64,000 bases of DNA from Chloroflexota bacterium (GTDB lineage Bacteria; Chloroflexota; Anaerolineae; JAAYZQ01), in assembly GCA_018606645.1 (NCBI GenBank), contig JAGVRI010000005.1, positions 50,629 through 114,628 of the forward strand, in the 5' to 3' direction. Shown in pieces: positions 1 to 64,000 of the stretch. Position numbers and translations under genes: made by a program. Numbering within the stretch: the first letter of the stretch is position 1; the number at the start of each line of letters is the position of its first letter. The notes below the pieces were generated by a model. The model ran no database searches. It saw only the letters and a list, made by a program, of their open reading frames with translations, and had not been told where the DNA came from.

Positions 1-577
1 TCTCAAAACTCCCCCCATAGGCATCGTTGCGGCGGTTGTACCATGGCGAAAGAAACTCGTTGATCAGATAGCCGTGGGCGCCGTGGATCTCGACCGCATC
101 AAAGCCCGCCTCACGGGCCCGCCGGGCCGCCTGCCCAAATGCTTCGACCAGCGCTTCGATCTCGGGGATGGTCAGCTCCCTCGGAACCACTCCCACATCT
201 GCGTCGGGAATGGCCGACGGGCCCACGATCTCCCCTCCCGAATGTTCGGGTCTGGCCCTGATCCCTCCGTGGTGGATCTGAAGCGCGATCTTGGCCCCAT
301 GTTCGTGGACCGCATCGGTGAGCCGCTTGAAGCCGGGGATAAAGCGATCGTCATAGATGCCAAGCTGGGTGGCTGTGCACCGCCCGCCCGGGTCCACCGA
401 GGTATACTCCACGATGATCAGACCCATCCCCCCTTCTGCGCGACGGCGGTGATAGGCAATGAGCTGATCGGTCACTTCATGATCGGTCGATCCGTAGCCG
501 GTGTCCATAGGCGGCACGACGATCCGATTGCGCAGCGTCATGCCGTTGATAGTGATCGGTTGAAACAGATGCTCCAT
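1..577 (-). CDS. NADH:flavin oxidoreductase, Old Yellow Enzyme family. Partial: start codon at 577, C-terminus runs off the window edge.
   Basis: The reverse-strand translation begins MEHLFQPITINGMTLRNR and contains the OYE signature ...FDAVEIHGAHGYLINEFLSPWYNRRNDAYGG. There is no stop before position 1. It is a paralog of the 4138-6105 and 21597-23552 genes. Confidence 0.75.
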   Translation of the reverse strand, partial: MEHLFQPITINGMTLRNRIVVPPMDTGYGSTDHEVTDQLIAYHRRRAEGGMGLIIVEYTSVDPGGRCTATQLGIYDDRFIPGFKRLTDAVHEHGAKIALQIHHGGIRARPEHSGGEIVGPSAIPDADVGVVPRELTIPEIEALVEAFGQAARRAREAGFDAVEIHGAHGYLINEFLSPWYNRRNDAYGGSFE

Positions 578-589
578 GGTAGTCTTTCC

Positions 590-1249
590 TTACTGCCCGT
601 CGGTCTGCAACCCGGGCTCAAGCCATTTCCGCCACAGGGTCTGGCTTCCGCCCACTGCCGCCGTCGCCAGGAACGCCTTGATCAGGTCCACCAGGATAAA
701 GGGACGCACCCCCAGATGCCACGCCCCGACCAGGGCATTATCGAACGACCCCAAGCGGGTCGCTTGGAGCCAACCCGCCAGCCACAGCCCTCCTCCGCTG
801 TAGATGACCGCCAGGGCCGCCAACGCTGCGGCCAGCAGGCTCATTCGATGGCCACGTAACGCCTCACTCACTCGGCCGCCGACCCACGCCGCAATGGGGA
901 ATGCCATAAGATAACCGCCCGTCGGACCCAGGAGAACGGCCAGCCCGCCGGTTCCACCGGCAAAGACCGGCAACCCCAGCGCTCCGGCGGTCAGGTAGCC
1001 TAGCTGACTGCTCAGCCCTCCTCGACTTCCCAGGGCCAGACCACTCATGAGGGCAACTAACACCTGCAAGGTGACCGGCACTGGCGAGAACGGCAGTCGG
1101 ATGGCAAATTGCGCCCCGAGCGCCGTCAGCGCCGCAAAAAAGATCGTGGGCCCTGCCTCTCGACATAGCGCCTCGATCCGATTTGAGATAGCTGCTCTTA
1201 TGTACAACGGTCCCTCCTGCAAATGTGATGATGTTCTCTTGTCCGTCAA
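590..1249 (-). CDS. bioY: BioY-family biotin transporter (ECF S-component)
   Basis: Polytopic 219-aa protein with BioY-like segments (PVPVTLQVLVALMSGLALG, GGYLMAFPIAAWVGG). It sits next to a biotin-dependent carboxylase cluster. Confidence 0.7.
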   Translation of the reverse strand: MTDKRTSSHLQEGPLYIRAAISNRIEALCREAGPTIFFAALTALGAQFAIRLPFSPVPVTLQVLVALMSGLALGSRGGLSSQLGYLTAGALGLPVFAGGTGGLAVLLGPTGGYLMAFPIAAWVGGRVSEALRGHRMSLLAAALAALAVIYSGGGLWLAGWLQATRLGSFDNALVGAWHLGVRPFILVDLIKAFLATAAVGGSQTLWRKWLEPGLQTDGQ

Positions 1250-2406
1250 CCTATCCGCTCAATAATCGTGGCGATTCCCAACCCCCCGAAACAGCACATC
1301 GTTTGCAGACCCAGCGTCCCATCCCGACGTTCCAGTTCGTGGAGAAGCGTCGTCATGATCCGCGCGCCACTCGCTCCAAGGGGATGCCCGACGGCAATGG
1401 CACCTCCGTTTACGTTGACCCGATCCATGGGAGGATCGAGTTCCCGCTGCCAGGCCAGCACCACCGAAGCAAAGGCCTCATTGATCTCGATCAGGTCGAT
1501 GTCGTTCAGGCGCATCCCGGCCCGTTTCAGAATGCCGAGGGTCGCCGGAATCGGACCGGTCAGGGCGATGACCGGATCGGAACCGACCACCAGTTGGGCG
1601 ACAATGCGAGCCCGTGGTTTGAGTCCCAACGCCTTGGCTTTCTCCAGGGACATCAACAGCAATGCAGCAGCGCCATCGGAGATGGGGCTGGAATTGCCGG
1701 CGGTGACCCGCCCATCATCCTTAAAGGCCGGTTTGAGGTTGCTCAGGGCCTCCATACTGGTGTCGGCGCGGATGGTTTCGTCGGTGTCCATGAGCCCGGT
1801 CTGCCCCTCAACAGTCACCGTCAGGGGGAGAATTTCGCGGCGAAAGCGGCCCTGAGCCGTGGCTTGGGCAGCCAGGCGGTGGCTGCGCAGGCTGTACACG
1901 TCCAGTTCCGTCCGGGTCAATCCCCATTGCTCGGCGATCATCTCGGCCGCCAGCCCCATACTGGTAATCGGGTATCGGCTCAACAGCTCTTTGGTAAACG
2001 GGCTCCCTTGTCCGTTGATCTGCCGCGTGCTGCCCATCGGCACGCGGGTCATACTCTCCACTCCACCGGCAATGACAATGTCGCACGTGCCGGTCTCGAT
2101 CAGGTTGGCAGCAAAGTGCACGGCTTGCTGCCCGGATCCGCACTGTCGGTCGACGGTGGTGGCCGGCACGGTGACCGGGAACCCGGCCAACAGCGCCGAA
2201 TTCCGGGCAATGTTCAACCCCTGATCCCCGGCCGGCAACACACACCCCATGACAATATCATCCACCATCGCCGGCTCGATCCCGGCGCGGCGGACCACTT
2301 CATTGAGTACGGCAGCGGCCAGTTCGGTCGGGTGGAAATCTTTGAGTTTGCCATTCCGCCTCCCAGAAGGAGTGCGTACGGCCTCGACAATCACCGCTTG
2401 GGGCAT
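1246..2406 (-). CDS. acetyl-CoA C-acyltransferase (thiolase)
   Basis: Thiolase motifs are present (VIVEAVRTP, VDRQCGSGQQAV, NVNGGAIAVGHPLGASGARI, CFGGLG). The start was chosen at MPQAVIVEAVRTP, which has a GGAGGG RBS. The longer ORF would begin at 2448. Confidence 0.85.
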   Translation of the reverse strand: MPQAVIVEAVRTPSGRRNGKLKDFHPTELAAAVLNEVVRRAGIEPAMVDDIVMGCVLPAGDQGLNIARNSALLAGFPVTVPATTVDRQCGSGQQAVHFAANLIETGTCDIVIAGGVESMTRVPMGSTRQINGQGSPFTKELLSRYPITSMGLAAEMIAEQWGLTRTELDVYSLRSHRLAAQATAQGRFRREILPLTVTVEGQTGLMDTDETIRADTSMEALSNLKPAFKDDGRVTAGNSSPISDGAAALLLMSLEKAKALGLKPRARIVAQLVVGSDPVIALTGPIPATLGILKRAGMRLNDIDLIEINEAFASVVLAWQRELDPPMDRVNVNGGAIAVGHPLGASGARIMTTLLHELERRDGTLGLQTMCCFGGLGIATIIERIG

Positions 2407-2425
2407 GGTCGTTTTTCCCTCCGTC

Positions 2426-4099
2426 TTATATGGCTGTGCTGGGTTCATGGCTCCCGTACACGCGGCGCAGCGCGTCGCAGATCTCGCCCAGGGTAGCGTA
2501 GGCCTTCACCGCCTCGATGGTGGCCGGAATGATGTTCTCATCCCGGCGGGCGGCCGCTTCCACGGCGGACAACGTGCGCGCCACCGCCTCCGCATCGCGG
2601 GTCGCCCGCAGCTCCCGGAGGCGTTGGACCTGGCGCCGCTCCGATTCCGGATCGACCTTGAATAGTGGGATATTCACTTTTTCGTGTTCATCCTGGTACA
2701 TGTTGAGTCCGACGATGACTTTATCCCGACTTTCGATAGCCTTCTGTCTTCGATAGGCGGCGTTGAGCAGTTCCTGTTGAAAGAACCCTTGCTCGATGCA
2801 GGCGACGGCACCGCCCATCGCTTCCACGCGTTCGATGATCTCACCCACCTCCCGTTCAATGCGGGTGGTCAGGTGCTCCAGGGCGTAAGACCCCCCCAGG
2901 GCGTCAACCAGGTTCGTTACCCCGATCTCGTGGGCGATAATCTGTTGCGTACGCAGCGCGACGGTCACCGCTTCTGGGGACGGAAGACAATAGGCCTCGT
3001 CGAAGGAAGAAGTAGCGATCGTCTGGACTCCGCCCAGGACCGCCGCCAACGCCTCGACCGTCACCCGCACAATGTTGTTGAGCGGCTGCTGCGCCACCAG
3101 GTTGCCGCCCAATGTGTAGGCCAGAATGCGCAGTTTCATCGACTCGGGATTTTGCGCACCGAACCGGGTTCGCATCAGACGCGCCCAGAACCGGCGAGCT
3201 GCCCGGAATTTGGCCACCTCTTCCAGGAAATCGATGCTGGCCGACAGGAAGGTAAAGAGCTGGGGGGCAAAATCGTCAATGCCGAGACCACGAGCCAGGG
3301 CACTTTCAATGTAGGCCAGGGCATTGGCAAAGGTGAACGCCAGTTCCTGGGACGCCGTGCTGCCGCTGTCCCGGATGTGATACCCGCTCATGGCCAGAGG
3401 CACCCACTTGGGCAGATATCTGGCGCAATACTCGATCACGTCCGTAGAGAGCTTGAGGGAGGGCCGTGGAGGAAAGATGTAGGTCCCTCGGCTGATATAC
3501 TCCTTCAACACGTCGTTCTGGATGAAAATACGGACGTTGGAGGGATCGACTCCCTGCTTTTCAAAAGCAGCCACGCAGAATGCCAGGAAGATAGGCCCGA
3601 TGGCGTTGGCCGTAGTCCGGATCTGGCGCACCTCTTCCAGGTCGATGCCCTCAAAGAGACGCTCCACATCGGCCAGGGACCCCAAGTGGACGCCGACCTT
3701 GCCTACCTCGCCCTCCACCAGCGGATGATCGGCATCGTAGCCCATTTGAGTCGGCAGGTCCAGAGCGATGGAGAAGCCCGTCTGCCCCTGAGCCAGCAGC
3801 ATCCGGTAGCGCTCATTGGCCTCTTCGGCCGAGCCAAAGCCCGAGTATTGCCCCATGATCCAGAAATCACGACGGTACATGGCCGGGCTGATGCCACGGG
3901 TGAACGGATAGAAACCCGGATAGCCAAGGTCTTGCTGGAAATCAAACCCCTGCTCCTCAAGGCTGGCCGGCGTGTACACCGCCTCCAACGGCAGTCCAGA
4001 ATCGGTGGTAAAGGTCTCTCGTCGCTGTGGCTCTTGAGCAAGAGCCTGTTCATATTGCCGGCGCATATCCTGGTCCACCTGATCGTCATGATGCTTCAT
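2426..4099 (-). CDS. methylmalonyl-CoA mutase family, catalytic (N-terminal, substrate-binding) subunit, with no fused B12-binding domain
   Basis: 557 aa with typical MCM/ICM TIM-barrel motifs (RIFIQNDVLKEYISRGTYIFPP, FTFANALAYIE). It ends before a cobalamin-binding domain would begin. Confidence 0.85.
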   Translation of the reverse strand: MKHHDDQVDQDMRRQYEQALAQEPQRRETFTTDSGLPLEAVYTPASLEEQGFDFQQDLGYPGFYPFTRGISPAMYRRDFWIMGQYSGFGSAEEANERYRMLLAQGQTGFSIALDLPTQMGYDADHPLVEGEVGKVGVHLGSLADVERLFEGIDLEEVRQIRTTANAIGPIFLAFCVAAFEKQGVDPSNVRIFIQNDVLKEYISRGTYIFPPRPSLKLSTDVIEYCARYLPKWVPLAMSGYHIRDSGSTASQELAFTFANALAYIESALARGLGIDDFAPQLFTFLSASIDFLEEVAKFRAARRFWARLMRTRFGAQNPESMKLRILAYTLGGNLVAQQPLNNIVRVTVEALAAVLGGVQTIATSSFDEAYCLPSPEAVTVALRTQQIIAHEIGVTNLVDALGGSYALEHLTTRIEREVGEIIERVEAMGGAVACIEQGFFQQELLNAAYRRQKAIESRDKVIVGLNMYQDEHEKVNIPLFKVDPESERRQVQRLRELRATRDAEAVARTLSAVEAAARRDENIIPATIEAVKAYATLGEICDALRRVYGSHEPSTAI

Positions 4100-4137
4100 C
4101 GCAGAACACCTTCAAAACTCCAGAACACCAGTCCGGA

Positions 4138-6105
4138 CTAGATCTCACGGCCAATTTTGGCTCCTTGGTAGATGGCATCAATGGCAAAGCCGGGTTGCGT
4201 GCAATCCCCAATTTCATGCATCTCAACGTCCAGTTTCTTGATCTCCTGGGCCAGGTCTCGATTCGGTCTGGCACCAACTGCCAGCACCACCGTGTCCACC
4301 GGGCCCAACGATGCCTTCCATGTCAGATCCAGGCCGGGTTCCTGGCGGGTGAGCAGGACCTGATGATCTTGGATCGCCTCCACTTTGGTCGAGGTCAGGA
4401 TTCTCACTCCCGCTTTGTCCAGGCGCTCCAGCAGAAAATGTTTGGCGTCCGGCAACATGTCAGGACACACAGCGTCCAGCATCTCGACGATGATTACCTT
4501 CTTGCCTCGCTCGCTCAAAAAGTCAGCCGTCTCTGCCCCGCACGAACCACCACCAACTACCACAACCCGTTTCCCTGTTTCTACCTTTCCGCTCAATACA
4601 TCATCCGATGTCACCACGTACTCCTGATCCGCTCCCGGAATGGGTGGGATGATAGGGCTTGCTCCGGTGGCCACAATGACCACATCAGGCTTGAGCGCGG
4701 CGACATCGTCTGCGGTGATGGTGCGTCCCATCTCAATCCGGGCGCCATGTTTGACCGCCTGATCGCGCAAATGCTCCACGACCTTGTAGAAATGCTGTTT
4801 GCACGGGACCTGAGACCCCAGATACCAACGTCCACCCAGGCGATCCTGCCTTTCGTATACGGTCACTTCATGCCCCCGCAATGAAGCCACCCGCGCCGCC
4901 TCCAGTCCGGCTGGTCCACCCCCGATCACCATGACTTTCTTGACCTTCTCGGCTGGCGTGATCGGGAACTCGCCTTCCCGCCCCGCCTCAGCATTGACCA
5001 GACAGATGGTATGGCGAACCTTGCGGTTGGGGTCATGGCAGCCCTTGTTGCAACTGATGCAGGGCATGATGTCATCGAGTCGTCCCTCTGCGGCTTTACG
5101 AGGCCATTCTGGATCGGCGATCAACGCCCGGCCCAGGTTGATGACATCGGCCTGGCCGTTCTGGAGGATCCGTTCGGCATGCTCGGGATCGGTGATGCGG
5201 CCGGCCACCATCACCGGCACGTCCACTTCGGCTTTGATCGCCTCCGCATAGGGCACACTGTGGCCCGGCTCCGAGTAATAGTTGGACACAGTCCAGTAGT
5301 ACGGAGCAATCCCCCGCGAGACGCTGATGGCCGCCGAACCTGCCTCCACCAGCATCCTGGCAATGACCTTCATATCCTCAAGGGTCAGGCCTCCCTCGAC
5401 CAGTTCGCTCCCGATAATCCGACACCACACCGGGACGCCGTCGCCGACTTGGGCCTTCACCCGCCGGAGCAGTTCCAAGGGAAACTTCATCCGACCATTC
5501 AGGTCGCCGCCGTACTCATCGCTCCGCTTGTTGGAAAAGGGCGACATGAACTGACATGGGAGATAGCCGTGGGCGTAGTGAAGCTCAATGGCATCAAAGC
5601 CGGCTTCGATGCAACGGCGCGCCGTCTGGGCATAGGCTTCGATGATCTGCTGGATCTCGGCGACCGATAGCTCCTTGGGTTCGTCGCTGTATTTCCCCCC
5701 TCTGGGGATCGGCGACGGCGCGAGTGGTTGTTGCCCTTCAATCGCCGCCCGAGTGGTCTGACGCCCGGCATGGTGCAGTTGAGCCGCGATCTTGGCGCCA
5801 TGGGCTTTCACTGCCTCCACCAGGCGCCTGTATCCAGGAATCAAACTGTCGTCATAGAGTCCTAGCTGACCCACCCCAAAGCGGGCCTGAGGATGCTGGA
5901 CGTAGATCGAACCGACAATCAACAGGCCGGCTCCCCCTTTGGCGCGCGCCTCCATAAAGTCGATCTGAGGCTGGGTCACGGTGCCCCGCTCATCTGACAT
6001 ATAGTTCGCCATCGGAGCCAGCGCAATCCGATTGTGCAATTCCATCGGCCCGATCTGGATCGGGCTGAACAAATGCTCAAATGCTTTACTCACACGTGCC
6101 TCCAA
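4138..6105 (-). CDS. 2,4-dienoyl-CoA reductase-like flavoprotein (OYE TIM-barrel plus C-terminal FAD/NAD(P)-binding domain)
   Basis: 655 aa. The N-terminal OYE signature is FDAIELHYAHGYLPCQF. The C-terminal half has Rossmann motifs (VMVIGGGPAGLEAAR, VVVVGGGSCGAE). Confidence 0.85.
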   Translation of the reverse strand: MEARVSKAFEHLFSPIQIGPMELHNRIALAPMANYMSDERGTVTQPQIDFMEARAKGGAGLLIVGSIYVQHPQARFGVGQLGLYDDSLIPGYRRLVEAVKAHGAKIAAQLHHAGRQTTRAAIEGQQPLAPSPIPRGGKYSDEPKELSVAEIQQIIEAYAQTARRCIEAGFDAIELHYAHGYLPCQFMSPFSNKRSDEYGGDLNGRMKFPLELLRRVKAQVGDGVPVWCRIIGSELVEGGLTLEDMKVIARMLVEAGSAAISVSRGIAPYYWTVSNYYSEPGHSVPYAEAIKAEVDVPVMVAGRITDPEHAERILQNGQADVINLGRALIADPEWPRKAAEGRLDDIMPCISCNKGCHDPNRKVRHTICLVNAEAGREGEFPITPAEKVKKVMVIGGGPAGLEAARVASLRGHEVTVYERQDRLGGRWYLGSQVPCKQHFYKVVEHLRDQAVKHGARIEMGRTITADDVAALKPDVVIVATGASPIIPPIPGADQEYVVTSDDVLSGKVETGKRVVVVGGGSCGAETADFLSERGKKVIIVEMLDAVCPDMLPDAKHFLLERLDKAGVRILTSTKVEAIQDHQVLLTRQEPGLDLTWKASLGPVDTVVLAVGARPNRDLAQEIKKLDVEMHEIGDCTQPGFAIDAIYQGAKIGREI

Positions 6106-6172
6106 AAAGTGATAGTTGCGAAATGGAAACAGCGGCTGGCATGGGGGAGATGGCCCACACGTCGAAATGGCC

Positions 6173-6925
6173 TCATTGGGTCAACCACCCGCCATCCACC
6201 ACCAATGTGTGTCCGGTTACGTAATCTGCGTCATCGCTGCACAAAAAGATAACCGCGCCGACCAGGTCCTCGGGAGTGCCGGCGCGTCCCATCGGGATTT
6301 TGGCCCTGACCCTTGCCTCGAAGGCTTCGGCGCTGGGAAAGTACCCTTCCGTCAGAGGGGTCCTGATCAGGCCAGGCGCGATGGCATTCATATTCACATG
6401 ATAAGGCGCCAGCTCGGCCGAAGCCGCAGCCGTCAACATCCTGACCCCCGCCTTGGAGATGGCATAAGGTACCTCCGATCGTCCAGCGACGAAGGAAGAG
6501 GTCGAAGCCACATTCACGATCTTGCCGCGTCCCTGCTTCACCATGACGCGCGCGACAAACTGGCTGCAAAAAAAGACCGCTTTGAGGTTGATGTCGATGA
6601 TCCGGTCCCAGACTTCCTCCGTCGTTTCCAAAAATGGGGTGGGGAGCGCGATGCCAGCGTTGTTGACGAGAATGTCAATCCTCCCGAATTCCTGCAGCGT
6701 GCGCTCCACCATCCGCGCCAGATCGGAAAGCACCGAAACATCCACCTGAAGCCCCAGCGACCTGCGGCCCATTCTTTGGATCTCGGCGGCCGTCTCGATC
6801 GCCTTGTCCTCTTGGATGTCGGCCACGACGACGTGCGCCCCCTCGCCGGCCAGGCCCAGAGCCAGGGCGCGGCCGATCCCCTGGGCGGCTCCGGTCACGA
6901 TCGCGATTCGATCCTCAAGCTTCAT
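6173..6925 (-). CDS. SDR-family oxidoreductase (3-oxoacyl-ACP reductase-like)
   Basis: TGAAQGIGRA glycine motif, NNAG motif and a YxxxK catalytic pair. 250 aa. Confidence 0.85.
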   Translation of the reverse strand: MKLEDRIAIVTGAAQGIGRALALGLAGEGAHVVVADIQEDKAIETAAEIQRMGRRSLGLQVDVSVLSDLARMVERTLQEFGRIDILVNNAGIALPTPFLETTEEVWDRIIDINLKAVFFCSQFVARVMVKQGRGKIVNVASTSSFVAGRSEVPYAISKAGVRMLTAAASAELAPYHVNMNAIAPGLIRTPLTEGYFPSAEAFEARVRAKIPMGRAGTPEDLVGAVIFLCSDDADYVTGHTLVVDGGWLTQ

Positions 6926-6961
6926 TGAACACCTCGATATTCCGCATGCTGAACGGCAAGT

Positions 6962-7624
6962 CTATGCATAGCGCAACCGCCGTTCGAGCAGGGCAACGCC
7001 TTTGGAAGAAAGCCAGACGATGCACACATAGATCAGGGCCACCGTGGTATAGAACTCAAAGGGCCGCCAGGTCATCGTCGTCTGCACCTGCGCCGTGCGC
7101 ATCAGTTCCATCACGCCGAGCAGGGAGACCAACGAGGAGTCCTTGATGGCTCCCACCCACATGTTGCCGACCGGAGGGATAATGATCCGGATCGCCTGGG
7201 GCAGGATCACATACCGATAGGTCTGGGCAGTGGTCAATCCGATCGTCATCGCTGCTTCGGTCTGGCCCCGACCAATAGCCTGAATCCCCGAGCGAAAGAT
7301 CTCGGCCAGATATCCCCCGTACTGGGTCGACAGGCAGATTGCGGCGGCCAGAGTCGGCTCAAAATCGACTCCCGTCGCCATGGCGATGCCAAAATAGAGC
7401 CAGATCAGGTACACCATTTGCGGGATGCCGCGAAAGAAGTTGATGTAGAGGGCCGCCGGCACGCTCAGGAAGCGATACCTGGAGATGCGCAGTAGGGCGA
7501 TAAACAGGCCGATCAAACAGCCGAAGGAGAGCGCCAACACCGCCAGCATAAATGTATACCGCAACGAGGCCAACAGCACGTTCCACACTCGCAAGACCGG
7601 ACCAAAATCAGGGATATAGGGCAT
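6962..7624 (-). CDS. polar amino acid ABC transporter permease
   Basis: His/Glu/Gln/Arg/opine-family permease with the EAA-like loop (TQTEAAMTIGLTTAQTYRYVILPQA). Confidence 0.8.
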   Translation of the reverse strand: MPYIPDFGPVLRVWNVLLASLRYTFMLAVLALSFGCLIGLFIALLRISRYRFLSVPAALYINFFRGIPQMVYLIWLYFGIAMATGVDFEPTLAAAICLSTQYGGYLAEIFRSGIQAIGRGQTEAAMTIGLTTAQTYRYVILPQAIRIIIPPVGNMWVGAIKDSSLVSLLGVMELMRTAQVQTTMTWRPFEFYTTVALIYVCIVWLSSKGVALLERRLRYA

Positions 7625-7645
7625 CGCCGAGCCTCCTGTTCACCT

Positions 7646-8308
7646 CTAGCCAACCTTCAATCTTCGCTCAAGAACCTGGTTGCCGTAGAAAAAGACAAAG
7701 GTCAGGATGATATACAAAACGGCCGCCGTGGTATAGAACTCAAATGGCCGGAAATAGTCATTGGAATTCAGATACGCCGTGCGCATGATCTCCACCACGC
7801 CGATGACCGAGAGCAGGGAGGAATCCTTGACCATGGCGATCCACATATTCCCGATGGAGGGGAGGACAATGCGGATGGCCTGGGGCAGGATCACGTGCCG
7901 GTATGACTGCGTGGAGGTCAAGCCGATCGCCATCGCTGCTTCCCTCTGGCCACGGTCAATCGCTTGAATGCCCGACCGATAGATCTCGGCCAGGAACCCC
8001 GCATACTGGGTCCCCAGGGAAATGACCCCGGCGACGAACGGCCGAAAGTTCACATTGAGCAACATTGCCAGGCCATAGTACACCCAGAAGATGAGCACGT
8101 ACTGCGGCGCACCCTGGAAAAAGTTGATGTAGCCCTGGGCCGGCGTGTTCAAAATGCGCGATTTCGAAATGCGCATCAGAGCAATGATCAACCCCAGGAT
8201 GAGCGCAACGACCATCGCCACGGCAGACACGGACAGGGTCATCCGCACCGCCAGCAGGAATTCATCCATGTTATCCAAGACGACCTTTAAATCCAGCTTA
8301 TACCCCAT
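7646..8308 (-). CDS. polar amino acid ABC transporter permease
   Basis: Paralog of the previous permease (GQREAAMAIGLTSTQSYRHVILPQA). The start was trimmed to MGYKLDL, since the longer ORF to 8428 has no homologous N-terminus. Confidence 0.75.
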   Translation of the reverse strand: MGYKLDLKVVLDNMDEFLLAVRMTLSVSAVAMVVALILGLIIALMRISKSRILNTPAQGYINFFQGAPQYVLIFWVYYGLAMLLNVNFRPFVAGVISLGTQYAGFLAEIYRSGIQAIDRGQREAAMAIGLTSTQSYRHVILPQAIRIVLPSIGNMWIAMVKDSSLLSVIGVVEIMRTAYLNSNDYFRPFEFYTTAAVLYIILTFVFFYGNQVLERRLKVG

Positions 8309-8466
8309 CGGAACTCGCTTCGCTCCATCCCCAATACAAATGTGAGAACCACACCAGGTTGATGTCGGTGTTAGAGGCCTGGCTTTCCACCACGACCTGG
8401 GAAAGCCAAGCCTCCCCCAGGCGTCCAAGCGATTGACTACCGCCGACGAATCATGGTGCGTACGGC

Positions 8467-9366
8467 CTATTCCCAGGTGACCTCACCTCTCAGGGTCGGG
8501 CCGACGATCTTGTCATACAGGGCCGGCAGAGTGCCCCGATCCCAGTACCAGGCGAGCCAGGAATCCAGGTAGTGTAGGAAGCTATGCTCGCTCTTGCGCA
8601 CCGGGATGCAACCCCACTCTCGGGCGAGAAGGCCTTTGCTCTCATCGGGATAGCCGAGCACCTTGGTCTTTGGATGTTTGGCCGCAAAGGGCATTGCCAG
8701 GTACAATTCAATGACACAGCCATCGGCCCGGCCGGCCTCCACCTCCAGCATTACTTCCGGCACATTCAATGGCACGATCTCGGCCTGAGGGAATGCATCC
8801 CGGGCTCGGTACTCGGCCGAAGCTCCGATCTGGGCGGTGATCTTTTTGCCGGGCTTGTTTAGTTCCCGCCAATCGGTGGCCGTCTCGTCTGCTCGCACCA
8901 ACAGCCACTGGTCATAGGGCACATACCCTCTGGTGAATTCAAAGGTGAGCAGTCGGGAAGGTTTGTTCACAATCCCAACGAGGGCCGTGTCATATTTACC
9001 GGCGGCCACACCCGGCAGGATCGCCTCCCACTCGACATCCACCAGGTCGAGCTGCACCTCCAGGTCCTGGGCGAGCATCTTCATGATCTCAACGTCGTAG
9101 CCGGCCGGCTCGTTAGTCTGCGGGTCCCGGTACATCTCCGGCGGAAACTTGAGCGTGGTGGCGATGGTGATCTTGCCCCGTTTCCGGATCTGCTCAATGA
9201 TGTCCCCAAAGGCCCCCGCTGCTGCTTTGACCTCCGCCGCAGGGGCAGCAGCGCCCTCTGTTTCGGCCTTGGGTTTGCAGCCAGCCACCAGCCCTGCCGC
9301 CGCTGTCAGACCTACAGCCACCCCGGCCGTCTTGAGAAAATTCCTTCGATCAAGCTGTTCGTCCAT
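8467..9366 (-). CDS. amino acid ABC transporter substrate-binding lipoprotein
   Basis: Tat/lipoprotein-type N-terminus (RRNFLKTAGVAVGLTAAAGLVAGC) followed by a family-3 SBP fold. No ATPase gene is adjacent. Confidence 0.8.
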   Translation of the reverse strand: MDEQLDRRNFLKTAGVAVGLTAAAGLVAGCKPKAETEGAAAPAAEVKAAAGAFGDIIEQIRKRGKITIATTLKFPPEMYRDPQTNEPAGYDVEIMKMLAQDLEVQLDLVDVEWEAILPGVAAGKYDTALVGIVNKPSRLLTFEFTRGYVPYDQWLLVRADETATDWRELNKPGKKITAQIGASAEYRARDAFPQAEIVPLNVPEVMLEVEAGRADGCVIELYLAMPFAAKHPKTKVLGYPDESKGLLAREWGCIPVRKSEHSFLHYLDSWLAWYWDRGTLPALYDKIVGPTLRGEVTWE

Positions 9367-9619
9367 CGAAAATCCCCCTCCTCATGTTTCAAGATTGATA
9401 CCACTGAAAGATCCTTGAATCCTACTGTGAGACGATGCGTAGCGGCCTCTGCGTGGTCCCTGTTTACCTCACCTCCTTCCTGGAACTACCCCCTGACGCT
9501 TCTCTGATGGCAGTGGCCCCCAGGTCCTGCGATTGTGCCGCAGCGTCGATCCTCTACTGGCTGGAGAATTGAGGCGCGTCAAGGGAGCCAGAATCCCATC
9601 GCTCGGCTCTGTCCGTGTC

Positions 9620-9982
9620 CTACTCCAGCTCTCGGTCGGAGCCGGGCAAGAACGCCGGCCCGTTCATCACCAGATAGGCCATGTGCCCATCAAACACATA
9701 GGGCACGCTGCGGGGGATGAACACCAGGTCCCCGGCCCTGACCTTGAACGGTGCCCCATCGCCTACCTGGAATTCACCATCCCCCTCGATGATATAGTAC
9801 ACCCGGTCACTCAGGTCACAGACCATCTTTTTGTGATGACCCCAGATTTTGACCCAGGTGACACTGATATCCTGGCTGTGTTGGGCGCGGTTCACGGCCG
9901 TCTTCATCACCAGTGGGTACCCTTCTTCTCGGATTTCCGGAATATCCTCCAGCCGAATCAGCATTTTGTTCTCCTTGACCAA
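9620..9982 (-). CDS. cupin-domain protein
   Basis: 120 aa with a two-motif cupin beta-barrel pattern (VYYIIEGDGEF ... GDLVFIPRSVPY). Confidence 0.55.
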   Translation of the reverse strand: MVKENKMLIRLEDIPEIREEGYPLVMKTAVNRAQHSQDISVTWVKIWGHHKKMVCDLSDRVYYIIEGDGEFQVGDGAPFKVRAGDLVFIPRSVPYVFDGHMAYLVMNGPAFLPGSDRELE

Positions 9983-9987
9983 ACGAA

Positions 9988-10602
9988 TCAGTTCCCTGCC
10001 AGAGGTTCTACTTCCATGATCACATGGTCCATTCGGACTGTCTGTCCCACAGCCGCCCGGATTTTCTTAACAATCCCCTCCCGGGGTGCCCGGATCACAT
10101 TCCGGGTCTTCATCGCTTCCAGGATGGCTACCCCGTCACCCGCTTTGACATTTTGGCCTTCTTGGACCAGGAATTCGACCAGCACCCCGGTCATAGGGCT
10201 GGTCACGGCACCAGCGCCGGCCTCCTCACGGCCTGGAACTCTGGGCCCGCCGAGAGTTGTCGCCGATATGGCCCGATCCTCTGGACGCCGTCGGTCCTCC
10301 CGCCTCAGCCCTTGCGGAATCCGCTCGCCGCTCACCCGGACCTCGTACCGATTCCCCTCGACGATCACCGTGTAGCCGTCTTCCCCAGGCTCCACCAGGA
10401 CCTCGTACGACCTGGGGCCGATCAACAACGAGAACAAGGATTCGCCAATGCGCTCCAGATGGGCGTCCCGTGGCTGATCGTTCACCATCACTCGGCCGTT
10501 TTGCTCGATGCGGATTCGATATTCCTCTCCGGCAAGAGTTGTAACATAGTTCACCGATCTCACGTCTCCTGTCATGTCTCTCACCCCATGGCTGCGGTCC
10601 AC
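9988..10602 (-). CDS. biotin carboxyl carrier protein (biotinyl domain)
   Basis: The C-terminus has the biotinylation motif (GDGVAILEAMKTRNVIRAP). The N-terminus has YRIRIE/YEVRV beta-hairpin repeats typical of small BCCPs. The true start may be the internal ATG at 10575. Confidence 0.8.
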   Translation of the reverse strand: MDRSHGVRDMTGDVRSVNYVTTLAGEEYRIRIEQNGRVMVNDQPRDAHLERIGESLFSLLIGPRSYEVLVEPGEDGYTVIVEGNRYEVRVSGERIPQGLRREDRRRPEDRAISATTLGGPRVPGREEAGAGAVTSPMTGVLVEFLVQEGQNVKAGDGVAILEAMKTRNVIRAPREGIVKKIRAAVGQTVRMDHVIMEVEPLAGN

Positions 10603-10611
10603 TTCTCATCA

Positions 10612-13600
10612 CTAACCGGGGATGATCCCACAGCGTCGTTCAATTCTCTTGGCCTCTCTGAGGCTGTAGAATTCGAGGCGGGCAATTAACTCATCCCGCA
10701 GTTGGGTGGCCGGAATGATCGCCTCAAAGAAGAACTCGCTGGCCATTGCGTAGGGATCGATATTGTCCTCATACTCGTCTTGCTTCGCCTGAATGAACGC
10801 CGGACGCTCCTCGGGCGGCAATTCCATGATCTTGTTATAGTAAATGGCGTTGATGGCTGCGGCTGGCCCCATGAGGGCCGGCTTGGCCGTGGGCAGAGCA
10901 ATGACCGCATCGGGGTTAATGGGAGCGCCAGACATGGCCAGGTATCCGCCTCCATAGGCCTTGCGCACGATGACACAGATGCGGGGCACCGTGGATTCCG
11001 AGACGGCGTAGAGGAATTTGGCGCCGTGGCGGATAATACCCTGTCGCTCCACCTGAGTGCCGATCATAAAGCCGGCAATATCATTCAGGAACAGCAGCGG
11101 GATGTTGAAGGCGTTGCAGATCCAGATAAAACGGGCGGCCTTGTCGGCCGAATCGGGAAAGATGACCCCCGCTTTGATCAACGACTGATTGGCGAGGATG
11201 CCCACCGAACGACCTCCCAGCCGGGCCAACCCGGTGATCATCTCCGGCGCAAACAGCTTCTTGTACTCCCACCAACTGCCTTCGTCAATGATCGCCTCAA
11301 TGAACTCATACATGTCAAACGGGATGCTCTCCCGGCTGGGGACGATCTCTTCGATCGGCCGGCCGGGCGCCGGGTCCCGGGGTTCGACCATCGGCGGCTT
11401 CTCCCGCCAGTTTTGGGGAAAATAGGAGAGGTATTTGAGGGCCGCATCCATCGCTTCCTTGTCATCAGCGACGAGCATGTCCCCCAGCCCGCTGACCTCG
11501 CAGTGCATCCGCGCGCCGCCCATCTCCTCCATCGTCACCTTTTCGCCGATGGCCATTTCGGCCATGCGCGGCGATCCCATATACACCGTGGCATTCTTGT
11601 CCACCATGATGGTCACGTCGCACAGCGCCGGAACATACGCCGATCCAGCGGGGGAGGGACCAAAGAGGATGCAGATCTGAGGGATGCGTCCGGAGAAGAT
11701 GATCTGGTTATAGAAGATATTGCCCCACGCATCCCGTCCTGCGTAGCAGTGGTGCTGGTCGTCAATGCGTGCTCCGGCGGAATCAATGAGATAGAGCAAC
11801 GGGATGCCCAGTTCGTCCGCCTTGCGCTGCATATAGGTCATCTTCTTGTAGCCAATCCGTCCCCAGGTCCCTGCCTTGACCGTCATGTCGTTGGCGATAA
11901 TGGCTACCTTCCGCCCCTCGATGGTGCCCAGACCGACGATCATTGCGTCGGCCGGCAGTCCCTCAGCGTAGCGGGCGAACAGCCCATCCTCTACAAAGGA
12001 GCCAGGATCCAACATGTATTCAATACGGTCCCGCACAAACATCTTGTTCTGTTCCGCGAGTTGTTTGTGGTACTTTTCCGGGCCGCCTTTATAGAGCGTC
12101 TCCATCCGCTGCAGAAGCTCCAGATGCTGAGGCGGTGGATTTTGGGATTGAGTCAGCGGCTTTTTTCTCGGCTCGGGACGCTCCTGGGGTTGGGCGGGCT
12201 GGATCTTTTCCATCCGTTCACCCTTCCTTTCACCGGCGGGGGATGGACCGGCCAGAACTTGTTGATGATGGACCAGCGTGGCAGTGAGAGCTGCGACTTC
12301 TTCCAGTTCTTTGCTTTCTACTCGGCTCAGCACAAAACTATCAAGAAACGAGGTATCATATACCCCTTGGACAAAGGACGGGGTCTCCATCACCTGCTGG
12401 TGGAACGGGATCGAGGTGGGGATGCCGACGATGACATATTCCCGCAACGCCCGACGCATCCGTCGGATGGCCTCCTCACGGCTATCTCCCCAGGCAATCA
12501 GCTTGGCCAGCAACGAGTCATAGTGGGGAGACACTTCGCAGCCCTCGTACAGGCCGCTGTCCACCCGAATTCCCGGACCACCGGGCTGGACCAAGGTCGT
12601 GATCCGGCCACTATGCGGAATGAAATCGTGAAAGGGGTCTTCGGCTGTGATCCGGCATTCGATGGCCCACCCCCGTGGCTGGATATCCGCTTGCTCGTAA
12701 CGCAACGGCTCCCCCGCCGCAATGCGGAGTTGTTCGACGACAATGTCCACCCCGGTCACACATTCTGTCACCGGGTGCTCTACCTGGAGCCGGGCGTTCA
12801 TCTCCAGGAAGTAGAAATTGCCCTCCTGATCCAGCAAGAACTCGACGGTCCCGGCGTTGACATACCCCGCGATCAATGCCGCACGCACCGCAATCTCTCC
12901 CATCCGGCTCCGTAGCTCGCTGTCTACGGTGGGGGAGGGGCATTCCTCGATCAGCTTCTGATGCCGTCGCTGGACCGAGCACTCCCGTTCCCCCAGGTAG
13001 ATGGCGTTGCCATGTCGGTCCACCAGAATCTGGACCTCGACATGATGGGGTTTCTGGATCGCTTTTTCCAGATAGACCCGGTCATCGCCAAAGGCGCTCA
13101 ATGCCTCGCCGCGAGCAGCGCCCAAGGTGCGGAGCAGCTCATCCTGGTTTTGAACCAGGCGCATGCCCCTGCCGCCTCCCCCGGCTGCGGCCTTGATAAA
13201 GAGCGGAAATCCGATACGATCGGCTTCGCTGACCAGTTCCTCATCACTCAGGTCTCGTTCCGTGCCGGGAACAATCGGCACTCCCGCCCGCTGCATGAGC
13301 TGCCGCGCCTTTACCTTGTCCCCCAGAGCGGCCATGGCCTGGGCGGGAGGGCCGATGAACACAATTCCTGCCTCCTCGCAGGCGGCAGCAAATTGGGGAT
13401 TCTCGGCCAGGAACCCATAGCCGGGATGAATGGCCTCCGCCCCGCTCTGGCGGGCGACCTCGATCAGCCGCTCGATGCGCAGATAACTCTCTCGAGCAGG
13501 GGCTGGACCGATATGGTAGCTCTCGTCGGCGTAACGGACGTGGAGCGCCGCCCGATCGGCGTCCGAATAGACCGCGACCGTCTGGACGCCCAACTCCCGG

Positions 13601-13674
13601 CAAGCCCGCATGACGCGGACCGCGATTTCACCCCGATTGGCAATCAGCACTTTTTTGAACATCCGATATCCCAT
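10612..13674 (-). CDS. acyl-CoA carboxylase with biotin carboxylase (ATP-grasp) fused to a PccB/AccD-type carboxyltransferase; no BCCP domain
   Basis: One 1020-aa ORF. Residues 1-450 are a biotin carboxylase (KVLIANRGEIAVRVMRACRELG, ATP-grasp). After a Pro/Gln-rich linker comes a carboxyltransferase (MFVRDRIEYMLDPGSFVE, MGGARMHCEVSGLGD). Confidence 0.85.
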   Translation of the reverse strand: MGYRMFKKVLIANRGEIAVRVMRACRELGVQTVAVYSDADRAALHVRYADESYHIGPAPARESYLRIERLIEVARQSGAEAIHPGYGFLAENPQFAAACEEAGIVFIGPPAQAMAALGDKVKARQLMQRAGVPIVPGTERDLSDEELVSEADRIGFPLFIKAAAGGGGRGMRLVQNQDELLRTLGAARGEALSAFGDDRVYLEKAIQKPHHVEVQILVDRHGNAIYLGERECSVQRRHQKLIEECPSPTVDSELRSRMGEIAVRAALIAGYVNAGTVEFLLDQEGNFYFLEMNARLQVEHPVTECVTGVDIVVEQLRIAAGEPLRYEQADIQPRGWAIECRITAEDPFHDFIPHSGRITTLVQPGGPGIRVDSGLYEGCEVSPHYDSLLAKLIAWGDSREEAIRRMRRALREYVIVGIPTSIPFHQQVMETPSFVQGVYDTSFLDSFVLSRVESKELEEVAALTATLVHHQQVLAGPSPAGERKGERMEKIQPAQPQERPEPRKKPLTQSQNPPPQHLELLQRMETLYKGGPEKYHKQLAEQNKMFVRDRIEYMLDPGSFVEDGLFARYAEGLPADAMIVGLGTIEGRKVAIIANDMTVKAGTWGRIGYKKMTYMQRKADELGIPLLYLIDSAGARIDDQHHCYAGRDAWGNIFYNQIIFSGRIPQICILFGPSPAGSAYVPALCDVTIMVDKNATVYMGSPRMAEMAIGEKVTMEEMGGARMHCEVSGLGDMLVADDKEAMDAALKYLSYFPQNWREKPPMVEPRDPAPGRPIEEIVPSRESIPFDMYEFIEAIIDEGSWWEYKKLFAPEMITGLARLGGRSVGILANQSLIKAGVIFPDSADKAARFIWICNAFNIPLLFLNDIAGFMIGTQVERQGIIRHGAKFLYAVSESTVPRICVIVRKAYGGGYLAMSGAPINPDAVIALPTAKPALMGPAAAINAIYYNKIMELPPEERPAFIQAKQDEYEDNIDPYAMASEFFFEAIIPATQLRDELIARLEFYSLREAKRIERRCGIIPG

Positions 13675-13685
13675 CGTAAAAGAGT

Positions 13686-14012
13686 CTATCCCTCATCAGG
13701 GACAGGAATTTCCATACGCAACAGGGCGGTGGACATGGACTTGCCTGTCTGGTCGAAAAGCAAGGTGCGGGTGGCTCCCCCTCCCAAGGCATTGCGCAAC
13801 ACGATCTCCAGAGCATGGACCTTGGGGAGCGGATAGATCTCCACCGCCCCTTTCACCATATCGCCAAAATGGGCCTTGATCCGTTCGGGCGTCACCTCGC
13901 GGCGGATCAGTTCATACGCCTTCTCATCAAAGGCAAGCAAGCCGATGTTGCACACGTCCCCCTTGTCTCCAGAACGTGCATACGCCAGTTCACGAAGTTG
14001 TTTGGTGGCCAT
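13686..14012 (-). CDS. small AtuA-associated protein (DUF4387-like), probable C-terminal partner of the DUF1446 protein
   Basis: 108 aa with an ARSGDKGD...NIG motif reminiscent of the C-terminal domain of AtuA-family proteins. Homology was recalled from memory, not searched. Confidence 0.45.
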   Translation of the reverse strand: MATKQLRELAYARSGDKGDVCNIGLLAFDEKAYELIRREVTPERIKAHFGDMVKGAVEIYPLPKVHALEIVLRNALGGGATRTLLFDQTGKSMSTALLRMEIPVPDEG

Positions 14013-14024
14013 TGATGTCGCTCC

Positions 14025-14465
14025 TTAATTGGCAGGTCGCTTACTCATCCATAGCTTGTAGATGCACACGACCACCGGTTGGCCGTGTTGATTGACGATC
14101 CGGTAGTCGAATCCGACAACGCCGGTGCCATCCTCCCGCTCTTTCTTTTCCACTGCCTCCATCTCCAGGTGCACCGTATCGCCGATAAAGACAGGCGCGA
14201 TGAACCGCACCCGATCCAGACCGTACAGAGCCAGGACTGTTTCCCGTTTGGCCGGTACCAGCCCGGTGGAGATGGACAGCACCAGCGCACCATGAGCGAT
14301 CCGCCGCCCGAAGGAGGTCTGAGCGGCGTACTCCTGGTCCGTATGGATCGAGTGCCAGTCGCCGCTGAGATAGGCAAAGTTCACCACATCCGCTTCGGTG
14401 ATGGTCCGTCCTTTTGTCACCCACTTCTGGCCGATCTCAATCTCGTCAAAGTATCGGTCTGGCAT
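14025..14465 (-). CDS. MaoC-like (R)-specific enoyl-CoA hydratase / hot-dog dehydratase
   Basis: 146-aa hot-dog fold (NFAYLSGDWHSIHTDQEYA ... RIAHGAL). Confidence 0.8.
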   Translation of the reverse strand: MPDRYFDEIEIGQKWVTKGRTITEADVVNFAYLSGDWHSIHTDQEYAAQTSFGRRIAHGALVLSISTGLVPAKRETVLALYGLDRVRFIAPVFIGDTVHLEMEAVEKKEREDGTGVVGFDYRIVNQHGQPVVVCIYKLWMSKRPAN

Positions 14466-14474
14466 GATTGCCTC

Positions 14475-15257
14475 CTATCCCCAGTTTGGTTTGCGCTTGT
14501 TGAGAAATGCATCCACCCCTTCGGCCACATCATCGCCCAGCATATAGACCACCCGGATGTTGCGCGCGAATTCGAGCGCTTCGTCATAGCCCATATCCGC
14601 CGTGGCGTAAAAGAGCCGCTTGCCCAACGCGATCGCAGCCGGCCCTTTTTCGGCCAGACTGGTTGCCAGTTCCATCGCCTCGTTCGACAGCGCATCGCGG
14701 GGCACCACCCGATTCACCAGACCGATCCGCAAGGCCTCTTCGGCATCGAGGATTCGGCCGGTCAAGGCCATCTCTAACGCCATCCGCTCGCCAACCACAC
14801 GGCGGAGCGCCGGCAAGATGATCATCGGAAAGAGGCCGATCCGGATCTCGGTGGTGCCCAACTTTGCATCATCGGCGGCAATGGCCATGTCACACAGGGC
14901 GACCAGACCGCACCCTCCGGCCAGGGCATACCCCTGCACCGCAGCGATGACCGGCGCGCGCATCGCCGGCACCAGGCGAAACAGCTCGATCCACGGTTCG
15001 GCGGCCTGCCAGTGGTCAAAGGCCGGAAGTTTCAGTTCCTCAGCAAACTCTTTCAGGTCTCCACCGGCTGAAAAATGGTCCCCTGCCCCCGAGATGACCA
15101 CGGCGCGCACCTCAGGGTCGGCATCTACGCCCCGCAGCGTCGAGGTCAGGGCATGGACCATCGCATAGTTCATCGCGTTCCGCTTTTCCGGGTGGCAAAG
15201 GGTCAAGCGTACGACGCGGCCGATCCTTTCCTGAAGGACCAGAGATTCTCCGCTCAT
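14475..15257 (-). CDS. enoyl-CoA hydratase/isomerase (crotonase family)
   Basis: Crotonase motifs (LTLCHPEKRNAM, ISGAGDHFSAGGDLKE, AAVQGYALAGGCGLVALCDMAIA). The start was trimmed to MSGESLV, directly after the upstream gene's stop. Confidence 0.85.
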   Translation of the reverse strand: MSGESLVLQERIGRVVRLTLCHPEKRNAMNYAMVHALTSTLRGVDADPEVRAVVISGAGDHFSAGGDLKEFAEELKLPAFDHWQAAEPWIELFRLVPAMRAPVIAAVQGYALAGGCGLVALCDMAIAADDAKLGTTEIRIGLFPMIILPALRRVVGERMALEMALTGRILDAEEALRIGLVNRVVPRDALSNEAMELATSLAEKGPAAIALGKRLFYATADMGYDEALEFARNIRVVYMLGDDVAEGVDAFLNKRKPNWG

Positions 15258-15259
15258 GA

Positions 15260-16624
15260 TTACACTTCTTCCACCACTACCTTGATCTGGATGGCATCGC
15301 GGGGGATGAGCGTCGGCCACAGAGAGATCACCGGACGCACCGGGAACGGGACGCCGAACGCGGTGCCAATCCCTCCCAAGGTCCATAGGTGGGTGGCCTC
15401 TCGGCGAACCAGGTCGGCCTCCTCAGGAGTGCGGAGCTTGGCGGCGATGCGCAGTCCGACTTCGTTCAGTTCCCCCGTAGGCCGGGGAGCGGTCCGTCCG
15501 TGCAAGGCATTCACGCCGACATAATCAAAGCGGATCTCGATCGGCTCCACTTTGATCCGGTGCTTCAGCCGCATGCGCACAATCTCTTCCGCCCGCTGTG
15601 CTTTTTCCAGCGCGTCGGGCCAGGAGAAGAGAAGGAGCCCCTCGGCGATATAGCCATCCCGATACCCGATGCAGAGCTTCAAGGTATCAGGTCGGGGCTT
15701 CCCCCGAAAGCCTTTCACCCGGACTCGGTTCTCACCCACCTCTTCCACCGTAACGTCACTCAGATCGGCGATGCCGTCCGGCATGTAGTAGTTGTACGGA
15801 TCGAGGACTTCGTACAACAGTTGTTCTTTGACGGTCCACTGATTGACGATCCCGCCGGTATCCGGCGCCTTGGTAATGATCGCCTCCGGGACCTCGTTCA
15901 CCTCGGCAATGGGGAAGCCGATCTTCCAGGCATCCTTCGCCTCGCGCCACTGGTTCGACCCTCCCCCCGTGCAAAAGCAGGCACATTCCAGGAGATGGCC
16001 GATGACGATGCCTCCCCCGATCTTGTCCCAGTAGCCATCTTCAAAGCGCCAGCCAAATTCGTGCATCAACGCCGCCACAAAAGGCGCACCATCGGAGATG
16101 CGGCCGGCGATGATATACTTGGCCCCGGATTGCAGCGCCTCCAGAATGCCGTCCGACCCGATGTAGGCGTTGGCTGCCACAATGTCCTGGCGGATGCGAT
16201 CGAGCCCTTCTTCCCCTGTATCCATGTTGACAAAGGGCACCCCCTCAGCCGCTAACCGGTCCAACTGGTCGAACACGTCATCGCCGCTGATGGTCGCCAC
16301 CTTCAGCCCCTTGAACCCCATCTTGCGGGCCAATTCAATGACCTGACGGCCTCCTTCCTCCGGATTGGCTCCCCCGGCATTGGTGATCATGGTGATGCCC
16401 TTCTCATAGGTAATGGGCAACAACGCTTCTGTCCAGGGGATCAGGTCGGGGATATAGCCATGTTTGGGGTTCTTGCTCTTGTAGCGCTGCAGAATGGCCA
16501 GTGTCAACTCGGCCAGGTGGTCCAGGCCAAGATAGTCAATGTCCCCTTTGGCCGCCACATCGATGGCCGGATCGAGCATGTCGCCCCAGTAGGCCGAACC
16601 ATTTCCTAAACGTACGGTCTTCAT
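15260..16624 (-). CDS. AtuA-like acyclic terpene utilisation family protein (DUF1446)
   Basis: 454 aa. The N-terminus (RLGNGSAYWGD ... DIDYLGLDHLAELTL) matches the DUF1446/AtuA family. Confidence 0.7.
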   Translation of the reverse strand: MKTVRLGNGSAYWGDMLDPAIDVAAKGDIDYLGLDHLAELTLAILQRYKSKNPKHGYIPDLIPWTEALLPITYEKGITMITNAGGANPEEGGRQVIELARKMGFKGLKVATISGDDVFDQLDRLAAEGVPFVNMDTGEEGLDRIRQDIVAANAYIGSDGILEALQSGAKYIIAGRISDGAPFVAALMHEFGWRFEDGYWDKIGGGIVIGHLLECACFCTGGGSNQWREAKDAWKIGFPIAEVNEVPEAIITKAPDTGGIVNQWTVKEQLLYEVLDPYNYYMPDGIADLSDVTVEEVGENRVRVKGFRGKPRPDTLKLCIGYRDGYIAEGLLLFSWPDALEKAQRAEEIVRMRLKHRIKVEPIEIRFDYVGVNALHGRTAPRPTGELNEVGLRIAAKLRTPEEADLVRREATHLWTLGGIGTAFGVPFPVRPVISLWPTLIPRDAIQIKVVVEEV

Positions 16625-16666
16625 CCACCTCTCCTCAGATACGATGATCTAGGTCCTTTGCGTGTA

Positions 16667-17860
16667 TCAAGCGTCCACATGTACGATGGTTGCTTCCCCT
16701 TCGCCGATGCCGCCGCAGATGGCCACCAATCCCCATCCCCCGCCTCGCTTGTGCAAGGCATAGATTAGAGTCATAACCAGGCGCGCTGCGGTAGCCCCGG
16801 TCGGGTGACCGATGGCAATGGCGCCGCCGTTGACGTTGGTCTTGTCCCGAATGGCGGCCACCTTGGCCGGGTCCCCATCGCCCAGGATATAGGTAGACAC
16901 CAGCGGCATAGCAGCAAAGGCTTCATTGATCTCGATCAGGTCCATCTGATCAATGGTCATGCCGACCTGTTTCAAGGCCTTCTGGGCGGCGACCGCCGGA
17001 ATGCTGGCTAGCTTGTCCGGGTGTCCCGCCGCCATCGCCCAGGTTTTGATCGTGGCCAGCGGTTTGATGCCCCGTCGTTCGGCTTCGCCCCGGGTGGCGA
17101 GGACAAGCGCCGCAGCGCCGGTGTTCAGCCCCGGCGCATTGCCGGCCGTCACGGTCGGGCTCCCATACACCGTGGGAAGCTTGGCCAGCTTTTCCAGGGA
17201 GGTATCGGGGCGCACGCTTTCATCTTTGTCAAAAAGGATCGGCGGACCCTTGCGCTGCGGGACCTCGACCGGCATGATCTCGGACTGGAAAAAGCCCGCT
17301 TCCTGAGCAGCCAGACAGCGTTGATGGCTGCGCAGCGCCCAGAGGTCCTGCTCCTCCCGGCCAATGTTGTAGGCCACGGCCTCTTCACCGGCCTGCACGG
17401 CTCGGGCTTTGCCGGTGTACGGACAACTGATCACCAGTTGATCTTTGAGCACAATATCGCCCAATCGGTTCCCCCACCGCGCCGCGTGCAGGAAATAGGG
17501 CACCAGGCTCATGTTTTCGGTGCCGCCCGCGACGACCACTTGAGCGTCGCCAAGACGCAGAGACCGGGAAACCACGTTGATGGCAGTCAAGGATGAGCAA
17601 CATGCTCGATCGACGGTAAAGGCCAACGCCGTATCCGGCAGGCCGGCGCGCAGCGCCACCTGTCGGGCAATGGAGCGGTCAGAACCGGGCAAATTGACCC
17701 CCATTGCCAGCTCATCCACCTCTTCTGGCCGAATGTTGGCGCGGCGCAGGGCCTCCGCCACCACCATACCGCCCAGCTCTGGAAGCGTAAAATCTTTGAG
17801 GGTCCCCCCAAAGGCGCCAAAGGGAGTGCGAACCGCAGACAATACCACCACCTCGTTCAT
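16667..17860 (-). CDS. acetyl-CoA acetyltransferase (thiolase II)
   Basis: Thiolase motifs (VVLSAVRTPFG, VDRACCSSL, NVNGGAIAIGHPTGATAARL, CGGIGEG). Confidence 0.85.
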   Translation of the reverse strand: MNEVVVLSAVRTPFGAFGGTLKDFTLPELGGMVVAEALRRANIRPEEVDELAMGVNLPGSDRSIARQVALRAGLPDTALAFTVDRACCSSLTAINVVSRSLRLGDAQVVVAGGTENMSLVPYFLHAARWGNRLGDIVLKDQLVISCPYTGKARAVQAGEEAVAYNIGREEQDLWALRSHQRCLAAQEAGFFQSEIMPVEVPQRKGPPILFDKDESVRPDTSLEKLAKLPTVYGSPTVTAGNAPGLNTGAAALVLATRGEAERRGIKPLATIKTWAMAAGHPDKLASIPAVAAQKALKQVGMTIDQMDLIEINEAFAAMPLVSTYILGDGDPAKVAAIRDKTNVNGGAIAIGHPTGATAARLVMTLIYALHKRGGGWGLVAICGGIGEGEATIVHVDA

Positions 17861-17905
17861 ACGATCCTCCTATATCTCAGTCGCGTAGCATTGGCCCAGT
17901 CCAGC

Positions 17906-19138
17906 TTAGAGCACCCCAGCTTGCCTGAGGTCCTGGATCTGGGCCGGCGTGTAGCCCAATAGTTCCTGCAGAATTTCCTCCGTATGCTCCCCTAGACGTG
18001 GGGCAGGCCGGGCAATGGCCGTCATCTGGTTGGACATTTTGATCGGCGGACCCACCAGTTCCACCCGTCCGGCCACCGGATCATCCACTGCGACGAACGC
18101 CCGGCGCGCCCGGGCATGGGGGCATTCAAAAATCTCTTTTGCATTCTGAACTGGCCCCACGGGTAGCCCATGCTTCAGTAACCTGTCCACAACCTCCTGG
18201 GTCGTGTGGCTGGCAAACCAGCCCTCGACGATCGGCTTCAGAAACCCCTCCCGCATGTTCCTGGCCCGAGCTGGACCGGAATCGGTCTCACCCTCGATCC
18301 CGATGAGATCGGGACGTTCGATGGCTTCGCAGAAACGAGCCCAATCTCGTTCGGTGGGCACGACGATCGCGATCCAGCCATCCTGCGTCTGGAATGGACC
18401 CCACGGGGCGATGAACGGCTCCACCCCTCGCTCCAGGACCCGGCCGGTCAGAGAATAGGCAGTAAGCGATCGTTCAGCCAGTGAGAGGATGGCATCGTAC
18501 ATCGATACATCGATATATTGTCCCTTGCCGGTCTTGGTGCGCTCATACAGGGCAAACATGATGCCCTGCACCGCCAGTGCCCCTGAATAGAGGTCGCCCA
18601 GGGCAATCCCCAGCCAGGTGGGAGGACCACCGGCCTGGCCACAAGTGTACATCAACCCGCCCATGGCCTGGGCCACAATGTCATACGAGGGCCGGTCGGC
18701 ATAGATCCCTCTTAACTCTGGCATCGTGCCAAAACCACTGATGGAAACGTAGATCAACCCTGGGTTCAGGGGGGCCAGATCGCGATACCCTAACCCCAGT
18801 TTATCGGTCGCGCCGGGGCGCAGGTTATCCACGACCACATCAGAATTCCGGACCAGTTCTTTGTAAATCTCCTTGCCCTTGGGATCCTCCAGATTCAGGG
18901 TGATGCTGCGCTTGTTGCGGTTGAAGCGCATGAAATAGCCGCTGACCCGCTCCCCTGCTTCATTCTTGATCATGGGAGCCCCCTCGCGGGCCGAATCGCC
19001 GGATTTCGGCCTCTCCACTTTGATCACATCGGCCCCGCGGTCGGCCAGAGTCATGGTGCAATACGGACCTGCGACCTGTACTTCGTTGGCAATCACACGA
19101 ATACCAGCTAGAGGACCTTTCTGCTCGGTGAATGTCAT
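17906..19138 (-). CDS. CoA-transferase family III (CaiB/BaiF/Frc-like)
   Basis: N-terminus GIRVIANEVQVAGPYCTMTLADRGADVIKVERP plus the conserved Asp region. 410 aa. Confidence 0.85.
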   Translation of the reverse strand: MTFTEQKGPLAGIRVIANEVQVAGPYCTMTLADRGADVIKVERPKSGDSAREGAPMIKNEAGERVSGYFMRFNRNKRSITLNLEDPKGKEIYKELVRNSDVVVDNLRPGATDKLGLGYRDLAPLNPGLIYVSISGFGTMPELRGIYADRPSYDIVAQAMGGLMYTCGQAGGPPTWLGIALGDLYSGALAVQGIMFALYERTKTGKGQYIDVSMYDAILSLAERSLTAYSLTGRVLERGVEPFIAPWGPFQTQDGWIAIVVPTERDWARFCEAIERPDLIGIEGETDSGPARARNMREGFLKPIVEGWFASHTTQEVVDRLLKHGLPVGPVQNAKEIFECPHARARRAFVAVDDPVAGRVELVGPPIKMSNQMTAIARPAPRLGEHTEEILQELLGYTPAQIQDLRQAGVL

Positions 19139-19198
19139 CTTTCCTCCTCATCGAGTGATGTGTTTACAAATCGATCTGATTCCAAACTGTCCTTTTCC

Positions 19199-19960
19199 CT
19201 ACATCGCCGTCAGACCGCCGTCCACCGGCAGCGTAACTCCGGTGATGTAGGAGGACTCATCGGAAGCCAGGAATAGCGCCGCACGGGCGATCTCCTCGGG
19301 CTCTGCGACCCGGCCCATCGGAATGCGTGCCACCAATTCCTGCATCTTTTTCTCTGGATCGGGCGCGTGGTTGATAAAGCCCAGAAACATCGGGGTGCGC
19401 ACTTCGCTGGGCGCGATCCCATTCACCCGAATGTTGTATCGGGCATAATCGATCGCCATCTGCCGCGTCAGGGCCACCACGCCCCCCTTGGCTGCACTAT
19501 AAGGCGCCTGATTGGGAGATGCGACCAGCCCGCACATCGAGGCCATGTTGATCACTGACCCGCCCCCGCCGTTGATCATATGTGGAATGGCGTACTTGGA
19601 CAGCAAAAAGACACCTTTTAAATCAATTTCCATCGTCTTATCCCATACCTCTTCGGTGGCGTCCACCACCGAGGCAGGGATGGTAACCGCTGCATTGTTG
19701 ACCAGGATATCGATCCGGCCATATGCGTCAACGGTTGTCTGCACCAGCCGCTGCATATCCTCTGCGTTGGAAACATCGCTTTCGACAAAGAGGGCTTCCC
19801 CGCCATGCTGTTGGATCATGCGGACTGTCTCCTGCCCTCCCTCCGGAGCATAGTCAGCCACGACCACTCGGGCGCCCTCCTGGGCGAAGAGTAGGGCCGT
19901 GGCCCGGCCAATGCCGCTTCCTCCTCCGGTGACAATGGCTACCTTTCCTGCCAGTCTCAT
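19199..19960 (-). CDS. SDR-family oxidoreductase
   Basis: TGGGSGIGRA and NNAA motifs with a YSAAK catalytic motif. Confidence 0.85.
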   Translation of the reverse strand: MRLAGKVAIVTGGGSGIGRATALLFAQEGARVVVADYAPEGGQETVRMIQQHGGEALFVESDVSNAEDMQRLVQTTVDAYGRIDILVNNAAVTIPASVVDATEEVWDKTMEIDLKGVFLLSKYAIPHMINGGGGSVINMASMCGLVASPNQAPYSAAKGGVVALTRQMAIDYARYNIRVNGIAPSEVRTPMFLGFINHAPDPEKKMQELVARIPMGRVAEPEEIARAALFLASDESSYITGVTLPVDGGLTAM

Positions 19961-19975
19961 CTTAACCTCTTCCGG

Positions 19976-20746
19976 TCACGAGCTCCACGGTGAAGCCAGG
20001 ATCACTCCTCCGTCCACGTAGAGGATGACGCCGGTGATATAGTCGGCCTCGTCCGAGGCCAAAAAGACCACCGCATGGCCGATATCCCGAGGACTGCCAA
20101 AGCGTCGTAAGGGAATGCCGGCCCGGATCTTTTCGGCGGTTACAGGATCGGAAAGACATCCTTTGCTGCTGAGGCCGTTTTTGATCACCCCGGGCCCAAT
20201 GGCGTTCACATTGATGGAATACGGGGCCAGGTCCAGGGCCAGGGCTTTGGTGAGCATCAGAATACCCCCCTTGGAGGCGGCATAGTGAGGTTCGCCGGGG
20301 GCAGGCATTTCAGACATAATCGAGCCGATGTTGATGATCTTGCCCCCGGTTCCCCACTGGGCCATGTGCCGCGCCACCGCCTGGGAACAGAGCCACGCCC
20401 CTTTGAGATTGATGTCGAGGGTTTTGTCCCAGTCGGCCTCGCTGATCTCAAATACGGGGCGGATCAACTCGACGCCGGCATTGTTGACCAGGATATCGAT
20501 CTGCCCGGCCCACGCCAGCGTCCGCTCTACCATCTCGGTCACCGAGTCGGGATTGGACACGTCGGTGCGAACGACTAACGCCCGGCGGCCCAACTTCTGC
20601 ACTTCCTCGGCTACTGTCTGAGCCCCTTTCTCATCCAGGTCCGCCAGCACCACAGCCGCGCCTTCCTCGGCGAGACGAGTCACAATGCCCTTGCCGATGC
20701 CTCCTGCCGCGCCGGTGACGATGGCTACTTTGTCTTTGAGTCTCAT
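19976..20746 (-). CDS. SDR-family oxidoreductase
   Basis: TGAAGGIGKG and NNAG motifs with a YAASK catalytic motif. Confidence 0.85.
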   Translation of the reverse strand: MRLKDKVAIVTGAAGGIGKGIVTRLAEEGAAVVLADLDEKGAQTVAEEVQKLGRRALVVRTDVSNPDSVTEMVERTLAWAGQIDILVNNAGVELIRPVFEISEADWDKTLDINLKGAWLCSQAVARHMAQWGTGGKIINIGSIMSEMPAPGEPHYAASKGGILMLTKALALDLAPYSINVNAIGPGVIKNGLSSKGCLSDPVTAEKIRAGIPLRRFGSPRDIGHAVVFLASDEADYITGVILYVDGGVILASPWSS

Positions 20747-20759
20747 GAAATCCCTTTCT

Positions 20760-21533
20760 TCACTCCAGAGTGAATCCCCCGTCCACGACCAGGTTCACCC
20801 CGGTGATCATGGACGCTTCTTCGGAGGCCAGGAACAGAACAGCATGGGCAATGTCCTCAGGCTGGCACATCCTGCCCAGCGGAATCCGTTCGGCAAACGC
20901 TTGACGCTTCTCAAAAGCGGCCCGGTCCTGCTGAAGATGGGCCAGACGATGGCGCATCGGCTTTTCCATGGGCCCGGGGCAGACGCTGTTCACCCGGATA
21001 TTGTATCGGGCATAGTCTCGCGCCATTTGCTGCGTCAGCAAAACCAATCCTCCCTTGGACGCCCCATAAGCAGCCTCCTGGGCCATCGGTCTCAACCCGG
21101 CGATCGAGCCGGTGTTGATGATGACTCCGCCGCCGTTCTTGATCATCTCCGGGATCACATATTTTGAACAGAGAAACACACCTTTCAGATTGACATCCAG
21201 GATCTGATCCCAGTCCTCTACCTCGGTGGCGACGACGTGGGTCGCCTGAGGCAGGTCAATGCCGGCATTGTTGTGCAGGACGTCGATCCGACCATACCGT
21301 TCCACCGCCAGGCGCACCATAGCCTGCACCTCGGTCGGCTGGATAACGTTTGTCTGGATGAACAGCGCCTCGCCGCCTTCCTGGTGGATGAGTCCGGCCG
21401 TCTCCTGCCCACTCTCAGCCTCATAGTCCACGACTACTACCCTGGCCCCCTCCCGGGCCAAGAGCAGAGCCGTCGCCCGGCCGATGCCCATGCCGGCGCC
21501 GGTGATTAACGCCACCTTCCCGGTAAATCTCAC
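20760..21533 (-). CDS. SDR-family oxidoreductase
   Basis: TGAGMGIGRA and NNAG motifs with a YGASK catalytic motif. Third of three tandem paralogs. Confidence 0.85.
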   Translation of the reverse strand: MRFTGKVALITGAGMGIGRATALLLAREGARVVVVDYEAESGQETAGLIHQEGGEALFIQTNVIQPTEVQAMVRLAVERYGRIDVLHNNAGIDLPQATHVVATEVEDWDQILDVNLKGVFLCSKYVIPEMIKNGGGVIINTGSIAGLRPMAQEAAYGASKGGLVLLTQQMARDYARYNIRVNSVCPGPMEKPMRHRLAHLQQDRAAFEKRQAFAERIPLGRMCQPEDIAHAVLFLASEEASMITGVNLVVDGGFTLE

Positions 21534-21596
21534 CGGAATGCCTCCCGATCCTTCATCGGAAGCGAGTCCGCTTTCCCTCTCGTCTCGACGGAAAGG

Positions 21597-23552
21597 CTAG
21601 AGCTTGAGGGCCACCGCTGCCGCGTCATGAACCGCCTTCCGATAATCGCCGGGCGCCTGGCAATCGCCGATCAGGTAGACATCGCCCCGCCTCTCCTTCA
21701 GGGCCAGGCCCAGGCTGCTGTTCGGGGTCACGCCGACGGCAAGCACCACCGTGTCAAACCCATCAAACACATCTTCCTGCGCGTATCGCCTAACCCGGAG
21801 ACTGAGTTTACCATCCTGAGGCTCGATGGCTGTCACCAGCGTTGAAGTCAGGTACCGAAAATCCTTCTTGGCCAATTTGTCCAACAAGGCCAGCTCGGCG
21901 TCGTGGCTGATGTCCAGGAGGATGTCGTGCAACATCTCGAAGACCAACACCTTCTTGCCTTCCTGCTGCAGGATAAATTCAGCAGTCTCGATCCCCATCG
22001 AGCTTCCCCCAATGATAGCCACCGACTGTCCTACCTCCACCTTGCCCAGCAAGACATCATCGGCCGTCACCACACTGGGATGATCCAGGCCCCTGATGCT
22101 GGCCGGCAGAAGCGGCTTGCCGCCAGTCGCGACAATGACGACATCCGGGTTGCGCGCTTCAACTTCCTCCACCGTAAGCTCCCGTCCCAATTCCACCTGG
22201 ACCCCCAGCCGTTTCATCTCGTTCTCATAATAGGTCAGCCAGCGCTTCTGGTTCTCCTTGTCAGGTGGGATCATCGCCAGGTGGATTTTGCCCCCAATCC
22301 GATCGTTCTTGTCCACCAGGGTCACCGAATGACCTCGAATGGCTGCCAGGCGTGCCGCCTCCAGGCCGGCCGGGCCGGCGCCAATGACCAACACCTTCTT
22401 TGGATCGTCGGTAGGCCATAACCCCTGTTCGAACTCTTTTTCCTTGCCCACGGCGGCGTTGACCGTGCACCGCATGTCTTCGGGCCACACCGCAGCGCTT
22501 TTGGAACAGCGCAGACAGGGTCGGATTTCCTCCAACCGTCCTTCGCGCGCCTTGTTGGGCATGTCCGGATCGGCGAACAAGGGCCGGCCGATAGCGACCA
22601 GGTCTACCTTGCCCCGTGCCAGCACCTTTTCCGCAAAGATCGGGTCCTCAATCGCTCCCACGGCAATGACCGGTACATCAGGCCCGACCGCCTCCTTGAT
22701 CCCTTCGGCCAGGTAGACGTTGTAGCCTTGGGGAACGGCGGCGGGCAGAAAGCTATAGTGCCCACTGGGTGCCATCCCCGCCGAGACATGAATAACCTCA
22801 GCCCCGGCCCCAACCAGGATCTTGGCGATCTCCTTGGCATCTTCCAGGGTGTTTCCGCCATTCACATAGTCGTGTCCATTGATCCGAACCTGAAGGAGCA
22901 ACCCGTCGCCGACTACTTCCCGAATGCGGGCCAGGATCTCGCGGACGATGCGCGTTCGCCCCCATACATCACCCCCGTACTCGTCGGTGCGTTTGTTCTG
23001 GTACGGGGACAGAAACCCGGAGAGCAGGTATCCGTGAGCGCAATGGATTTCGACGCCGTCAAAGCCAGCTTCTTGAGCCCGTCGGGCGGCCTGAGCATAC
23101 TCTTCGACCAGCGCATGGATCTCTTCGACGGTGATCGCCCGGGTGGGGTCTTTGCGCACCGGATCCGGGATGCCAGAGGGGCTCAGGGTGGGCGGGCCGG
23201 CGATCATGCCGTAGCGCTGCCGGCCGGCATGATAGAGCTGGAGCGATGTCCGCACGTCATACGAATGGATAGCCTCCACCAACTTGCGGAATCCTGGTAT
23301 ATACTTGTCATCGGTGATCCGGGTCTGGTTCGGGTGGGAGCGACCACTGGGCTCGCTGACCACGGTCGCGTTCACCACAATATATCCAACTCCACCTCGA
23401 GCCCGGGCTTCGTAATAGTCGATCAACCGTTGGTGGACAAAGCCCTCAGAGCCGGGGATATAAATGGCCATCGGGGGCATGACCATCCGATTCTTCACTT
23501 CAAAGGTGCGGAATCGAAACGGCTCAAACAGATATTTGAACTCGGCGTTCAT
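21597..23552 (-). CDS. 2,4-dienoyl-CoA reductase-like flavoprotein (OYE domain plus FAD/NAD(P) domain)
   Basis: 651 aa. OYE signature (FDGVEIHCAHGYLLSGFLSPYQNKRTDEYGG) and C-terminal Rossmann motifs (VLVIGAGPAGLEAAR). Paralog of the 4138-6105 gene. Confidence 0.85.
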   Translation of the reverse strand: MNAEFKYLFEPFRFRTFEVKNRMVMPPMAIYIPGSEGFVHQRLIDYYEARARGGVGYIVVNATVVSEPSGRSHPNQTRITDDKYIPGFRKLVEAIHSYDVRTSLQLYHAGRQRYGMIAGPPTLSPSGIPDPVRKDPTRAITVEEIHALVEEYAQAARRAQEAGFDGVEIHCAHGYLLSGFLSPYQNKRTDEYGGDVWGRTRIVREILARIREVVGDGLLLQVRINGHDYVNGGNTLEDAKEIAKILVGAGAEVIHVSAGMAPSGHYSFLPAAVPQGYNVYLAEGIKEAVGPDVPVIAVGAIEDPIFAEKVLARGKVDLVAIGRPLFADPDMPNKAREGRLEEIRPCLRCSKSAAVWPEDMRCTVNAAVGKEKEFEQGLWPTDDPKKVLVIGAGPAGLEAARLAAIRGHSVTLVDKNDRIGGKIHLAMIPPDKENQKRWLTYYENEMKRLGVQVELGRELTVEEVEARNPDVVIVATGGKPLLPASIRGLDHPSVVTADDVLLGKVEVGQSVAIIGGSSMGIETAEFILQQEGKKVLVFEMLHDILLDISHDAELALLDKLAKKDFRYLTSTLVTAIEPQDGKLSLRVRRYAQEDVFDGFDTVVLAVGVTPNSSLGLALKERRGDVYLIGDCQAPGDYRKAVHDAAAVALKL

Positions 23553-23576
23553 TCAGATTCTCCATTCCAGAATGCT

Positions 23577-24350
23577 TTAATGTTTGAGTATGGCCGACAA
23601 AAACTGTCGCGTTCTTGGCTCCTGGGGATGGGTCAAGATCTGATCGCACGGCCCTTCTTCAATGATTTGACCTTCACACAGAAAGACGATCCGGGAACCG
23701 ACCTCGCGGGCAAAGCCCATCTCGTGGGTGACCACGATCATCGTCATCCCTTCTTCTGCCAGCCGTTTCATCTCAGCCAGGATACCGCCGATCAACTCCG
23801 GGTCTAATGCTGAAGTGACCTCGTCAAACAACATCAATTTGGGTTCCATCACCAGGGAACGGGCAATAGCCACCCGTTGCTTCTGACCACCGGAAAGGGT
23901 ATCTGGATAGGCGTGAAGTTTGTCCCCCAGTCCAACCCGCTCCAACTGGGCCTTGGCTCTCTGCTCTGCCTCTGCCTTGGGGATCTTGAGCGCCTGTTCT
24001 AATCCCAGCGTACAGTTCTGGAGGGCCGTAAGATGAGGGAATAGGTTGAAATGTTGGAAGACCATCCCGATGTGGGTGCGCAGATAGCGCAGGTCTTCCT
24101 GCCCACGGCCCCTCAAACGGTCTTGCCACGAGTGTTTGACGGCATAGTTTTTGCCCAGGAAGATCACCTCGCCGGAATCGGGCCACTCCAACAGGTTGAC
24201 GCACCGGAGCAAGGTGGACTTGCCCTGGCCGCTGGGGCCGATGATGACCACCACTTCCTGGCGATGCACGGTGAGGTTGATGCCTTTCAGGACCTGATGA
24301 TCGCCAAACGATTTCGTAATGTTGACCAGTTTCAGAATCTCTTCAGCCAT
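23577..24350 (-). CDS. polar amino acid ABC transporter ATP-binding protein
   Basis: Walker A (GPSGQGKST), ABC signature (LSGGQKQRVAIARSL) and Walker B (LMLFDEVTSALD). Confidence 0.9.
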   Translation of the reverse strand: MAEEILKLVNITKSFGDHQVLKGINLTVHRQEVVVIIGPSGQGKSTLLRCVNLLEWPDSGEVIFLGKNYAVKHSWQDRLRGRGQEDLRYLRTHIGMVFQHFNLFPHLTALQNCTLGLEQALKIPKAEAEQRAKAQLERVGLGDKLHAYPDTLSGGQKQRVAIARSLVMEPKLMLFDEVTSALDPELIGGILAEMKRLAEEGMTMIVVTHEMGFAREVGSRIVFLCEGQIIEEGPCDQILTHPQEPRTRQFLSAILKH

Positions 24351-24355
24351 AGTTT

Positions 24356-25030
24356 CTAGATACCCCTCGCTTGTACGTGACGTGAATAATGCCGCTCAAT
24401 CACACTTACCAGCCGGGAAAACCCAAGAACCAGCAAAAAGTAGATCACTGCCGACGCTGTATAGAACTCGAACGGACGAAAATGGAACTTGGTCAAACGG
24501 TCCGCCTGTTTCATCAGGTCCCAAACGCCTACCACTCCGACAATGGCGGCGTCTTTGAGCATGTCCACAAACAGATTCGCTGCCGACGGGATCACGACCC
24601 GCAGCGCCTGGGGCAAGACAATGAGGCGAAAGGTGGACAGATTGCTCAGACCCAGCGCTCGGGCGGCCTCGTATTGACCAAAGCCGACCGTGCCCAGACC
24701 CGTACGGTACACCTCGGCCATGTAGGCGCTATTCAGCAGCCCCAGACAGAGCACCGCCGCCGTAAAGGGCGGCAGGTTGATATCAAGCGCGATGGCCAGT
24801 CCGAAAAAGACCCACAGAATCAGAACATAGAGCGAAGTGCCCCGAAAGAATTGAATGAAGAGAAAGGCGGGCAACCAGAATACCGGCAGGCGAGAGGCAC
24901 GCAGTAAAGCAACGGGCAGCCCCAGTATCAAAGCCACTCCTAACGCCAGCAACGCCACCTCTATGGTGACCAGCGTTCCGTGCAGGAGAGGCAACCGGGC
25001 GTTCCATACAAGGTCCAGGCGGAAAGTCAT
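24356..25030 (-). CDS. polar amino acid ABC transporter permease
   Basis: Permease with EAA loop (EAARALGLSNLSTFRLIVLPQA). Confidence 0.8.
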   Translation of the reverse strand: MTFRLDLVWNARLPLLHGTLVTIEVALLALGVALILGLPVALLRASRLPVFWLPAFLFIQFFRGTSLYVLILWVFFGLAIALDINLPPFTAAVLCLGLLNSAYMAEVYRTGLGTVGFGQYEAARALGLSNLSTFRLIVLPQALRVVIPSAANLFVDMLKDAAIVGVVGVWDLMKQADRLTKFHFRPFEFYTASAVIYFLLVLGFSRLVSVIERHYSRHVQARGI

Positions 25031-25044
25031 ATGCCCGTCCTTCC

Positions 25045-25713
25045 TCAGCTCCGTCGCCAGCGGTAACGCGATTCCAGCCAGCCGGCCAGCGCGGCGAATA
25101 CCAAGGTGCTGGAGATAAAGATCACCCCGGCCGTGGAATAGAACTCGAACGGCTTGAAGGTCAACGCCGCCGAAGTACGGGCAAAATACATCAGATCGAA
25201 CACCCCAATGATCCCCACAATTGTGGCCCCCTTCAGGATCCCCACGAATTGATTCATCGTCGCCGGCAGAACCGTGCGAAACACCTGGGGCAGCACCACT
25301 TTTCGGTAAAGCTGGCTGGTGCTTAATCCGATGGACACCCCGGCCTCATACTGGCCCCGGTCCACTGCCAACAAACCGGACCGATAGATCTCGGACATAT
25401 AGGCAGCCGCGATCAGCCCCAACGCCAACACCGCTGCTTCAATGGCCTGTAACCCCAGGCCAAAGGCAACCTTGAAGCCGTAATACAACCACAACAGAAA
25501 CACGTACAACGGCAGCGATCGAAAGAACCCCACATACAACCTCGCCGGGGCCTGTATCATCGGGTTCCTGGAGTTCCGCAGCAGGGCCAGGATGAGCCCC
25601 AGTCCCATGGCCACCAGCATTGACCAGGCCGCCACATAATAGGTGATCAGCGTGGCGTTCAGAAAGTTCTGCCAGTTGCTGGTGATGATCTTCCAGTCAA
25701 ATCTGAATTCCAT
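25045..25713 (-). CDS. polar amino acid ABC transporter permease
   Basis: Paralogous permease (YEAGVSIGLSTSQLYRKVVLPQV). Confidence 0.8.
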   Translation of the reverse strand: MEFRFDWKIITSNWQNFLNATLITYYVAAWSMLVAMGLGLILALLRNSRNPMIQAPARLYVGFFRSLPLYVFLLWLYYGFKVAFGLGLQAIEAAVLALGLIAAAYMSEIYRSGLLAVDRGQYEAGVSIGLSTSQLYRKVVLPQVFRTVLPATMNQFVGILKGATIVGIIGVFDLMYFARTSAALTFKPFEFYSTAGVIFISSTLVFAALAGWLESRYRWRRS

Positions 25714-25841
25714 GTATGGACCCCATCCTGCGGACCATGGGCCTGGACATCGAGTCCGAGGGAGCGAACTGAGGAAATCATTGGATCCCGCGTCCAGCCC
25801 GCTCCCTCAGATCCCCCAGACCTGCTGTCTCAAGAATCCCG

Positions 25842-26813
25842 CTACTTGCCCCAGGCCTCCTGAATGGCCCTGACGCCAGGCAGTTCCCCAATCCAATACT
25901 TGAATCGGTTCTGCTGCCAGCCGTGAGCCGCATAGTAGCGGAACCAGGTACCCATCCACTCTTTGGTCCTGTAGTCGCCCAGTGGCACAAAGAAGGTGTT
26001 CACATCAGAAAAGAGCGAGCCACCTGGCCAGATATCCACCGTGCCCGGGTTCTCATGAAGATAGGCCGCCGCATTCCAGATGGCGATCAGGCAGGCGTCG
26101 GAGCGCCCAGCGGCCACCTCCAGCACCGTTTCCGGCCAGTTGAGCGGTTTGAATGTGGCGTTGGGGAACATCAAACGAGCCGAAGCGTCCTGGGCAGAAC
26201 CGCTCATGTTGCTAAAGGTCACCTCAGGCTTGTTCAGGTCTTCCAACTTGTCGACGGTGAAGCCCTTCCGGAGGAGTAACACCGAGTCCTCGAAGAAGGT
26301 GGGTTCGTCAATGAAAAGGACTTGCTTGGCCCGCTCCGGCGTGGTGGTGAACGCGATCCCGATCCAATCGAATTTGTCGGCCAGCAGCCCGGCAATCAAC
26401 TCCCCAAACGGCATCTCGACATATTCCAGCTTGACCCCCAGGTCCTGGGCCATCAGAGCATCAATTTCGGGCATCAACCCCTTGGGTTCGTTGGTGCTTG
26501 GATCGCGGAACTGAAGGGGCGGGAAGGTGAGGTCCACCCCTACGCGCAACACGCCATTCTTCAGGACGCGGTCAAGTCTGGGCTCAACGGCCTGGGCGGG
26601 CGGCGGTGAGGCCTGGGCCACTTTCGTCGGCGGAGTTGTCGGACCCGCCATCGCCACCGTTTCGGCCGGCGTGTTGGTCGCCGGAACCACCACCGTGGGC
26701 TCTGTGGCGCCAATGGTGCAGCCTACCGCCAATGTCCCCAGAGCGCCGGCGCTCGCGGCCAGCAGAAAATCACGGCGATTCATTTGCTTATTCATACTGC
26801 TCTCCCTCCTCAT
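25842..26813 (-). CDS. amino acid ABC transporter substrate-binding lipoprotein
   Basis: RRDFLLAASAGALGTLAVGC signal/lipobox, a Pro/Thr/Ala linker, then a family-3 SBP fold. The true start is probably the internal MNKQMNRRDFL. Confidence 0.8.
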   Translation of the reverse strand: MRRESSMNKQMNRRDFLLAASAGALGTLAVGCTIGATEPTVVVPATNTPAETVAMAGPTTPPTKVAQASPPPAQAVEPRLDRVLKNGVLRVGVDLTFPPLQFRDPSTNEPKGLMPEIDALMAQDLGVKLEYVEMPFGELIAGLLADKFDWIGIAFTTTPERAKQVLFIDEPTFFEDSVLLLRKGFTVDKLEDLNKPEVTFSNMSGSAQDASARLMFPNATFKPLNWPETVLEVAAGRSDACLIAIWNAAAYLHENPGTVDIWPGGSLFSDVNTFFVPLGDYRTKEWMGTWFRYYAAHGWQQNRFKYWIGELPGVRAIQEAWGK

Positions 26814-26938
26814 GACTGGTAGATTTCAAAGCCTTTGCCATTTCCCACAACCGACTTCTCGATCACAGCCTCACGGACATAGACCACCCCCTCTCTGAAT
26901 GAGTATACCGGTCTTATCCGACATCTATGGGCCCTTCG

Positions 26939-28099
26939 TCAGCTCTCTTTCGCCACCCGGTCGATAAAGTCGCGCATGCGGCGGATGCCTTCTTCCAGAT
27001 CTTCTAGGGACGAGGCCAGCGAGATGCGCACATAGTTTCGGGCCGTTTCCCCAAAGGCGGTACCCGGCGCGACGGCCACTCTGGCTTCTTCTAACAGCTT
27101 GAAGGCAAAGGTGCGGGAATCCATTCCGCTCCGTGAGACATCGGCCATGGTATAGAATGCGCCGTGCGGCGTCGAAGTCCACATCCCGTACTTGCGCAAC
27201 AGCCCATCCACCACATCCCGACGGTGCCGATACGCCTCTAGCATCCTGAACACGGGCTCACGCGGTCCCTTCAGGGCCGCCTCGGCACCCTTTTGCGCGA
27301 AACTTGTGGCACACGACATGTTCGCTTCCAGGATTTTATTGATGACATCCGCAAGTTCGCGGTTGGTCACCACGTAACCGACCCGATAGCCGGTCATGGC
27401 ATAGGTTTTCGAAAAGGTAAAGACTGAAATGACGTGGCCATCATCCCAGAAAGAGGCGGGAGAGACATGCTCGCCCTCAAAAACAATTTCATCGTAGCAC
27501 TCATCCGAGAGCAGGTACAGATCGTATTTCTGGCACAGTTCGACGATCCCCTCAACCACTTGCCGGGGAAAAACCGCTCCGGTCGGGTTGCAGGGAGAGT
27601 TGATGATCAGCAACTTGGTGCGCGGGGTGATATAGCGTTCCAACTCCTCTGGATCCGGGGCGAAATCGCGCTCGGCATGAAGGGGATAACGAACGACTCT
27701 GGCTGGTGAGTAGCTCAACTCCAGTTGGTAGTTAGGCCAGGCCGGATCGGGGAGCAACACCTCGTCGCCCTGCTCCAACAAAGCCAGGAGCGCTGCCGCA
27801 ATGCCACCCACTCCGCCGATGGTCACATTGATCAGCGAAGGTTCGGTTCGGATCTTGTTCACCGTGGCCAGTTTCTCCACCAGGAGTTGGCGCAGGCTCA
27901 ACAGGCCGGCCGTGGCAGTATATTTGGTGACCCCCTCTCGCACCGCTTTTACCGTCGCCTCGACGATATGCTCCGGTGTATCAAAATCCGGCTGCCCCAC
28001 CTCAAGACGGATGGCATCGGGCATGGTGAGCGCCACATTGACGATCTCCCGGATCCCGGAATGAGCGACTTCACGTGGACCTGCCGCTAATGGTTTCAT
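26939..28099 (-). CDS. pyridoxal-phosphate-dependent aminotransferase class I/II (aspartate/aromatic aminotransferase-like)
   Basis: 386 aa with the PLP-lysine region (FSKTYAMTGYRVGY) and an N-terminal AHSGIREI motif. Confidence 0.85.
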   Translation of the reverse strand: MKPLAAGPREVAHSGIREIVNVALTMPDAIRLEVGQPDFDTPEHIVEATVKAVREGVTKYTATAGLLSLRQLLVEKLATVNKIRTEPSLINVTIGGVGGIAAALLALLEQGDEVLLPDPAWPNYQLELSYSPARVVRYPLHAERDFAPDPEELERYITPRTKLLIINSPCNPTGAVFPRQVVEGIVELCQKYDLYLLSDECYDEIVFEGEHVSPASFWDDGHVISVFTFSKTYAMTGYRVGYVVTNRELADVINKILEANMSCATSFAQKGAEAALKGPREPVFRMLEAYRHRRDVVDGLLRKYGMWTSTPHGAFYTMADVSRSGMDSRTFAFKLLEEARVAVAPGTAFGETARNYVRISLASSLEDLEEGIRRMRDFIDRVAKES

Positions 28100-28111
28100 C
28101 TCGTCTCCTCC

Positions 28112-29203
28112 TTATTGCTCACAGTCGGAACGAACCAGATCCACCGTTGTGCCGAGAAAGACCAGTTCGCCTGATCGTACCACATAAAAGTCAATAATGG
28201 GATTTAACCGATCGCCGGTGGAAGAAAAGGTAATCGGCCCACTGGCACCCGGATAGTTTTGTGTCCTGGCCACCTGTTCTCGTACTGTCTCGCGATCCGA
28301 CGCGCCAGCCCTGCGCAATGCCTCAATGAGGATATTGGCTGCATCGTACGCCTCCGCCGTATAGATCGTATAGTCGGCGAGATCGGGAAAGGAGCGGGCA
28401 TATGACCGCCGGAAATCGGCCGCCGACGGATATCGTCGGACATCCGCGCAGGCGCTGGTATAGTAGGGGCCCACCACCTCGACTTCGGGCGTTTCCAGAT
28501 ATCGAGAGGGTTTCAGTCCGTCAGCGCCCAAATAGGGAGCCAGAACGCCGCCTGCTCGTAACTCATGGGCCATGGCCGATCCTTCGGCCTCAATCAAACC
28601 GAAATAGATGAGGTCGGGGCCTGCGGCCCGAACCCGCTGGACGGCATCCGGAAAGTGACGTTGGCCTCGTTGAATGCCTTCAAACAGCACGATCTCTGCT
28701 CCGTGCTTATGGGCTTCGTCAGCAAATATCTCGGCCAGCGGCTGGCCAAAGGCCGAATGGTCATGCAACACAGCGATCCGCCGGGCACCGACGAAGCGGA
28801 CGGCGCACCTGGCCGCTTCCCGGCCCTGGACTTCGTCGGAAGCCACCACCCGAAAGAAGGTATCCCATCCCTGGCGCGTCAGGTTTGGGTTCGAAGCGGC
28901 CGGGCAGATGTGCACTAGACGAGATTGGTGATAAATAGGCGCGGCTGCCTGGGCAGGGGTGCTATTGAACGGCCCGACGACGCCCAAGACCGCCGGGTCC
29001 GTACTGAATTGACGGGCAACAGCCTCGCCCCCTTCGCTGGTGCAGGCATCATCGAGAGAGACCAGTTCAATCTGAAAAGGCAGGTCCCCTCGTTCGTTAG
29101 CCTGTCTTACGGCCAGTTCCACAGCATGATCGGCCGCTATCCCGTGCACTTTCTCTTCACCCGAGAGCGGCACGGAATGTCCAATCCTGACCGTCTTTTT
29201 CAT
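28112..29203 (-). CDS. type-I periplasmic-binding-fold protein (LivJ/AmiC-like) lacking a signal peptide
   Basis: LivJ-like fold (IGHSVPLSGEEKVHGIAADHAVELAV..., GVVGPFNSTPAQAAAP). The N-terminus MKKTVRIGHSVPLSG has no hydrophobic h-region. An in-frame upstream stop rules out an N-terminal extension. Confidence 0.75.
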   Translation of the reverse strand: MKKTVRIGHSVPLSGEEKVHGIAADHAVELAVRQANERGDLPFQIELVSLDDACTSEGGEAVARQFSTDPAVLGVVGPFNSTPAQAAAPIYHQSRLVHICPAASNPNLTRQGWDTFFRVVASDEVQGREAARCAVRFVGARRIAVLHDHSAFGQPLAEIFADEAHKHGAEIVLFEGIQRGQRHFPDAVQRVRAAGPDLIYFGLIEAEGSAMAHELRAGGVLAPYLGADGLKPSRYLETPEVEVVGPYYTSACADVRRYPSAADFRRSYARSFPDLADYTIYTAEAYDAANILIEALRRAGASDRETVREQVARTQNYPGASGPITFSSTGDRLNPIIDFYVVRSGELVFLGTTVDLVRSDCEQ

Positions 29204-29250
29204 CTATCTAGCTCCTCATCCTGATTCGATCCTTCTCCAGCCAGCGGACG

Positions 29251-29718
29251 CTATGCATCCATCTGTCGGGGCAAGTCCGGAGACCCGGGTATCTCTGCGC
29301 CGTGCCCATGTTGCTGTAAGATCGCCACCAACGCATCCTCGGCAAAGCGCAGGCCGTCGTGTATCCCTTGGCGATACGGACCACTCCCCTTGGCCGCGTT
29401 ATAGGCTTGCTCTTCCCGGATACGGCGAATCAGGTCCCCTATCATGGTTGCCAAATCATCCGCCACATGCACCGCCATCTCGCCCTGCTCCAATAAGGCA
29501 GAGTCCCTTGGCGGCAATGCGCTGATTTTCTTTTCAGTCGCCAACAGAAGCGACTCCAGTTGTTCAGGATCGTAACCGACCACGTAGCGCTCCCCCACGG
29601 CGACAACCGGCACGACAAGCTCGCCAGTCAAGGCCAACAACTCGGCCCTGGCCTGAGGGTCGAGGCGGATGTTCCGCTCAACAAACGAGATGTTACGTGC
29701 GGAGAGAAACTCTCTCAA
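29251..29718 (-). CDS. glutaredoxin-like fold protein with a C-terminal domain of unknown function
   Basis: The N-terminal ~70 aa resemble a glutaredoxin/NrdH fold (REFLSARNISFVERNI ... LVVPVVAVGERYVVGYDPEQL) but have no CxxC motif. The C-terminal ~80 aa were not recognised. Confidence 0.4.
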   Translation of the reverse strand: MREFLSARNISFVERNIRLDPQARAELLALTGELVVPVVAVGERYVVGYDPEQLESLLLATEKKISALPPRDSALLEQGEMAVHVADDLATMIGDLIRRIREEQAYNAAKGSGPYRQGIHDGLRFAEDALVAILQQHGHGAEIPGSPDLPRQMDA

Positions 29719-29823
29719 CCGACAGCACTCCTGTCAAGTCGGCGTACGATAGTCGGTATTGAGCGTATACACGAGAATTTCGGGAACCGTCATTCCGTGT
29801 CCCACTTTCTAGCATCGCAGACA

Positions 29824-30861
29824 TTAACGGAGCAGCGTCATTTCGCCGCGAATTACCTGCCAGATCGTCACCCGGGCATTTTGCCGGTTGCCATCGGGTC
29901 GAAAAAGAACCGGGCCCGTCACCCCTACAAAGTCGTTCAGGCCCTTCAATTCTGCCAGCACGGCGCCTCGGTCGGGCGCTCCAGTTCGACGGATCGCCTC
30001 CAGCAAGATACAGGCCGCGTCATAGGCTTCTGGTCCAAAGATGGGGCAATCACCATACCGGCCCTGGTATCTGTTCAGAAACGTTTGGGCTTTAGGCATG
30101 GACCATGCATCCACTCCGGCATAGGTTTCGTACACTCCCTCTGCCGCTTCCCCTGCCAGCCGTGGGAATGGTGAGCCACGGCCGCCATCCGCTCCGAAAA
30201 GCTGGGCGCGGACCCCTGCCGCCCGTAAGGCACGGGTCAAGAAGGCGCTCTCGATCTCGGTTAATCCGAAATAGATCAGGTCGCATTCTACCGCCTTGAG
30301 GCGGTTCACCGTGTCTCCAAACGCTCTTTGCCCCAGCCGGATCGCTTCCACCAGGACCATTTGTGCTCCACCCTGACGGATGGTTGAGATAAATGCCTCG
30401 GCCAGAGGACATCCATAGTCAGTATTGTCATGGACCACCGCCACCCGCTGCACCTGAAGGACATCGAGAGCGTATCGGGCAGCGGCTGCTGCCTGGTCGT
30501 CATTGGTGGCACATACCCGAAAAAAGGTCTGCCATCCCTGGCGCGCCAGATCCGAATTGGTAGAAGAGGGAGTGATCTGGGCGAGCCCGCCGGCGGCATA
30601 CACTGCACCGGCTGCCCGCGACGGGCCGCTGTTTTTGTGCCCTACCACCCCTACTACCTCGCTATCTTTGATCAAAACCTGAGCCAGCTCCCGCGCCTTA
30701 TGCGGGTCTGCCTGGTCATCCAACGCCAACAGTTCTACAGGAAAGGGAACCTGGCCAGCTTCTCGGGCCTCTTCTATCGCCAGCGCCACGGCGTGCATCA
30801 TCGGGATGCCTACCACCGATTCAGGACCCGATAATGGGGCCAGGAATGCGATCTTGGCCAT
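29824..30861 (-). CDS. type-I periplasmic-binding-fold protein (LivJ/AmiC-like) lacking a signal peptide
   Basis: Paralog of the 28112-29203 gene (IAFLAPLSGPESVVGIPMMHAVALAIEEA). The start was chosen at MAKIAFL (ATG at 30861, preceded by GGAAGGGGAG). Even the longest ORF (to 30963) has no signal peptide. Confidence 0.75.
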   Translation of the reverse strand: MAKIAFLAPLSGPESVVGIPMMHAVALAIEEAREAGQVPFPVELLALDDQADPHKARELAQVLIKDSEVVGVVGHKNSGPSRAAGAVYAAGGLAQITPSSTNSDLARQGWQTFFRVCATNDDQAAAAARYALDVLQVQRVAVVHDNTDYGCPLAEAFISTIRQGGAQMVLVEAIRLGQRAFGDTVNRLKAVECDLIYFGLTEIESAFLTRALRAAGVRAQLFGADGGRGSPFPRLAGEAAEGVYETYAGVDAWSMPKAQTFLNRYQGRYGDCPIFGPEAYDAACILLEAIRRTGAPDRGAVLAELKGLNDFVGVTGPVLFRPDGNRQNARVTIWQVIRGEMTLLR

Positions 30862-30967
30862 CACTCCCCTTCCACCAACTCCGATCGTGCTAAATTCAGC
30901 CCACGCCTGTCTAAGAAAAGAGTCGGGTGGTGGCTTCGCACCAGGGAGCCACCACCCGGTCATCTAC

Positions 30968-32674
30968 CTATTTGGCGCACAGATAGGGATCGACCTTCCA
31001 GGCTTCGTTGAACACATATCCCTTGACCCACTGGCGAATGGCAATGGCCTTACCAGGCTGGACCAGCGGAACAAAGGGCCCTTTCATCTGCATATAGGCC
31101 TGGATATCGCTCCAGATCTCGGCACGTTTCTTGGGGTCCATCTCGACCGCAGCCGCGTCGCGCAGGTCTTTGATTTCTTGATCCGCCCGCTCATCGGTCC
31201 ACTGCGCCCGCAGACCGACAATCCCTTCTGGCAGGAATTCCAGATAGTCCGAGACGTCGTAATAGTCCGCGCCCCACATCCAGAAGGAGAAGCCTTCCTC
31301 GCCAGCTCGATAGCGAGCCAGCACGGTCATCAACTCGCCGGGCTTGAGGGTGACATTGATCCCTACTTCGGCCAGGTCTGCCTGCACCTTCTCGGCGATG
31401 ATATCAAAATCCACACCGCTGCGGGCAAACTTGGTGGGGTATTCCATCTCGATGTCAAAGCCGTTCGGATAACCTGCCTCGGCCAACAATTGTTTGGCCT
31501 TGTCCAGGTCTCGCTTGATGGCTCGATCGGGCCCCCAGGCGCCCATGAAGCCATAGGGTACAATGGTGGCGGGAGTGATGGCCGAACCACCCACTAGCGA
31601 CAGGATACCCTCATAGTCAATGGCGTACCGGATCGCCATGCGCACCCGTTCATCGCTCATGATGCCGTTAGTCAGGTCAGGGTTCATGTTGCATAGCAAG
31701 AAGAACATATCAGTGCCCAGGCCCTCGATCACCTTGATCTGCGGGTTAGCCTCCAGGGCCGGAACCTGATCGCCCTTGATCTCAGTGGCAATATCAATAT
31801 CCCCAGCTTCCAGGGTAAGTTTCTGGGTTGCCGCATCGGGAATATGGCGATAAATGACCCGATCAAAGAAAGCAGGCCCCCGCCAGTAGTCCGGGAACTT
31901 TTCCACGACCACCTCGGTTTCGGGCACCCAGCTCTTGAGGACAAACGGACCGGTCCCGGCCGAGTTCTGGTTCAGCCACTCCTCCGCTTTGTCGGTCTGG
32001 TCCGCATCGGGTCCGCTGGTCCCGCCATGCTCCATCACCGTCTTGCTGTCCAGGACGGCAAAGACAAAGAAGGTGGACTTGGCCAGGAAGGCCGGGTCGG
32101 GCTTTTCTTTGGTCACAACCACCGTATAGTCGTCCGGAGTGTCAATGCTGACCACCCCATCGAACAGGAAGGAGGGGTTGCCCTTGAGTCCCATCGCCCG
32201 TTCCCAGGACCATTTCACATCGGCAGCGGTCATCTCGTTGCCGCTGTGGAATTTGACCCCTTTCCTCAGTTTGAAGGTAAAGACCTTGCCATCCTCGGAG
32301 ACCGTCCAGCTCTCGGCCAGATCGGGGACGATCTCGCTCACGTTGTCGTCGGCCCAGGTGACCAGCGTATTGTACGTCGCTTTGTGAACCATGCCGGCCA
32401 CGATCTCAAAGGCCCGGCCTGGGTCCAGCGTGGTCTGGTCAAAACCGGCGCCGATGACCAACTCCTTGGGCTTGGGAGCCACTTCCTGGGGCACCACCAC
32501 GGTCTCTTTGACCACCACTTCCTGGGTCACGACCTTTTCCACGACCTGGGGAGTGCCGGCCACCACCACCGTTTCCTTGACCACCTGGGGAGTGGGCGTT
32601 GGGGCGCACCCGGCCAACGCCAGGCTCGCCAACGCAATGACAGACAAAAGTACCAGCCACTTTCTGGAAATCAT
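30968..32674 (-). CDS. ABC transporter substrate-binding lipoprotein, family 5 (oligopeptide/nickel type)
   Basis: 568 aa. Lipoprotein signal (LLSVIALASLALAGC) and a Val/Glu/Thr-rich linker, then a DppA/OppA-like fold. Confidence 0.8.
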   Translation of the reverse strand: MISRKWLVLLSVIALASLALAGCAPTPTPQVVKETVVVAGTPQVVEKVVTQEVVVKETVVVPQEVAPKPKELVIGAGFDQTTLDPGRAFEIVAGMVHKATYNTLVTWADDNVSEIVPDLAESWTVSEDGKVFTFKLRKGVKFHSGNEMTAADVKWSWERAMGLKGNPSFLFDGVVSIDTPDDYTVVVTKEKPDPAFLAKSTFFVFAVLDSKTVMEHGGTSGPDADQTDKAEEWLNQNSAGTGPFVLKSWVPETEVVVEKFPDYWRGPAFFDRVIYRHIPDAATQKLTLEAGDIDIATEIKGDQVPALEANPQIKVIEGLGTDMFFLLCNMNPDLTNGIMSDERVRMAIRYAIDYEGILSLVGGSAITPATIVPYGFMGAWGPDRAIKRDLDKAKQLLAEAGYPNGFDIEMEYPTKFARSGVDFDIIAEKVQADLAEVGINVTLKPGELMTVLARYRAGEEGFSFWMWGADYYDVSDYLEFLPEGIVGLRAQWTDERADQEIKDLRDAAAVEMDPKKRAEIWSDIQAYMQMKGPFVPLVQPGKAIAIRQWVKGYVFNEAWKVDPYLCAK

Positions 32675-33050
32675 CCTTTCCTCCCTTTAATCAAGTTTCT
32701 TTCATACGGTTTCCGGATGCACCAGCAACTAGAAGATCAACCCCGATACGATCACCCCCTTCCCAAGGATCACTCCAGAAAAAAATGAATACGCCCTCAG
32801 ATGCACTACTAACACTAACACTGCGAACGATAGCTGGATCCGGTTGGATTGCGGACGGTTTGGAGTCCAGGCACCGTAACCGAAACTGGTTCAACAAGAC
32901 AACAGTTGCCCAGGCAGCATATCCTGCATCATTCAGAATACAAAATGCTATTTTGTGTTTGCGCCATTATATCATAGCCGTCGGGGCTTGTCAAGTATGG
33001 CGCGATAAAATTTTGGGGACACCCGAACCTCCGTTTCGCACGTCATAGAT

Positions 33051-33079
33051 TTGAGACTTTGACCAAGCCATGCTACAAT
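33051..33079 (+). promoter_or_regulatory. sigma-70-type promoter (TTGAGA -17 nt- TACAAT) upstream of the methyltransferase gene
   Basis: TTGAGA at 33051-33056 and TACAAT at 33074-33079 with a 17-nt spacer, about 70 nt upstream of the ATG at 33151. Confidence 0.5.
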
Positions 33080-33150
33080 GAGGGGCGGATCGATACGGAT
33101 GGGGCAGGGAAAGGTGTTGGACAGACTCGATTGAGAAGGCTTGAGCGGGG

Positions 33151-33852
33151 ATGAATTACTTTAGTTTGGCACAGCGGGTCGCCGAGGGTTCGGTCCTGGA
33201 GCCGAAAGCCTTGGCCTGGTTTTACGGTACGCTGACCCAGGCACCTGGGGTGCGCACCATACATCAACGTTGCGTTGTGCATGTACTGGCCCAGGGGATC
33301 ACCCACGGGGTGGCGCTGGATCTGGGCACAGGGCCGGGCCTGGTGGCTGTCGAGATCGCCCAACGGCTACCGGGACTGCGCGTGATCGGTCTCGATTTGG
33401 CCGCCCCCATGGTAAAGGCGGCCCATCGGCGGGCGAAACGGATCGGGGTGGACGGTCGTGGCCTCTGGCCGCAGGCGGATGGACATTTTCTGCCCTTCGC
33501 CGATGGCAGTTTTGATCTGGTTTTCAGCACCTTTGCCCTGCACCATTGGTGTGATCCGTTGGCAGTCCTGAACGAAATGGCGCGGGTCCTGAAACCAGGG
33601 GGACGCTACTTGATTGCCGATCTGTGCCGCGAGGTCACCCTTTGGCAGCGGCTTTTTGCCTACGCCACAATTCCGGCGGTGAGTCTGCCCCTCGGCAGTT
33701 ACCGGGGCTATGGCGGCTACTATGAATCGGTGCGGGGCGGATACACACGCGAGGAGGCACGGGCGCTATTGCAGCAGTCGGCTCTGCCCCCGGGAGAGGT
33801 CAGGCTGGACTCGACCTGGTTCGTGTCGGTACTGATTATCGCTTCCGGGTGA
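33151..33852 (+). CDS. class I SAM-dependent methyltransferase
   Basis: Motif I (VALDLGTGPGLVAV) and MT type-11 features (FDLVFSTFALHHW, LKPGGRYLIAD). Confidence 0.8.
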   Translation: MNYFSLAQRVAEGSVLEPKALAWFYGTLTQAPGVRTIHQRCVVHVLAQGITHGVALDLGTGPGLVAVEIAQRLPGLRVIGLDLAAPMVKAAHRRAKRIGVDGRGLWPQADGHFLPFADGSFDLVFSTFALHHWCDPLAVLNEMARVLKPGGRYLIADLCREVTLWQRLFAYATIPAVSLPLGSYRGYGGYYESVRGGYTREEARALLQQSALPPGEVRLDSTWFVSVLIIASG

Positions 33853-33899
33853 ATTGAGATCTTGGCAGCGAGTGGTTTTGTGGTTCATAAGCGGGAGGG

Positions 33900-35297
33900 A
33901 TGGTGAGACGAACAGATTATGACGTGATCATTGTAGGGGCTGGTCCGGCCGGCATTTTTGCCGCCATGGAGATCTCTCAATCAGTGCGTTGTCGGATGTT
34001 GATGCTGGACAAGGGGCCTTCTCTGAATAAGCGCCGATGCCCGGCCCGGGAGAAGGGCCGCTGCATGAAGTGCGCCACCTGTGCCCTGGTGACCGGTTGG
34101 GGAGGGTCGGGAGCTTTCAGCGACGGGAAACTCACCCTGACCACCCAGGTAGGGGGGTTACTGGCCGAGATCCGGGGAGAAGAAGAGGCAGCACGACTGG
34201 TGCATCAGGTGGATGATATCTGGGTGCGCTTTGGAGCCGATGGAGAACCGTACAGCGGTGATCTGGACCGTATCGAAGAGATCGCCCGACGGGCCGCCCT
34301 GGCCGGACTGCGGTTGCAGCACTACCCGATCCGCCATCTGGGCACTGAGCGCAGCGGCGACATCCTGGGAGCGATGTATCTGGAATTGATCAGCCGCGGG
34401 GTCGAGGTCCGAACCGGTACCGAAGTGACTCATATCTTGCACAGCGATGGAGTAGTCATTGGCGTGGAGACGGCGAACGGCGAGCGGCTGACCAGTTCAT
34501 ATGTGGTGGTGGCTCCCGGTCGGGAGGGGGCCGATTGGCTCACTCAACTGGCCCGGGAACTGAACCTGAGCCTGAGCATCAACCCGGTTGATATTGGCGT
34601 CCGGGTGGAGCTTCCCGCTCAGGTCTTTGCCCCACTGACCGATCTGCTCTATGAACCCAAGTTCGTCTACTTTTCCTCCGCGTTCGATGACCGGGTGCGG
34701 ACCTTTTGCGTCTGCCCCTATGGTGAGGTGGTCACCGAATGGGCCGGCGACGTGATGACCGTGAACGGTCACTCCTACGCCCATCAAAAGACAGAAAATA
34801 CCAATTTTGCCGTGTTGGTCAGCAAGAACTTTACCGAACCGTTCAAGGAGCCGATCGCCTATGGTCGCTATATTGCCCGGTTGGCGAACCTGCTGTCAGG
34901 CGGGATCATCGTCCAGCGCCTGGGTGATCTGCGCGCCGGCCGGCGCACCACCGCCCAACGCCTGGAGCGATGTATCACCCGTCCTACCCTGAAAGAAGCC
35001 ACCCCTGGAGATCTGAATCTGGTATTGCCCTATCGCTACGTGGTGAACATTCTGGAGATGATCGACGCTCTGGAGAAGGTAGCCCCTGGCGTCGCTTCCA
35101 GACATACCTTACTCTACGGCGTCGAGGCCAAATTCTATTCCTCACGTCTCAAATTGACCCGGGACCTGGAGACCGAGGTGCGTAATTTGTTTGCCGCCGG
35201 CGATGGGGCCGGGGTCACCCGAGGGTTGGTCCAGGCATCTGCTTCGGGTCTGATCGTGGCTCGCGCGATTTTGGAGCGTCTCAAGGAAGCCGGTTGA
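33900..35297 (+). CDS. FAD-dependent oxidoreductase (COG2509-like uncharacterised FAD-dependent dehydrogenase)
   Basis: DYDVIIVGAGPAGIFAAMEI Rossmann motif and a Cys-rich insert (CPAREKGRCMKCATC). 465 aa. Confidence 0.65.
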   Translation: MVRRTDYDVIIVGAGPAGIFAAMEISQSVRCRMLMLDKGPSLNKRRCPAREKGRCMKCATCALVTGWGGSGAFSDGKLTLTTQVGGLLAEIRGEEEAARLVHQVDDIWVRFGADGEPYSGDLDRIEEIARRAALAGLRLQHYPIRHLGTERSGDILGAMYLELISRGVEVRTGTEVTHILHSDGVVIGVETANGERLTSSYVVVAPGREGADWLTQLARELNLSLSINPVDIGVRVELPAQVFAPLTDLLYEPKFVYFSSAFDDRVRTFCVCPYGEVVTEWAGDVMTVNGHSYAHQKTENTNFAVLVSKNFTEPFKEPIAYGRYIARLANLLSGGIIVQRLGDLRAGRRTTAQRLERCITRPTLKEATPGDLNLVLPYRYVVNILEMIDALEKVAPGVASRHTLLYGVEAKFYSSRLKLTRDLETEVRNLFAAGDGAGVTRGLVQASASGLIVARAILERLKEAG

Positions 35298-35309
35298 TCG
35301 AGGTAGGCT

Positions 35310-35867
35310 ATGCCTTTCAAGTTCCACCGACTGGAAATCCCGGACCTGATATTGATCGAGGGCCAGCGTTTCGACGACGATCGGGGGTTTTTTGCCGAAA
35401 CGTACAAGATGTCGCAGTTTGTGTCCTACGGCATTTCGTCACCCTTTGTCCAGGATAACTGGTCCCACTCCATCCGTGGGGTCCTGCGGGGATTGCACTA
35501 CCAGAAACATCCCAAAGCCCAGGGAAAGTTGGTGATGGTCCTCCGGGGTCAGATCTTTGATGTGGCGGTCGATATCCGCAAAGGTTCGCCGACCTACGGA
35601 CAATGGACCGGAGTGACCCTCAAAGCGGAAGAGTTCCGCATGTTGTACGTGCCTCCGGGATTTGCCCACGGTTTCTGTGTGCTCAGTAACGAAGCGGACG
35701 TCCTGTACAAGGTGACCGCCGAGTACAGTCCGGAGCTCGATCGGGGGATCATCTGGAACGATCCAGAGATCGGCATCCGGTGGCCGATCGCCGATCCCTT
35801 GCTCTCGATCAAGGATGCTCAACTGCCTCCATTGCGGGATGCAGACAACAACTTTCTGGTCGATTAG
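35310..35867 (+). CDS. rfbC: dTDP-4-dehydrorhamnose 3,5-epimerase (RmlC family cupin)
   Basis: Characteristic RmlC motifs (DDRGFFAETY, RGLHYQ, FDVAVDIRKGSPTYGQW, YVPPGFAHGF). Confidence 0.8.
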   Translation: MPFKFHRLEIPDLILIEGQRFDDDRGFFAETYKMSQFVSYGISSPFVQDNWSHSIRGVLRGLHYQKHPKAQGKLVMVLRGQIFDVAVDIRKGSPTYGQWTGVTLKAEEFRMLYVPPGFAHGFCVLSNEADVLYKVTAEYSPELDRGIIWNDPEIGIRWPIADPLLSIKDAQLPPLRDADNNFLVD

Positions 35868-35870
35868 GGA

Positions 35871-37184
35871 ATGCGCTATTACCTGTGGACGATTGGTTGC
35901 CAGATGAATGTCGCCGATTCGCGGCGGATCGCCGAAGAATTGGACCGCCTTGGGTTCCGGGAAACGGCTCGTCCGCAGGATGCTGACCTGATCGTGCTCA
36001 ACACGTGCGTCGTGCGTCGCAGTGCTGAGGACAAGGTACTGGGTCGCTTGACCTCCTTGCAGGGGCTCAAAAGACACAAACCAGAGGTCGGCCTGATAGT
36101 GATCGGCTGCTTTGTCCATGACATCCCGTCCCTGCGACGTCGCTATCCATGGGTGGATGCATTCGTGGAACCCTCCAACATCCCAGCGGTGGTTGAATGG
36201 GTGCGGCAGAGAATTGGAGACAAAAAGCTTGAAGGCGACTCCTTGTTCGTTCGACAGGTTCCCGTCTCGGTCGGGGTGCCGATTAGCTACGGTTGTGACC
36301 ACCGGTGTACCTATTGCATCGTCCGCCTGCGGCGCGGGACAGAGATCAGCCGTCCCATGACAGAGATCCTGGCTGAAGTCCAGGCGCTGGTCAACCGAGG
36401 TGCTAAGGAGGTCACCCTTTTGGGTCAGAACGTGGACTCGTACGGCCATGACTTGCCCCCTGTTGCATTGCCCATCCACGGGGATGGAGCCACAGAGGTG
36501 CGTTCTCCTGATCTGGCCGACCTGTTGGAGGCGGTCCACTCGATCCAGGGATTGGAGCGCATCCGCTTTCTCACTTCCCATCCGGCGGACATGTCGGATC
36601 GGCTCATTGAAACGGTGGCGCGACTCCCCAAGGTGTGCGAACATGTGGAGATACCGGTCCAATCCGGGGACGATACCGTGCTGCGACGCATGGGCCGAAA
36701 CTATACGGTCGCCCAGTATCGGGACCTGGTGCGCCGCATCCGGCAGGCAATGCCCCGGGTCGGGTTGGCGACCGATGTCATCGTCGGCTTCCCGGGCGAA
36801 ACGGAGGACCAGTTTGAGGCCACCTACCGCCTGCTGGAGGAATTGCGGTTTGACGTAGTCCATGTGGCAGCCTATTCGCCACGGCCCGGCACCCCGGCGG
36901 AGCGCCTGCCTGACGACGTGTCCCCCGAAGAAAAGGAGCGTCGTCGCCAGGCCATAGACGATCTGCAGGAACGGATCGCTGCCGAGATCAACGCCCGGTA
37001 TCTTGATCAAACGGTGGAGGTCCTGGTGGAAGGCCGGCACAAAGGCAAATGGCAGGGCCGGACGCGGACCAACAAGCTGGTTTTCTTTGAGATGGGGGAG
37101 AAGGACTGGATGGGGAAACTGGCTCGGGTCCGTATCGTCCGCGCCGGGGCCTGGTCCATGCAAGGCATCGTGGAGGAAGAATGA
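35871..37184 (+). CDS. miaB: radical-SAM methylthiotransferase of the MiaB/RimO family, with TRAM domain (MiaB-like)
   Basis: N-terminal MTTase domain (IGCQMNVADSRRIAEEL), radical SAM CxxxCxxC (CDHRCTYC) and a C-terminal TRAM domain. 437 aa. Confidence 0.75.
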   Translation: MRYYLWTIGCQMNVADSRRIAEELDRLGFRETARPQDADLIVLNTCVVRRSAEDKVLGRLTSLQGLKRHKPEVGLIVIGCFVHDIPSLRRRYPWVDAFVEPSNIPAVVEWVRQRIGDKKLEGDSLFVRQVPVSVGVPISYGCDHRCTYCIVRLRRGTEISRPMTEILAEVQALVNRGAKEVTLLGQNVDSYGHDLPPVALPIHGDGATEVRSPDLADLLEAVHSIQGLERIRFLTSHPADMSDRLIETVARLPKVCEHVEIPVQSGDDTVLRRMGRNYTVAQYRDLVRRIRQAMPRVGLATDVIVGFPGETEDQFEATYRLLEELRFDVVHVAAYSPRPGTPAERLPDDVSPEEKERRRQAIDDLQERIAAEINARYLDQTVEVLVEGRHKGKWQGRTRTNKLVFFEMGEKDWMGKLARVRIVRAGAWSMQGIVEEE

Positions 37185-37996
37185 AACGGTTGATCATCAA
37201 TGCCGATGATATGGGACTGGACATTGGAGTGGTCCGAGGCATTATTGACCTGCACCAGGCAGGGTTGATCACCAGCACCTCCTGCATGACCAACATGCCG
37301 GCCTGGCCTCTGGCCGCCGACTATTTGCGCGAACATCCAGGCCTGGGAGCTGGGGTGCACCTGGTCTTTAACTCCGGCTATCCCGTTCTGCCGAGAGAAC
37401 GGGTGCCGGCGCTGGTGGACTCGGACGGACGGTTTCTGAACGATCAGCAGATCTTGCGCAGCCTGAGGCCGGGGACCACTGCCCAACTCCGCGCCGAGTT
37501 TCGGGCCCAGGTCGAGCGCTTTATTGCTGACGTAGGCCGCCTTCCCGATCATTTGGATAACCACTGTGCCATTTCGTACGTCCGTCCTGACCGCTTCAAG
37601 GTGACTCTGGAACTGGCCAGGGAGTATGGATTGGCGATCCGTGCTCCCTTTGGCGATGATCTGGAGGAGCAGGTGGCGGTGTTGGCCCGTCATAATGACC
37701 TGCCGCCGTGGCTCATCCGCTGGCAGGGAGCGCGCTACCGGCGGCAGGTAGACCGGGCCGGGATCCGCCGCCCCCATACCTTCATCCAGCACTTTTCGAT
37801 GCCGGGGCACCGCACGGCTGAGTATCTGCTGGCGGTGCTGGATGCCTTGCGGGATGGCTGGGTCAGCGAGTTATTGATCCATCCCGGTTATGATGACGGC
37901 TGGCGGGAACAAGACCTGCGGGCGCTTTTCGATCCCCGGGTCCGGGATCGACTGCGTCAACCCGATATCGAACTGGTCCGTTTTTCCGATTTGTAG
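37181..37996 (+). CDS. ChbG/HpnK/YdjC-family carbohydrate deacetylase
   Basis: MKRLIINADDMGL N-terminus and the conserved VHLVFN motif of the YdjC family. Confidence 0.7.
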   Translation: MKRLIINADDMGLDIGVVRGIIDLHQAGLITSTSCMTNMPAWPLAADYLREHPGLGAGVHLVFNSGYPVLPRERVPALVDSDGRFLNDQQILRSLRPGTTAQLRAEFRAQVERFIADVGRLPDHLDNHCAISYVRPDRFKVTLELAREYGLAIRAPFGDDLEEQVAVLARHNDLPPWLIRWQGARYRRQVDRAGIRRPHTFIQHFSMPGHRTAEYLLAVLDALRDGWVSELLIHPGYDDGWREQDLRALFDPRVRDRLRQPDIELVRFSDL

Positions 37997-38038
37997 AGCG
38001 TCTTCAGAGTCTGAGAGAACCGGAGCAGAGGTCTGACC

Positions 38039-38272
38039 ATGGAACTCTCGTCCTTGGGTAAGATGATCGTATTGGTCGGCATCAGTTTGGTGATCGTGGG
38101 TGGGCTGTTGTGGCTGCTGGGACGCACCGGATTCCCGCTGGGTCGCCTGCCCGGCGACATCCACATCGAACGCGACGGCTTTTCCTGCTATGTCCCCCTG
38201 GTGACCATGCTTGTGTTGAGCATCGTCTTGACGATCTTGTTGAACATCATCATCCGCCTGTTGGCCCGCTGA
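38039..38272 (+). CDS. DUF2905-family small membrane protein
   Basis: 77 aa with two TM segments and the GRLPGDI motif. Its stop overlaps the queA start (TGATG). Confidence 0.6.
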   Translation: MELSSLGKMIVLVGISLVIVGGLLWLLGRTGFPLGRLPGDIHIERDGFSCYVPLVTMLVLSIVLTILLNIIIRLLAR

Positions 38273-39342
38273 TGATGAGAACCAGCGATTTTGACTATGA
38301 TCTCCCGCCGGATCGAATCGCCCAGACCCCGGTCGAGCCCCGGGATGCATCCCGGCTGATGGTGGTGCATCGGGCTACGGGTCAGATCGAGCATCGCATC
38401 TTTCGCGAGATCGGCCAGTATCTGCACCCCGGCGACTTGTTAGTCCTTAACCAGACGCGCGTCATTCCGGCGCGGCTCTTCGGTCGCAAAATCCCGACCG
38501 GCGGACGGGTGGAGTTGCTTCTTCTTTCCCGACGCGACGCGCACACGTGGGAAGCCCTGGTGCGGGGCAAAGGTCTGCGCCCGGGCGTGGAGCTGCAATT
38601 GCAAGCGGCCAGAGAACCGTCCCGCACTCCACCCCATCTGCGGGCTAAAATTGTGGCCGAAACCGGCCTGAGCGGTCGCCTGATCCGCTTTGAGCAGCCT
38701 GTCGATCCGTTACTTGACGAGTTGGGGACGATCCCGCTCCCCCCGTATATCCACCAACCGCTGGCCGATCCAGAACGGTACCAGACCGTCTATGGTCGGG
38801 TCAAGGGTTCGGTGGCCGCCTCCACTGCCGGTCTGCATTTCACCATGGAACTGTTGGATCGATTGCAGGGCATGGGGGTGGAAATCGCCTTTCTGACCCT
38901 GCACATTGGCCTGGACACCTTCCAGCCGGTGAAAGAGGAGCAGATCGAACAACACCAGATACACACCGAATGGTACGAACTGACCGAGGCGACGGCAGAA
39001 CGCGTGAACCGTGCCCGGTTGGACGGACGACGGGTGATCGCAGTGGGCACCACTGTGGTCCGTGCCCTCGAATCGGCGGCCAAGGTCCGTGGCGCAGAGA
39101 GCCATGGCGTGGAAGGACAAACCGTGTCCGCCTACGCCGGCCCGACCGACCTGTTCATCTACCCCGGTTATCAGTTCCGGGTGGTGGATGCGATGATCAC
39201 CAATTTCCACCTGCCGCGCAGCACCCTCTTGATGCTCGTTTCGGCCTTTGCCAGTCGGGAACTGATCTTTCGCGCCTATCAGGAGGCAATCCGCCTTGGC
39301 TATCGCTTCTTCTCGTTCGGGGATGCCATGCTGTTGCTATAG
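38272..39342 (+). CDS. queA: S-adenosylmethionine:tRNA ribosyltransferase-isomerase
   Basis: MMRTSDFDYDLPPDRIAQTPVEPRDASRLMV N-terminus and the ...MITNFHLPRSTLLMLVSAF C-terminal motif are typical of QueA. The start is at the ATG at 38272, not the longer ORF from 38110. Confidence 0.9.
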   Translation: MMRTSDFDYDLPPDRIAQTPVEPRDASRLMVVHRATGQIEHRIFREIGQYLHPGDLLVLNQTRVIPARLFGRKIPTGGRVELLLLSRRDAHTWEALVRGKGLRPGVELQLQAAREPSRTPPHLRAKIVAETGLSGRLIRFEQPVDPLLDELGTIPLPPYIHQPLADPERYQTVYGRVKGSVAASTAGLHFTMELLDRLQGMGVEIAFLTLHIGLDTFQPVKEEQIEQHQIHTEWYELTEATAERVNRARLDGRRVIAVGTTVVRALESAAKVRGAESHGVEGQTVSAYAGPTDLFIYPGYQFRVVDAMITNFHLPRSTLLMLVSAFASRELIFRAYQEAIRLGYRFFSFGDAMLLL

Positions 39343-39363
39343 AGCCATCTGGTGGCTCGAGCC

Positions 39364-41043
39364 TTACCGCCGGATCAGGCTGATGAGCAGGACCAGCACG
39401 GCGATGGCCGATAATACGTACGTGACCACGCCAGCTCCCTGGGTGATATAGACGGCGACGGCCGCCAGGCCCAGGGTGGCAAAGAGGATCATCCCGGTCA
39501 AGCGATGGATGGCCGTCTCGATCCGGTGGAGAGCATGCATGGCTTCGGGAGGCCAGGAAGAGCGAACGGTGAGTTCGCCGGCAGCGGCTTGGCTGAGGAC
39601 GCGATCGACCCGGACCGGCAGGGAAAAGATGAGCCGGATGGCCTTTTCCAATTCATCCAGCAGCCCACGCCAGCCCAGCCCGGCCTCCTCGGCAGCCATC
39701 TGCCGGGCAAATGGCTCAATCGCCTGCCAGGGGTCAAAATCAGGGTCCAATGTGGTGGCCATTCCAAATAGAATCGCGATGGCCCGACCCACGAAGAGCA
39801 AGTCCGTGGGCAACTGAAAGGGCATCTCGTAGAGGATGTCCCGATATTCCCGGGCCAGACTCTGCCACTCACTCATCGCCCGCTGTTGTACCTGGCGGAG
39901 GGTCAGGCCCGCGTAGCGTTCCAGGATCTCGGCTTCCACCTGTTCCAGGCGGGCCAGGTCAGCGCCTGGCAATAGCACCCCTGCCCCTTGATACGCACGG
40001 ACCATCCGGCCCGCATCCCGCGCAGCAAAGCCCAGAAGATAATCCCGCAGGTGGCGACGCACCCGCTCAGGAATGGTAGCCACCATCCCAAAATCCACAA
40101 ACACTAATCGAAAGGGAGTGGGCCGGTCGGAGGCGGGCGACAGAGGTTCGACGAACAGGTTGCCTGGGTGGGGATCGGCATGGACAAAATTGTGAATGAA
40201 TACCTGCTTCAGGTAGGTATCAAACAGTCGGCGGGCGACCTCTTTTCGGTCAATGCCGGACTGAGCCATCGCCTCAAAATCGGTGATCTTGATGCTGGCC
40301 ACATTCTCCATGATTAACACCCGGCGGGTGGATAACTCGCGATAGACCTGGGGAATGCGAACCCCGGCATCTCCGGCAAAATCCGAAGCAAAGCGCTCCG
40401 CATGGCGGCTCTCGGCGATGAAATCCAGTTCATTCCGGGTCGTGCGACTGAACTCATCAAACAGGAGGTCGAGATCCACCCGACGGCGGACAGGTCGGTA
40501 GCGTTTGAGCCAGCGAGTCGCCGTCTGGATGGCCCGAAGATCGGTTTCGACAACGCTCTCGATCTGCGGGCGCTGGACCTTGACTACTACCTCTTGTCGA
40601 GTGAGCAATTGAGCGCGGTGAACCTGCGCCAGGGAAGCAGCCGCCTCCGGGTCTGGAGAAAACCAACTGAAGATGTGATGAAGCGGTCGGCCATATTCGG
40701 CCTCAATCACCGCTTGAATGTCGGCCAGACTCTCGGCAGGAACTTCATCCTGCAAGCCGGATAGCTCTGAGGTCACCACGGTGGGCAATACATCCACCCG
40801 AACGCTCAGGAATTGTCCGAGCTTGATCAGCACCCCGCCCAATTCAGTCGCCAGGGCCCGATAGCGGCGGGCGATCCGTTGCCAGCGCAAAGCGAACGAG
40901 CGCTCCACGACCCCCCGTCCCAGCAGGTGACGCAGGAGGATCTCCCACACGATAAAATGGAGAAACACGCCGGCAAAATAGCGGACCACCCGTCGGTAAC
41001 GAGCCCGCTGGATGGTTGCCTTGGGCGCTGTTGGATGGGGCAT
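39364..41043 (-). CDS. ABC1/UbiB-family atypical protein kinase
   Basis: 559 aa with the ABC1 kinase core (HADPHPGNLFV, DFGMV) and a C-terminal TM region. Confidence 0.8.
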   Translation of the reverse strand: MPHPTAPKATIQRARYRRVVRYFAGVFLHFIVWEILLRHLLGRGVVERSFALRWQRIARRYRALATELGGVLIKLGQFLSVRVDVLPTVVTSELSGLQDEVPAESLADIQAVIEAEYGRPLHHIFSWFSPDPEAAASLAQVHRAQLLTRQEVVVKVQRPQIESVVETDLRAIQTATRWLKRYRPVRRRVDLDLLFDEFSRTTRNELDFIAESRHAERFASDFAGDAGVRIPQVYRELSTRRVLIMENVASIKITDFEAMAQSGIDRKEVARRLFDTYLKQVFIHNFVHADPHPGNLFVEPLSPASDRPTPFRLVFVDFGMVATIPERVRRHLRDYLLGFAARDAGRMVRAYQGAGVLLPGADLARLEQVEAEILERYAGLTLRQVQQRAMSEWQSLAREYRDILYEMPFQLPTDLLFVGRAIAILFGMATTLDPDFDPWQAIEPFARQMAAEEAGLGWRGLLDELEKAIRLIFSLPVRVDRVLSQAAAGELTVRSSWPPEAMHALHRIETAIHRLTGMILFATLGLAAVAVYITQGAGVVTYVLSAIAVLVLLISLIRR

Positions 41044-41092
41044 GAGTCACCGTTCTGCAGGAGTGCGCGTCATTCGGGCGGCAGTGGTCTGG

Positions 41093-41566
41093 TCATTCGG
41101 TAATGTCGGCGATCTGACCACGCACGGCGCGGATCAGGTCTTCAGTGGCCAATTCCAGGCCGGCGTCGTGCCGTCCGGCGCTGATGCTCACCCGGGGCTC
41201 CTCCAATATATGATGATCCACGTAGATCGGCACATCCGGGCGGCGCAGGCCAAGGGGAGCCACTGCGCCAATCTGATAGCCGGTGATACGCGGGACATCT
41301 GCTTCCGGCGCCATCTCCAACGTCTTCACGCCCACAATTCGGGCCAGTTTCTTCAGGCTGAGGCGCTGATCGCCCCGCACCAGAGCCAGGACATGGCGCT
41401 TGTCTGGTCGGACGACTAATAACGTTTTGACCACCTGCCGGATCGGCACCCCCCGTTCAGCGGCAGCTTCCTCCACATTCCTGGCCTTGTGGGCGTGGAG
41501 GATCGTTCTGTATGGAATCCCCAATTCATCCAGGGCGCGGATGGCATGCGTTCGGATTTTGTCCAT
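41093..41566 (-). CDS. ybaK: YbaK/ProX-type aminoacyl-tRNA deacylase (Cys-tRNA(Pro)/Ala-tRNA(Pro) editing)
   Basis: 157 aa with YbaK-domain features (VKTLLV, ITGYQIGAVAPLG, SISAGRHDAGLEL). Confidence 0.7.
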   Translation of the reverse strand: MDKIRTHAIRALDELGIPYRTILHAHKARNVEEAAAERGVPIRQVVKTLLVVRPDKRHVLALVRGDQRLSLKKLARIVGVKTLEMAPEADVPRITGYQIGAVAPLGLRRPDVPIYVDHHILEEPRVSISAGRHDAGLELATEDLIRAVRGQIADITE

Positions 41567-41593
41567 GGTACCGATTCCGAGATAAATCGTCCC

Positions 41594-44224
41594 CTATCGT
41601 TGCGCGTTGGTGTGGTTCGTCCTGGCACTCTTCTGGGCCAGGAACCGGGCCACAAAGGCCTTTTCCTCCTCCTCGGTATGGATTTCGCCATCGAGGCGTG
41701 CATCGCGCAGCGCACCAAGCACCTGGCTAAAGAGAGGCGAAGGTTTCAATCCCAGGCTCTTGAGGTATTCTCCGTCCACCACCGGTTGTACATGGCGCAA
41801 CTCCGTTTCATAGCGCCATAGTCGTTCCTGGACTCGCGGCGATGTCGTGCAAAGCCATTGGATCAAGACAGCCGAGGTGGAAAAGTGGCGAAGCAGGGCA
41901 TAGATCTCCCGGTTGGCAAGGTGAGGTTGATCCAGTTTCTCCTCCCGATCTCGCAGATCGAAAACCTGGCGAAGCAGCGTTAGATCGCTTCGGTAGATCT
42001 TCAGGCGATGGATCAACGTCTCCAATTCCGCCCGGCTTAGATGGTAGACCAGCAACGCCAAATAGAGGCCCGGCGGCGGGCGTCCGTTGCTGGTGGATGA
42101 GATCTCCCACCCGCCGCTGGCGATCGCCCGACGCAGTCGGCTAAACCGTTCCCGTGTCTCCTCCGTACAGAACAGACGGGGATGGATCTGGGTCAAAACC
42201 TTCAGGGCATCGAGTCGAAACAGGGCACGCTCGGGTTCTGGTTCGGACAGGATCAAATACAGCTCATGGCGGATCCGCTCCCCCGAGACGCGGGAAAGCA
42301 TCGGCAATGCGTTGTCAATCAACTCAGCCGTACGGGGTTCGATGACAAACCCCAGGCGCTGCTCAAAGCGGACGGCGCGCATAATCCGGGTGGGATCCTC
42401 GATGAAACTCAGGCTGTGCAGCACCCGGATCACGCCCTCCCTCAGGTCCTGCTCACCGCCGTAAAAGTCCAACAGCTCCCCGTAATGATCCGAATCCAGT
42501 CGGATGGCCAGGGTATTGATCGTAAAGTCCCGGCGATGGAGATCGGCCTTGATCGAACTCCGTTCCACTTCCGGCAAGGCAGCCGAGTGAGCATAGAACT
42601 CCATCCGGGCGGTGGCGAAATCAAGGGACGACACACCAAACTCGTCTTCGCGGCCTTCGAGAACGATCTTGGCGGTGCCAAACTGTCGGTGGCTTCGAGT
42701 GCGCGCTCCCACCCGTCGGGCCACACGCCGAGCCAGTTCGATGGCATCGCCTTCGACGACCAGGTCCATGTCCAGAGTCGGCTGACCCAGCAACAGATCG
42801 CGGACAAACCCGCCCACCACATACAACGGATACCCCATCTCCTGGGCCAGTGCGCTGGCTTGCTGGAGTAGATTCAACAGCGGACCAGGGAGAGCCTCTT
42901 CGATCTTTTGAGTAATTTCCCGCCGGCGCGAGGGCCGGTAGGGTTCTGCCGCCCATAGCTTGATCAGGTCGGTGCGGGTCACCACACCGATGATCTCGTC
43001 ATCCTGGACGACCGGTACCTGACCCACGCCATAGCGGGTCATCACCTGTTGGAGTCGCTCCAACGAATCGGTGGGCAGGACATGAATGTTCCCCTTGGTC
43101 ATGTAATGACTGACCGGCATGTGGCCCAGTCGCAAACGTGCGGCGCGGTCGATCTCGCGACGGGAGAGGATGCCCACGATCTTGCCGGCGTTATCCACCA
43201 CCGGGAACCCCTCAAATCCATAGCGGAGCATCGCCTCCATCGCCTCGTCGACCGTGGTGTCCGGCGAGAGGGTATGGACGCCGTAGGACATAATCTGAGC
43301 CACTGTCTGAGTCGGACGAATATGCTGCGCCAAGATTTCCAGGAGCTCCTGCCGAACGGTCTCCAAATCCATGTCGCGGATCAAGGCCGCAGCCGCCCGC
43401 GTGTGCCCTCCTCCTCCAAAATGACCGGCGATTTGGCCGACGTCTATGGTGTCGGTCGTCGAGCGAGCGACCATCTGCAAATACTCGCCCAGGTCCACCA
43501 ACAGGAACAGACAGGATGGATCATACAGGTCTCGGATCTTGTGGGCCAGAGTGGAAATCTCTTCCACATACCCCTCGGCCACCGCCGAGGCGATCACGAT
43601 GGTATGTCCGGCCAACTCAAACACCTCGGCGCTGTCGAGTAACGTGTTGTAGAGATTCAGTTGCTGGTCTGTGAGCGGATAGTACAAAAAATCGCTGACC
43701 ACCGCCAGATTCGCGCCATTTTCGATCAGCCACGCCGTGCAGCGCAGATCGCGGGCGGTGGTGGTGGGATAGATCAGTGAACCGGTATCTTCATAGACGC
43801 CCAACGTCAACAGAGTCGCCTCTACTGGTGTTAGTGAAATCCGGTTCTCCACGATCTGCTCCACCAGCAGGGTCACCGTGGCACCTACCGCCTCGCCGGT
43901 ATAGCTCCAATGGGGTGGTAGATCGCGGCCCAGAGGATGGTGATCGATGATCTGGACGATGGTATTCTCGGTCATGCCTTTGGGCGTGACCAACGTCTGG
44001 GTATCGACCAGCGTCACCCGCTCCACCTCCACCCGGCGCGGCAAGTCTTCATACCGGATATACGGCAGTTCATCCCAATACAGGGTCAAGAAATCCCGAA
44101 GATTGCGATTCACGCGGCGAGACAGCACCGGCTTGGCCTGGGGATAGAGTTTCCAGGCAGCCAGTTGCGAGGCCAGGCCATCGAAATCGGTGTTTTCGTG
44201 GGTCAGTATCAGATGCACCCCCAT
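41594..44224 (-). CDS. multidomain DHH/DHHA1 phosphoesterase, CBS pair and tRNA-nucleotidyltransferase/poly(A)-polymerase protein
   Basis: 876 aa. N-terminal DHH motif (LILTHENTDFDGLAS), two CBS domains (the second begins ...VSHYMTKGNIHVLPTDSLE), and a C-terminal Pol-beta NTase head (YVVGGFVRDLLLG ... DFTINTLA). Confidence 0.8.
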   Translation of the reverse strand: MGVHLILTHENTDFDGLASQLAAWKLYPQAKPVLSRRVNRNLRDFLTLYWDELPYIRYEDLPRRVEVERVTLVDTQTLVTPKGMTENTIVQIIDHHPLGRDLPPHWSYTGEAVGATVTLLVEQIVENRISLTPVEATLLTLGVYEDTGSLIYPTTTARDLRCTAWLIENGANLAVVSDFLYYPLTDQQLNLYNTLLDSAEVFELAGHTIVIASAVAEGYVEEISTLAHKIRDLYDPSCLFLLVDLGEYLQMVARSTTDTIDVGQIAGHFGGGGHTRAAAALIRDMDLETVRQELLEILAQHIRPTQTVAQIMSYGVHTLSPDTTVDEAMEAMLRYGFEGFPVVDNAGKIVGILSRREIDRAARLRLGHMPVSHYMTKGNIHVLPTDSLERLQQVMTRYGVGQVPVVQDDEIIGVVTRTDLIKLWAAEPYRPSRRREITQKIEEALPGPLLNLLQQASALAQEMGYPLYVVGGFVRDLLLGQPTLDMDLVVEGDAIELARRVARRVGARTRSHRQFGTAKIVLEGREDEFGVSSLDFATARMEFYAHSAALPEVERSSIKADLHRRDFTINTLAIRLDSDHYGELLDFYGGEQDLREGVIRVLHSLSFIEDPTRIMRAVRFEQRLGFVIEPRTAELIDNALPMLSRVSGERIRHELYLILSEPEPERALFRLDALKVLTQIHPRLFCTEETRERFSRLRRAIASGGWEISSTSNGRPPPGLYLALLVYHLSRAELETLIHRLKIYRSDLTLLRQVFDLRDREEKLDQPHLANREIYALLRHFSTSAVLIQWLCTTSPRVQERLWRYETELRHVQPVVDGEYLKSLGLKPSPLFSQVLGALRDARLDGEIHTEEEEKAFVARFLAQKSARTNHTNAQR

Positions 44225-44705
44225 GAACCCTCCAGCAATCGGATTATACCATTAAGAGCACCGGGGGGCAATCAGAGCTTGGGAAGCGTCACCGGTTGGG
44301 GGTCTCGCCATTTGATGCGTGAAGGAATGGCTCTCGCTGGCGAAAACTGACTTAACAATGGTTCTTGCCGCCGGTCCGGCAGCGTTTGGCCGAGAAGTGG
44401 CTACGGTCTGTGGCGAAGCTGGCGACCCAAGCGATTCTGGCTAGCCAGTCGCCACAAAGCCTCCTCGGCCTCCGGCTACAAACTGACTGCCTGGGCGGTC
44501 GCTCCCTCGCTCCACCCCTCCACGGCCTTCAATGGCTGGTCCAGAGGGAAAACCCCCGCGCCGCAACCGTCACAGGTGAAGTAGGCTCTTCGAACGTCGA
44601 ATTGCAGATTCCTGGGCCATTCTTTCCCCTCCCATCAGCCATTTCCCCCTATTCTACCTCACCCGACAAGTTTGGGACGCACCCGTTCGGTGTGCGACAG
44701 CCTAT

Positions 44706-44735
44706 TTGACAAATCCATACCCCGCTCGTTATAAT
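44706..44735 (+). promoter_or_regulatory. near-consensus sigma-70 promoter (TTGACA -18 nt- TATAAT) driving the downstream plus-strand glycan locus
   Basis: TTGACA at 44706-44711 and TATAAT at 44730-44735, about 40 nt upstream of the GTG at 44774. Confidence 0.6.
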
Positions 44736-44773
44736 TTGTATATCATATCTCTTCTTCACAGGGAATGGCATAG

Positions 44774-46129
44774 GTGCACAATGAAGGCGATGCCGATCTC
44801 GTGGTTCTCGGCGGCGGCCTGGCTGGTCTGACCTTCGCTTGGGAAGCGGGTCATCGTGGCCGGCAGGTTTCCATTCTGGAGTGTCAACCGCAGGTCGGCG
44901 GGTTGGCCCGGACGTTGGTCTTCAACGGCTACCGTTTCGATCTGGGCGGCCACCGTTTTGTGAGCGCCTGGCCGGAGGTCACCCAGTGGGTGCAAGAAGT
45001 GATGGCCGACGACCTGGTGTCAGTAGTTCGACGCAGCCGTATCCATTTGGGTGGACGGTATGTCGATTATCCCCTGCAGTTCCCCAATGCGTTCACTGCG
45101 TTCAGCTTCCCCCAGGCCATCCGCATCCTGGCCAGCTATCTGTACGCTTCCCTGCGACGGAACGATCAGCCCGATATCTCGTTCGAAGATTGGGTGGTGC
45201 GTCGTTTCGGGCGAGGGCTGTACGACATCTACTTCCGCCCCTACACTGAGAAGGTATGGGGCATACCCTGCGCTGAATTGTCGGCGGACTGGGCCAGTCA
45301 ACGCATCCAGTTGCCCAGCCTGACGGCTGCGGTCCGCAGCAGCCTCTTCCGCCAGCAGTCCCCTCCGGCCACTCTCGTCTCGCGTTTCCTCTACCCCACC
45401 CTGGGCATCGGCTCGTTGCCGGAACGGATCGTTGCTCAGGCCCAGGCCACTGGTCGCGTCACCCTCCATCTAAACAGTACCGTTGAACGCCTGGAGCCGG
45501 ATGGCAGGGCGTGGCGCGTCTACTACCGGCAGGATGGTCAGGAGAGTACAATCGCTGGACGGCAAGTCATCTCCACCATTCCCCTGGACACGCTCGTGCG
45601 CGCGTTGCCGCTGGGCGATGGCGTCGCCGAACTCAGCCGCGCGCTGGCCTACCGGGGAATCATTTGCGTCCTGTTAGCCGTAGACGGCCCCCGGATCAGC
45701 CAGGATACCTGGACCTACTTCCCGGATCACCGCCTGATCTTTGGTCGCATCCATGAACCAGTGAACTGGAGCCGCCTGATGGCTCCGCCGGGCAAGACCT
45801 CGCTCTGCCTGGAGATCTTTTCTTCGGAAGGCGATGGCGTCTGGCAGGAAACTGACGAGCGGTTGGTGGATTGCGCTCTGGCAGACCTGAACCGGCTGAG
45901 GTTATTGACCCCGGACCGCGTCGAGGCAGCGTGGGTGACGCGGGTGACCCATGCCTACCCTATCTACCGGGTGGGCTACGCCCGGGTCCTGCGCCAGGCG
46001 CGAGAATTGATCGCCCGCTGGCCCACGCTGCACCTGTTGGGACGCACCGGCGAGTTCGAGTACCTGAACATGGACGCGGTGATCCTTCGAGCATTGCGCC
46101 TGGCGGATCGATTGGCCGATGATCGCTGA
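44774..46129 (+). CDS. FAD-dependent oxidoreductase (amine-oxidase / protoporphyrinogen-oxidase / UDP-galactopyranose-mutase-like fold)
   Basis: DLVVLGGGLAGLTFA...ILECQPQVGGLART dinucleotide-binding motif. 451 aa. The GTG start is inferred. Confidence 0.7.
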   Translation: MHNEGDADLVVLGGGLAGLTFAWEAGHRGRQVSILECQPQVGGLARTLVFNGYRFDLGGHRFVSAWPEVTQWVQEVMADDLVSVVRRSRIHLGGRYVDYPLQFPNAFTAFSFPQAIRILASYLYASLRRNDQPDISFEDWVVRRFGRGLYDIYFRPYTEKVWGIPCAELSADWASQRIQLPSLTAAVRSSLFRQQSPPATLVSRFLYPTLGIGSLPERIVAQAQATGRVTLHLNSTVERLEPDGRAWRVYYRQDGQESTIAGRQVISTIPLDTLVRALPLGDGVAELSRALAYRGIICVLLAVDGPRISQDTWTYFPDHRLIFGRIHEPVNWSRLMAPPGKTSLCLEIFSSEGDGVWQETDERLVDCALADLNRLRLLTPDRVEAAWVTRVTHAYPIYRVGYARVLRQARELIARWPTLHLLGRTGEFEYLNMDAVILRALRLADRLADDR

Positions 46130-47570
46130 AACGCAGATCGCCCTGCGTAACTCCGGCTGGGTGCTCGCCCAGCAGGCAGCCCAGATGGTCAGCGGCCTGT
46201 TGTTTGCCATGTTGGTGGTGCGACTGATGGGGCCGGAGATGTACGGGCGTTATGCCGTCTTGACCGCCCTGCTGGTCTGGTTCTTTCTCCTCGGCGGGTT
46301 GGGCTTTAACCAGGTGATCGCCCGCTATGTGCCAGAGTATCGCCTCGCCGACGATGCAGACGGACTGGCCCGTTTCCTGGGCGGTGTGTTAGGCATCCGC
46401 CTGCTGAGCGCCGTCGGGGCTGCTGCCGTGTATCTCACCCTGACTCGACTCTGGTTGCGCGACCTGGACCCGGTGACACTGATGCTGATGGCCGGTGCGC
46501 TGTGCCTGCGCTGTATTTCCCAGTTCTTTTACTCCCTGTTTTTGGGACTTAACCGCGCCGGGCGGTGGGGCATGAATCAGGTTCTCCGCGAATGGGTGAC
46601 GCTGGGGCTCATTATCCCTGGCGTGCGCTGGCTGGGCCTGCGCGGTGCGGGCTGGGCGTTGCTGGGTACAGAGATCATAGTGTTGTTCGTAGCCCTGGTC
46701 TGGGCGCGCTCGCATCTGTGCGGCCTGCGCCTGGGTCTAAATGCGTCGGCCCATCTGCGCTTTGCACTGATCTTCTTTGCCGGCAGTGTGCTCTTGACCG
46801 CTTTTCAATACAGCGGCGAACCCCTGGTGCGCGCCCTGTCGCTCGACTACACCCAGGTGGCCTATTTCGGGCTGGCGTACAATATTTACCTGACTATTTC
46901 GGCGGCGATGGGGCAATTGACCCACTCCTTCGTGCCGTGGTGGACGGCGCTATGGACGCGGGGTCACAGCCAGGACCTCCAGGTGTGGGTTGAGCGGCTG
47001 GTCAAGTGGCTGGCCATTGGCGGCGTAGCGATGGTGATGGGCGTGTCATTCCTGGGCGAGGAGGCCGTCGTTCTGGTCTTTGGCGCGGCCTATCGCCCGG
47101 TCGCCGTCCACCTGATCCCATTGGCGCTGGCTACGGTGGCCCTGGCGTTGAGCTATGTTGCCTACACGCTGACAGCGGTGTGCGAAAGGCCCGAGGTGGC
47201 ATGGTGGGCATCGGCCCTGCGGGCGGCCAGTTTTTGGGCGCTGGGCATCCCGCTGATCGCCTGGAAGGGCAGCCTGGGTGGGTGCATCGCCGTCCTGGCG
47301 GCCGTGTCGCTGCACGCTGCCTACCTCACCATAGAGATGCGCCGGGCGGCGCTGCCATATTCACTGCGCCCTTGGGGGCTGGCGGTCGCCCTGGGCGCGA
47401 TCTTTTGGCCGCTGGGCTGGCTGCGCGTCTCATGGACCGTCCGCGCGGTGCTGTGTGGCGCCGCCCTGATCGGGTACGCCGGTCTACTCCTGGCGGTGCG
47501 ACTGGTCACACCGGTCGAGCTGCGCACCGTCTGGCAAACCGTTCGCAGAAGAGAGGAGGGAGGCGCATGA
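46119..47570 (+). CDS. polysaccharide/oligosaccharide flippase (Wzx-like, MOP superfamily)
   Basis: 483 aa with about 12-14 predicted TM helices. The N-terminus LRNSGWVLAQQAAQMVSGLLFAMLVVRLMGPEMYGRYAV is typical of Wzx/RfbX. Confidence 0.7.
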   Translation: MIAETQIALRNSGWVLAQQAAQMVSGLLFAMLVVRLMGPEMYGRYAVLTALLVWFFLLGGLGFNQVIARYVPEYRLADDADGLARFLGGVLGIRLLSAVGAAAVYLTLTRLWLRDLDPVTLMLMAGALCLRCISQFFYSLFLGLNRAGRWGMNQVLREWVTLGLIIPGVRWLGLRGAGWALLGTEIIVLFVALVWARSHLCGLRLGLNASAHLRFALIFFAGSVLLTAFQYSGEPLVRALSLDYTQVAYFGLAYNIYLTISAAMGQLTHSFVPWWTALWTRGHSQDLQVWVERLVKWLAIGGVAMVMGVSFLGEEAVVLVFGAAYRPVAVHLIPLALATVALALSYVAYTLTAVCERPEVAWWASALRAASFWALGIPLIAWKGSLGGCIAVLAAVSLHAAYLTIEMRRAALPYSLRPWGLAVALGAIFWPLGWLRVSWTVRAVLCGAALIGYAGLLLAVRLVTPVELRTVWQTVRRREEGGA

Positions 47571-48928
47571 TCGCGGCCCGTCTATATGGGAGTGTGTATC
47601 TGGCAGTTCACCTGCGCGGCCAGGCGGGGTACCCGTTCCGGCCGCTGGCGGCCATCGAACGCGATCGGGATCGTCGCGTGCGGGCGATGGTCGCCTATGC
47701 GTACCGTCTTGTGCCTTATTACCGCGAGACAATGGACCGCCTGGGCCTGCGCCCGGCCGATTTTCGCACTGCTGCTGACCTGGCCCGCCTCCCCATCCTG
47801 GAACGGGATCAGCTCCAGCGCGACCCGGAGTATTTTGTGTCCACCGCGCAACCGCTGGACCGCTACCTGCGGCTGCGCAGCGGCGGTAGCACTGGCGCGC
47901 CGCGCACCATCTACCACGACGTGCGGGCTTTGCTCCAGAATCGGGCGCACGCTGAACGGGAAAGCCCGATCATCGCCCGGTTTGTCGGCCGGCGCTGGGG
48001 CTACCGCATGGCATCTGTCGGCTCCCCGCTCAGTTCCGGACAGGAGATCGGCCGGTTTTTGGGCGCGCGATCCTTCACCCCGCCCAGCTTGAGGATTGAG
48101 CGCCAGGCCCTGTCGCTGTTCGACCCGCCCGAAGAGAATGTGCGCCGGATCAATGTGCTGCGGCCGGATATCCTGCACAGCTATGGCTCCTACCTGGAGG
48201 TCCTGTTCGGATACCTGCATGCTTCCGGTGAATCGTTTCACCGTCCGAAGCTGATCACGTACACCTCGGATGGCATGTCCGATTCGGTCAGGCGCCTGAT
48301 CGAACAGGAATTCCACATTCCGGTGCTGAGCACCTACCAGGCTATCGAGGCGCTTCGGATCGCGTTTGAGTGTGAGCAGCACCTGGGCCTGCATCTGAAC
48401 GTGGACCTGTACCCGCTGCGCATCGTGGATGAGAACGGGCGGGATCGACCGCTCGGCGAGAGCGGCGACATCGTGATCTCGAACCTGGTCAACCGCGCCA
48501 CCGTGTTGCTCAACTATCGCCTGGGCGATGTGGCCACGCTGAGGGCGGACCGGTGTCCCTGCGGCCGGTCGCTGCCATTGCTCTCCTTCCCCGAAGGACG
48601 CAGCGATGACCTGATCCAACTACCCGGAGGCGGCGTGATGCATCCTCAGGCAATCCGTATTATCTTTACCCACGAGCCCCAGGTCTGGCAGTACCAGGTC
48701 ATGCAAGAGACGGCAACCCGCTTCCGTATCGCCATCGTCGCCTCCCCCTCCTGCGATCGCGCCCAGACGAGCGTCCGGGTGCGGGAGGGATTCATCCGCA
48801 CCTTTGGATCGGAGATTCAAGTGGAGATCGAGTTTGTGGATTCGATCCCCCGCACCCGGGGCGGCAAGGTGCGTCCGGTCCTCTCGCTGTGCCAACAGTC
48901 GGCGCTCTCCGGACAAGACCATGGTTAG
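47567..48928 (+). CDS. CapK-like / coenzyme F390 synthetase-like adenylate-forming enzyme (phenylacetate-CoA ligase family)
   Basis: RSGGSTGAPRTIYHD P-loop-like AMP-binding motif and the PaaK/F390-synthetase architecture. The ATG at 47567 is preceded by GAGGAGGGAGG and overlaps the flippase stop (ATGA). The longer ORF from 47006 was rejected. Confidence 0.7.
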   Translation: MIAARLYGSVYLAVHLRGQAGYPFRPLAAIERDRDRRVRAMVAYAYRLVPYYRETMDRLGLRPADFRTAADLARLPILERDQLQRDPEYFVSTAQPLDRYLRLRSGGSTGAPRTIYHDVRALLQNRAHAERESPIIARFVGRRWGYRMASVGSPLSSGQEIGRFLGARSFTPPSLRIERQALSLFDPPEENVRRINVLRPDILHSYGSYLEVLFGYLHASGESFHRPKLITYTSDGMSDSVRRLIEQEFHIPVLSTYQAIEALRIAFECEQHLGLHLNVDLYPLRIVDENGRDRPLGESGDIVISNLVNRATVLLNYRLGDVATLRADRCPCGRSLPLLSFPEGRSDDLIQLPGGGVMHPQAIRIIFTHEPQVWQYQVMQETATRFRIAIVASPSCDRAQTSVRVREGFIRTFGSEIQVEIEFVDSIPRTRGGKVRPVLSLCQQSALSGQDHG

Positions 48929-50357
48929 GTCGTGGTCCCGTCTCTTGCGACGCGCCACCGAGGTCCTGCGCACCGAGGGTCTGCGGAGTTTTTTCTTCAA
49001 GGTGCTGGGCGAGACGGTGTACCGTCGGGTGGTGGTGGTAGAGCGCGACCTGAGCCAGCCGCCGCCCGTGGTACAGGCCCGCCTGCCGGTAAGTATCGTC
49101 CGACTCTGCGACAGCGAGATAGAAGAATATGTGGCCTTTCGACCAGAGACCGACGCCGCCGAGGTGCGCCGGCGTCTTCAGGCCGGACAGGTCTGCTGGC
49201 TGGTCCGGTATGAGGGGCGCATCGTCCACTCCTGCTGGGTGACCACTGGCCGCGCCTGGATCGAGTACCTGGGCTGGGACGTCGCATTGCCTCCGGACAC
49301 AGCCTACTCGTACGAGTCCTTTACCGCTCCCGAGTTGCGCGGACAGAACCTCGCTGTGGCGCGTTCGGTGGTGATGCAACAGGCGCTCCGCCAGGCTGGA
49401 TATCGGCGGGCGGTGGCGGTTATCATGCCGGAGAACCGGGCCGGCTTTTATCCAGCAGAAAAAGCCGGGTATCGTCGCGTTGGAGTGATGGGCTATCTGC
49501 GGATCGGCCCGTGGCGGTGGACCTTTGGCCGGGATGCCTTCTACCGGCCCATCCGCACCGACGAGCCGGCCTATTGGGATCAGGTGGCGCGGCGAAGCAG
49601 GGAGCGCCCCCCCTACCTCGACCCGTTCCTCGGCGAGCTCAAGCGGCAGGCGCACCTGGCGCTCATTCGCCGCTGGGGTGGCCTGACCGATGCCGGCTGG
49701 GTGATGAAGACGGACCTTTATGAAGAGGCGACCGGCCCCGATGCCTTTCTACCCGACCTGGAGGGAGAGCGACGGCGATTGCTGGGCATCGACCTCTCGC
49801 CGGTCATCGTCCAGGAGGCTCAGCGCCGCCATTCATCCACGGCAGCGCATTATGTGGTGGCCGATGTGCGCCGTTTGCCCCTGGCCGACCGAACGATCGC
49901 CTGCATCGTATCGCCTTCCACCTTGGACCATTTCCCCGACCCCGCCGACCTGGGCCGCAGCCTGAGCGAACTGCGCCGGGTCCTGGCGACCAGCGGCCGG
50001 CTGATCGTGACCGTGGACAATCGGCAGAACATCCTGGACCCGCTGCTGCGCCTGATCGCCCGACTGGGGCGGGCGCCCTATTACCTGGGCCGATCCTATC
50101 GCATCGGCGAGTTGGTTCGCGCGCTGGAGGCAGCGGGGTTAACGGTGCGCGACACGACCGCCATCCTTCACAATCCCCGCCTGATGGCCACGGCGGCGGT
50201 GGCGGTGGCCGACCGACTGCGCTGGCCGCAGTTCCGCAACGTGGTGCAGCGTGCCCTGATCGCAGCTCAGCGGCTGGAAGGGACGCGGTGGCAATACCTG
50301 ACCGGAAGCTTTATCGCCGCACTGGCCATCCGCAGCGCCTCGGCGGAGGAGAGGTGA
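48921..50357 (+). CDS. bifunctional GNAT-family N-acyltransferase / class I SAM-dependent methyltransferase fusion
   Basis: The N-terminal ~200 aa are GNAT-like (VRYEGRIVHSCWV ... QAGYRRAVAVIMPENRAGFYPAEKAGYRRVG). The C-terminal ~230 aa are a type-11 MTase (LLGIDLSPVIVQEA, VADVRRLPLADRTIACIVS, LATSGRLIVTV). The start at MVRSW overlaps the upstream stop. Confidence 0.65.
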   Translation: MVRSWSRLLRRATEVLRTEGLRSFFFKVLGETVYRRVVVVERDLSQPPPVVQARLPVSIVRLCDSEIEEYVAFRPETDAAEVRRRLQAGQVCWLVRYEGRIVHSCWVTTGRAWIEYLGWDVALPPDTAYSYESFTAPELRGQNLAVARSVVMQQALRQAGYRRAVAVIMPENRAGFYPAEKAGYRRVGVMGYLRIGPWRWTFGRDAFYRPIRTDEPAYWDQVARRSRERPPYLDPFLGELKRQAHLALIRRWGGLTDAGWVMKTDLYEEATGPDAFLPDLEGERRRLLGIDLSPVIVQEAQRRHSSTAAHYVVADVRRLPLADRTIACIVSPSTLDHFPDPADLGRSLSELRRVLATSGRLIVTVDNRQNILDPLLRLIARLGRAPYYLGRSYRIGELVRALEAAGLTVRDTTAILHNPRLMATAAVAVADRLRWPQFRNVVQRALIAAQRLEGTRWQYLTGSFIAALAIRSASAEER

Positions 50358-53266
50358 TCAAACTCTCGGTCATCATCCCCGTCCATAACGGCGGCGAGGA
50401 TTTTCGACGCTGTCTTGTTGCGCTGGCGGCCTCCTTCCGTCCGCCGGATGAGCTGATTGTGGTGGATGATGGCTCTAGCGATGGTTCGGGCGACGTAGCG
50501 CGACAGTTCGGCGCGCATGTTGTACGGATCGAGGGGGCGCCGCGCGGCCCCGCCTTTGCCCGCAATCGCGGCGCCGAGTGCGCCCACGGCGATCTACTGG
50601 TGTTCCTGGATGCCGACGTGGCCGTCCACCCTGACACCCTGGCGCAGATCGAGCAGTCCTGGAAGGACCACCCGGAACTGGACGCACTGTTCGCCTCGTA
50701 CGACGCCGACCCGCCGGCCCGTGGACTGGCGACGCGCTACAAGAACCTGCTCCACCATTATGTACATCAGCATGGCAGCCGGGAGGCCTCCACTTTCTGG
50801 GCCGGCTGCGGCGCCATCGACCGTCAGGTATTTGCGGCGCTAGGCGGCTTTGACGAACGCTACACTCGGCCGGCGGTTGAGGACATCGAGCTTGGCCTCC
50901 GGCTGAAACGGGCAGGATACCGCGTCGGGCTGTGCCCTGAGATCCAGGTCACGCATCTCAAACGATGGACCCTGGCCAGTCTGATCCGCACCGATATCTG
51001 CAACCGGGCCGTTCCCTGGACGCAGCTCATCCTCCAGCATGGTCACCTCCCGGATGACCTGAACCTGACCATCCGCAGTCGCTGGAGCGCGCTGGCCGCC
51101 TGGGTGGCGGCGATCGGTCTGTTCCTCGGCTTTGGCTGGCCCACGGCCTGGCTCGGTGCCCTGGCCGGCACCGTTGCCTTGATCGCGCTGAACGCTGACC
51201 TGTACCGCTTCTTCTACCAACGGGGAGGACCAGGCTTTGCGGTCGGCGCAACAGGGTTACATGCCCTCTATCTGCTGTACAGCAGTCTGGTGTTTGGCCT
51301 CATGGCGGTCGCCCACGGCCGCGCCGGCCTAGTCAAGTGTTGGCGACGGCTGGCTCCCGCCCGGCGCGCCCTGGTAGGATTGCTGGCGCTGACGCTGGTC
51401 AAGGGATGGTTGTGGAGTATCATCGTCCCGGTCTGGCTGGGCGGCGATGAAGATCAACATTTTGGTTACGTCCAGGAGTTCACCCGTCAGCGCGCCTGGC
51501 CGGTCCAGCCACCAGAGATGGTCCCCCGGGAGAGGGCATTGCTCTGGGAGTTGCTCCGCCCCGTTGCCATCTCGGTGCAACGCGAGCCGTTTGATTTCTC
51601 TCCATCCGGGCTGAGTCAAATCCAGGCGCTGAGGCGCCAACTGGACACGCCGGCGGCGCGCACTGAACTCGTGCCCACCTTCTCGATGCCCTATTTCATC
51701 CGCCAGCATCCGCCCCTGTACTATACCCTGCTGGCCCCCGTCCACCACCTGGGGGTCGAACGCAGCATTCTGGTGCGCATCGCCTGGATGCGGCTTGTTT
51801 CGGTGCTGATGGCAGTGGCGACCGTGGGCTGCGCCTATGGCGCAGCCCACACGCTCTGGCCAGATCGACCGTGGTTTCCCTGCACCGTGGCCACACTGGT
51901 GAGTTTCCATCCCCTGTTCACCTTTTACACGGCGATCATCGGCAACGCAGCGTTGGAAATGCTGGACTGGGCTGCGTTCACGTGGCTGGCCGCTATCATC
52001 GTTCGCCGCGGGATGAATGGACGACGAGGGCTGGCGCTCGGTGGGGTCATGGCCGCCGGGTTGCTGACCCGGAGCAGTTTTCTCGCCGCCTGGCTGTTGT
52101 TCCTGGTCCTAGGGGGATGGGATATCCTGCGGGCGAAAGGGCGCTTCCATTGGCAAGGGTGGGCGGCGGCGATAGGAACGCCGGTGTTGCTGGCCGGGTG
52201 GTGGTACCTGGACTTGATATCCACTGGCGGCGGCGAGATGGTCGAACTCTACCGTTCCTCGGACGCATCCGTAACGGCGGTGCCGCTACTGCCCTACTTG
52301 CGCACCTACCCCTGGCTGACCCGCTATCGGCCGCTCTTGCGCGAATGGTGGGGGGCCTTTGGCTTCCGGGATACCTACTATCCCCTTCCCATGTACGGCC
52401 TCCTGGAGTTGCTGACGGGGCTGGCCCTCGTGGGTTGGGGGTGGTTGGGTCTGCGGCTGCTGCAGCGCAAGAGGGTGAGCAGCGGCGACCGGTGGATGCT
52501 GGCCATCGGCGTCATTTCGACGGTGGGCCTGATCGCCTTTTACACGGCGCTGGACTACCGGATGGCCCAGAGCGGGAGTTGGTTCAAGATCCAAGGGCGT
52601 TACTATCTCGCACCCGTCATAGCCCAGATGGCCGCCCTGGCCGTGGGCTGGCGGGCCTGGGGGCGCCGGTGGATGGTGCTGGCGATGTGTGTAGGCATGA
52701 TCGGGCTGAACAGCTACGCCCTGGCGGGCGTGATCGCGCCGCGCTACTATGGTGAGCAGATCGTGGTGCGCTATGAGCCGACCGGGGACCCAGCGTCGCT
52801 TGTCCCCGGGTTGACCGTTTCCCGGACTTTTGAGTTGGAAGGGAAGGGCTTGTCGCGCCTGGATATCTGGTTGAGCCGGGAAAAAGAAGCCGCGCCGGAG
52901 GCAACGGTGATCGTGGTAGAAAACGGGCAGGAGGTCGTTCGCCTGTCCATCGCGGCATCGCAGATGACGGCTCCCTACCCCACTGTGCTGCGCTTCCGAC
53001 CTCAGCCAGAAGGGAGCCATCGGTACACAGTGGAGGTGCGTGGCAGTGGGACGAAAGTAGCTCGATCTGAAGACGGGCAGTTGGCGCTCAAAGCCTACTA
53101 CCAGGTTCCCCCTCTGGAGATGCTGACACGAATGACGATCATCCAGCCGGCCGGTTACACCGTCGGCCTGATCGTGGTGCTGGGCAGCCTCTACCTGTTG
53201 GGGTTGGCAGCGTGGCTCTGGGCCTTTCTGGCTGGTGGCCTCTTGCAGAGGCGATCCGATGGATAG
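50354..53266 (+). CDS. glycosyltransferase family 2 (GT-A) domain fused to a large polytopic membrane domain (GT-C/ArnT/PMT-like) with a C-terminal extracytoplasmic domain
   Basis: The GTG start overlaps the upstream stop (GTGA). The N-terminus has LSVIIPVHNGGEDFRRCL ... VVDDGSSDGS ... LVFLDADV, i.e. a GT2 DxD. More than 15 hydrophobic helices follow (residues about 230-800), then a ~150-aa soluble domain and a final TM. Confidence 0.7.
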   Translation: MIKLSVIIPVHNGGEDFRRCLVALAASFRPPDELIVVDDGSSDGSGDVARQFGAHVVRIEGAPRGPAFARNRGAECAHGDLLVFLDADVAVHPDTLAQIEQSWKDHPELDALFASYDADPPARGLATRYKNLLHHYVHQHGSREASTFWAGCGAIDRQVFAALGGFDERYTRPAVEDIELGLRLKRAGYRVGLCPEIQVTHLKRWTLASLIRTDICNRAVPWTQLILQHGHLPDDLNLTIRSRWSALAAWVAAIGLFLGFGWPTAWLGALAGTVALIALNADLYRFFYQRGGPGFAVGATGLHALYLLYSSLVFGLMAVAHGRAGLVKCWRRLAPARRALVGLLALTLVKGWLWSIIVPVWLGGDEDQHFGYVQEFTRQRAWPVQPPEMVPRERALLWELLRPVAISVQREPFDFSPSGLSQIQALRRQLDTPAARTELVPTFSMPYFIRQHPPLYYTLLAPVHHLGVERSILVRIAWMRLVSVLMAVATVGCAYGAAHTLWPDRPWFPCTVATLVSFHPLFTFYTAIIGNAALEMLDWAAFTWLAAIIVRRGMNGRRGLALGGVMAAGLLTRSSFLAAWLLFLVLGGWDILRAKGRFHWQGWAAAIGTPVLLAGWWYLDLISTGGGEMVELYRSSDASVTAVPLLPYLRTYPWLTRYRPLLREWWGAFGFRDTYYPLPMYGLLELLTGLALVGWGWLGLRLLQRKRVSSGDRWMLAIGVISTVGLIAFYTALDYRMAQSGSWFKIQGRYYLAPVIAQMAALAVGWRAWGRRWMVLAMCVGMIGLNSYALAGVIAPRYYGEQIVVRYEPTGDPASLVPGLTVSRTFELEGKGLSRLDIWLSREKEAAPEATVIVVENGQEVVRLSIAASQMTAPYPTVLRFRPQPEGSHRYTVEVRGSGTKVARSEDGQLALKAYYQVPPLEMLTRMTIIQPAGYTVGLIVVLGSLYLLGLAAWLWAFLAGGLLQRRSDG

Positions 53267-53302
53267 GGCGTGGGGGTCCCCCGGATGGACTCTCCCACGA
53301 TC

Positions 53303-53368
53303 GGTTCACTTTTCAACTGGAAACCGTTCGTTTTTCAGCCGGAAATGGTTCACTTTTCAACTTTTAAC
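53303..53368. repeat. three tandem 22-bp direct repeats (GGTTCACTTTTCAACTGGAAAC / CGTTCGTTTTTCAGCCGGAAAT / GGTTCACTTTTCAACTTTTAAC)
   Basis: The 16-nt core GGTTCACTTTTCAACT is identical at 53303-53318 and 53347-53362, and a degenerate copy sits at 53325-53340. The period is exactly 22 bp, immediately upstream of the LacI-operon promoter. Confidence 0.6.
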
Positions 53369-53389
53369 GACAATAACCACAAATGAGTC

Positions 53390-53436
53390 TTGACAAACGT
53401 TTGTCTTTGTGCTATACTGGAAGACAAACGTTTGTA
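53390..53436 (+). promoter_or_regulatory. promoter (TTGACA -17 nt- TATACT) bracketed by two LacI-type palindromic operators (GACAAACGTTTGTC at 53392-53405 and GACAAACGTTTGTA at 53423-53436)
   Basis: The first palindrome is a perfect 14 bp with a central CG and overlaps the -35. The second has 13/14 matches and lies downstream of the -10 (53413-53418). The LacI-family gene start follows 24 nt later. Confidence 0.7.
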
Positions 53437-53459
53437 TTCGCCGTGGAGAAGGGAAGCCA

Positions 53460-54458
53460 ATGGCGGTTACCATTAAGGACATCGCCCGGGTGGCCGGCGT
53501 TTCCTATGGCACCGTATCACGGGCCCTGAACGACAGCCCGCGGGTCAAACCGGAGACCAGGACTCGCATCCAACGGCTCGCTCAGGAGATGGGCTACGAA
53601 CCCAGCGCCCTGGGCCGCGGTCTGGCCACCCGACGTAGCAAGTCCCTGGGTGTGGCCGTCCTGGATATCACCGATCCCTTTATCGCTGAACTGGTGCGCG
53701 CGATCGATCGGGTGGCCCTCGACCATGGTTACAGCCTGATCCTATCCCACTGCGGCGGGGATCCTGAACGGGAGTTGGCCGCCATTCGTCTCTTACGCCA
53801 GCGGCGCGCCGATGCGATCATCGTCCCCGATCCGCGTGTCGCTGACTCACTTCTCCTTCGGGAGCCAGGTGATGCACCGGTCGTGCTGATCAACCGCCGC
53901 ACTTATCAATACTCGGTTAGTACCGATAACCAGGCCGCTGCCCGGGAGGCGGTGCGCCATCTGCTCTCCCTGGGACACACCCGCATTGCCTATATCGGAA
54001 GCCGCCTCAACCTGACTGAGAATCCAGAACGGCTGGCTGGCTACCAGCAGGCGCTGGCCGAGGCAGGCCTGGTACCGCCGGCCGAATACCTTGTTGAGGC
54101 GGACGGCTGGCCGGAGGGAGGCCAGCGGGCGATGCGCCGCCTGTTGGCGCTGCCGCACCCGCCCAGTGCCGTCTTCTGCTTCAATGACCTGACTGCCCTG
54201 GGGGCCATCGAGGCCATTCGCAGTGCCGGACTCAAGGTCCCCGAAGACCTGTCGGTGGCGGGTTTTGATGACATCTATCTGGCACGTTACAGCTCCCCGC
54301 CCCTGACTACGGTAACTCAACAGAGCGATCGGATGGCCCGTCTGGCCGTCGAGATGGCGCTGGCCCTGATTGAAGGCACCCCACTGCCGACCCAGACGAC
54401 CCTGCCGGGGCGATTGGTGGTCCGTCAATCCACAGCCCCGCCCAGAAAGGAACCATGA
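53460..54458 (+). CDS. LacI-family transcriptional regulator
   Basis: HTH (VTIKDIARVAGVSYGTVSRALN) plus a type-I periplasmic-binding-like effector domain. The start is the ATG at 53460, after a GGAGAAGGGAAG RBS-like stretch. Confidence 0.9.
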   Translation: MAVTIKDIARVAGVSYGTVSRALNDSPRVKPETRTRIQRLAQEMGYEPSALGRGLATRRSKSLGVAVLDITDPFIAELVRAIDRVALDHGYSLILSHCGGDPERELAAIRLLRQRRADAIIVPDPRVADSLLLREPGDAPVVLINRRTYQYSVSTDNQAAAREAVRHLLSLGHTRIAYIGSRLNLTENPERLAGYQQALAEAGLVPPAEYLVEADGWPEGGQRAMRRLLALPHPPSAVFCFNDLTALGAIEAIRSAGLKVPEDLSVAGFDDIYLARYSSPPLTTVTQQSDRMARLAVEMALALIEGTPLPTQTTLPGRLVVRQSTAPPRKEP

Positions 54459-55309
54459 TTCTGTTAAAGGAGTCCAAGATGCTCATTGGATGGAACGGAG
54501 AGACCTTACCGGCATTGCCTCTGGAAGAGGAGATCATCATCGCCGCGGAGGCTGGTTATGACGGACTGGAACTGTTCATTCCCAAGCTGGCGCCGTTCCT
54601 GGCGCGCCACACGCCGGATGAACTGGCGCGGCGCTTGCAGGAAAGCAGGCTTCGCCCTCTGACCTTGAACGGCATCGAGAACATCAACCTGCGCACCGCA
54701 GAAGCGTTTGCTGAGCTGAAAGCAGAGTGCCGCCGGCTGGCCGATCTGGCACAACAAATCGGCTGTCCATGCATCGTCGTCGTACCCAGTCCCCGGCCGG
54801 CCGGAATGTCATGGCCTGAGGTGCGTGACCAGACCGTCCGCGCGCTGCAAGAACTGGCCGACGTGAGCGCTCCGCAAGGCGTGCAGCTTGCCTTCGAGTT
54901 TCTGGCGCCGGCCAACTGTTCCGTGCGCACCCTGGCCGAGGCATGGGACATCGTCCAGGCCACCGGTCGGCAGGAGGTGGGGTTGGTGCTCGACACCTAC
55001 CACTTTATCGTCGGCGGTTCCCGGTGGGAGTCGCTCGATGAGATCGATATGGATCGACTGCTGATCGTGCACATCAACGATGTAGAGGACCGGCCTCTGG
55101 AAACGTTGACCGACGCCGACCGTCTGCTGCCCGGTGAGGGCATCCTGCCGTTGACCCAGCTTCTCTCTCGCCTTCAGGCGCGCGGCTATGACCGGGCGTA
55201 CTCGTTGGAAGTGATGCGACCCGCCTATCGGGAACGCGATCCGCGCGAGTACGCCCGGGCCGGGCATGAGGCGATTACGGCAGTGCTGAAACGGGCTTCT
55301 CTGGCGTGA
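54455..55309 (+). CDS. sugar phosphate isomerase/epimerase (xylose-isomerase-like TIM barrel)
   Basis: 284 aa with AP-endonuclease-2/IolE-like TIM features (EAGYDGLELF, VHINDVEDRP). ATGA overlap with the lacI-family stop. Confidence 0.75.
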   Translation: MILLKESKMLIGWNGETLPALPLEEEIIIAAEAGYDGLELFIPKLAPFLARHTPDELARRLQESRLRPLTLNGIENINLRTAEAFAELKAECRRLADLAQQIGCPCIVVVPSPRPAGMSWPEVRDQTVRALQELADVSAPQGVQLAFEFLAPANCSVRTLAEAWDIVQATGRQEVGLVLDTYHFIVGGSRWESLDEIDMDRLLIVHINDVEDRPLETLTDADRLLPGEGILPLTQLLSRLQARGYDRAYSLEVMRPAYRERDPREYARAGHEAITAVLKRASLA

Positions 55310-55487
55310 TCCAAAAGGCTGGGAGCCATGGGGGTTCTCGCTCGTTTGTCCGCATTCGGACATGGCTCGCCTGGAAGAGACGTCTGCTTTGGTGGAAAGG
55401 GGGTGAGATGCGAATCCATCGGTTTCTGGTCAAGCCCAAGGGTGGTGACCACCACCCACTTGTCTATTTCTAGGGAGGAGGTGGAAT

Positions 55488-56867
55488 ATGTCAGCGTCCA
55501 AAAAGAACGATATCAGCCGGCGTGACTTCCTGCGCCTGAGTGTGGTGGCAGCAGGGGGAAGCCTGTTGGCTACTCAGTGTCGTCCCGCCTCGCCGACCGC
55601 TCCGCCGGCGGTTGCTACCCAGTCGGCAGCTCCCTCAGCGCCAGCGGCCAAAGCCAAGGTGGTAATCGCCGCCGGGGCCGATGCCTCGACCGAGCCAATG
55701 CGCGACATGATCAATTCGGGCATGGCCGAACAGGCGTTGGGCTTTCCGGTAGAGTGGGTCGAGTTGCCGTACACCACCCTCTACGAAAAACTGGTCCAGG
55801 TTGGTTCGAGCAAGGGATCCGATTTTGACCTGTATATGATGGACGATCCCTGGGTCCCGCAGTTTGCCGGCGGCGGGTTTCTCATGAACATGACCAAGAT
55901 GGGCTATACCCCGGGACCGGGATTCATCGAAAAGACCCTCGATCTGGGTTGGTGGCCGCCCAAGACCGGTCCCCGTGTGCCAGGCATCGGCGCCGATGTC
56001 CAGCCAGAACTCTACGTCCTGCCGATCATTGGCGACTGCCAGATCTTCTTCTATCGGAAGGACCTGCTGGAGGAGGCGGGCATTGCTCCTCCAGAGACCT
56101 GGGATGACATTATCCAGATCGGAGAGAAGCTGGCCAAGCCAGAGCAAGGACTATATCTCCTGGCCGCCCGAGGCGTGCGTGGCAACCCGGTCGTCACCGA
56201 GTGGTTCCCGTACCTCTATTCTCATGGGGGCGAGATCTTTGACGAAAAATGGAATATTACCTTCCATCAGCAAGCGGGGATCGATGCCCTGCAACTCTTT
56301 GTGGACCTGCTGAAATGGGAACCGCCGGGTGTGGCGACCTACGATTCGGACGAGCAGGGAGCCTGCTACCTGCAGGGCAACTGCATCACCAACATCGAGT
56401 GGACGGGCTGGATCAGCCAGGCCGAAAACCCGGAAAAATCCAAGGTGGTCGGTTTGACCGGCTGGACCACCACGCCGAAAAAGGTGCGCAGCGCCTCCCA
56501 GATCGGCAACTGGGTGATGGGCATCGGCGCTGGCTCCAAGAACCCCGATGGAGCGCTCAAATTCCTGGACTGGTTCCTGCGGGATGACGTACAGATCGAA
56601 CTGGCCAAGCGCAAAGGGGTGCCGGTCAAGCAGGCTCCCTATCAGGACAAGGACCTCCAGGCCCAATTCCCGTGGCTGCCCACCATTCTCCACGCCCTGG
56701 AGAATTCGGTGTGGCGGCCGCGCACGCCAGAATGGCCCAAAGTGGAGGATATCCTGGGCCTGCACCTGAACATGGCCTTGACTGGACAGGAAGGAGTGCA
56801 GGAGGCCCTAAACAACGCGGCCAAAGAAGCGACCGATTACCTGAAGAGCGTCGGCTACTACAGCTAG
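55488..56867 (+). CDS. carbohydrate ABC transporter substrate-binding protein (CUT1 family) with Tat-type signal
   Basis: RRDFLRLSVVAAGGSLLATQC signal/lipobox, a family-1 SBP fold and a GGAGG RBS. Confidence 0.85.
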   Translation: MSASKKNDISRRDFLRLSVVAAGGSLLATQCRPASPTAPPAVATQSAAPSAPAAKAKVVIAAGADASTEPMRDMINSGMAEQALGFPVEWVELPYTTLYEKLVQVGSSKGSDFDLYMMDDPWVPQFAGGGFLMNMTKMGYTPGPGFIEKTLDLGWWPPKTGPRVPGIGADVQPELYVLPIIGDCQIFFYRKDLLEEAGIAPPETWDDIIQIGEKLAKPEQGLYLLAARGVRGNPVVTEWFPYLYSHGGEIFDEKWNITFHQQAGIDALQLFVDLLKWEPPGVATYDSDEQGACYLQGNCITNIEWTGWISQAENPEKSKVVGLTGWTTTPKKVRSASQIGNWVMGIGAGSKNPDGALKFLDWFLRDDVQIELAKRKGVPVKQAPYQDKDLQAQFPWLPTILHALENSVWRPRTPEWPKVEDILGLHLNMALTGQEGVQEALNNAAKEATDYLKSVGYYS

Positions 56868-56910
56868 CTACCCACCGGCCGCCCCGGAGGAAAGGGAGGA
56901 GCCAGCCGAG

Positions 56911-57957
56911 ATGATCGGCTCCTCCCTCTCCCTGGAATGGGCGCCGAGCCCGTCAGAACCATACGCTGTATCGGCAGGTTATCTCGGAGGGCAATTGATG
57001 CGCGTATCGCTTGGATCAGGAAGGCCGAGGCCATCTCGGCGCGAGCCCCCCATCAGGCCACTGTGGAGCGGCTGGGGGGCTCGCCTGGGGGAGGACCGGG
57101 CGTTGCGTTATCTCCTGCTAGCCCCCACCGTGCTGCTGTTGCTGGCGTTTACCCTCTACCCCTATCTCTACGCCCTGCGCATTAGCTTCTACGCCTTCCA
57201 ATATGGGCGGCCGACCGTGTTCATCGGCCTGACCAACTATGAGCGGATGCTCGCCGACCAGACCTTTTGGCAGTCGATGGCCCGCACGTTACTCTTTTCG
57301 CTGGTCGTCGTTCTGGTGGAACTGGTCCTTGGTCTGGTGCTGGCCCTGTTGGCGAATCGAGAGATCCGGTTCCGCGGTGCCATCCGTACGGCGCTGATGC
57401 AGCCGATGGTCCTGGCGCCAGTGGTAGTGGCGATTGTCTGGCGGCTGCTCTACAATCAGGAATCGGGCCTGCTCAACTATATTTTGGATAATATTCTTCA
57501 TCTGGGGCGAGCGAGCTGGCTGGGCGACCCCAAACTGGCTTTTTTGTCGATTGTCATCCTCGACGTCTGGCAGTGGACGCCGTTCATGTTCCTGGTGCTG
57601 CTCGCCGGTCTGCAGTCGATCCCGGTCGAGCTGTACGAGGCTGCCCATGTAGACGGCGCGACCGGTCTTCAGGTGTTGGGCTATATCACCCTGCCGCTGT
57701 TGAATCCTACTATCCTGGTCGGCCTCCTGGTGCGTACTGTGGATGCGCTGCGCATGTTCGATCAAGTGTTCTTGCTGACCCAGGGAGGACCCGGAACCAC
57801 TACCGAGTTCATCAGTCTCTTTCTCTACAAAACAGCCTTCAAATTCTCGCAAATGGGCTATGCATCGGCGTTGCTCCTGGTCCTGTTTGTCGTGACAATC
57901 GTGATTGCTTTGTTCTACATCCGGCTCCTGGGTCGGAGTGGGACGGTCGAGCGCTAG
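56911..57957 (+). CDS. carbohydrate ABC transporter permease (MalF-like)
   Basis: Six TM helices with an EAA loop (YEAAHVDGATGLQVLGYITLP). The N-terminal ~30 codons of the ORF are uncertain; the start may be the internal ATG near 56998. Confidence 0.8.
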   Translation: MIGSSLSLEWAPSPSEPYAVSAGYLGGQLMRVSLGSGRPRPSRREPPIRPLWSGWGARLGEDRALRYLLLAPTVLLLLAFTLYPYLYALRISFYAFQYGRPTVFIGLTNYERMLADQTFWQSMARTLLFSLVVVLVELVLGLVLALLANREIRFRGAIRTALMQPMVLAPVVVAIVWRLLYNQESGLLNYILDNILHLGRASWLGDPKLAFLSIVILDVWQWTPFMFLVLLAGLQSIPVELYEAAHVDGATGLQVLGYITLPLLNPTILVGLLVRTVDALRMFDQVFLLTQGGPGTTTEFISLFLYKTAFKFSQMGYASALLLVLFVVTIVIALFYIRLLGRSGTVER

Positions 57958-57970
57958 GGAGAGCAGAGGC

Positions 57971-58822
57971 ATGGCGGCGACGCGCTTTCGACTCATTCGG
58001 ATGATGCAAAACGTCCTCACCTACCTGATCCTCGGGTTAGCGGTTCTGGTAGCTCTCTTTCCTTTATACTGGATGGTAGTCTCCTCCTTCAAGACGCAGG
58101 TAGAGCTATTTTCGGTGCCACCCACCTTGCTGCCCCTGCGTCCCACCTGGGAGGGGTACGTGGACCTGTTTGTAAACCGCAAGTTTGGCCAATCGCTGCT
58201 TAACAGCTTGATCGTGGTCGGTACCAGCCTGATCGTGTCGATGGTTACCGGTTCGCTGGCGGCGTACAGCCTGAGTCGCTTCCGTTTGCCGTGGAAGCTC
58301 AACGGGATCCTGGGGTTCTGGATCCTTTCAACGCGAATGCTACCCCCGATCGTGACCATTGTGCCCCTGTTTCTGATCCTCCAGGCCCTGCATTTGGTGA
58401 ATACCTACGCCGGATTATCCCTGGTGTATGTGGTATTCAACCTGCCCTTTGTGGTGTGGATGATGCGCAGTTTTTTCCAGGAGATCCCTACTGACCTGGA
58501 GGAGGCGGGCATGGTGGACGGTGCTTCTCGCCTGGGCGCGCTGTGGCATGTAGTGCTACCTCTGGTCCGGCCAGGCCTGGCCGCAACGGCCATTTTTGTC
58601 ATCATTGATACCTACAACGAGTTCCTCTTTGCCCTGATCCTGACCTCTACGCCCGAAGTGATGACCATGCCGGTGGCCGCTGCTGCGCTGGTCGGGCGCA
58701 TCCATGTTCAATGGGGGGCCATGACCGCCGGCGGGACGGTCGCTATGTTGCCTATTTTGCTGTTTGCCTTCTTGATGCAACGCCACCTAGTGCGGGGGCT
58801 CACACTGGGAGCAGTCAAATAG
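57971..58822 (+). CDS. carbohydrate ABC transporter permease (MalG-like)
   Basis: EAA loop (LEEAGMVDGASRLGALWHVVLP). The start was chosen at MAATRF (ATG 57971). Confidence 0.8.
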   Translation: MAATRFRLIRMMQNVLTYLILGLAVLVALFPLYWMVVSSFKTQVELFSVPPTLLPLRPTWEGYVDLFVNRKFGQSLLNSLIVVGTSLIVSMVTGSLAAYSLSRFRLPWKLNGILGFWILSTRMLPPIVTIVPLFLILQALHLVNTYAGLSLVYVVFNLPFVVWMMRSFFQEIPTDLEEAGMVDGASRLGALWHVVLPLVRPGLAATAIFVIIDTYNEFLFALILTSTPEVMTMPVAAAALVGRIHVQWGAMTAGGTVAMLPILLFAFLMQRHLVRGLTLGAVK

Positions 58823-58852
58823 GTCGAAATCATCGTCTGAATAGGCTGTCTC

Positions 58853-60055
58853 ATGAAGCTCTCTTCTCGTGAACGGATGCTGGCCGCCCTGGCCTGCCAG
58901 CCGGTGGATTATCCGCCGTGCTGTTTCATGCAATTCACGGCGCTGGAGAACCGCTGCCGTGACCAGTTTGAGATGATCGATCGCTTGTTGGCCTGGGGAG
59001 TGGATGCCACCGTTCAGGTCCCACCCTGGTTGCTGACCGTACCCGGCGACACACGCGACCTGCGTGGCCTGCCAGTGCGGTTCCATCCCGAGGTCCAGGT
59101 TCGGGAGTGGCGCGAGCGGCAGCCGGGCGAGCGCTACGCCACACTGGTGAAGGAATACATTACCCCGGCAGGAACGCTGTCGGTGCGGGTGAGCCAGACT
59201 GAAGACTGGCCCTATGGCGACCACGTTCCCTTTCTCGACGATTTTATCATCCCTCGCCTTCAGAAGCCGCTGCTGACCGAGGCTGCCGATCTGGATGCAC
59301 TGCGCTATCTGCTCACTTCCCCGGATATGGAGACGGTCGAACAGTTCTGGGCAGAGACGCGCCGGGCCAAGGCCTTTGCCCTCGAGCGCGGGCTCCTGGT
59401 CTCCGGCGGGACCGGGGCGGGTGCGGACCTGGCCGCGTGGCTGTGCGGGTTACAGGAACTGGTCTACCTGGCCCACGACGCCCCGGTTTTCGTCGAAGAA
59501 CTGATGGCGCTGCTCTCAAGTTGGATCCAGGAACGAATGGAGGTCGTGCTCGACGTGGGCATTGACCTCTGGGTGCGCCGCGCCTGGTATGAGAGCAGCA
59601 ACTTCTGGTCGCCCCGGCTCTACCGCCGGTTCATCCTGCCCCACTTGAAACAAGAGGTGGATCTGGCCCATCGTCGGGGGGCCCGGTTTGGATACATCAT
59701 GACGAGCGGGGCCATGCCCCTGCTGGACCTGATTCTGGAGGCAGGCGTTGACGTACTGATCGGCGTGGACCCGGTCCAGGGTGGCATGGACCTGACGGCC
59801 CTGCGTGCCAAAACGGCGGGGCGTCTGTGTCTGTGGGGCGGGGTCAACGGTCCGCTGACCATCGAGCGAGGCACACCGGCCGAGGTCCGCGCCGCCGTCC
59901 AGGAGGCCCTGGACACGCTGGCTGCGGGCCACGGCTTTATCCTGTCGCCCGTGGATGAGGTGGACGACCCGTCCGACCACACCTGGCGCAATGTGGAAGT
60001 ATTGATCGAAGCCTGGCGGAGTTGGGTGCGGGACCATACCCCCTTCCGCCCCTGA
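58853..60055 (+). CDS. uroporphyrinogen-decarboxylase (URO-D/MtaA) family protein
   Basis: 400 aa. The C-terminal half has the URO-D-like (beta/alpha)8 signature (HDAPVFVEELMALLSSWIQERMEVV, GYIMTSGAMPLLDLILEAGVDVLIGVDP, GGVNG). The assignment is from memory of the family. Confidence 0.55.
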   Translation: MKLSSRERMLAALACQPVDYPPCCFMQFTALENRCRDQFEMIDRLLAWGVDATVQVPPWLLTVPGDTRDLRGLPVRFHPEVQVREWRERQPGERYATLVKEYITPAGTLSVRVSQTEDWPYGDHVPFLDDFIIPRLQKPLLTEAADLDALRYLLTSPDMETVEQFWAETRRAKAFALERGLLVSGGTGAGADLAAWLCGLQELVYLAHDAPVFVEELMALLSSWIQERMEVVLDVGIDLWVRRAWYESSNFWSPRLYRRFILPHLKQEVDLAHRRGARFGYIMTSGAMPLLDLILEAGVDVLIGVDPVQGGMDLTALRAKTAGRLCLWGGVNGPLTIERGTPAEVRAAVQEALDTLAAGHGFILSPVDEVDDPSDHTWRNVEVLIEAWRSWVRDHTPFRP

Positions 60056-60071
60056 GAACAAGGAGGATTTC

Positions 60072-61055
60072 ATGACCGTCCGCGTTGGGATTGTCGGGTG
60101 CGGCAATATGGGCCGGACCCATGCCACTATCCTTCAGCAAGACCCGCGGGTCACCCTGGTCGGGGTGACCGATCTGGACCCGGACCGGGCGCGGGAACTG
60201 GCCGCAGCCACGGCCAGCCGGGCCTTCCCCAGCCTGGAGGCGCTCCTGGACGCCGAGATCGAGGCCATCTACATCACCACTCCCAACACCCAACATGTGC
60301 CGGCCACGCTGGCCGCGCTGGAGCGGAACATCCATGTCTTTTGCGAGAAGCCGATGGCCACCTCCCTGGCGGAGGCCCGGCAGGTGTTGACCGCCGCTCA
60401 GGCGAGCCAGGCCGTCTATCAGGTCGGCCACAACCGGCGCTTTGCTCCCGTCTACCGCTACCTGAAACAGCAGATCGAAGCCGGGCTGGTACCCTACCTG
60501 GCGAATGCCAAACAAAACGACGGCGACTGGCTCAACCCGCCATGGATCACCGATCTATCGCTCACTGGCGGCTTTCTCTACGAGTCGAGCATCCATCTAC
60601 TGGATATGCTCCGCTGGCTGATGGGCGAGGTGGTCAGTGTGCAGGCGCGAGCCAAAGCAAACGTCTACGACGTGCTGAACGATTTTGCCATTCTGCTGAC
60701 CTTTGTCGGGGAGCGGTTTGCCGTCTTTTCCTCGTCGGCCCATGCCTCGTGGGCCTTTCCGTTCGAGCATCTGGAGATCGTGGGCGAGCACGCCTTTGTC
60801 CGCAGCGAAGAGTTGAGCCGGGTGGTCCACTCCCCGGGACTGGAACAGGAGGTGCGCATCGTGGATTACCGCCAGGTGCCGCATGCTGACCGGTGGGGCT
60901 ACCGGGAAGAAGACCGCCGCTTCATCAGCGCCTGCCTGGGCGAAGCGCCGCCAGCGGTGGATGTCCTGGAAGCCTACCGGGCCATCGAGTTGTGCGAGGC
61001 CTGCTACCTGAGTGCCGCTAACGGCGGCGTCGAGGTGCGCCTGCCATTGGTCTGA
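60072..61055 (+). CDS. Gfo/Idh/MocA-family NAD(P)-dependent oxidoreductase
   Basis: VRVGIVGCGNMGRTHA Rossmann motif and the conserved EKP motif (FCEKPMA). Confidence 0.85.
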   Translation: MTVRVGIVGCGNMGRTHATILQQDPRVTLVGVTDLDPDRARELAAATASRAFPSLEALLDAEIEAIYITTPNTQHVPATLAALERNIHVFCEKPMATSLAEARQVLTAAQASQAVYQVGHNRRFAPVYRYLKQQIEAGLVPYLANAKQNDGDWLNPPWITDLSLTGGFLYESSIHLLDMLRWLMGEVVSVQARAKANVYDVLNDFAILLTFVGERFAVFSSSAHASWAFPFEHLEIVGEHAFVRSEELSRVVHSPGLEQEVRIVDYRQVPHADRWGYREEDRRFISACLGEAPPAVDVLEAYRAIELCEACYLSAANGGVEVRLPLV

Positions 61056-61252
61056 CCCTACTACCCTGGCGGCTGCCGGTCCAAGCGCTGTTGCGTTCTC
61101 CGTTGGAATCGTGGCGGCGAGGCATTCCGGGTGACTAACTGCCGCCTGAATCGCCGCGGATTGACCAGAACCACCTGGCCTGAACCACCGTTCCTGGGAA
61201 TGCCTCGCCCCAGGCCGTACAACAACCTTCATTCTTCTTTCACAAAAAATGC

Positions 61253-61281
61253 TTGACAATCGAACATTTGTTCTGTATAAT
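61253..61281 (+). promoter_or_regulatory. SOS promoter with a LexA box (CGAACATTTGTTCT, GAAC-N4-GTTC type) inside a TTGACA -17 nt- TATAAT spacer
   Basis: TTGACA at 61253-61258, CGAACATTTGTTCT at 61261-61274 and TATAAT at 61276-61281. Confidence 0.7.
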
Positions 61282-61315
61282 AGATTTGGGCTTCCATACT
61301 GCAGGATGGGGAGAC

Positions 61316-61765
61316 GTGAGCAGAGCGCACAAGCGCCAGCGACAGCGGCAACTGGAGACGACCATAGCGGCCATCCAACGCCGTTATGGCCCCTGGGCGT
61401 TGATCCGAGGAGGCCCCCAGGCCGCCGGTTCGGCGGCCATCCCCTATATCCCCACCGGTTTCCCGGCCCTCGACCGCGCTCTGGCCATCGGCGGCCTGCC
61501 CAAAGGGCAGGTGTGCGAGCTGGTCGGACCGACCACCTCGGGCAAGACAACGCTGGCTCTCAAGTTCCTGGTCCAGGCTCAGGCGGACGAAGGGGAGGTG
61601 GGGTACGTGGACCAGGCCCTCTACTTCGACCCGGACTATGCCTATCGCTGCGGATTGGACCTGTCCCGTCTGGTGGTTGGGCGGCCGCAGGAAAGGACAC
61701 ATGTTCATCACCCTGGAGGACGAAGAGGGGCTGATCCACCTCATTGTGCGGCCCGATACCTTTGA
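61316..61765 (+). pseudogene. imuA: truncated RecA-fold ImuA-like (SOS mutagenesis cassette) gene. Homology covers about 61316-61694; the frame then runs into unrelated sequence.
   Basis: The GTG start is after GGATGGGGAGAC. The N-terminus RQRQLETTIAAIQRRYGPWALIRGG ... IPTGFPALDRALAIGGLPKGQVCELVGPTTSGKTTLALKFLVQAQADEGEVGYVDQALYFDPDYAYRCGLDLSRLVVGRPQE matches the RecA/ImuA core through the Walker A region. About 40 unrelated residues follow before a stop, whereas full-length ImuA/RecA is at least 230 aa. Confidence 0.6.
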
Positions 61766-61895
61766 GCGATACCGGGAAGTGCTGCGCGATGCGCCGTTGG
61801 TGAAGGTGGAGGGCCAACTCCAGCGACAGGGAAGCGGGGTGAGTGTGCTGGTAGCCCGCGCCTGGCGGTTATCCCCAGACCATGCGGTGGGATAA
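61701..61895 (+). pseudogene. dnaE2: C-terminal fragment (last ~65 codons) of an error-prone DnaE2-type DNA polymerase III alpha subunit
   Basis: MFITLEDEEGLIHLIVRPDTFERYREVLRDAPLVKVEGQLQRQGSGVSVLVARAWRL matches the OB-fold/C-terminal tail of DnaE/DnaE2 (consensus f.tLEDetG...v.vwp..fe.yr..l.......v.G.lqr.g.v..lva). It is in a different frame from imuA' and lacks the preceding ~1000 codons. Confidence 0.55.
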
Positions 61896-62148
61896 GGACT
61901 TGCGGATGGGGCAGAGTCTATTGACACGGCGAATATGACGGTGAACGAGAGCCGTCGGACTCACTCTATCGAGGGCAAGAGCATCCGTCACATCCAGCGC
62001 GAGACGAGACATCTCGTCAGGCTCATGATTCAAGGGGCGAGTGGCCGGGCAACGCGTGTCCGTATCAATTTGCTAACATGTAAGAGCGAGCACGTGCGAG
62101 AAGCCATAACGCTCTGTCCAATCTATTTGGTGTTGCTCAGCTTGGTGG

Positions 62149-62574
62149 CTATGGACCGGGCTTCTTCCACATGATGCGGTAGGCTGACTCAATACCGGCC
62201 GTGGGGTCGTCCATGGTTTCGAAGGATAACATCTCCCACCCTTCACTTCCTTTCTGGTTGATGTACTCATTTAGGTGTCTGCGCCGACACTCCTGGATCG
62301 ACAGGAGTTCGGCGTAATCTGCGTCTCCGAGGGACATCATATCCATTTGCTCCATCACTAGTTTTCCAAATAGGTCCTCGCTGATTGGGCATTGTAGCTC
62401 ATAATTCTGGATGTCATAGAAATAGGTCCAAGGCTGGGGAGTGGAGGTCACGCATGGAATTGCGTCAACAGGCAGCGCTGAGGGCTGGGCCTGATTGCCA
62501 AAAAACGAAGGTTGAACGTTACAGCTGCAAATGACAAACAGAATGCACACTAGAAACAAGATTCTTTTTCTCAT
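62149..62574 (-). CDS. hypothetical lipoprotein
   Basis: MRKRILFLVCILFVICSCN signal peptide with a lipobox Cys. 141 aa. GC content is about 50%, against about 63% for the window. Confidence 0.55.
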   Translation of the reverse strand: MRKRILFLVCILFVICSCNVQPSFFGNQAQPSALPVDAIPCVTSTPQPWTYFYDIQNYELQCPISEDLFGKLVMEQMDMMSLGDADYAELLSIQECRRRHLNEYINQKGSEGWEMLSFETMDDPTAGIESAYRIMWKKPGP

Positions 62575-62631
62575 ATCTCGCTATCTCCTGATGCTTGGCT
62601 GACCGGATACCTCGATTTGATTTCAGTTTTG

Positions 62632-63402
62632 TCAATGGTTGAAGCCAACACTCTCCGCAGATAAGCCAATACGACTCAGAAGCGCATTCCGAGCAGGCAT
62701 GTACTCTCGGTAATACCACGTCAGTGCCTCCTGTCCGGCTCTATCGGCCGCGGCCATATGGTCATAGAATTGGTCAGGGAACAACAGTGCACCAACCCGC
62801 TCGTGATGGTATATTATCACATTGGAAGCAACTACCTGAAATGCGAGGTGCATGCCCTCGGCCTCGTCGGGGACAGCCATTTCATCGAGCCTCTTGATTA
62901 AGGGGTCTAGTTTGTCCACGTAGGTTTGCGAGGCAATCCCAGCTTCTCCAGGAAAGCTTCCCCATATCTCGTTCGCGATCGTGGCAAACTGCTTCAGATA
63001 GGTCACAAGGGCCTGGTCCACCAGTGTCTTGCTGGGCTTGGGCGTTGGAGAAGGGGTTGGCCTGGGAGTGTCGGCCGGTTCAGTTGTGTTCGTCGGCGGG
63101 AGAGGTGTCTGCGTGGGCGTCTCAGTCGGCATTGCTGTTTCAGTTGGCGGAGGCGTGGTCGTGTTTGTAGGTTCTGGTGTAGCTGTGTCCGTTGGCATTA
63201 GGGTGGGGGTGTCTGTGGGAATGGGGGTATAAGTCGGGCGGAGTGTCGCAGCGAGTTGGGAAACCAGCCGCTCCGTGGGCTCAGCCGTCAGCGATGATCC
63301 GAAGTAGATGGCAAGTCCCACAACGGTCGCTAGCGCCATAAAAGCGACGCAGCCTACCACAAACCCTACAACACCCACAACAACGAGCATCCGTCTGTTC
63401 AT
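62632..63402 (-). CDS. membrane-anchored protein with a Pro/Thr-rich low-complexity linker and a C-terminal domain of unknown function
   Basis: The start was chosen at MNRRMLVVVGVVGFVVGCVAFMALATVV (signal anchor). It has about 75 residues of TPxPT-type repeats. The longer ORF to 63597 has a non-hydrophobic N-terminus. Confidence 0.55.
   Translation of the reverse strand: MNRRMLVVVGVVGFVVGCVAFMALATVVGLAIYFGSSLTAEPTERLVSQLAATLRPTYTPIPTDTPTLMPTDTATPEPTNTTTPPPTETAMPTETPTQTPLPPTNTTEPADTPRPTPSPTPKPSKTLVDQALVTYLKQFATIANEIWGSFPGEAGIASQTYVDKLDPLIKRLDEMAVPDEAEGMHLAFQVVASNVIIYHHERVGALLFPDQFYDHMAAADRAGQEALTWYYREYMPARNALLSRIGLSAESVGFNH
63025..63246. repeat. coding low-complexity Pro/Thr-rich repeat region (PTDTPT / PTETPT / TPPPTET units)
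   Basis: Repetitive ACN/CCN codon array inside the 62632-63402 gene. It generates the spurious Gly/Val-rich antisense ORF 63029-63232. Confidence 0.7.
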
Positions 63403-63574
63403 GTTGCCTGCTCTCCTGGTCTGGATAGTCTGGTTTTCATTTGGTTTCCATAGAGGATTAGGGTGCGACACCTGCGCGTCACCCGCGCTGCGAAGTGCGG
63501 CGGAGCGGATGAAGCGCTTGTTTAGCGTGGTGGCCCATGAAACTGGACATTTTTGAAGCCGTTTTTGCTGAACG

Positions 63575-63640
63575 TCAACAGAGGTCTTCGAGCGCAAGGC
63601 GGGCTTTGAACTCCGGTTTGAAGTTTCGCCGCTTGGCCAT
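63575..63640 (-). mobile_element. remnant of an IS-family transposase orfA (first 21 codons only: MAKRRNFKPEFKARLALEDLC followed by a stop)
   Basis: The peptide matches the canonical N-terminus of IS3-type OrfA HTH proteins (M.KRR.FS.EFK...L). It has a strong RBS (AAGGGGGAGACATA-ATG) but terminates after 21 codons, and no transposase body or inverted repeats were identified. Confidence 0.4.
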
Positions 63641-64000
63641 TATGTCTCCCCCTTTCCTGGACCCATTGTACATTGACTAGCGCACCTGTCCAGTTTTTGG
63701 GGGTCGGTACAGTAACTACATTCGTCGCTGAGCCATCTCGGTCCGGAGGCCCATGAGCAACTCTGCTTTAACCGGAAGACCTCTGCTTAACTCCCTGTCC
63801 ACAAAACCAGGGGAAGATCAGATCATGCATTGCTGCCAGCACTCAAGGAAGGTAGAAACACAGAGAACGCGAAGGCGGCAGTTCAAGATGCCCATCCAGT
63901 GCCTCTCCTAAGAACACGGTGAGGCGAAGAGTGTCGTAGGATAGTGACCAATGGTCAATAGTGCCCCTTCGCACGAACTGAGCATCACCTCTGAAGTCCA

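Follow-up and report, generated by a model that had tools for sequence, protein, structure and literature searches.

Several known systems decorate an envelope polymer by combining a GT2 glycosyltransferase at the cytoplasmic face, a flippase and a polytopic GT-C transferase outside the membrane: GtrA/GtrB/GtrC, CsdA/CsdB/CflA in Lactococcus, CsbB/YfhO/GtcA and ArnC/ArnE-F/ArnT. Eukaryotic and archaeal lipid-linked oligosaccharide assembly uses cytosolic glycosyltransferases, a MOP-type flippase candidate and lumenal GT-C ALG enzymes. The pairing of a mutase with a GT2 galactofuranosyltransferase is known from Glf with GlfT1/GlfT2 and from eukaryotic UDP-galactopyranose mutases (UGMs). In PcManGT (an archaeal membrane mannosyltransferase), class I HAS and MftF, a GT-A domain carrying D, DxD, ED and QxxRW-like motifs is followed by interface and transmembrane helices, and none of these enzymes is fused to a GT-C domain. 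In V. cholerae, the glycine amide of GulNAcA in VPS, present on a lipid-linked disaccharide, depends on the PaaK/CapK-like protein VpsH (PMC13463779). The cassette described here comes from an uncultured Chloroflexota bacterium. Every part of it belongs to a known enzyme family; the combination has not been studied before and, in agreement with an earlier note on this DNA, no characterised pathway with this set of genes was found. It differs from lipid-linked oligosaccharide assembly in eukaryotes and archaea in being a compact operon of a bacterium, where one fused enzyme is accompanied by tailoring genes of unusual kinds. Sequence and structure models suggest, with a probability of roughly 45%, that the operon assembles and decorates a lipid-linked envelope glycan in steps on both membrane faces.

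The window (the whole 64-kb stretch of DNA that was analysed) carries five plus-strand genes, g1-g5, at 44774-53266, whose stops and starts overlap. Genes g1 (44774..46129, 451 aa) and g5 (50354..53266, 970 aa) start with GTG; between them lie g2 (46119..47570, 483 aa), g3 (47567..48928, 453 aa) and g4 (48921..50357, 478 aa). The overlap is 11 nt at the g1/g2 junction and 8 nt at g3/g4, with a common ATGA at g2/g3 and a common GTGA at g4/g5. GGAGG-like ribosome-binding sites precede g3 and g5. An independent Logan contig yields identical gene calls, with the same five lengths, which confirms the coordinates given earlier. The proposed near-consensus promoter (plus strand, 44706..44735) is of the sigma-70 type and matches TTGACA-N18-TATAAT at 12/12 positions, with the g1 start codon 39 nt downstream; the window holds 3 perfect matches of this kind against 0.01 expected from shuffles. 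Promoter and overlapping junctions support the proposal of one promoter-led, translationally coupled unit, and on these sequence features g1-g5 are taken as a genuine five-gene operon.

The product of g1 had been described as an enzyme of the FAD amine-oxidase fold. Pfam bears out the fold (Amino_oxidase, E 1.8e-26; NAD_binding_8, E 1.7e-13), but amine oxidase is not the best label, the nearest solved relatives being UGMs. The protein has an N-terminal FAD-binding Rossmann motif and the overall UGM fold, its best PDB matches are the T. cruzi and A. fumigatus enzymes (phmmer, E 1e-32), and it aligns over its full length to TcUGM 4dsg (E 1e-32). It retains 8/9 active-site residues of eukaryote-type UGMs; in TcUGM numbering, G61-H62 (GGH loop), R176, Y317, R327, Y395, R423, Y429 and N433 are identical (histidine loop and substrate- and phosphate-binding residues listed in PMC4192007). 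The conserved UGM-type residues are also invariant across 14 family members. Two positions differ from known UGMs, to which the match is modest: N201, which contributes to catalysis, is V in g1, and N157 of the uridine pocket is T, itself invariant in the family, so that the nucleotide or sugar may differ and the substrate may be other than UDP-galactose. NCBIfam places g1 just below the cut-off of the unnamed PRK07208 family (PRK07208.1-4, 375 bits, cut-off 389), for which we know of no activity. From its sequence, g1 is probably an NDP-sugar pyranose/furanose mutase of the PRK07208 or eukaryote-type UGM kind. Nearly all loci with a g1-like gene also encode a g5-type GT2, as expected if the GT2 consumes the mutase product.

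The g2 product, with a Polysacc_synt match (Pfam, E 3e-14) and at least 10 hydrophobic segments, is by sequence a Wzx-type flippase of the MOP superfamily for lipid-linked glycans, as first proposed. The CapK/F390-synthetase-like ligase assigned to g3 is likewise supported. Here the family matches are uneven: the local Pfam copy gave no match, NCBIfam gave weak DVU_1553-family, PaaK and F390-synthetase matches, all far below the cut-offs, and precomputed matches include PF27533 (CapK_C). Comparison with PaaK 4r1l in the PDB (E 1.6e-22) aligns an SGGSTGAP P-loop, YRLGD, the GRSDD hinge and the catalytic lysine of a C-terminal GGK, and g3 is accordingly assigned by sequence to the PaaK/CapK-type adenylate-forming enzymes with intact ANL motifs. 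VpsH is also an adenylate-forming PaaK-like ligase in a glycan locus, with a lipid-linked intermediate as its substrate (PMC13463779). The likeness is one of family assignment (PaaK-like, CapK_C). Unlike the VPS locus, the present one lacks a uronic-acid-forming dehydrogenase, and VPS for its part has no counterpart of the GNAT-methyltransferase to which g3 is coupled in translation.

That fusion, the product of g4, combines a GNAT acyltransferase domain (49020..49535, plus strand; aa ~34-205) with a class I SAM-methyltransferase-fold domain (49566..50333, plus strand; aa ~216-471). In g4 alone the GNAT match is weak (Acetyltransf_3, E 0.08; ArsN1, E 0.01). At family level the assignment holds: PF00583 is matched by 11/13 N-terminal domains, the profile finds phosphinothricin N-acetyltransferases in the PDB (E 1e-4), and the structure model of g4 has a GNAT-like pattern of strands and helices. 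The second domain matches Methyltransf_11/25 at aa 271-363 (Methyltransf_11, E 3e-12), and its top Foldseek matches are the sugar O-methyltransferases AtmM and RebM (E 1e-13) and other small-molecule methyltransferases. D291 and D315 are invariant, and the fold is Rossmann-like with an acidic residue after strand 2. Motif I is atypical. In place of the glycine-rich D/E-x-G-x-G-x-G, g4 has LKTDLYEEATG (family consensus LKTDLFEEAxG), in which K263, T264, D265, E268, E269, A270 and G272 are invariant; lacking GxGxG, the domain is not assured of binding SAM. The fusion of a GNAT domain to a methyltransferase-fold domain, claimed earlier, is upheld by the PF00583 matches of relatives and the Methyltransf_11/25 match of g4 itself, as far as sequence and models can tell.

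The largest protein, g5, begins with a GT-A-fold GT2 catalytic domain (50354..51043, plus strand; aa 1-230) that carries D38-D39, D86-x-D88, E176-D177 and H201-L-K-R-W205, H replacing the Q of QxxRW. As in HAS- and cellulose-synthase-like enzymes, the GT-A domain with these motifs leads into interface and transmembrane helices; a superposition on CvHAS covers 303 residues at 2.9 A, and PcManGT is the top Foldseek match. Enzymes of the HAS/PcManGT/MftF type are the top structural and HMM matches, and the domain is of this synthase-like type, not of the GtrB/ArnC/DPMS type. About 3-4 helices separate it from a polytopic GT-C domain (51356..52750, plus strand; aa ~335-799), which superposes on solved GT-C enzymes and is closest by fold to Pmt4 and ArnT. 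Directly after the first GT-C helix (335-357) stands a D365-E366 pair, invariant in 38 sequences, predicted to lie in the first extracytoplasmic loop and presumably equivalent to the PMT DE motif; the loop before this helix has 6 K+R and 0 acidic residues, and an H452-P-P motif lies further downstream. By sequence the domain is elusive. Residues 291-970 have no Pfam match even at E 10, a profile of the 38 homologues found no GT-C chain in the PDB, and weak matches to the curated families PMT_2 or DUF2142 occur in some homologues only. The fusion of GT2 and GT-C named in the earlier note is therefore borne out in both domains, but the expected Pfam GT-C match to g5 is absent. At the C-terminus (52751..53254, plus strand), the model's secondary structure shows a beta-sandwich at aa 800-917 and one last transmembrane helix at aa 937-967. 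This extension is limited to the closest relatives: coverage of g5 is 96-99% for homologues of 940-1004 aa and only 82% for those of ~850-880 aa. Sequence and models together identify g5 as a HAS/PcManGT/MftF-like membrane GT2 fused to a PMT/ArnT-like GT-C domain.

The architecture of g5 bears directly on the possibility of a classical three-component glycosylation with extras. The GT2 would load one (furanose) sugar on polyprenyl phosphate, as do GtrB, ArnC, DPMS and CsbB, g3 and g4 would tailor it in the manner of ArnD in the Ara4N pathway, g2 would flip it, and the GT-C domain would pass it to an acceptor, whether wall polymer, lipid or protein. As a rule, PMT/ArnT-like GT-C enzymes depend on polyprenyl-phosphate-monosaccharide donors, and it is Pmt4 and ArnT that the g5 domain most resembles; the PMT_2 or DUF2142 matches of its homologues point the same way, and the domain is predicted to be a polytopic transferase that acts outside the membrane. 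The fusion of a donor synthase to its transferase would be a logical arrangement. Triads of GT2, GT-C and flippase are documented for wall-polysaccharide side chains, and GT2 and DUF2142 pairs occur in rgp loci (PMC9746298). However, the GT2 is of the HAS/PcManGT/MftF type and not a polyprenyl-phosphate sugar synthase such as GtrB, so that a simple loading of sugar on polyprenyl phosphate is not supported and a GtrB-to-GtrC relay does not explain the two halves of g5. The cassette further departs from these systems in joining GT2 and GT-C in one polypeptide, in having as its flippase a 483-aa MOP/Wzx protein in place of a small one of the GtrA or SMR type, and in the added mutase, ligase and GNAT-methyltransferase. 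This explanation is considered unlikely.

Also unlikely, in our estimation slightly more so, is that the product is a glycosylated small molecule or membrane lipid, in which g3 and g4 build an acylated, methylated aglycone or head group of the amino-acid type, an MftF/HpnI-like GT2 glycosylates it, and GT-C and Wzx handle the glycolipid. In Acidobacteriota and other phyla, the g3+g4 pair forms stand-alone operons with no glycosyltransferase nearby and frequent tandem duplicates of the ligase; the substrate of the pair need therefore not be a glycan. Loci in Gemmatimonadota and Thermoanaerobaculia combine the pair with AsnB-like, Mur-ligase-like, ADI-like and AMP-binding enzymes, neighbours that suggest amide-bond chemistry on a metabolite. 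MftF, which acts on a small-molecule cofactor, is among the best named relatives of the GT2, and amino-acid N-acetyltransferases are the nearest relatives of the GNAT profile. Against this, g4 in Chloroflexota almost always lies directly upstream of the GT2-GT-C gene and overlaps it, in the company of Wzx, a UGM-like enzyme and other glycosyltransferases, and no carrier protein, NRPS/PKS or exporter genes are found. Nor do we know of any role for a GT-C domain in soluble natural-product pathways.

The relatives of the cassette, all from metagenomes, define what is conserved. All five genes are found again in L085, where their order is kept, the junctions overlap and the flanks are unrelated. 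L088 and L090, which are close relatives, have only the ligase, the GNAT-methyltransferase and the GT2-GT-C gene; this core is present in L089 too, where, as in L086, a second ligase and an amino-acid dehydrogenase are added, and the ligase is absent from the close relatives L087 and L005. The co-occurrence of CapK-like and GT2-GT-C genes, suggested earlier as a check, is thus found in L085, L088, L089 and L090. The notion of a compact five-gene system stands in so far as L085 repeats it, but the conserved unit is the three-gene core seen in L088 and L090, and the set of five is one of the arrangements found in a modular family. Mutase and Wzx form an accessory pair of neighbouring genes, present in some relatives and absent from others: a g2-like gene adjoins a g1-like gene in L085, L087, L005, L006 and L035, and both are missing from L088 and L090, so they are not essential to the core function. 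Related loci also contain GT1/GT4 and further GT2 genes, a second Wzx family, AsnB-like amidotransferases and amino-acid dehydrogenases, that is, genes of glycan and amide chemistry.

The Wzx flippase, the glycosyltransferase and the tailoring enzymes are typical of Wzx/Wzy-type O-antigen, EPS or capsule loci, and capsule, O-antigen and VPS loci are also known to contain CapK-like ligases and AsnB-like amidotransferases. The cassette might then be an ordinary fragment of such a locus with the remaining genes elsewhere. This is very improbable, since this compact cassette is found again among flanking genes that are unrelated, its sole glycosyltransferase gene is fused to a GT-C domain, and no initiating phosphoglycosyltransferase, Wzy, chain-length regulator or export protein is encoded in the cassette, in the flanking genes or larger genes of the 64-kb window, or in the relatives' conserved cassette. 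Sugar-nucleotide genes are likewise absent from cassette and window, and the description of the locus as self-contained has to be given up; carrier and primer must come from elsewhere. A synthase-type polymer machine, in which the HAS/cellulose-synthase-like GT2 polymerises and translocates a homopolymer (e.g., galactofuranan) and the GT-C domain decorates or anchors the chain as it emerges on the outside, is highly improbable: the ~3-4 helices between GT2 and GT-C are fewer than in channel-forming synthases, PcManGT, the top Foldseek match, is as far as we know non-processive, the presence of a Wzx gene speaks for an intermediate linked to a lipid, and c-di-GMP, BcsB-like or outer export partners are absent.

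If the operon indeed assembles and decorates a lipid-linked envelope glycan, g1 would convert an NDP-pyranose to its furanose form, and the GT2 domain of g5 would add the furanose, at the cytoplasmic face, to a membrane-embedded acceptor (a lipid-linked sugar or lipid). With ATP, g3 may activate a carboxylate, which could belong to an acid such as an amino acid or could be, as genetics indicates for VpsH of V. cholerae, a uronic-acid carboxyl of the intermediate itself; the resulting substituent would be linked by an amide or ester bond. In g4, the GNAT domain would N-acylate an amine and the methyltransferase-fold domain would methylate the unit, after which g2 (Wzx) would flip the lipid-linked product. 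Outside the membrane, the GT-C domain, with Asp-Glu in its first outside loop, would complete the job: it would hand the unit on to its final acceptor, or else attach a further sugar from a polyprenyl-phosphate donor that other genes would have to provide; the cassette encodes no maker of such a donor.

A bolder and doubtful extension is that g3 and g4 form a module, so far unrecognised and spread across phyla, for attaching an aminoacyl (or similar) group that is N-acylated and methylated, and that in Chloroflexota this module is wired to a unique single-polypeptide enzyme with an inside GT2 and an outside GT-C, and to a bacterial furanose mutase of the eukaryote type. If this is true, bacteria of a lineage that is mostly uncultured and poorly understood would make envelope glycoconjugates of a new class. 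With all parts from known families and a familiar overall logic, specialists may be only moderately surprised. To our knowledge, little is known of envelope chemistry in Chloroflexota (Anaerolineae), and the cassette offers a compact 3-5-gene target for learning it. It also raises questions of enzymology: what role a bacterial relative of eukaryotic UGMs plays, how a synthase-like GT2 works together with a PMT/ArnT-like GT-C when both are fused in one protein, and what CapK-like ligases attach to glycans, on which, as far as we know, only VpsH genetics has so far been informative. Any function assigned to the ligase and methyltransferase-like pair would annotate many genomes at once: in a collection with one genome for each of 185,579 species the pair is found in 283 places, in many other phyla as well, and the best 80 of the 283 are all in metagenome-assembled genomes.

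The region 44774-53266 is filled by five plus-strand ORFs, named here for their predicted products: a flavoenzyme (g1, 44774-46129, 451 aa), a Wzx protein (g2, 46119-47570, 483 aa), a PaaK/CapK-like ligase (g3, 47567-48928, 453 aa), a GNAT-methyltransferase protein (g4, 48921-50357, 478 aa) and a GT2-GT-C fusion (g5, 50354-53266, 970 aa). An independent gene caller applied to the identical Logan contig returned the same five products with the same lengths. As an earlier note on this DNA had claimed, consecutive genes overlap at all four junctions: by 11 nt at g1/g2, through a common ATGA at g2/g3, by 8 nt at g3/g4 and through a common GTGA at g4/g5. GGAGG-type ribosome-binding sites lie 5′ of g3 and g5. 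The promoter that the note had described as near-consensus, ahead of the five genes (TTGACA-N18-TATAAT, 44706-44735, plus strand), matches the consensus at 12 of 12 positions. Three perfect promoters occur in the window against 0.01 expected, the other two being TTGACA-N17-TATAAT at 32966-32994 (minus strand) and 61253-61281 (plus strand); the organism thus uses consensus or near-consensus sigma-70 promoters, which makes the cassette promoter credible. From sequence and structural models, the cassette is established as one predicted operon for a flavoenzyme of the UDP-galactopyranose mutase (UGM) type, a MOP flippase, a PaaK/CapK-type adenylating enzyme, a fusion of GNAT and methyltransferase folds, and a GT2-GT-C protein. 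The families themselves are familiar; their conserved, modular combination is unstudied.

For g1, an FAD amine-oxidase fold had been proposed. Pfam does match Amino_oxidase, along with NAD_binding_8, but the closest solved structures are eukaryote-type UGMs and not amine oxidases: T. cruzi UGM (TcUGM, 4dsg) is the best relative (E 1e-32 across residues 9-442), and A. fumigatus UGM gives E 1e-26. Against the unnamed NCBIfam family PRK07208, g1 scores 375 bits, slightly below the 389-bit cut-off; literature searches found no paper on PRK07208 proteins. The active-site set of TcUGM includes R176, N201, Y317, R327, Y395, R423, Y429, and N433 (PMC4192007). In the residue alignment, where chain positions run 3 ahead of the literature numbering, g1 keeps the GGH histidine loop together with counterparts of all of these except N201, which is replaced by V; in the uridine pocket, N157 is replaced by T. 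The conserved active-site residues and the T at the N157 position are invariant in 14 g1-family members from several phyla. The UGM matches and the kept active site suggest that g1 is probably a nucleotide-sugar pyranose/furanose mutase. A carotenoid/hopanoid glycoside pathway, combining a CrtI/CrtD-like desaturase with a GT2, was rejected because UGMs match g1 far better than desaturases (the CrtI family gives E 1e-9 across only 50 residues) and the UGM active site is retained.

The next two assignments of the earlier note were borne out. The flippase, g2, belongs to Polysacc_synt (Wzx/MOP) and contains at least 10 hydrophobic segments. The CapK/F390-synthetase-like protein, g3, has no match in the local Pfam copy; it weakly matches the PaaK, F390-synthetase, and DVU_1553 models of NCBIfam, and precomputed annotation assigns it PF27533 (CapK_C). 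Aligned with PaaK 4r1l, its P-loop, YRLGD, GRSDD, and terminal lysine are all intact, as expected of a functional-looking adenylating enzyme. The best NCBIfam models for g3 and for the methyltransferase domain of g4 both come from the DVU_1553/DVU_1556 cluster; a link to that cluster was set aside, the scores being far under the cut-offs (113 vs 300 bits and 32 vs 155 bits).

The GNAT-methyltransferase fusion was likewise recovered in g4. Residues ~216-471 adopt a class I methyltransferase fold (model pLDDT 85), with the sugar O-methyltransferases AtmM and RebM as top Foldseek matches. Class I methyltransferases carry a glycine-rich SAM loop at motif I. At that position (aa 261-271, 49701-49733), the g4 family has LKTDLFEEAxG, invariant in 21 homologues from several phyla; the acidic residues D291 and D315 downstream of this altered motif are retained. 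The structural matches also include SpnF and SpnL, non-methylating enzymes with the same fold. Residues ~34-205 form a GNAT domain that is weak in g4 alone and clear at family level, PF00583 being matched by 11 of 13 members; the family profile is nearest to phosphinothricin (amino-acid) N-acetyltransferases.

The model of g5, built from 38 homologues (pLDDT 93), has a GT-A domain in residues 1-230 followed by membrane helices. The GT-A motifs are D38-D39, D86-x-D88, E176-D177, and H201-L-K-R-W205, and at the sequence level the MftF and EpsD models match across 280 residues (E 4e-28). The proposal of a GT2-GT-C fusion held for the GT2 half by sequence and for the GT-C half by structural models, with no Pfam match for the C-terminal 680 aa alone, even at E 10. 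Because the 38-sequence profile retrieved only GT2 chains from PDB sequences, GT-C membership could not be demonstrated by sequence. Taken with the models, g5 is established as a predicted fusion in which a PMT/ArnT-like GT-C follows a membrane GT2 of the synthase/PcManGT/MftF type. Its end (52751-53254, aa 800-967) consists of a beta-sandwich (800-917) followed by the final transmembrane helix (937-967). This extension, which has no Pfam match, is confined to the closest relatives (940-1004 aa), is missing from homologues of ~850-880 aa, and may serve to bind the acceptor. No significant match emerged from a profile-profile comparison between g5 and an 857-aa membrane protein that adjoins a split Anaerolineae variant of the cassette (L047).

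Full-length named relatives of g5 are all from Chloroflexota, mostly Anaerolineae. Among the loci examined, L085 has all five genes in the same order with unrelated flanks, and keeps the overlaps at g2/g3, g3/g4, and g4/g5. L089, at a contig end, reads Wzx, ligase, GNAT-methyltransferase, second ligase, amino-acid dehydrogenase, GT2-GT-C; L087 and L005 read mutase, Wzx, GNAT-methyltransferase, GT2-GT-C; L088 and L090 contain only ligase, GNAT-methyltransferase, and GT2-GT-C. L086 consists of GT4, ligase, methyltransferase lacking the GNAT domain, dehydrogenase, and GT2-GT-C, and L003 of GT2, Wzx, GT2, GT2-GT-C, and mutase. The split Anaerolineae variant has mutase, methyltransferase, ligase, and a stand-alone GT2, with adjoining GT1 and GT2 genes. 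These arrangements define, for the loci examined, a recurring core of methyltransferase-like protein and GT2-GT-C fusion, usually with a ligase; the mutase and Wzx genes are accessories that travel together. The core copy in L002 (8240-12824) seems to be either degraded or wrongly assembled: the ligase is reduced to its first 77 residues, and the homologues of g4 and g5 are both broken across reading frames.

A scan seeded with the g4 family, covering one genome per species in 185,579 species, gave 283 confirmed places in Chloroflexota, Acidobacteriota, Gemmatimonadota, Binatia, Methylomirabilota, Planctomycetota, Verrucomicrobiota, Myxococcota, Nitrospirota, Proteobacteria, and others. The best 80 of the 283 are all in MAGs, and the cassette lineages are without cultured representatives. 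ORFs were clustered in 83 loci (78 from the scan and five others). The methyltransferase-like gene is most often accompanied by a g3-like ligase (32 of 83), then by g1-like flavoenzymes (13), GT2s (9+5), Asn-synthase-like amidotransferases (6), and Wzx (5+3). In Acidobacteriota the methyltransferase-like/ligase pair forms an isolated unit, in which the ligase is often duplicated. Stand-alone operons of GNAT-methyltransferase and one or two tandem CapK-like ligases were seen at ~10000-14000 in L012, L017, L018, L020, L022, and L062 (Acidobacteriota and others), with no glycosyltransferase within 10 kb, so the pair is a module in its own right. In Gemmatimonadota/Thermoanaerobaculia loci the pair lies beside AsnB-like, Mur-ligase-like, ADI-like, and AMP-binding enzymes. 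Across the loci L029 (8495-17723), L030 (6664-11434), and L082 (8603-17617), a B12-radical SAM enzyme is also among the neighbors. Such a set of amide-bond enzymes may indicate that the substrate there is another or an additional one.

The reading we favor, at a probability of roughly 0.45, is that a lipid-linked glycan is assembled, decorated, flipped, and finished by GT-C outside. The mutase would supply a furanose nucleotide sugar, which the GT2 domain would attach to a membrane-embedded acceptor at the cytoplasmic face; ligase, GNAT, and methyltransferase would add acyl or aminoacyl and methyl decoration; Wzx would flip the lipid-linked product, and the GT-C domain would complete it outside the membrane. 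The observations of the earlier note are confirmed and its interpretation is partly supported. Three-component glycosylation systems and lipid-linked oligosaccharide assembly share this course from inside GT, through flipping, to outside GT-C. The GtrABC kind differs in two defining features: both the GT2 and the flippase fall outside the Gtr type, so the cassette is not classed as such a system. The match of g5 to polyprenyl-phosphate sugar synthase models is confined to its first ~100 residues, and a classical GtrB-type relay appears rather unlikely. PMT/ArnT-like enzymes normally use a polyprenyl-phosphate sugar donor. The absence from the cassette of a maker of this donor and of an initiating transferase is a weak point of the favored model, as is the dispensability of mutase and Wzx in the closest three-gene versions. 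A further one is that other phyla have the ligase/methyltransferase pair in the absence of glycosyltransferases. That the product is a glycosylated small molecule or lipid is unlikely. For PaaK/CapK-like enzymes in glycan synthesis, the one experimental precedent found is VpsH of V. cholerae, on which the glycine amide of the lipid-linked VPS disaccharide depends (PMC13463779). Carboxylate/amine chemistry is consistent with the AsnB-like amidotransferases and amino-acid dehydrogenases of related cassettes; the dehydrogenases are too divergent to assign a substrate. A complete Wzx/Wzy locus is ruled out because Wzy, initiator, and export genes are all missing, and a fragment of an ordinary one, despite the Wzx gene, is improbable. 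A synthase-type polymer machine is slightly more improbable still. Literature searches turned up no publication on this cassette or on g5-type GT2-GT-C fusions, in line with the note's failure to recognize a characterized pathway; those on GT2/GT-C fusions in Chloroflexi gave nothing specific to this system, and those on PaaK-type ligases amidating uronic acids nothing specific beyond the VpsH paper.

Upstream, a non-coding stretch of ~480 nt (44225-44705) separates the cassette promoter from a divergent gene (41594-44224, minus strand) for an unusual 876-aa DHH/DHHA1-CBS-poly(A) polymerase/CCA-adding enzyme fusion. In the 550-nt intergenic region upstream of g1 and at the 5′ end of that gene, an Rfam scan gave no credible match. 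No terminator-like site was found 3′ of g5. The next gene encodes the LacI-family regulator of a sugar ABC operon and has its own 11/12 promoter (53390-53418). Palindromic GACAAACGTTTGTC-type sites (53392-53407 and 53423-53438) overlap this promoter and are thus probably LacI operators for that operon. Two exact copies of GGTTCACTTTTCAACT lie 44 nt apart (53303-53318 and 53347-53362). The remaining window genes code for transporters and for the catabolism of acyl-CoA and lipids; since glycan genes are absent from the rest of the window, the cassette is an island. Its GC content (46001-52000) is slightly higher than in the flanks (0.65 vs 0.59-0.61) and its AT skew strongly negative, compatible with membrane-protein codon content or acquisition from elsewhere. 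Elsewhere in the window, an unusual 1020-aa single chain fuses biotin carboxylase and carboxyltransferase (10612-13674, minus strand).

Follow-up and report, generated by a model that had tools for sequence, protein, structure and literature searches.

Can one protein hold both glycosyltransferases of a pathway that works on the two faces of a membrane? The question arises from a reading frame in the analysed window (the whole stretch of 64,000 nucleotides), in which the earlier note had seen a family 2 glycosyltransferase (GT2) joined to a polytopic transferase. This description was correct: one open reading frame of 970 residues encodes both. The frame is open without interruption from 50288 to 53266, and the GTG at 50354, taken as start in the earlier note, lies just after a GGAGGAG ribosome-binding site (50345-50351) and, within GTGA, overlaps the stop codon that ends the preceding methyltransferase gene. 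The product is identical to database protein P0001, gene callers also gave 970 residues, and homologues in the hundreds place its coding character beyond chance. The gene is the last of a five-gene operon:

44774..46129, forward strand: FAD protein, full-length homologue of UDP-galactopyranose mutase (UGM)
46119..47570, forward strand: Wzx-type flippase for lipid-linked sugar (MOP superfamily, Polysacc_synt; PF01943, E 3e-14, and gene call)
47567..48928, forward strand: CapK/PaaK-like adenylate-forming ligase (PF27533 CapK_C)
48921..50357, forward strand: SAM-dependent methyltransferase, with the methyltransferase fold in the C-terminal half, beyond the N-terminal ~240 residues
50354..53266, forward strand: fused gene of 970 codons and a stop codon, beginning with GTG

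The fused product is divided as follows:

50354..50968, forward strand: GT-A catalytic domain, residues 1-205 (Pfam, conservation, model, Foldseek)
50969..51319, forward strand: membrane-associated remainder of the GT2 module, residues 206-322
51320..51367, forward strand: junction of the two modules, residues 323-338, RAGLVKCWRRLAPARR, with six Lys/Arg and no acidic residue
51368..52750, forward strand: GT-C core, residues 339-799, divergent DUF2142/PMT_2-like, 11 transmembrane (TM) helices
52751..53104, forward strand: extracytoplasmic beta-sandwich resembling a carbohydrate-binding module (CBM), residues 800-917 (Foldseek, models)
53105..53263, forward strand: short helix (920-929) and terminal TM12 (937-961)

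The fusion of GT2 and GT-C in one polypeptide was confirmed. A search for full-length homologues yielded about 25 fused proteins of 845-1004 residues (46-62% identity) from independent metagenomes (Chloroflexota, Armatimonadota) with different samples and assemblers. Eight more fused representatives emerged from an exhaustive search, and all seven that were checked were GT2 fusions. Among GTDB genomes, too, fused frames turned up in two phyla. Elsewhere the two halves are separate proteins, as the earlier note had described for ArnC/ArnT and GtrB/GtrC: at locus L004 they are adjoining genes overlapping by 4 bp, with the GT2 60% identical, and close stand-alone GT2s (62-69% identical) have a PMT/PMT_2 GT-C gene next to them, which precedes the GT2 gene in some loci and follows it in others. 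Given such an overlap, a single-base error could join two genes, and the homologue at L005 indeed looks frameshifted near its 3' end. Yet the many fused homologues from various samples, assemblers and phyla argue against a missed stop codon or frameshift, as does the junction, a linker predicted from loop charge to be cytoplasmic, which has a conserved length and coincides with the stop/start overlap of the L004 pair. We therefore consider a sequencing or assembly artefact extremely improbable. One protein thus unites two jobs usually split between neighbouring genes, cytoplasmic transfer and outer-face transfer; the fused form was previously unstudied, while the type of pathway is already known.

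Pfam placed PF00535 on residues 5-161 of the GT2 module (E 1.5e-24) and PF13632 on residues 83-281, with PF13641 matching as well, and the motifs LSVIIPVHNGG, DDGSSDGS and FLDADV were all found. Several positions do not vary across 25 close homologues: D38/D39; D86-A-D88 (50609-50617), which forms the DxD motif; D177 in VEDIELG (50882-50884), which is the putative general base; and the QxxRW-like H201-L-K-R-W205 at the end of the GT-A domain. The order of strands and helices in the model is that of a GT-A fold, and the Foldseek matches were GT-A enzymes. Residues 206-322 were assigned to this half because stand-alone GT2 proteins of ~330 residues contain them. They comprise an interfacial helix (207-229) and hydrophobic helices at 240-259, 265-279/281-291 and 293-332, and N280, L283, G291, G292, L302, Y306, Y309, S311 and F314 are invariant. 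This architecture, a GT-A domain with a C-terminal membrane hairpin in ~330 residues, is like that of GtrB-type synthases. Nevertheless, the idea of a polyprenyl-phosphate-sugar synthase of ArnC/GtrB type found no support. The NCBIfam models for ArnC, PpgS, AglJ and Dol-P-hexose reached 18-23 bits, where their cut-offs demand 325-529, and covered only residues ~3-100, the nucleotide-binding part, and alignment with the solved structures of DPMS, ArnC and GtrB was confined to positions 1-109. Full-length profile matches were MftF/EpsD-type models, PcManGT and, weakly, BcsA. Judged by sequence, the module is not of the DPM1/GtrB/ArnC type.

For the membrane module, a Pfam search gave no direct model match. 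Its relatives at 30-46% identity exceed the Pfam cut-off for DUF2142, and relatives also pass PMT_2 and co-match the PMT_2/PMT models. With the AlphaFold model (pLDDT 86, pTM 0.90), Foldseek retrieved EmbC (3.9e-6), Pmt4 (7.1e-5) and ArnT (4.2e-4), as well as EmbA/B, AglB/STT3 and ALG9/12; the significant matches were GT-C enzymes only. External loop 1 (residues 358-471) carries the invariant pair D365-E366 (51446-51451), H369 and the motif H452-P-P-L-Y-Y457 (51707-51724). The second long external loop (624-677) contains W654, W666, F669 and G670, and R749-Y750 lie in the outer loop following TM9. In relatives at 20-28% identity D365 is invariant, and E366 and H369 are nearly so. Both the GT-C-like fold and the acidic motif in a periplasmic loop that the earlier note had envisaged were thus recovered. 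Its reservation that the region might be only a DUF2142 domain loses its force, since DUF2142 proteins are themselves regarded as GT-C-fold transferases (PMC12599335, PMC10821137). As modelled, the module is a divergent DUF2142 with a GT-C fold.

The domain that follows is all-beta in both models, and its Foldseek matches were the carbohydrate-binding domains CBM35, CBM6 and BcsB (E 2e-3 to 1e-2); only part of the family carries it. In the predicted topology, TM12 brings the C-terminus (QRRSDG) back to the cytoplasm. A soluble C-terminal domain and a last TM helix are therefore present as described, with the domain about 120-137 rather than ~150 residues long. The protein is likewise polytopic, but the figure of more than 15 TM helices was too high: AlphaFold helices, hydropathy and loop charge together gave about 14-15, with 12 in the C-terminal module (11 core, one terminal) and two to three in the GT2 module. 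The loop charges are mutually consistent with a topology that places D365/E366 and the beta domain outside and that needs an even number of crossings in the GT2 module, whereas three hydrophobic helices are seen there.

We then considered the neighbouring genes. The UGM homologue matched PDB 4dsg (E 1e-32, residues 9-442) and 3ute (E 4e-26) as well as Pfam Amino_oxidase/NAD_binding_8, and was found again in L006, L008, L010 and L011, that is, in 5 of the 11 inspected loci, window included. Wzx recurred in L002, L004, L006, L008, L010 and L012; 7 of the 11 encode it together with the fusion or a GT-C. The CapK/PaaK-like ligase matched the NCBIfam DVU_1553 family (5.8e-32) and PDB 4r1l (1.6e-22). 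Pfam and gene calls revealed no glycosyltransferase other than the fused gene in the window operon, and this operon, L006 and L008 have no further glycosyltransferase and no phosphoglycosyltransferase. Unfused-pair loci hold three to five extra GT2/GT4 genes besides Wzx, which suggests an oligosaccharide donor there. By analogy, the five-gene set matches known Wzx-dependent extracytoplasmic glycosylation systems.

On balance we favour, by a little, a two-faced glycosyltransferase that combines the cytoplasmic and extracytoplasmic catalysts of Wzx-dependent, lipid-carrier-mediated glycosylation. The N-terminal GT-A domain, anchored at the inner face by its own conserved helices, would load a sugar from a nucleotide sugar onto a polyprenyl-phosphate-based carrier. 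The UGM homologue probably supplies this sugar as a hexofuranose. Once lipid-linked, the sugar would be flipped into the outer leaflet by Wzx, whose gene stands three places upstream; there the GT-C module, with Asp365/Glu366 as putative catalytic residues, would pass it to an extracytoplasmic acceptor glycan that the CBM-like beta-sandwich may help to bind. The analysis shows the fusion, the two folds, the intact catalytic motifs, the split orthologues and the conserved gene set; we infer which carrier, sugar and acceptor take part and in what order the steps run. The fusion may have arisen when two genes under translational coupling lost the stop codon that separated them, and its benefit most likely lies in 1:1 stoichiometry and co-localisation. 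Direct channelling of the donor, as earlier suggested, is unsupported because the active sites face opposite sides of the membrane and because the operon, like most related loci, has a Wzx-type flippase gene.

Another reading, possible though doubtful, makes the GT2 a PcManGT-like elongating transferase acting on an initiated polyprenyl-(pyro)phosphate-linked glycan, and the GT-C a WpsI/WpsJ-like polymerase or ligase for the Wzx-flipped oligosaccharide, with the initiator encoded elsewhere. Past the nucleotide-binding half, profile and structure align only with PcManGT and BcsA, and Asp177 is conserved, the kind of general base that GT-A enzymes typically have when their acceptor is a hydroxyl group (PMC12595478). 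The clustering of unfused relatives with other glycosyltransferases and Wzx also fits, as do the lactococcal DUF2142 proteins, proposed polymerases/transferases of Wzx-flipped oligosaccharides (PMC12599335, PMC10821137). At L013 a PAP2 phosphatase gene follows the fused gene, as expected if a pyrophosphate carrier were released. Against this stand the lack of other glycosyltransferases in the window operon, L006 and L008, the GtrB-like architecture of the GT2, and the direct adjacency or fusion of its subfamily to GT-C, which fits a dedicated donor synthase. A processive, cellulose or hyaluronan synthase-like GT2, with the polytopic region as translocation channel or anchor and not a second catalyst, is very improbable. 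The motif series (D, DxD, ED, HLKRW), PF13632 and the weak BcsA match are cellulose-synthase-like, and PcManGT, the best structural match, is called a minimal cellulose-synthase-like fold in a title cited by PMC8993221. However, the polytopic module resembles GT-C enzymes rather than synthase channels and keeps its invariant acidic pair, its family of ~1,800 cluster representatives consists mostly of stand-alone proteins, the GT-C gene precedes its GT2 partner in some loci and follows it in others, and a separate flippase is co-encoded.

The favoured two-faced enzyme finds counterparts in several known systems. Streptococcus pyogenes GacI/GacJ/GacK/GacL and lactococcal WpsA/WpsB/WpsG/WpsJ are four-component, Wzx-dependent systems for Gram-positive cell-wall polysaccharides (PMC10821137, PMC12599335). 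Here too, the GT2 of the inner face is encoded alongside a Wzx-type (MOP) flippase and a transferase of GT-C fold, and relatives of the GT-C module reach Pfam DUF2142, to which the lactococcal GT-Cs WpsI and WpsJ, with about 11 TM helices, belong (PMC10821137, PMC12599335). In contrast to these systems, GT2 and GT-C form a single polypeptide, the GT2 is no homologue of the DPM1-like GacI/WpsA and, having its own membrane helices, needs no GacJ/WpsB partner, the operon adds tailoring genes (UGM homologue, PaaK/CapK-like ligase, methyltransferase), and the host is a member of the Chloroflexota. Citrobacter youngae O1/O2 adds a pentofuranose extracytoplasmically from a polyprenyl-phosphate donor by means of three components: a PPPRS synthase, a flippase of the MATE type and, from family GT136, a GT-C whose C-terminal CBM binds the acceptor polysaccharide (PMC11127046). 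Shared features are the MOP/MATE-superfamily flippase, the GT-C with a C-terminal beta-rich CBM-type domain, an auxiliary enzyme that sets the sugar and, as proposed here, furanose transfer. However, the C. youngae synthase is PRPP-dependent and UbiA-like instead of a GT2, its components are separate, its GT-C belongs to GT136, and the present protein has one more TM helix after the CBM-like domain. GtrA/GtrB/GtrC and ArnC/ArnT likewise pair a cytoplasmic GT2 with an outer-face GT-C, the structure comparison retrieved ArnT, and GtrB resembles the GT2 module in size and membrane hairpin; but our GT2 lies outside the ArnC/GtrB family, the two catalysts are fused, and the flippase is Wzx-type, unlike GtrA or ArnE/F. 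PcManGT (Pcal_0481, PDB 6yv7-6yv9) shares the order of GT-A domain and membrane helices, and is both the best structural match of the GT2 module (Foldseek E 6.5e-10) and its only full-domain sequence-profile match (positions 2-195, about 21% identity). This archaeal protein is stand-alone, unlike the fused protein, and is assigned to N-glycan assembly with a putative activity (PMC8993221). Its presumed substrate is a lipid-linked glycan. Finally, the mycobacterial arabinofuranosyltransferases EmbA/B/C and AftD also combine a GT-C core with extracytoplasmic CBM-type domains, and EmbC (7bvh) was the top Foldseek match. These enzymes use a lipid-linked furanose donor, as proposed here, but the Emb proteins lack a GT2 domain, measure ~1,050-1,400 residues, differ in TM count and share about 11-13% identity with the present protein.

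The fusion gene lies within an uninterrupted ORF at window positions 50288-53266. We preferred GTG 50354 as its start over the longer alternative at 50288, which is disfavoured because a ribosome-binding sequence (GGAGGAG, 50345-50351) stands just before 50354, a GTGA overlap joins this start to the TGA of the upstream gene, and the N-termini of homologs point to the same position. The product has 970 aa, as the earlier note stated; it is identical to the database protein P0001, for which gene callers give the same length. The motifs reported for it (LSVIIPVHNGG, DDGSSDGS and FLDADV) were all found. The gene is the last of a five-gene operon with overlapping junctions:

44774-46129, + strand, full-length UDP-galactopyranose-mutase (UGM) homolog (PDB 4dsg of T. 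cruzi, E 1e-32 over residues 9-442; 3ute of A. fumigatus, E 4e-26)
46119-47570, + strand, Wzx/Polysacc_synt flippase (Pfam)
47567-48928, + strand, CapK/PaaK-like adenylate-forming ligase (NCBIfam 'DVU_1553 family', 5.8e-32)
48921-50357, + strand, methyltransferase (NCBIfam 'DVU_1556 family', 6.5e-8)
50354-53266, + strand, GT2::GT-C fusion

The operon opens with an 'amine-oxidase-like' FAD gene that is homologous to eukaryote-type UGM. The longest ORF of the ligase gene would start at GTG 47006 and overlap the Wzx gene by 565 nt (47006-47570); this long form is probably spurious, and gene callers start the ligase at 47567 with a 4-bp overlap. The N-terminal ~240 aa of the methyltransferase received no family assignment, and a Desulfovibrio cluster of unknown role has also given its name to the DVU_1553/DVU_1556 pairing. 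Neither flank is related to the operon: upstream stands a gene of the CCA/poly(A)-polymerase type, and a LacI regulator and sugar ABC transporter follow downstream. At 41594-44224 on the minus strand, an 876-aa protein combines DHH/DHHA1 and two CBS domains with a poly(A)-polymerase/CCA-adding head and its RNA-binding domain.

That the fusion is an assembly artefact is very unlikely, given its fused homologs in many samples and in GTDB genomes. A word-indexed search with the membrane module returned 46 proteins, about 25 of which join a GT2 to the membrane part (845-1004 aa); where their sources are named, the labels are Chloroflexi or Anaerolineales. When 1.84 billion representatives were scanned exhaustively with HMMER, 1,814 relatives of this module emerged, 403 of them at E<=1e-10. 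The majority are free-standing proteins of 450-550 aa that match residues 337-801; in eight full-length representatives the match begins at residue ~300-340. All eight carry the GT2 module, as seen for P0006 in the word-indexed search and for the other seven by direct check. A GTDB scan, with a best match at 46% identity, showed the fusion as one ORF in two MAGs, one from Ardenticatenales and one from Armatimonadetes, and adjoining GT2-then-GT-C gene pairs in other lineages. At locus L004, a 327-aa GT2 gene is followed with a 4-bp overlap by the gene of a 650-aa membrane protein (PMT_2), and the GT2 is 60% identical to fusion residues 1-315, membrane helices included. The domain boundary therefore falls at about residues 320-338. 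The fusion arose when a stop codon between translationally coupled genes was lost. At locus L005, the homolog P0016 (808 aa, 8001-10427) is followed by an overlapping 166-aa ORF (10366-10866) that would complete the C-terminal domain; this short form probably reflects a frameshift in the assembly and not a natural shorter protein.

A confident AlphaFold2 model of the full-length fusion (26 homologs in the input, mean pLDDT 87.2) gave the following segments.

Segments of the fusion protein in the AlphaFold2 model
Residues 1-205, GT-A alpha/beta domain
Residues 207-229, interfacial helix
Residues 240-259, 265-291 and 293-332, three hydrophobic helices
Residues 323-338, Lys/Arg-rich linker with six K/R
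Residues 335-799, helical bundle
Residues 801-917, all-beta domain
Residues 937-968, final TM helix, preceded by a short helix

Helix hydropathy and loop charges yielded a self-consistent topology for the C-terminal module. Loops 323-338, 551-558, 592-600, 702-712 and 766-773 and the C-terminus were read as inside because they are positively charged, and the long loops 358-471 and 624-677 and the beta-domain were read as outside. The module has 11 core TM helices and one terminal TM helix, which makes ~14-15 in all with those of the GT2 module. The protein is thus polytopic as the earlier note described, with a count slightly below its 'more than 15'. The GT2 module has three hydrophobic helices, whereas an even number of membrane crossings is required, and it is likely that one of them, probably 293-332, is interfacial or re-entrant. 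With the GT-A domain and linker 323-338 on the cytoplasmic side, helix 293-332 could not be a simple TM helix, and it may serve as an interfacial or re-entrant lipid-binding element. In this helix (window 51230-51350), L302, Y306, Y309, S311 and F314 are invariant and H303 is nearly so.

The N-terminal GT2 assignment was confirmed by PF00535 (residues 5-161, E 1.5e-24), at 87.3 bits well over the curated cut-off of 23.3; PF13641 (residues 4-212) and PF13632 (residues 83-281) also matched. With residues 1-320 as query we obtained over 7,600 relatives at E<=1e-10; the 120 best-scoring ones are without exception stand-alone proteins of 324-374 aa with 60-72% identity over 90-100% of the query. 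The module belongs to an abundant, strongly conserved subfamily. Invariant in 25 homologs are D38/D39, D86-A-D88 (DxD), E176-D177 and H201-L-K-x-W205, and the module also has an invariant His-rich helix (N131, H134, H135, H138). D177 occupies the position of the general base in inverting GT-A enzymes acting on hydroxyl acceptors (PMC12595478) and is, from this position, the putative general base.

Which kind of GT2 this is can be narrowed by comparison with known families. In NCBIfam, the EpsD, MftF and TIGR04283 models match along the entire domain with E of ~1e-28 to 1e-25, each of them under cut-off. Scores for polyprenyl-phosphate-sugar synthases did not reach the equivalog cut-offs (ArnC 22.8 versus 529, PpgS 20.8 versus 370, AglJ 22.6 versus 325, Dol-P-hexose transferase 18.3 versus 375), and these matches were restricted to residues ~3-100. 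Likewise, the subfamily profile aligned with DPMS/ArnC/GtrB structures over 1-109 (5mlz), 2-94 (9bhc) and 1-89 (5ekp) only, with no homology over the acceptor (lipid-phosphate) half; PcManGT was aligned over positions 2-195. The module thus lies outside the known DPM1/GtrB/ArnC/PpgS/AglJ synthase clade. Synthase-like traits are present, namely a GT-A domain followed by juxtamembrane/TM helices (207-332) and a gene that adjoins a GT-C and a flippase. Since GT2 specificities are poorly predictable, the module may yet have polyprenyl-phosphate-sugar synthase activity.

For the membrane module, a Pfam and NCBIfam search of residues 281-970 gave no match even at E<=10, and neither phmmer nor profile hmmsearch against PDB sequences produced a meaningful match, a spurious SLC15 segment apart. 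When run on the full-length model, Foldseek returned GT-A structures only (best PcManGT 6yv7, E 6.5e-10). Because these matches swamped the search, we modelled residues 330-970 alone (pLDDT 86.3, pTM 0.90). The significant PDB matches of this model were GT-C enzymes: EmbC (7bvh, 3.9e-6), Pmt4 (9i5k, 7.1e-5, TM 0.41/0.51), EmbA/B (3.4e-4) and ArnT (5ezm/5f15, 4.2e-4), then AglB/STT3, ALG9, ALG12 and Pmt1-Pmt2. The module is therefore structurally similar to solved GT-C enzymes, in agreement with the GT-C-like domain proposed in the earlier note. The beta-domain, for its part, matched CBM35, CBM6 and BcsB carbohydrate-binding modules (E 2e-3 to 1e-2).

The earlier note had tied the GT-C reading to a conserved acidic loop motif, and the alignments contain one. 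In the family alignment D365 and E366, directly after TM1, are invariant, as are H452-P-P-x-Y456 and the HPPLYY motif of the fusion protein. Among distant relatives (20-28% identity) D365 is still invariant, and E366, H369, P454, Y456, R480, F669-G670-W671 and R749-Y750 are at least 90% conserved. Loop charges would place D365/E366 on the outer side, in the first extracytoplasmic loop. We take a pair of acidic residues within the first luminal loop, together with a PMT_2 region that opens with 'hPPLY', as hallmarks of PMT/ArnT-type GT-C enzymes.

Family models linked relatives of the module to the same group. Among 24 aligned relatives, PMT_2 (PF13231) matched 16 (best E 8e-14), DUF2142 14 and PMT six; the fusion protein itself matched neither DUF2142 (PF09913) nor PMT_2 even at E<=10. 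The fused homologs P0048, P0055 and P0086, which the query finds at E 1e-28 to 1e-72, pass the 30.1-bit DUF2142 cut-off over the whole profile, as do the fused relatives at L013 and L014 (44-46% identity), with 38.9-61.4 bits against this gathering score. The sequence-level link to PMT_2/DUF2142/PMT is thus a transitive one, via relatives. This kinship favours the GT-C reading, since work on the cell-wall polysaccharide pathways of lactococci regards DUF2142 proteins as transferases or polymerases with a GT-C fold (PMC12599335, PMC10821137). The caveat that the domain might be only a DUF2142 domain therefore leaves the GT-C claim standing.

GT2, flippase and GT-C are encoded together in the window, and the set recurs at L004, at the fused-homolog loci L006 and L008, and at L010 and L012, where close stand-alone GT2s occur. 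Such stand-alone GT2s adjoin PMT/PMT_2 GT-C genes, Wzx and a UGM homolog; the gene orders are UGM, GT4, Wzx, unknown, GT2, GT2, GT-C (L010), GT4, DUF2079, Wzx, GT-C, GT2 (L012) and GT2, UGM-like (L011). The cassette also recurs around fused homologs, and the fused-homolog locus L009 keeps ligase and methyltransferase. Wzx was present in seven and a UGM homolog in five of the 11 loci inspected. In relatives the UGM homolog lies at:

L006:1740-3161
L008:484-1854
L010:402-1844
L011:8027-9817

Its recurrence beside the GT2 subfamily suggests that the pathway handles a furanose sugar. A Glu/Leu/Phe/Val (ELFV) dehydrogenase gene immediately precedes the fusion in two loci (L006:6793-8004 and L008:6187-7398), and at L006 the Wzx flippase is itself fused to a methyltransferase (757 aa). 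In the Armatimonadetes MAG, a PAP2-family lipid phosphate phosphatase (L013:7783-9081) stands ~650 bp downstream of the fused GT2::DUF2142 gene; this single occurrence would fit recycling of a polyprenyl pyrophosphate carrier.

On balance we favour, with some reserve, a four-step Wzx-dependent pathway, since an inner-face GT2, a MOP-type flippase and an outer-face GT-C match three described systems. The GT-A domain would load a sugar, plausibly a hexofuranose from the UGM homolog, onto a polyprenyl-phosphate-based carrier. Wzx would flip the lipid-linked sugar to the outer leaflet, where the GT-C module would pass it on to an envelope glycan bound by the CBM-like domain, and ligase and methyltransferase would tailor sugar or product. 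Under the main rival reading, which we regard as tenable but rather unlikely, the GT2 elongates an already initiated lipid-linked glycan and the GT-C acts as polymerase or ligase, with the same pathway logic. A processive synthase with the polytopic region as its channel is improbable: cellulose-synthase-like motifs are present as variants (VED and HLKRW versus TED and QxxRW), but the subfamily profile aligns BcsA only weakly (7-190, E 8.8e-3) and the Foldseek matches make the polytopic part GT-C-like, not a synthase channel.

The direct channelling of the lipid-linked donor envisaged in the earlier note finds no support, because one active site lies on each face of the membrane and the operon includes a flippase gene. 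More plausibly, the fusion fixes stoichiometry and proximity. We consider it doubtful, if attractive, that the ~330-aa GT2 subfamily, with its conserved His/Tyr/Ser-lined membrane helices, forms an as yet unrecognised group of polyprenyl-phosphate-sugar synthases that has no kinship with the DPM1/GtrB/ArnC clade and makes a lipid-linked hexofuranose, for example polyprenyl-P-galactofuranose via the UGM homolog. If true, this would be a donor type not described so far, the conserved helices would perhaps aid lipid hand-over, and the fused enzymes would act as self-sufficient 'make-and-use' machines that add furanoses to the Chloroflexota envelope outside the cytoplasm.

Fusions of pathway partners are common, and no paradigm is overturned. 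Our literature search found no natural GT2::GT-C fusions; those mentioned were GacJ-GacI or an engineered WpsB-WpsA. Some IMG annotations of homologs read 'GT2 family glycosyltransferase/4-amino-4-deoxy-L-arabinose transferase-like', so the architecture is already visible in databases, yet uncharacterised; names of cluster members read 'glycosyltransferase' only. Of real, moderate interest are the partnering of a non-DPM1-type GT2 subfamily with a GT-C and the recurrent link to the UGM homolog, through which a lipid-linked hexofuranose donor becomes a possibility. The fusion serves as a natural 'Rosetta stone': it connects a very large but uncharacterised GT2 subfamily, whose ~330-aa members number in the thousands in Chloroflexota, Acidobacteriota and other groups, with a large DUF2142/PMT_2-type GT-C branch that is likewise uncharacterised (~1,800 cluster representatives). 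Both are thereby set in a Wzx-dependent pathway, often with a UGM homolog. This yields a concrete hypothesis, open to test, on how little-studied monoderm-like phyla decorate their envelope glycans. A single construct with both catalysts would also suit glycoengineering and structural study of how inner-face synthesis and outer-face transfer are arranged.

The operon has a component set like those of GacI/J/K/L and WpsA/B/G/J, in which an inner-face GT2, a MOP-type flippase and an outer-face GT-C work together (PMC10821137). It is also similar in composition to the C. youngae system of synthase, MATE flippase and CBM-bearing GT-C, where the CBM binds the acceptor polysaccharide (PMC11127046); CBMs are likewise found on EmbC and AftD.

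What the first reader, a model, noticed from the sequence alone, without database searches (positions are those of the whole stretch)
61253..61895. LexA-box SOS promoter driving a decayed imuA'-dnaE2' mutagenesis cassette remnant
A textbook promoter (TTGACA-17-TATAAT) has a Gram-positive/Chloroflexi-type LexA box CGAACATTTGTTCT exactly in the spacer. The first gene behind it matches the RecA-fold ImuA N-terminus through the Walker A region and then loses homology at about 61694. Seven nucleotides later, in another frame, the sequence encodes the last ~65 residues typical of DnaE2/DnaE, ending in the characteristic ...VEGQLQRQGSGVSVLVARAWRL tail. This looks like an imuA-imuB-dnaE2 SOS mutasome cassette that suffered an internal deletion of about 4-5 kb. 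The regulatory region is retained but the cassette is inactivated.
Basis: partly seen in the sequence, partly recalled or inferred. Interest (0 to 1): 0.7.

Follow-up and report, generated by a model that had tools for sequence, protein, structure and literature searches.

The report
Deleted SOS mutagenesis cassette remnant
This is the leftover of a DNA-damage-induced mutagenesis operon: the promoter, the repressor site, the first 126 codons of the first gene and the last 67 codons of the last gene survive, and about 4.9 kb between them has been cut out, so it is an ordinary dead gene cluster rather than a new system.

Summary

- **Promoter and LexA box.** A perfect TTGACA-17-TATAAT promoter lies at 61253-61281. 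Its spacer carries the palindrome CGAACATTTGTTCT (61261-61274).
- **First gene fragment.** From GTG 61316 the sequence encodes residues 1-126 of a short RecA paralogue. It matches RecA positions 2-117 and has an intact Walker A motif.
- **Second gene fragment.** At 61691-61693 homology switches, in another frame and with no filler, to the last 67 codons of an error-prone polymerase DnaE2 (residues 966-1025 of 1026).
- **What is missing.** Every Chloroflexota relative whose contig reaches far enough, apart from three partial loci, has an uninterrupted cassette here. The cassette is RecA-like gene, catalytically dead Y-family polymerase (ImuB-like), an 85-aa DUF6504 gene, then dnaE2. The two homology blocks lie 4.8-5.1 kb apart in those relatives.
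- **Regulation.** All eight relatives checked keep a GAAC-N4-GTTC box upstream. In seven it lies within or just after a TTGACA/TAnAAT promoter.
- **Consequence.** The fusion is out of frame: 23 missense codons, then a stop at 61765.

The first gene scores much higher as RecA-like than as canonical ImuA. The DnaE2 homology starts directly at the junction, not seven bases later.

An assembly artefact cannot be excluded without reads but is unlikely. This is an ordinary pseudogene of low novelty.

The parts
61253..61258 (+). -35 hexamer TTGACA
   Evidence: Read directly; 12 of 12 promoter match. The same hexamer sits upstream of the orthologous gene in 7 of 8 related loci.
61261..61274 (.). LexA-type SOS box CGAACATTTGTTCT (GAAC-N4-GTTC palindrome) in the promoter spacer
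   Evidence: GAAC-N4-GTTC is conserved upstream of the gene in L001-L008, within or just after the promoter in 7 of them. The motif type is described in PMC4951493. LexA binding itself was not tested.
61276..61281 (+). -10 hexamer TATAAT
61308..61313 (+). Shine-Dalgarno-like GGGGAG, 2 nt before the GTG start
   Evidence: Read directly. The start position coincides with the N-termini of the relatives in the alignment. L006 also has a closely abutting purine-rich stretch before its start.
61316..61693 (+). 5' fragment (codons 1-126) of the RecA-like (ImuA-like) first gene of the cassette; Walker A GPTTSGKTT is intact
   Evidence: It is 63% identical to residues 4-120 of the 212-aa L003 protein. 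Homologues are 173-222 aa (ignoring those cut by contig ends or frameshifts) and continue with a conserved ..LAM.EAL..SG.LAAL segment that is absent here.
61691..61693 (.). Deletion junction, with 1-3 nt of possible microhomology and no filler DNA
   Evidence: Left-side homology with the closest relatives runs to ...GGCCGCAGGA. Right-side homology begins at AAAGGACAC.
61694..61765 (+). Out-of-frame read-through of ORF1 into dnaE2 sequence: 23 missense codons, then TGA
   Evidence: ORF1 and the dnaE2 tail are in different frames.
61692..61895 (+). 3' fragment of dnaE2: the last 67 codons (the OB-fold end) plus the native stop
   Evidence: NF004225 positions 973-1028 of 1047; 57-70% identity to the same stretch of nine relatives.
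61701..61895 (+). 64-aa ORF starting at a lineage-specific ATG, with AGGA/AAGGA created at the junction just upstream. It has been called as a gene in a public NCBI record.
   Evidence: P0029 is 100% identical and sits on a 308,977-bp NCBI contig. Relatives have CTG or GTC at the ATG position, and L002 has an indel just before it.

Best explanation
The locus is a pseudogenised SOS mutagenesis cassette in a genome that is probably from the Chloroflexota.

The ancestor carried a LexA-repressed operon of four genes:
- a RecA-like accessory protein (an ImuA analogue);
- a catalytically dead Y-family polymerase (ImuB-like);
- an 85-aa DUF6504 protein;
- the error-prone polymerase DnaE2.

A single illegitimate deletion of about 4.9 kb joined codon 126 of the first gene to codon about 966 of dnaE2, out of frame and with at most 1-3 nt of microhomology. 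It removed the rest of the RecA-like core (Walker B and the DNA-binding loops), all of imuB, the small gene and about 94% of dnaE2.

What remains is an apparently intact damage-inducible promoter. It would drive a transcript encoding a 149-aa truncated product and possibly a 64-aa OB-fold peptide. The mutasome function is lost at this locus.

Shown: the homologies, the junction, the size of the gap, and the conservation of promoter and box in relatives. Inferred: LexA binding, transcription, the deletion mechanism, and that the deletion is recent.
For: - Homology of the two fragments.
- An uninterrupted four-gene cassette in L002, L006, L007, L008, L024, L029, L031 and L034, and as far as the contig reaches in about 15 shorter loci.
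- The Y-family gene of the relatives lacks the residues at DinB D8, D103 and E104, so it is ImuB-like.
- The DnaE2 of relative L007 scores 1183 bits against the NF004225 cut-off of 939.
- The two blocks lie 4779-5126 bp apart in relatives (measured from window positions 61680 to 61692) and are adjacent in the window.
- The junction was resolved against the closest relatives.
- No other imuB or dnaE2 similarity exists in the 64-kb window.
- The box and promoter are conserved across L001-L008.
- Of the columns that are identical in all 7 relatives compared, the RecA-like part differs at 3 of 48. The tail has no in-frame stop. Both fit a recent deletion.
- GC content of the remnant (0.61-0.66) matches the upstream flank.
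Against: - Only one assembly of this genome is available. The exact junction was not found in the metagenome collection, and neighbouring proteins gave no exact look-up hits, so the deletion has no independent confirmation.
- The closest relative is only 74% identical at protein level and none is syntenic. The ancestral sequence at the breakpoints is therefore inferred.
- A perfect promoter and box over a dead gene could also mean the remnant is retained for a reason.
Confidence: 0.88

Rival explanations
1. Assembly artefact. The genome carries an intact cassette, and the join at 61691-61693 is a mis-assembly, a chimeric join, or a minority deletion variant promoted to consensus.
For: There is only one assembly. 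The exact 29-mer across the junction is absent from the metagenome collection. The related loci L001 and L002 come from assemblies with obvious frameshift errors, so assembly errors do occur in this kind of data.
Against: The two sides share at most 1-3 nt at the join and no repeat. Overlap or k-mer assemblers do not collapse sequence without a shared repeat. The join lies inside a 64-kb window of a 308,977-bp contig, with normal composition on both sides.
Confidence: 0.06
2. Functional remnant. The SOS promoter is retained because the truncated RecA-like peptide or the 64-aa OB-fold peptide has a new damage-induced role, for example capping RecA filaments or binding Y-family polymerases. The truncated peptide keeps the N-terminal oligomerisation helix and strand plus the P-loop.
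For: The promoter and box are perfect. The RecA-like fragment is no more diverged than its relatives are from each other (64.0% against 63.9%), whereas the tail is (63.6% against 74.0%). A new ATG with an AGGA-type ribosome-binding site lies at the junction. The RecA N-terminal motif is a known interaction module (PMC6511836).
Against: The fragment stops at the equivalent of RecA residue about 121, before Walker B and loops L1 and L2, so most of the core sheet is missing (together with established knowledge of RecA structure). It ends in 23 missense residues. No other genome with the same arrangement was found. The divergence contrast rests on 61 aligned residues and 7 relatives, so it is marginal.
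Confidence: 0.05
3. Not a deletion. ORF1 is a complete short protein or a fragment of the true recA, and the OB-fold ORF is an unrelated small gene.
For: ORF1 scores higher against RecA models than against ImuA models. recA is itself normally LexA-regulated.
Against: ORF1 scores 89.5 bits against a RecA cut-off of 325 and is only 34% identical to E. coli RecA. Its nearest homologues, at 56-82% identity, are the first genes of Y-family/dnaE2 cassettes, and they continue for roughly 50-100 more residues. The OB-fold ORF is 57-70% identical to the extreme C-terminus of those same cassettes' DnaE2.
Confidence: 0.01

Closest known systems
LexA-regulated imuA-imuB-dnaE2 (ImuC) SOS mutagenesis cassette (Erill et al. 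2006; Warner et al. 2010; reviewed in PMC3919608, PMC6511836, PMC4951493)
   Same: A LexA box in the promoter, a RecA homologue as first gene, and DnaE2 as last gene. In intact relatives there is also a catalytically dead Y-family polymerase in between. The gene order and the SOS logic are the same.
   Different: In the window only the two ends survive, so it cannot act as a mutasome. In this lineage the first gene keeps a RecA-like Walker A and fails the curated ImuA and ImuA' models. The Y-family protein is short (398 aa) and is followed by a separate 85-aa DUF6504 gene.
Mutasome variants with a stand-alone ImuB C-terminal module (Kyrpidia tusciae type; Timinskas and Venclovas 2019, PMC6511836)
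   Same: The relatives of this locus have an inactive Y-family polymerase, then a small separate gene, then dnaE2. This resembles the described arrangement of PolY, stand-alone ImuB-C and DnaE2.
   Different: The described variants lack imuA, whereas the Chloroflexota cassette has a RecA-like first gene. That the 85-aa DUF6504 protein is ImuB-C is my inference and was not tested. None of this part survives in the window.
Bona fide RecA
   Same: The same fold and N-terminal motif. The fragment is colinear with RecA residues about 5-121, and it sits under a LexA-box promoter.
   Different: It scores far below the RecA equivalog cut-off. Full-length relatives are about 170-250 aa without the RecA C-terminal domain, and they are always found next to Y-family and dnaE2 genes.

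Membership tests
imuA-imuB-dnaE2 SOS mutasome cassette | [quoted passage not shown] | tested here: met
   The GAAC-N4-GTTC palindrome at 61261-61274 lies in the spacer of a 12/12 promoter. The same motif is conserved upstream of the orthologous gene in L001-L008. Binding by LexA itself is not testable with these tools.
imuA-imuB-dnaE2 SOS mutasome cassette | A RecA-homologous accessory gene as first gene | tested here: met
   Only codons 1-126 are present. RecA Pfam E 8e-24; 63% identical to the first gene of related cassettes.
imuA-imuB-dnaE2 SOS mutasome cassette | A catalytically inactive Y-family polymerase gene (imuB) | tested here: not met
   No ImuB similarity anywhere in the window (tblastn). 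It is present and catalytically dead in relatives.
imuA-imuB-dnaE2 SOS mutasome cassette | A full-length DnaE2 polymerase (PHP, polymerase core, fingers, HhH and OB domains) | tested here: not met
   Only residues 966-1025 of 1026 (the OB-fold end) remain. Relatives are full length and pass the NF004225 cut-off.
ImuA (NCBIfam NF033429) and ImuA' (NF058630) | Score above the curated family cut-off | tested here: not met
   Fragment: 39 bits against 150, and 14.4 against 65. The full-length relative L007 scores 48.7 against 150. Faint or weak MT3502_N (PF27531) hits are on record for some homologues.
RecA (TIGR02012) | Score above the equivalog cut-off, and a full core plus C-terminal domain | tested here: not met
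   89.5 bits (fragment) and 126.5 bits (full-length relative) against a cut-off of 325.3. Homologues are 173-252 aa.
DnaE2 / error-prone DNA polymerase (NF004225) | The tail is more similar to DnaE2 than to replicative DnaE | tested here: met
   45.5 bits for NF004225 against 20 bits or less for the DnaE models. It is 57-70% identical to the tails of relatives, and the one relative scanned (L007) passes the DnaE2 cut-off. The fragment itself cannot reach a whole-protein cut-off.
Firmicutes/Actinobacteria-type LexA box (GAAC-N4-GTTC) | The palindromic consensus, positioned over the core promoter of an SOS gene | tested here: met
   Sequence and position. The motif definition comes from PMC4951493. 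That Chloroflexota LexA uses this motif rests on my recollection of work on Dehalococcoides and on the conservation seen. No lexA gene lies in the window.

The most novel reading that the evidence does not exclude
The remnant is not junk. The deletion created an SOS-induced bicistronic unit that is kept because one of its products modulates RecA filaments or translesion polymerases during the damage response. The two products are a truncated RecA-like N-terminal peptide, which keeps the oligomerisation motif and P-loop, and a 64-aa OB-fold peptide with a new ATG and ribosome-binding site formed at the junction.
Probability: 0.05. Interest if true: 0.5.

Novelty: new member of a known kind. Interest (0 to 1): 0.18.

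Why it matters
- **Annotation.** The 64-aa ORF is already called as a protein in a public record, although it is the tail of a deleted polymerase gene.
- **Phenotype prediction.** Unless another copy exists elsewhere in the genome, this organism has lost DnaE2-dependent damage-induced mutagenesis while keeping an orphan LexA-controlled promoter.
- **Pattern in the lineage.** Two other related loci also lack part of the cassette: L003/L004 lack dnaE2, and L005 has the RecA-like gene alone. Together these hint that the cassette is dispensable and repeatedly eroded or split in Chloroflexota.

None of this changes current understanding of the system.

Tried and rejected
- **Exact junction search.** The 29-mer across the junction gave 0 hits in metagenome contigs.
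- **Exact-protein look-ups.** The Gfo/Idh/MocA neighbour and the 149-aa ORF1 product are not on record. P0029 is in the protein collection but its contig could not be fetched. No second assembly was therefore available.
- **Synteny.** The five flanking proteins were searched against all 38 fetched loci with no hit, so no syntenic 'empty or full site' comparison was possible.
- **Rfam.** A search of 60900-62400 at E up to 1 found nothing.
- **Solved structures.** A search with the 85-aa small protein found nothing.
- **Literature.** 'DUF6504' and 'dnaE2 + pseudogene + imuB + deletion' returned no papers. Erill et al. 2006 (PMC1326238) is not held.
- **Longer microhomology.** I considered the GCGGCCGC octamer at 61681-61688 as the deletion site, because relatives have CAGCGGCCGCC 8 nt before the right breakpoint. 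I rejected it. The closest relatives have GGCCGCAGGA natively on the left side, and the spacing would need a second 5-nt deletion.
- **Second box.** The CGAAC-N4-GTTC site at 34653 lies inside a 465-aa ORF (33900-35297) and was treated as chance.
- **SOS genes in the window.** A search with LexA and RecA sequences written from memory found only the fragment itself.

Full report
**Observation.**
- Reading the sequence shows TTGACA at 61253-61258, a 17-nt spacer, and TATAAT at 61276-61281.
- The consensus scan scores this 12 of 12. Sites with at most one mismatch occur 3 times in the window against 0.05 expected.
- The spacer contains CGAACATTTGTTCT (61261-61274), a perfect GAAC-N4-GTTC palindrome. 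Within the window the motif count alone is weak evidence: 2 found against 0.39 expected, and 7 of 100 shuffles reach 2.
- GTG at 61316, preceded by GGGGAG, opens a 149-aa ORF that ends at 61765.

**What the two coding pieces are.**
- *ORF1.* Residues 9-126 match the RecA profile at positions 2-117 of 321 (TIGR02012, 89.5 bits; Pfam RecA E 8e-24). They match the ImuA model only weakly: NF033429 scores 39 bits against a cut-off of 150, and ImuA' NF058630 scores 14.4 against 65.
- Against solved structures, ORF1 aligns with RecA residues about 5-121. It therefore contains the N-terminal oligomerisation helix and strand and the Walker A motif (GPTTSGKTT). It stops before Walker B and the L1 and L2 loops; that placement rests on established RecA structure.
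- *The tail.* In another frame, 61692-61895 matches the error-prone polymerase model NF004225 at positions 973-1028 of 1047 (E 2.8e-12). Replicative DnaE models score 20 bits or less. The tail also carries the OB-fold Pfam domain.

**Relatives.**
- A protein search with ORF1 residues 1-127 found 28 homologues at 56-82% identity. Apart from those cut short by contig ends or frameshifts they are 173-222 aa, and sources that name them mostly call them RecA or RecA/RadA.
- Their genomic contexts, and 32 further loci from genome and metagenome scans, show a consistent operon: RecA-like gene, Y-family polymerase (398 aa), an 85-aa gene, and a 1026-aa DnaE2.
- The genome hits above 60% identity are all Chloroflexota metagenome-assembled genomes (Chloroflexia, Anaerolineae, Anaerolineales). 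The window is therefore probably from that phylum (inference).
- In relative L007 the DnaE2 passes the NF004225 cut-off (1183 against 939 bits), and the small gene hits DUF6504.
- The Y-family protein has the DinB catalytic positions D8, D103 and E104 replaced (the DinB sequence and its catalytic residues are from my own knowledge). It is therefore ImuB-like.

**The deletion.**
- Against these cassettes the window retains residues 4-120 of 212 of the RecA-like protein and residues 966-1025 of 1026 of DnaE2. Nothing else of the cassette appears anywhere in the 64 kb.
- At DNA level, window 61335-61680 aligns to L001 8014-8356 (79% identity), and window 61692-61852 aligns to L001 13251-13411 (76%). 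The equivalent points are 4779-5126 bp apart in six relatives.
- The closest relatives (L016, L022) read ...GGCCGGCCGCAGGAC on the left side, and the window reads ...GGGCGGCCGCAGGAA. Native left-hand sequence therefore runs to 61692.
- The right-hand sequence in relatives is ...GCC|AAA/AAG GGN CAC, which corresponds to the window from 61692.
- The junction is therefore at 61691-61693, with 1-3 nt of possible microhomology and no inserted DNA. This is the signature of a simple illegitimate deletion.
- Past the junction ORF1 reads the dnaE2 remnant in the wrong frame for 23 codons, up to the TGA at 61763-61765.

**Regulation.**
- Upstream of the first gene, all eight Chloroflexota loci examined carry GAAC-N4-GTTC.
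- In five of them (L001, L002, L003/L004, L006) the box lies in the spacer of a TTGACA-N16/17-TAnAAT promoter, as in the window.
- In L007 and L008 it lies just downstream of the -10 hexamer.
- In L005 it lies 159 nt upstream of the start, next to a TTGACA, with no full promoter match.
- The motif is the Firmicutes/Actinobacteria type of LexA site, and the cassette is a core member of the SOS regulon (PMC4951493; PMC3919608; PMC6511836).
- LexA binding and damage induction at this locus are inferred, not shown. No lexA or true recA lies in the window.

**Age and state of the remnant.**
- The RecA-like fragment differs from its relatives at 1 of 43 columns that are at least 90% conserved among 29 relatives. 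It differs at 3 of 48 columns that are invariant in the 7 loci that also have a dnaE2 tail.
- The tail differs at 5 of 27 invariant columns. It is 63.6% identical to those relatives, which are 74.0% identical to each other. The RecA-like part shows no such excess (64.0% against 63.9%).
- This hints at relaxed constraint on the tail, but the numbers are small.
- Neither piece has acquired stops or indels, and the promoter is perfect. The deletion therefore looks recent.

**Rivals.**
- *Assembly artefact.* This cannot be excluded, because only one assembly exists. However, the join has no shared repeat that an assembler could collapse, and it sits inside a long contig.
- *Functional remnant.* This reading is permitted by several observations: the intact promoter, the well-kept RecA-like fragment, and a lineage-specific ATG at 61701 with an AGGA/AAGGA ribosome-binding site formed at the junction. 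No other example of the arrangement was found, and the truncated core is unlikely to fold.
- *Complete short protein or true recA.* This is refuted.

**Verdict.** This is an ordinary deletion pseudogene of a known, widely distributed SOS mutagenesis cassette. Its value is mainly for annotation and for predicting that this organism lacks DnaE2-dependent mutagenesis at this locus.

Noticed in passing
L002 8001-13290; L006 2534-8212; L007 1009-6414; L008 9992-15383; L024, L029, L031, L034: The intact Chloroflexota cassette has four genes. They are a RecA-like gene with a conserved Walker A, a short (398-aa) catalytically dead Y-family polymerase, a conserved 85-aa DUF6504 protein (...CNRWRIHTRWW...WREY.KV.T..G.LC..Y.DL..G.W.LAR.YD), and DnaE2. 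It looks like ImuB split into a PolY core plus a stand-alone ImuB-C-like module, but with an ImuA-like gene present. The variants described in PMC6511836 do not combine these. No paper mentioning DUF6504 was found, and there is no solved homologue.
   Followed up: partly
L005 10001-10600; L003 4558-6641 (= L004): Other incomplete cassettes occur among the relatives. L005 (a 2.15-Mb contig of a Chloroflexia genome) has the RecA-like gene with a LexA box 159 nt upstream, but no imuB or dnaE2 within 10 kb. L003/L004 have the RecA-like gene, imuB and only the second half of the small gene, with no dnaE2. These could be split cassettes or independent erosion.
   Followed up: partly
window 61116-61128 and 61197-61209: A perfect 13-nt inverted repeat (GGCGAGGCATTCC / GGAATGCCTCGCC) with 68 nt between the arms lies between the Gfo/Idh/MocA gene and the SOS promoter. 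As RNA, 61105-61225 folds at -50.2 kcal/mol (z = -3.2 against shuffles). No T-run follows, so it is not a classical terminator.
   Followed up: partly
window 63575-63673 (- strand), and 62200-62800: A 32-aa ORF ends in ...MAKRRNFKPEFKARLALEDLC, which from memory resembles the N-terminus of an IS3-family transposase OrfA and would then be a tiny remnant. It had no Pfam hit. GC content drops from about 0.62-0.66 to 0.49-0.52 just downstream of the cassette remnant. That stretch holds a 141-aa lipoprotein-like ORF (62149-62574, - strand) and a 321-aa Pro/Thr-rich membrane-anchored ORF (62632-63597, - strand), neither with a Pfam match.
   Followed up: no
window 61701-61895: The 64-aa tail ORF exists as a predicted protein in the public collection (P0029, source NCBI, contig of 308,977 bp). 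The ORF1 product does not. The remnant is therefore only half-annotated, as a stand-alone small protein.
   Followed up: yes
window 32966-32994 (- strand): This is the second perfect TTGACA-17-TATAAT site in the window. A one-mismatch site lies at 53390-53418 (+), immediately before the ORF that starts at 53409.
   Followed up: no
L001 8001-13436 and L002 8001-8739: The related cassettes from sample ERZ25039603 are broken into many short ORFs (L001) or carry a frameshift in the RecA-like gene (L002), while remaining colinear with intact cassettes. The contig naming suggests a long-read assembly, so these are more likely sequencing indels than true pseudogenes.
   Followed up: no
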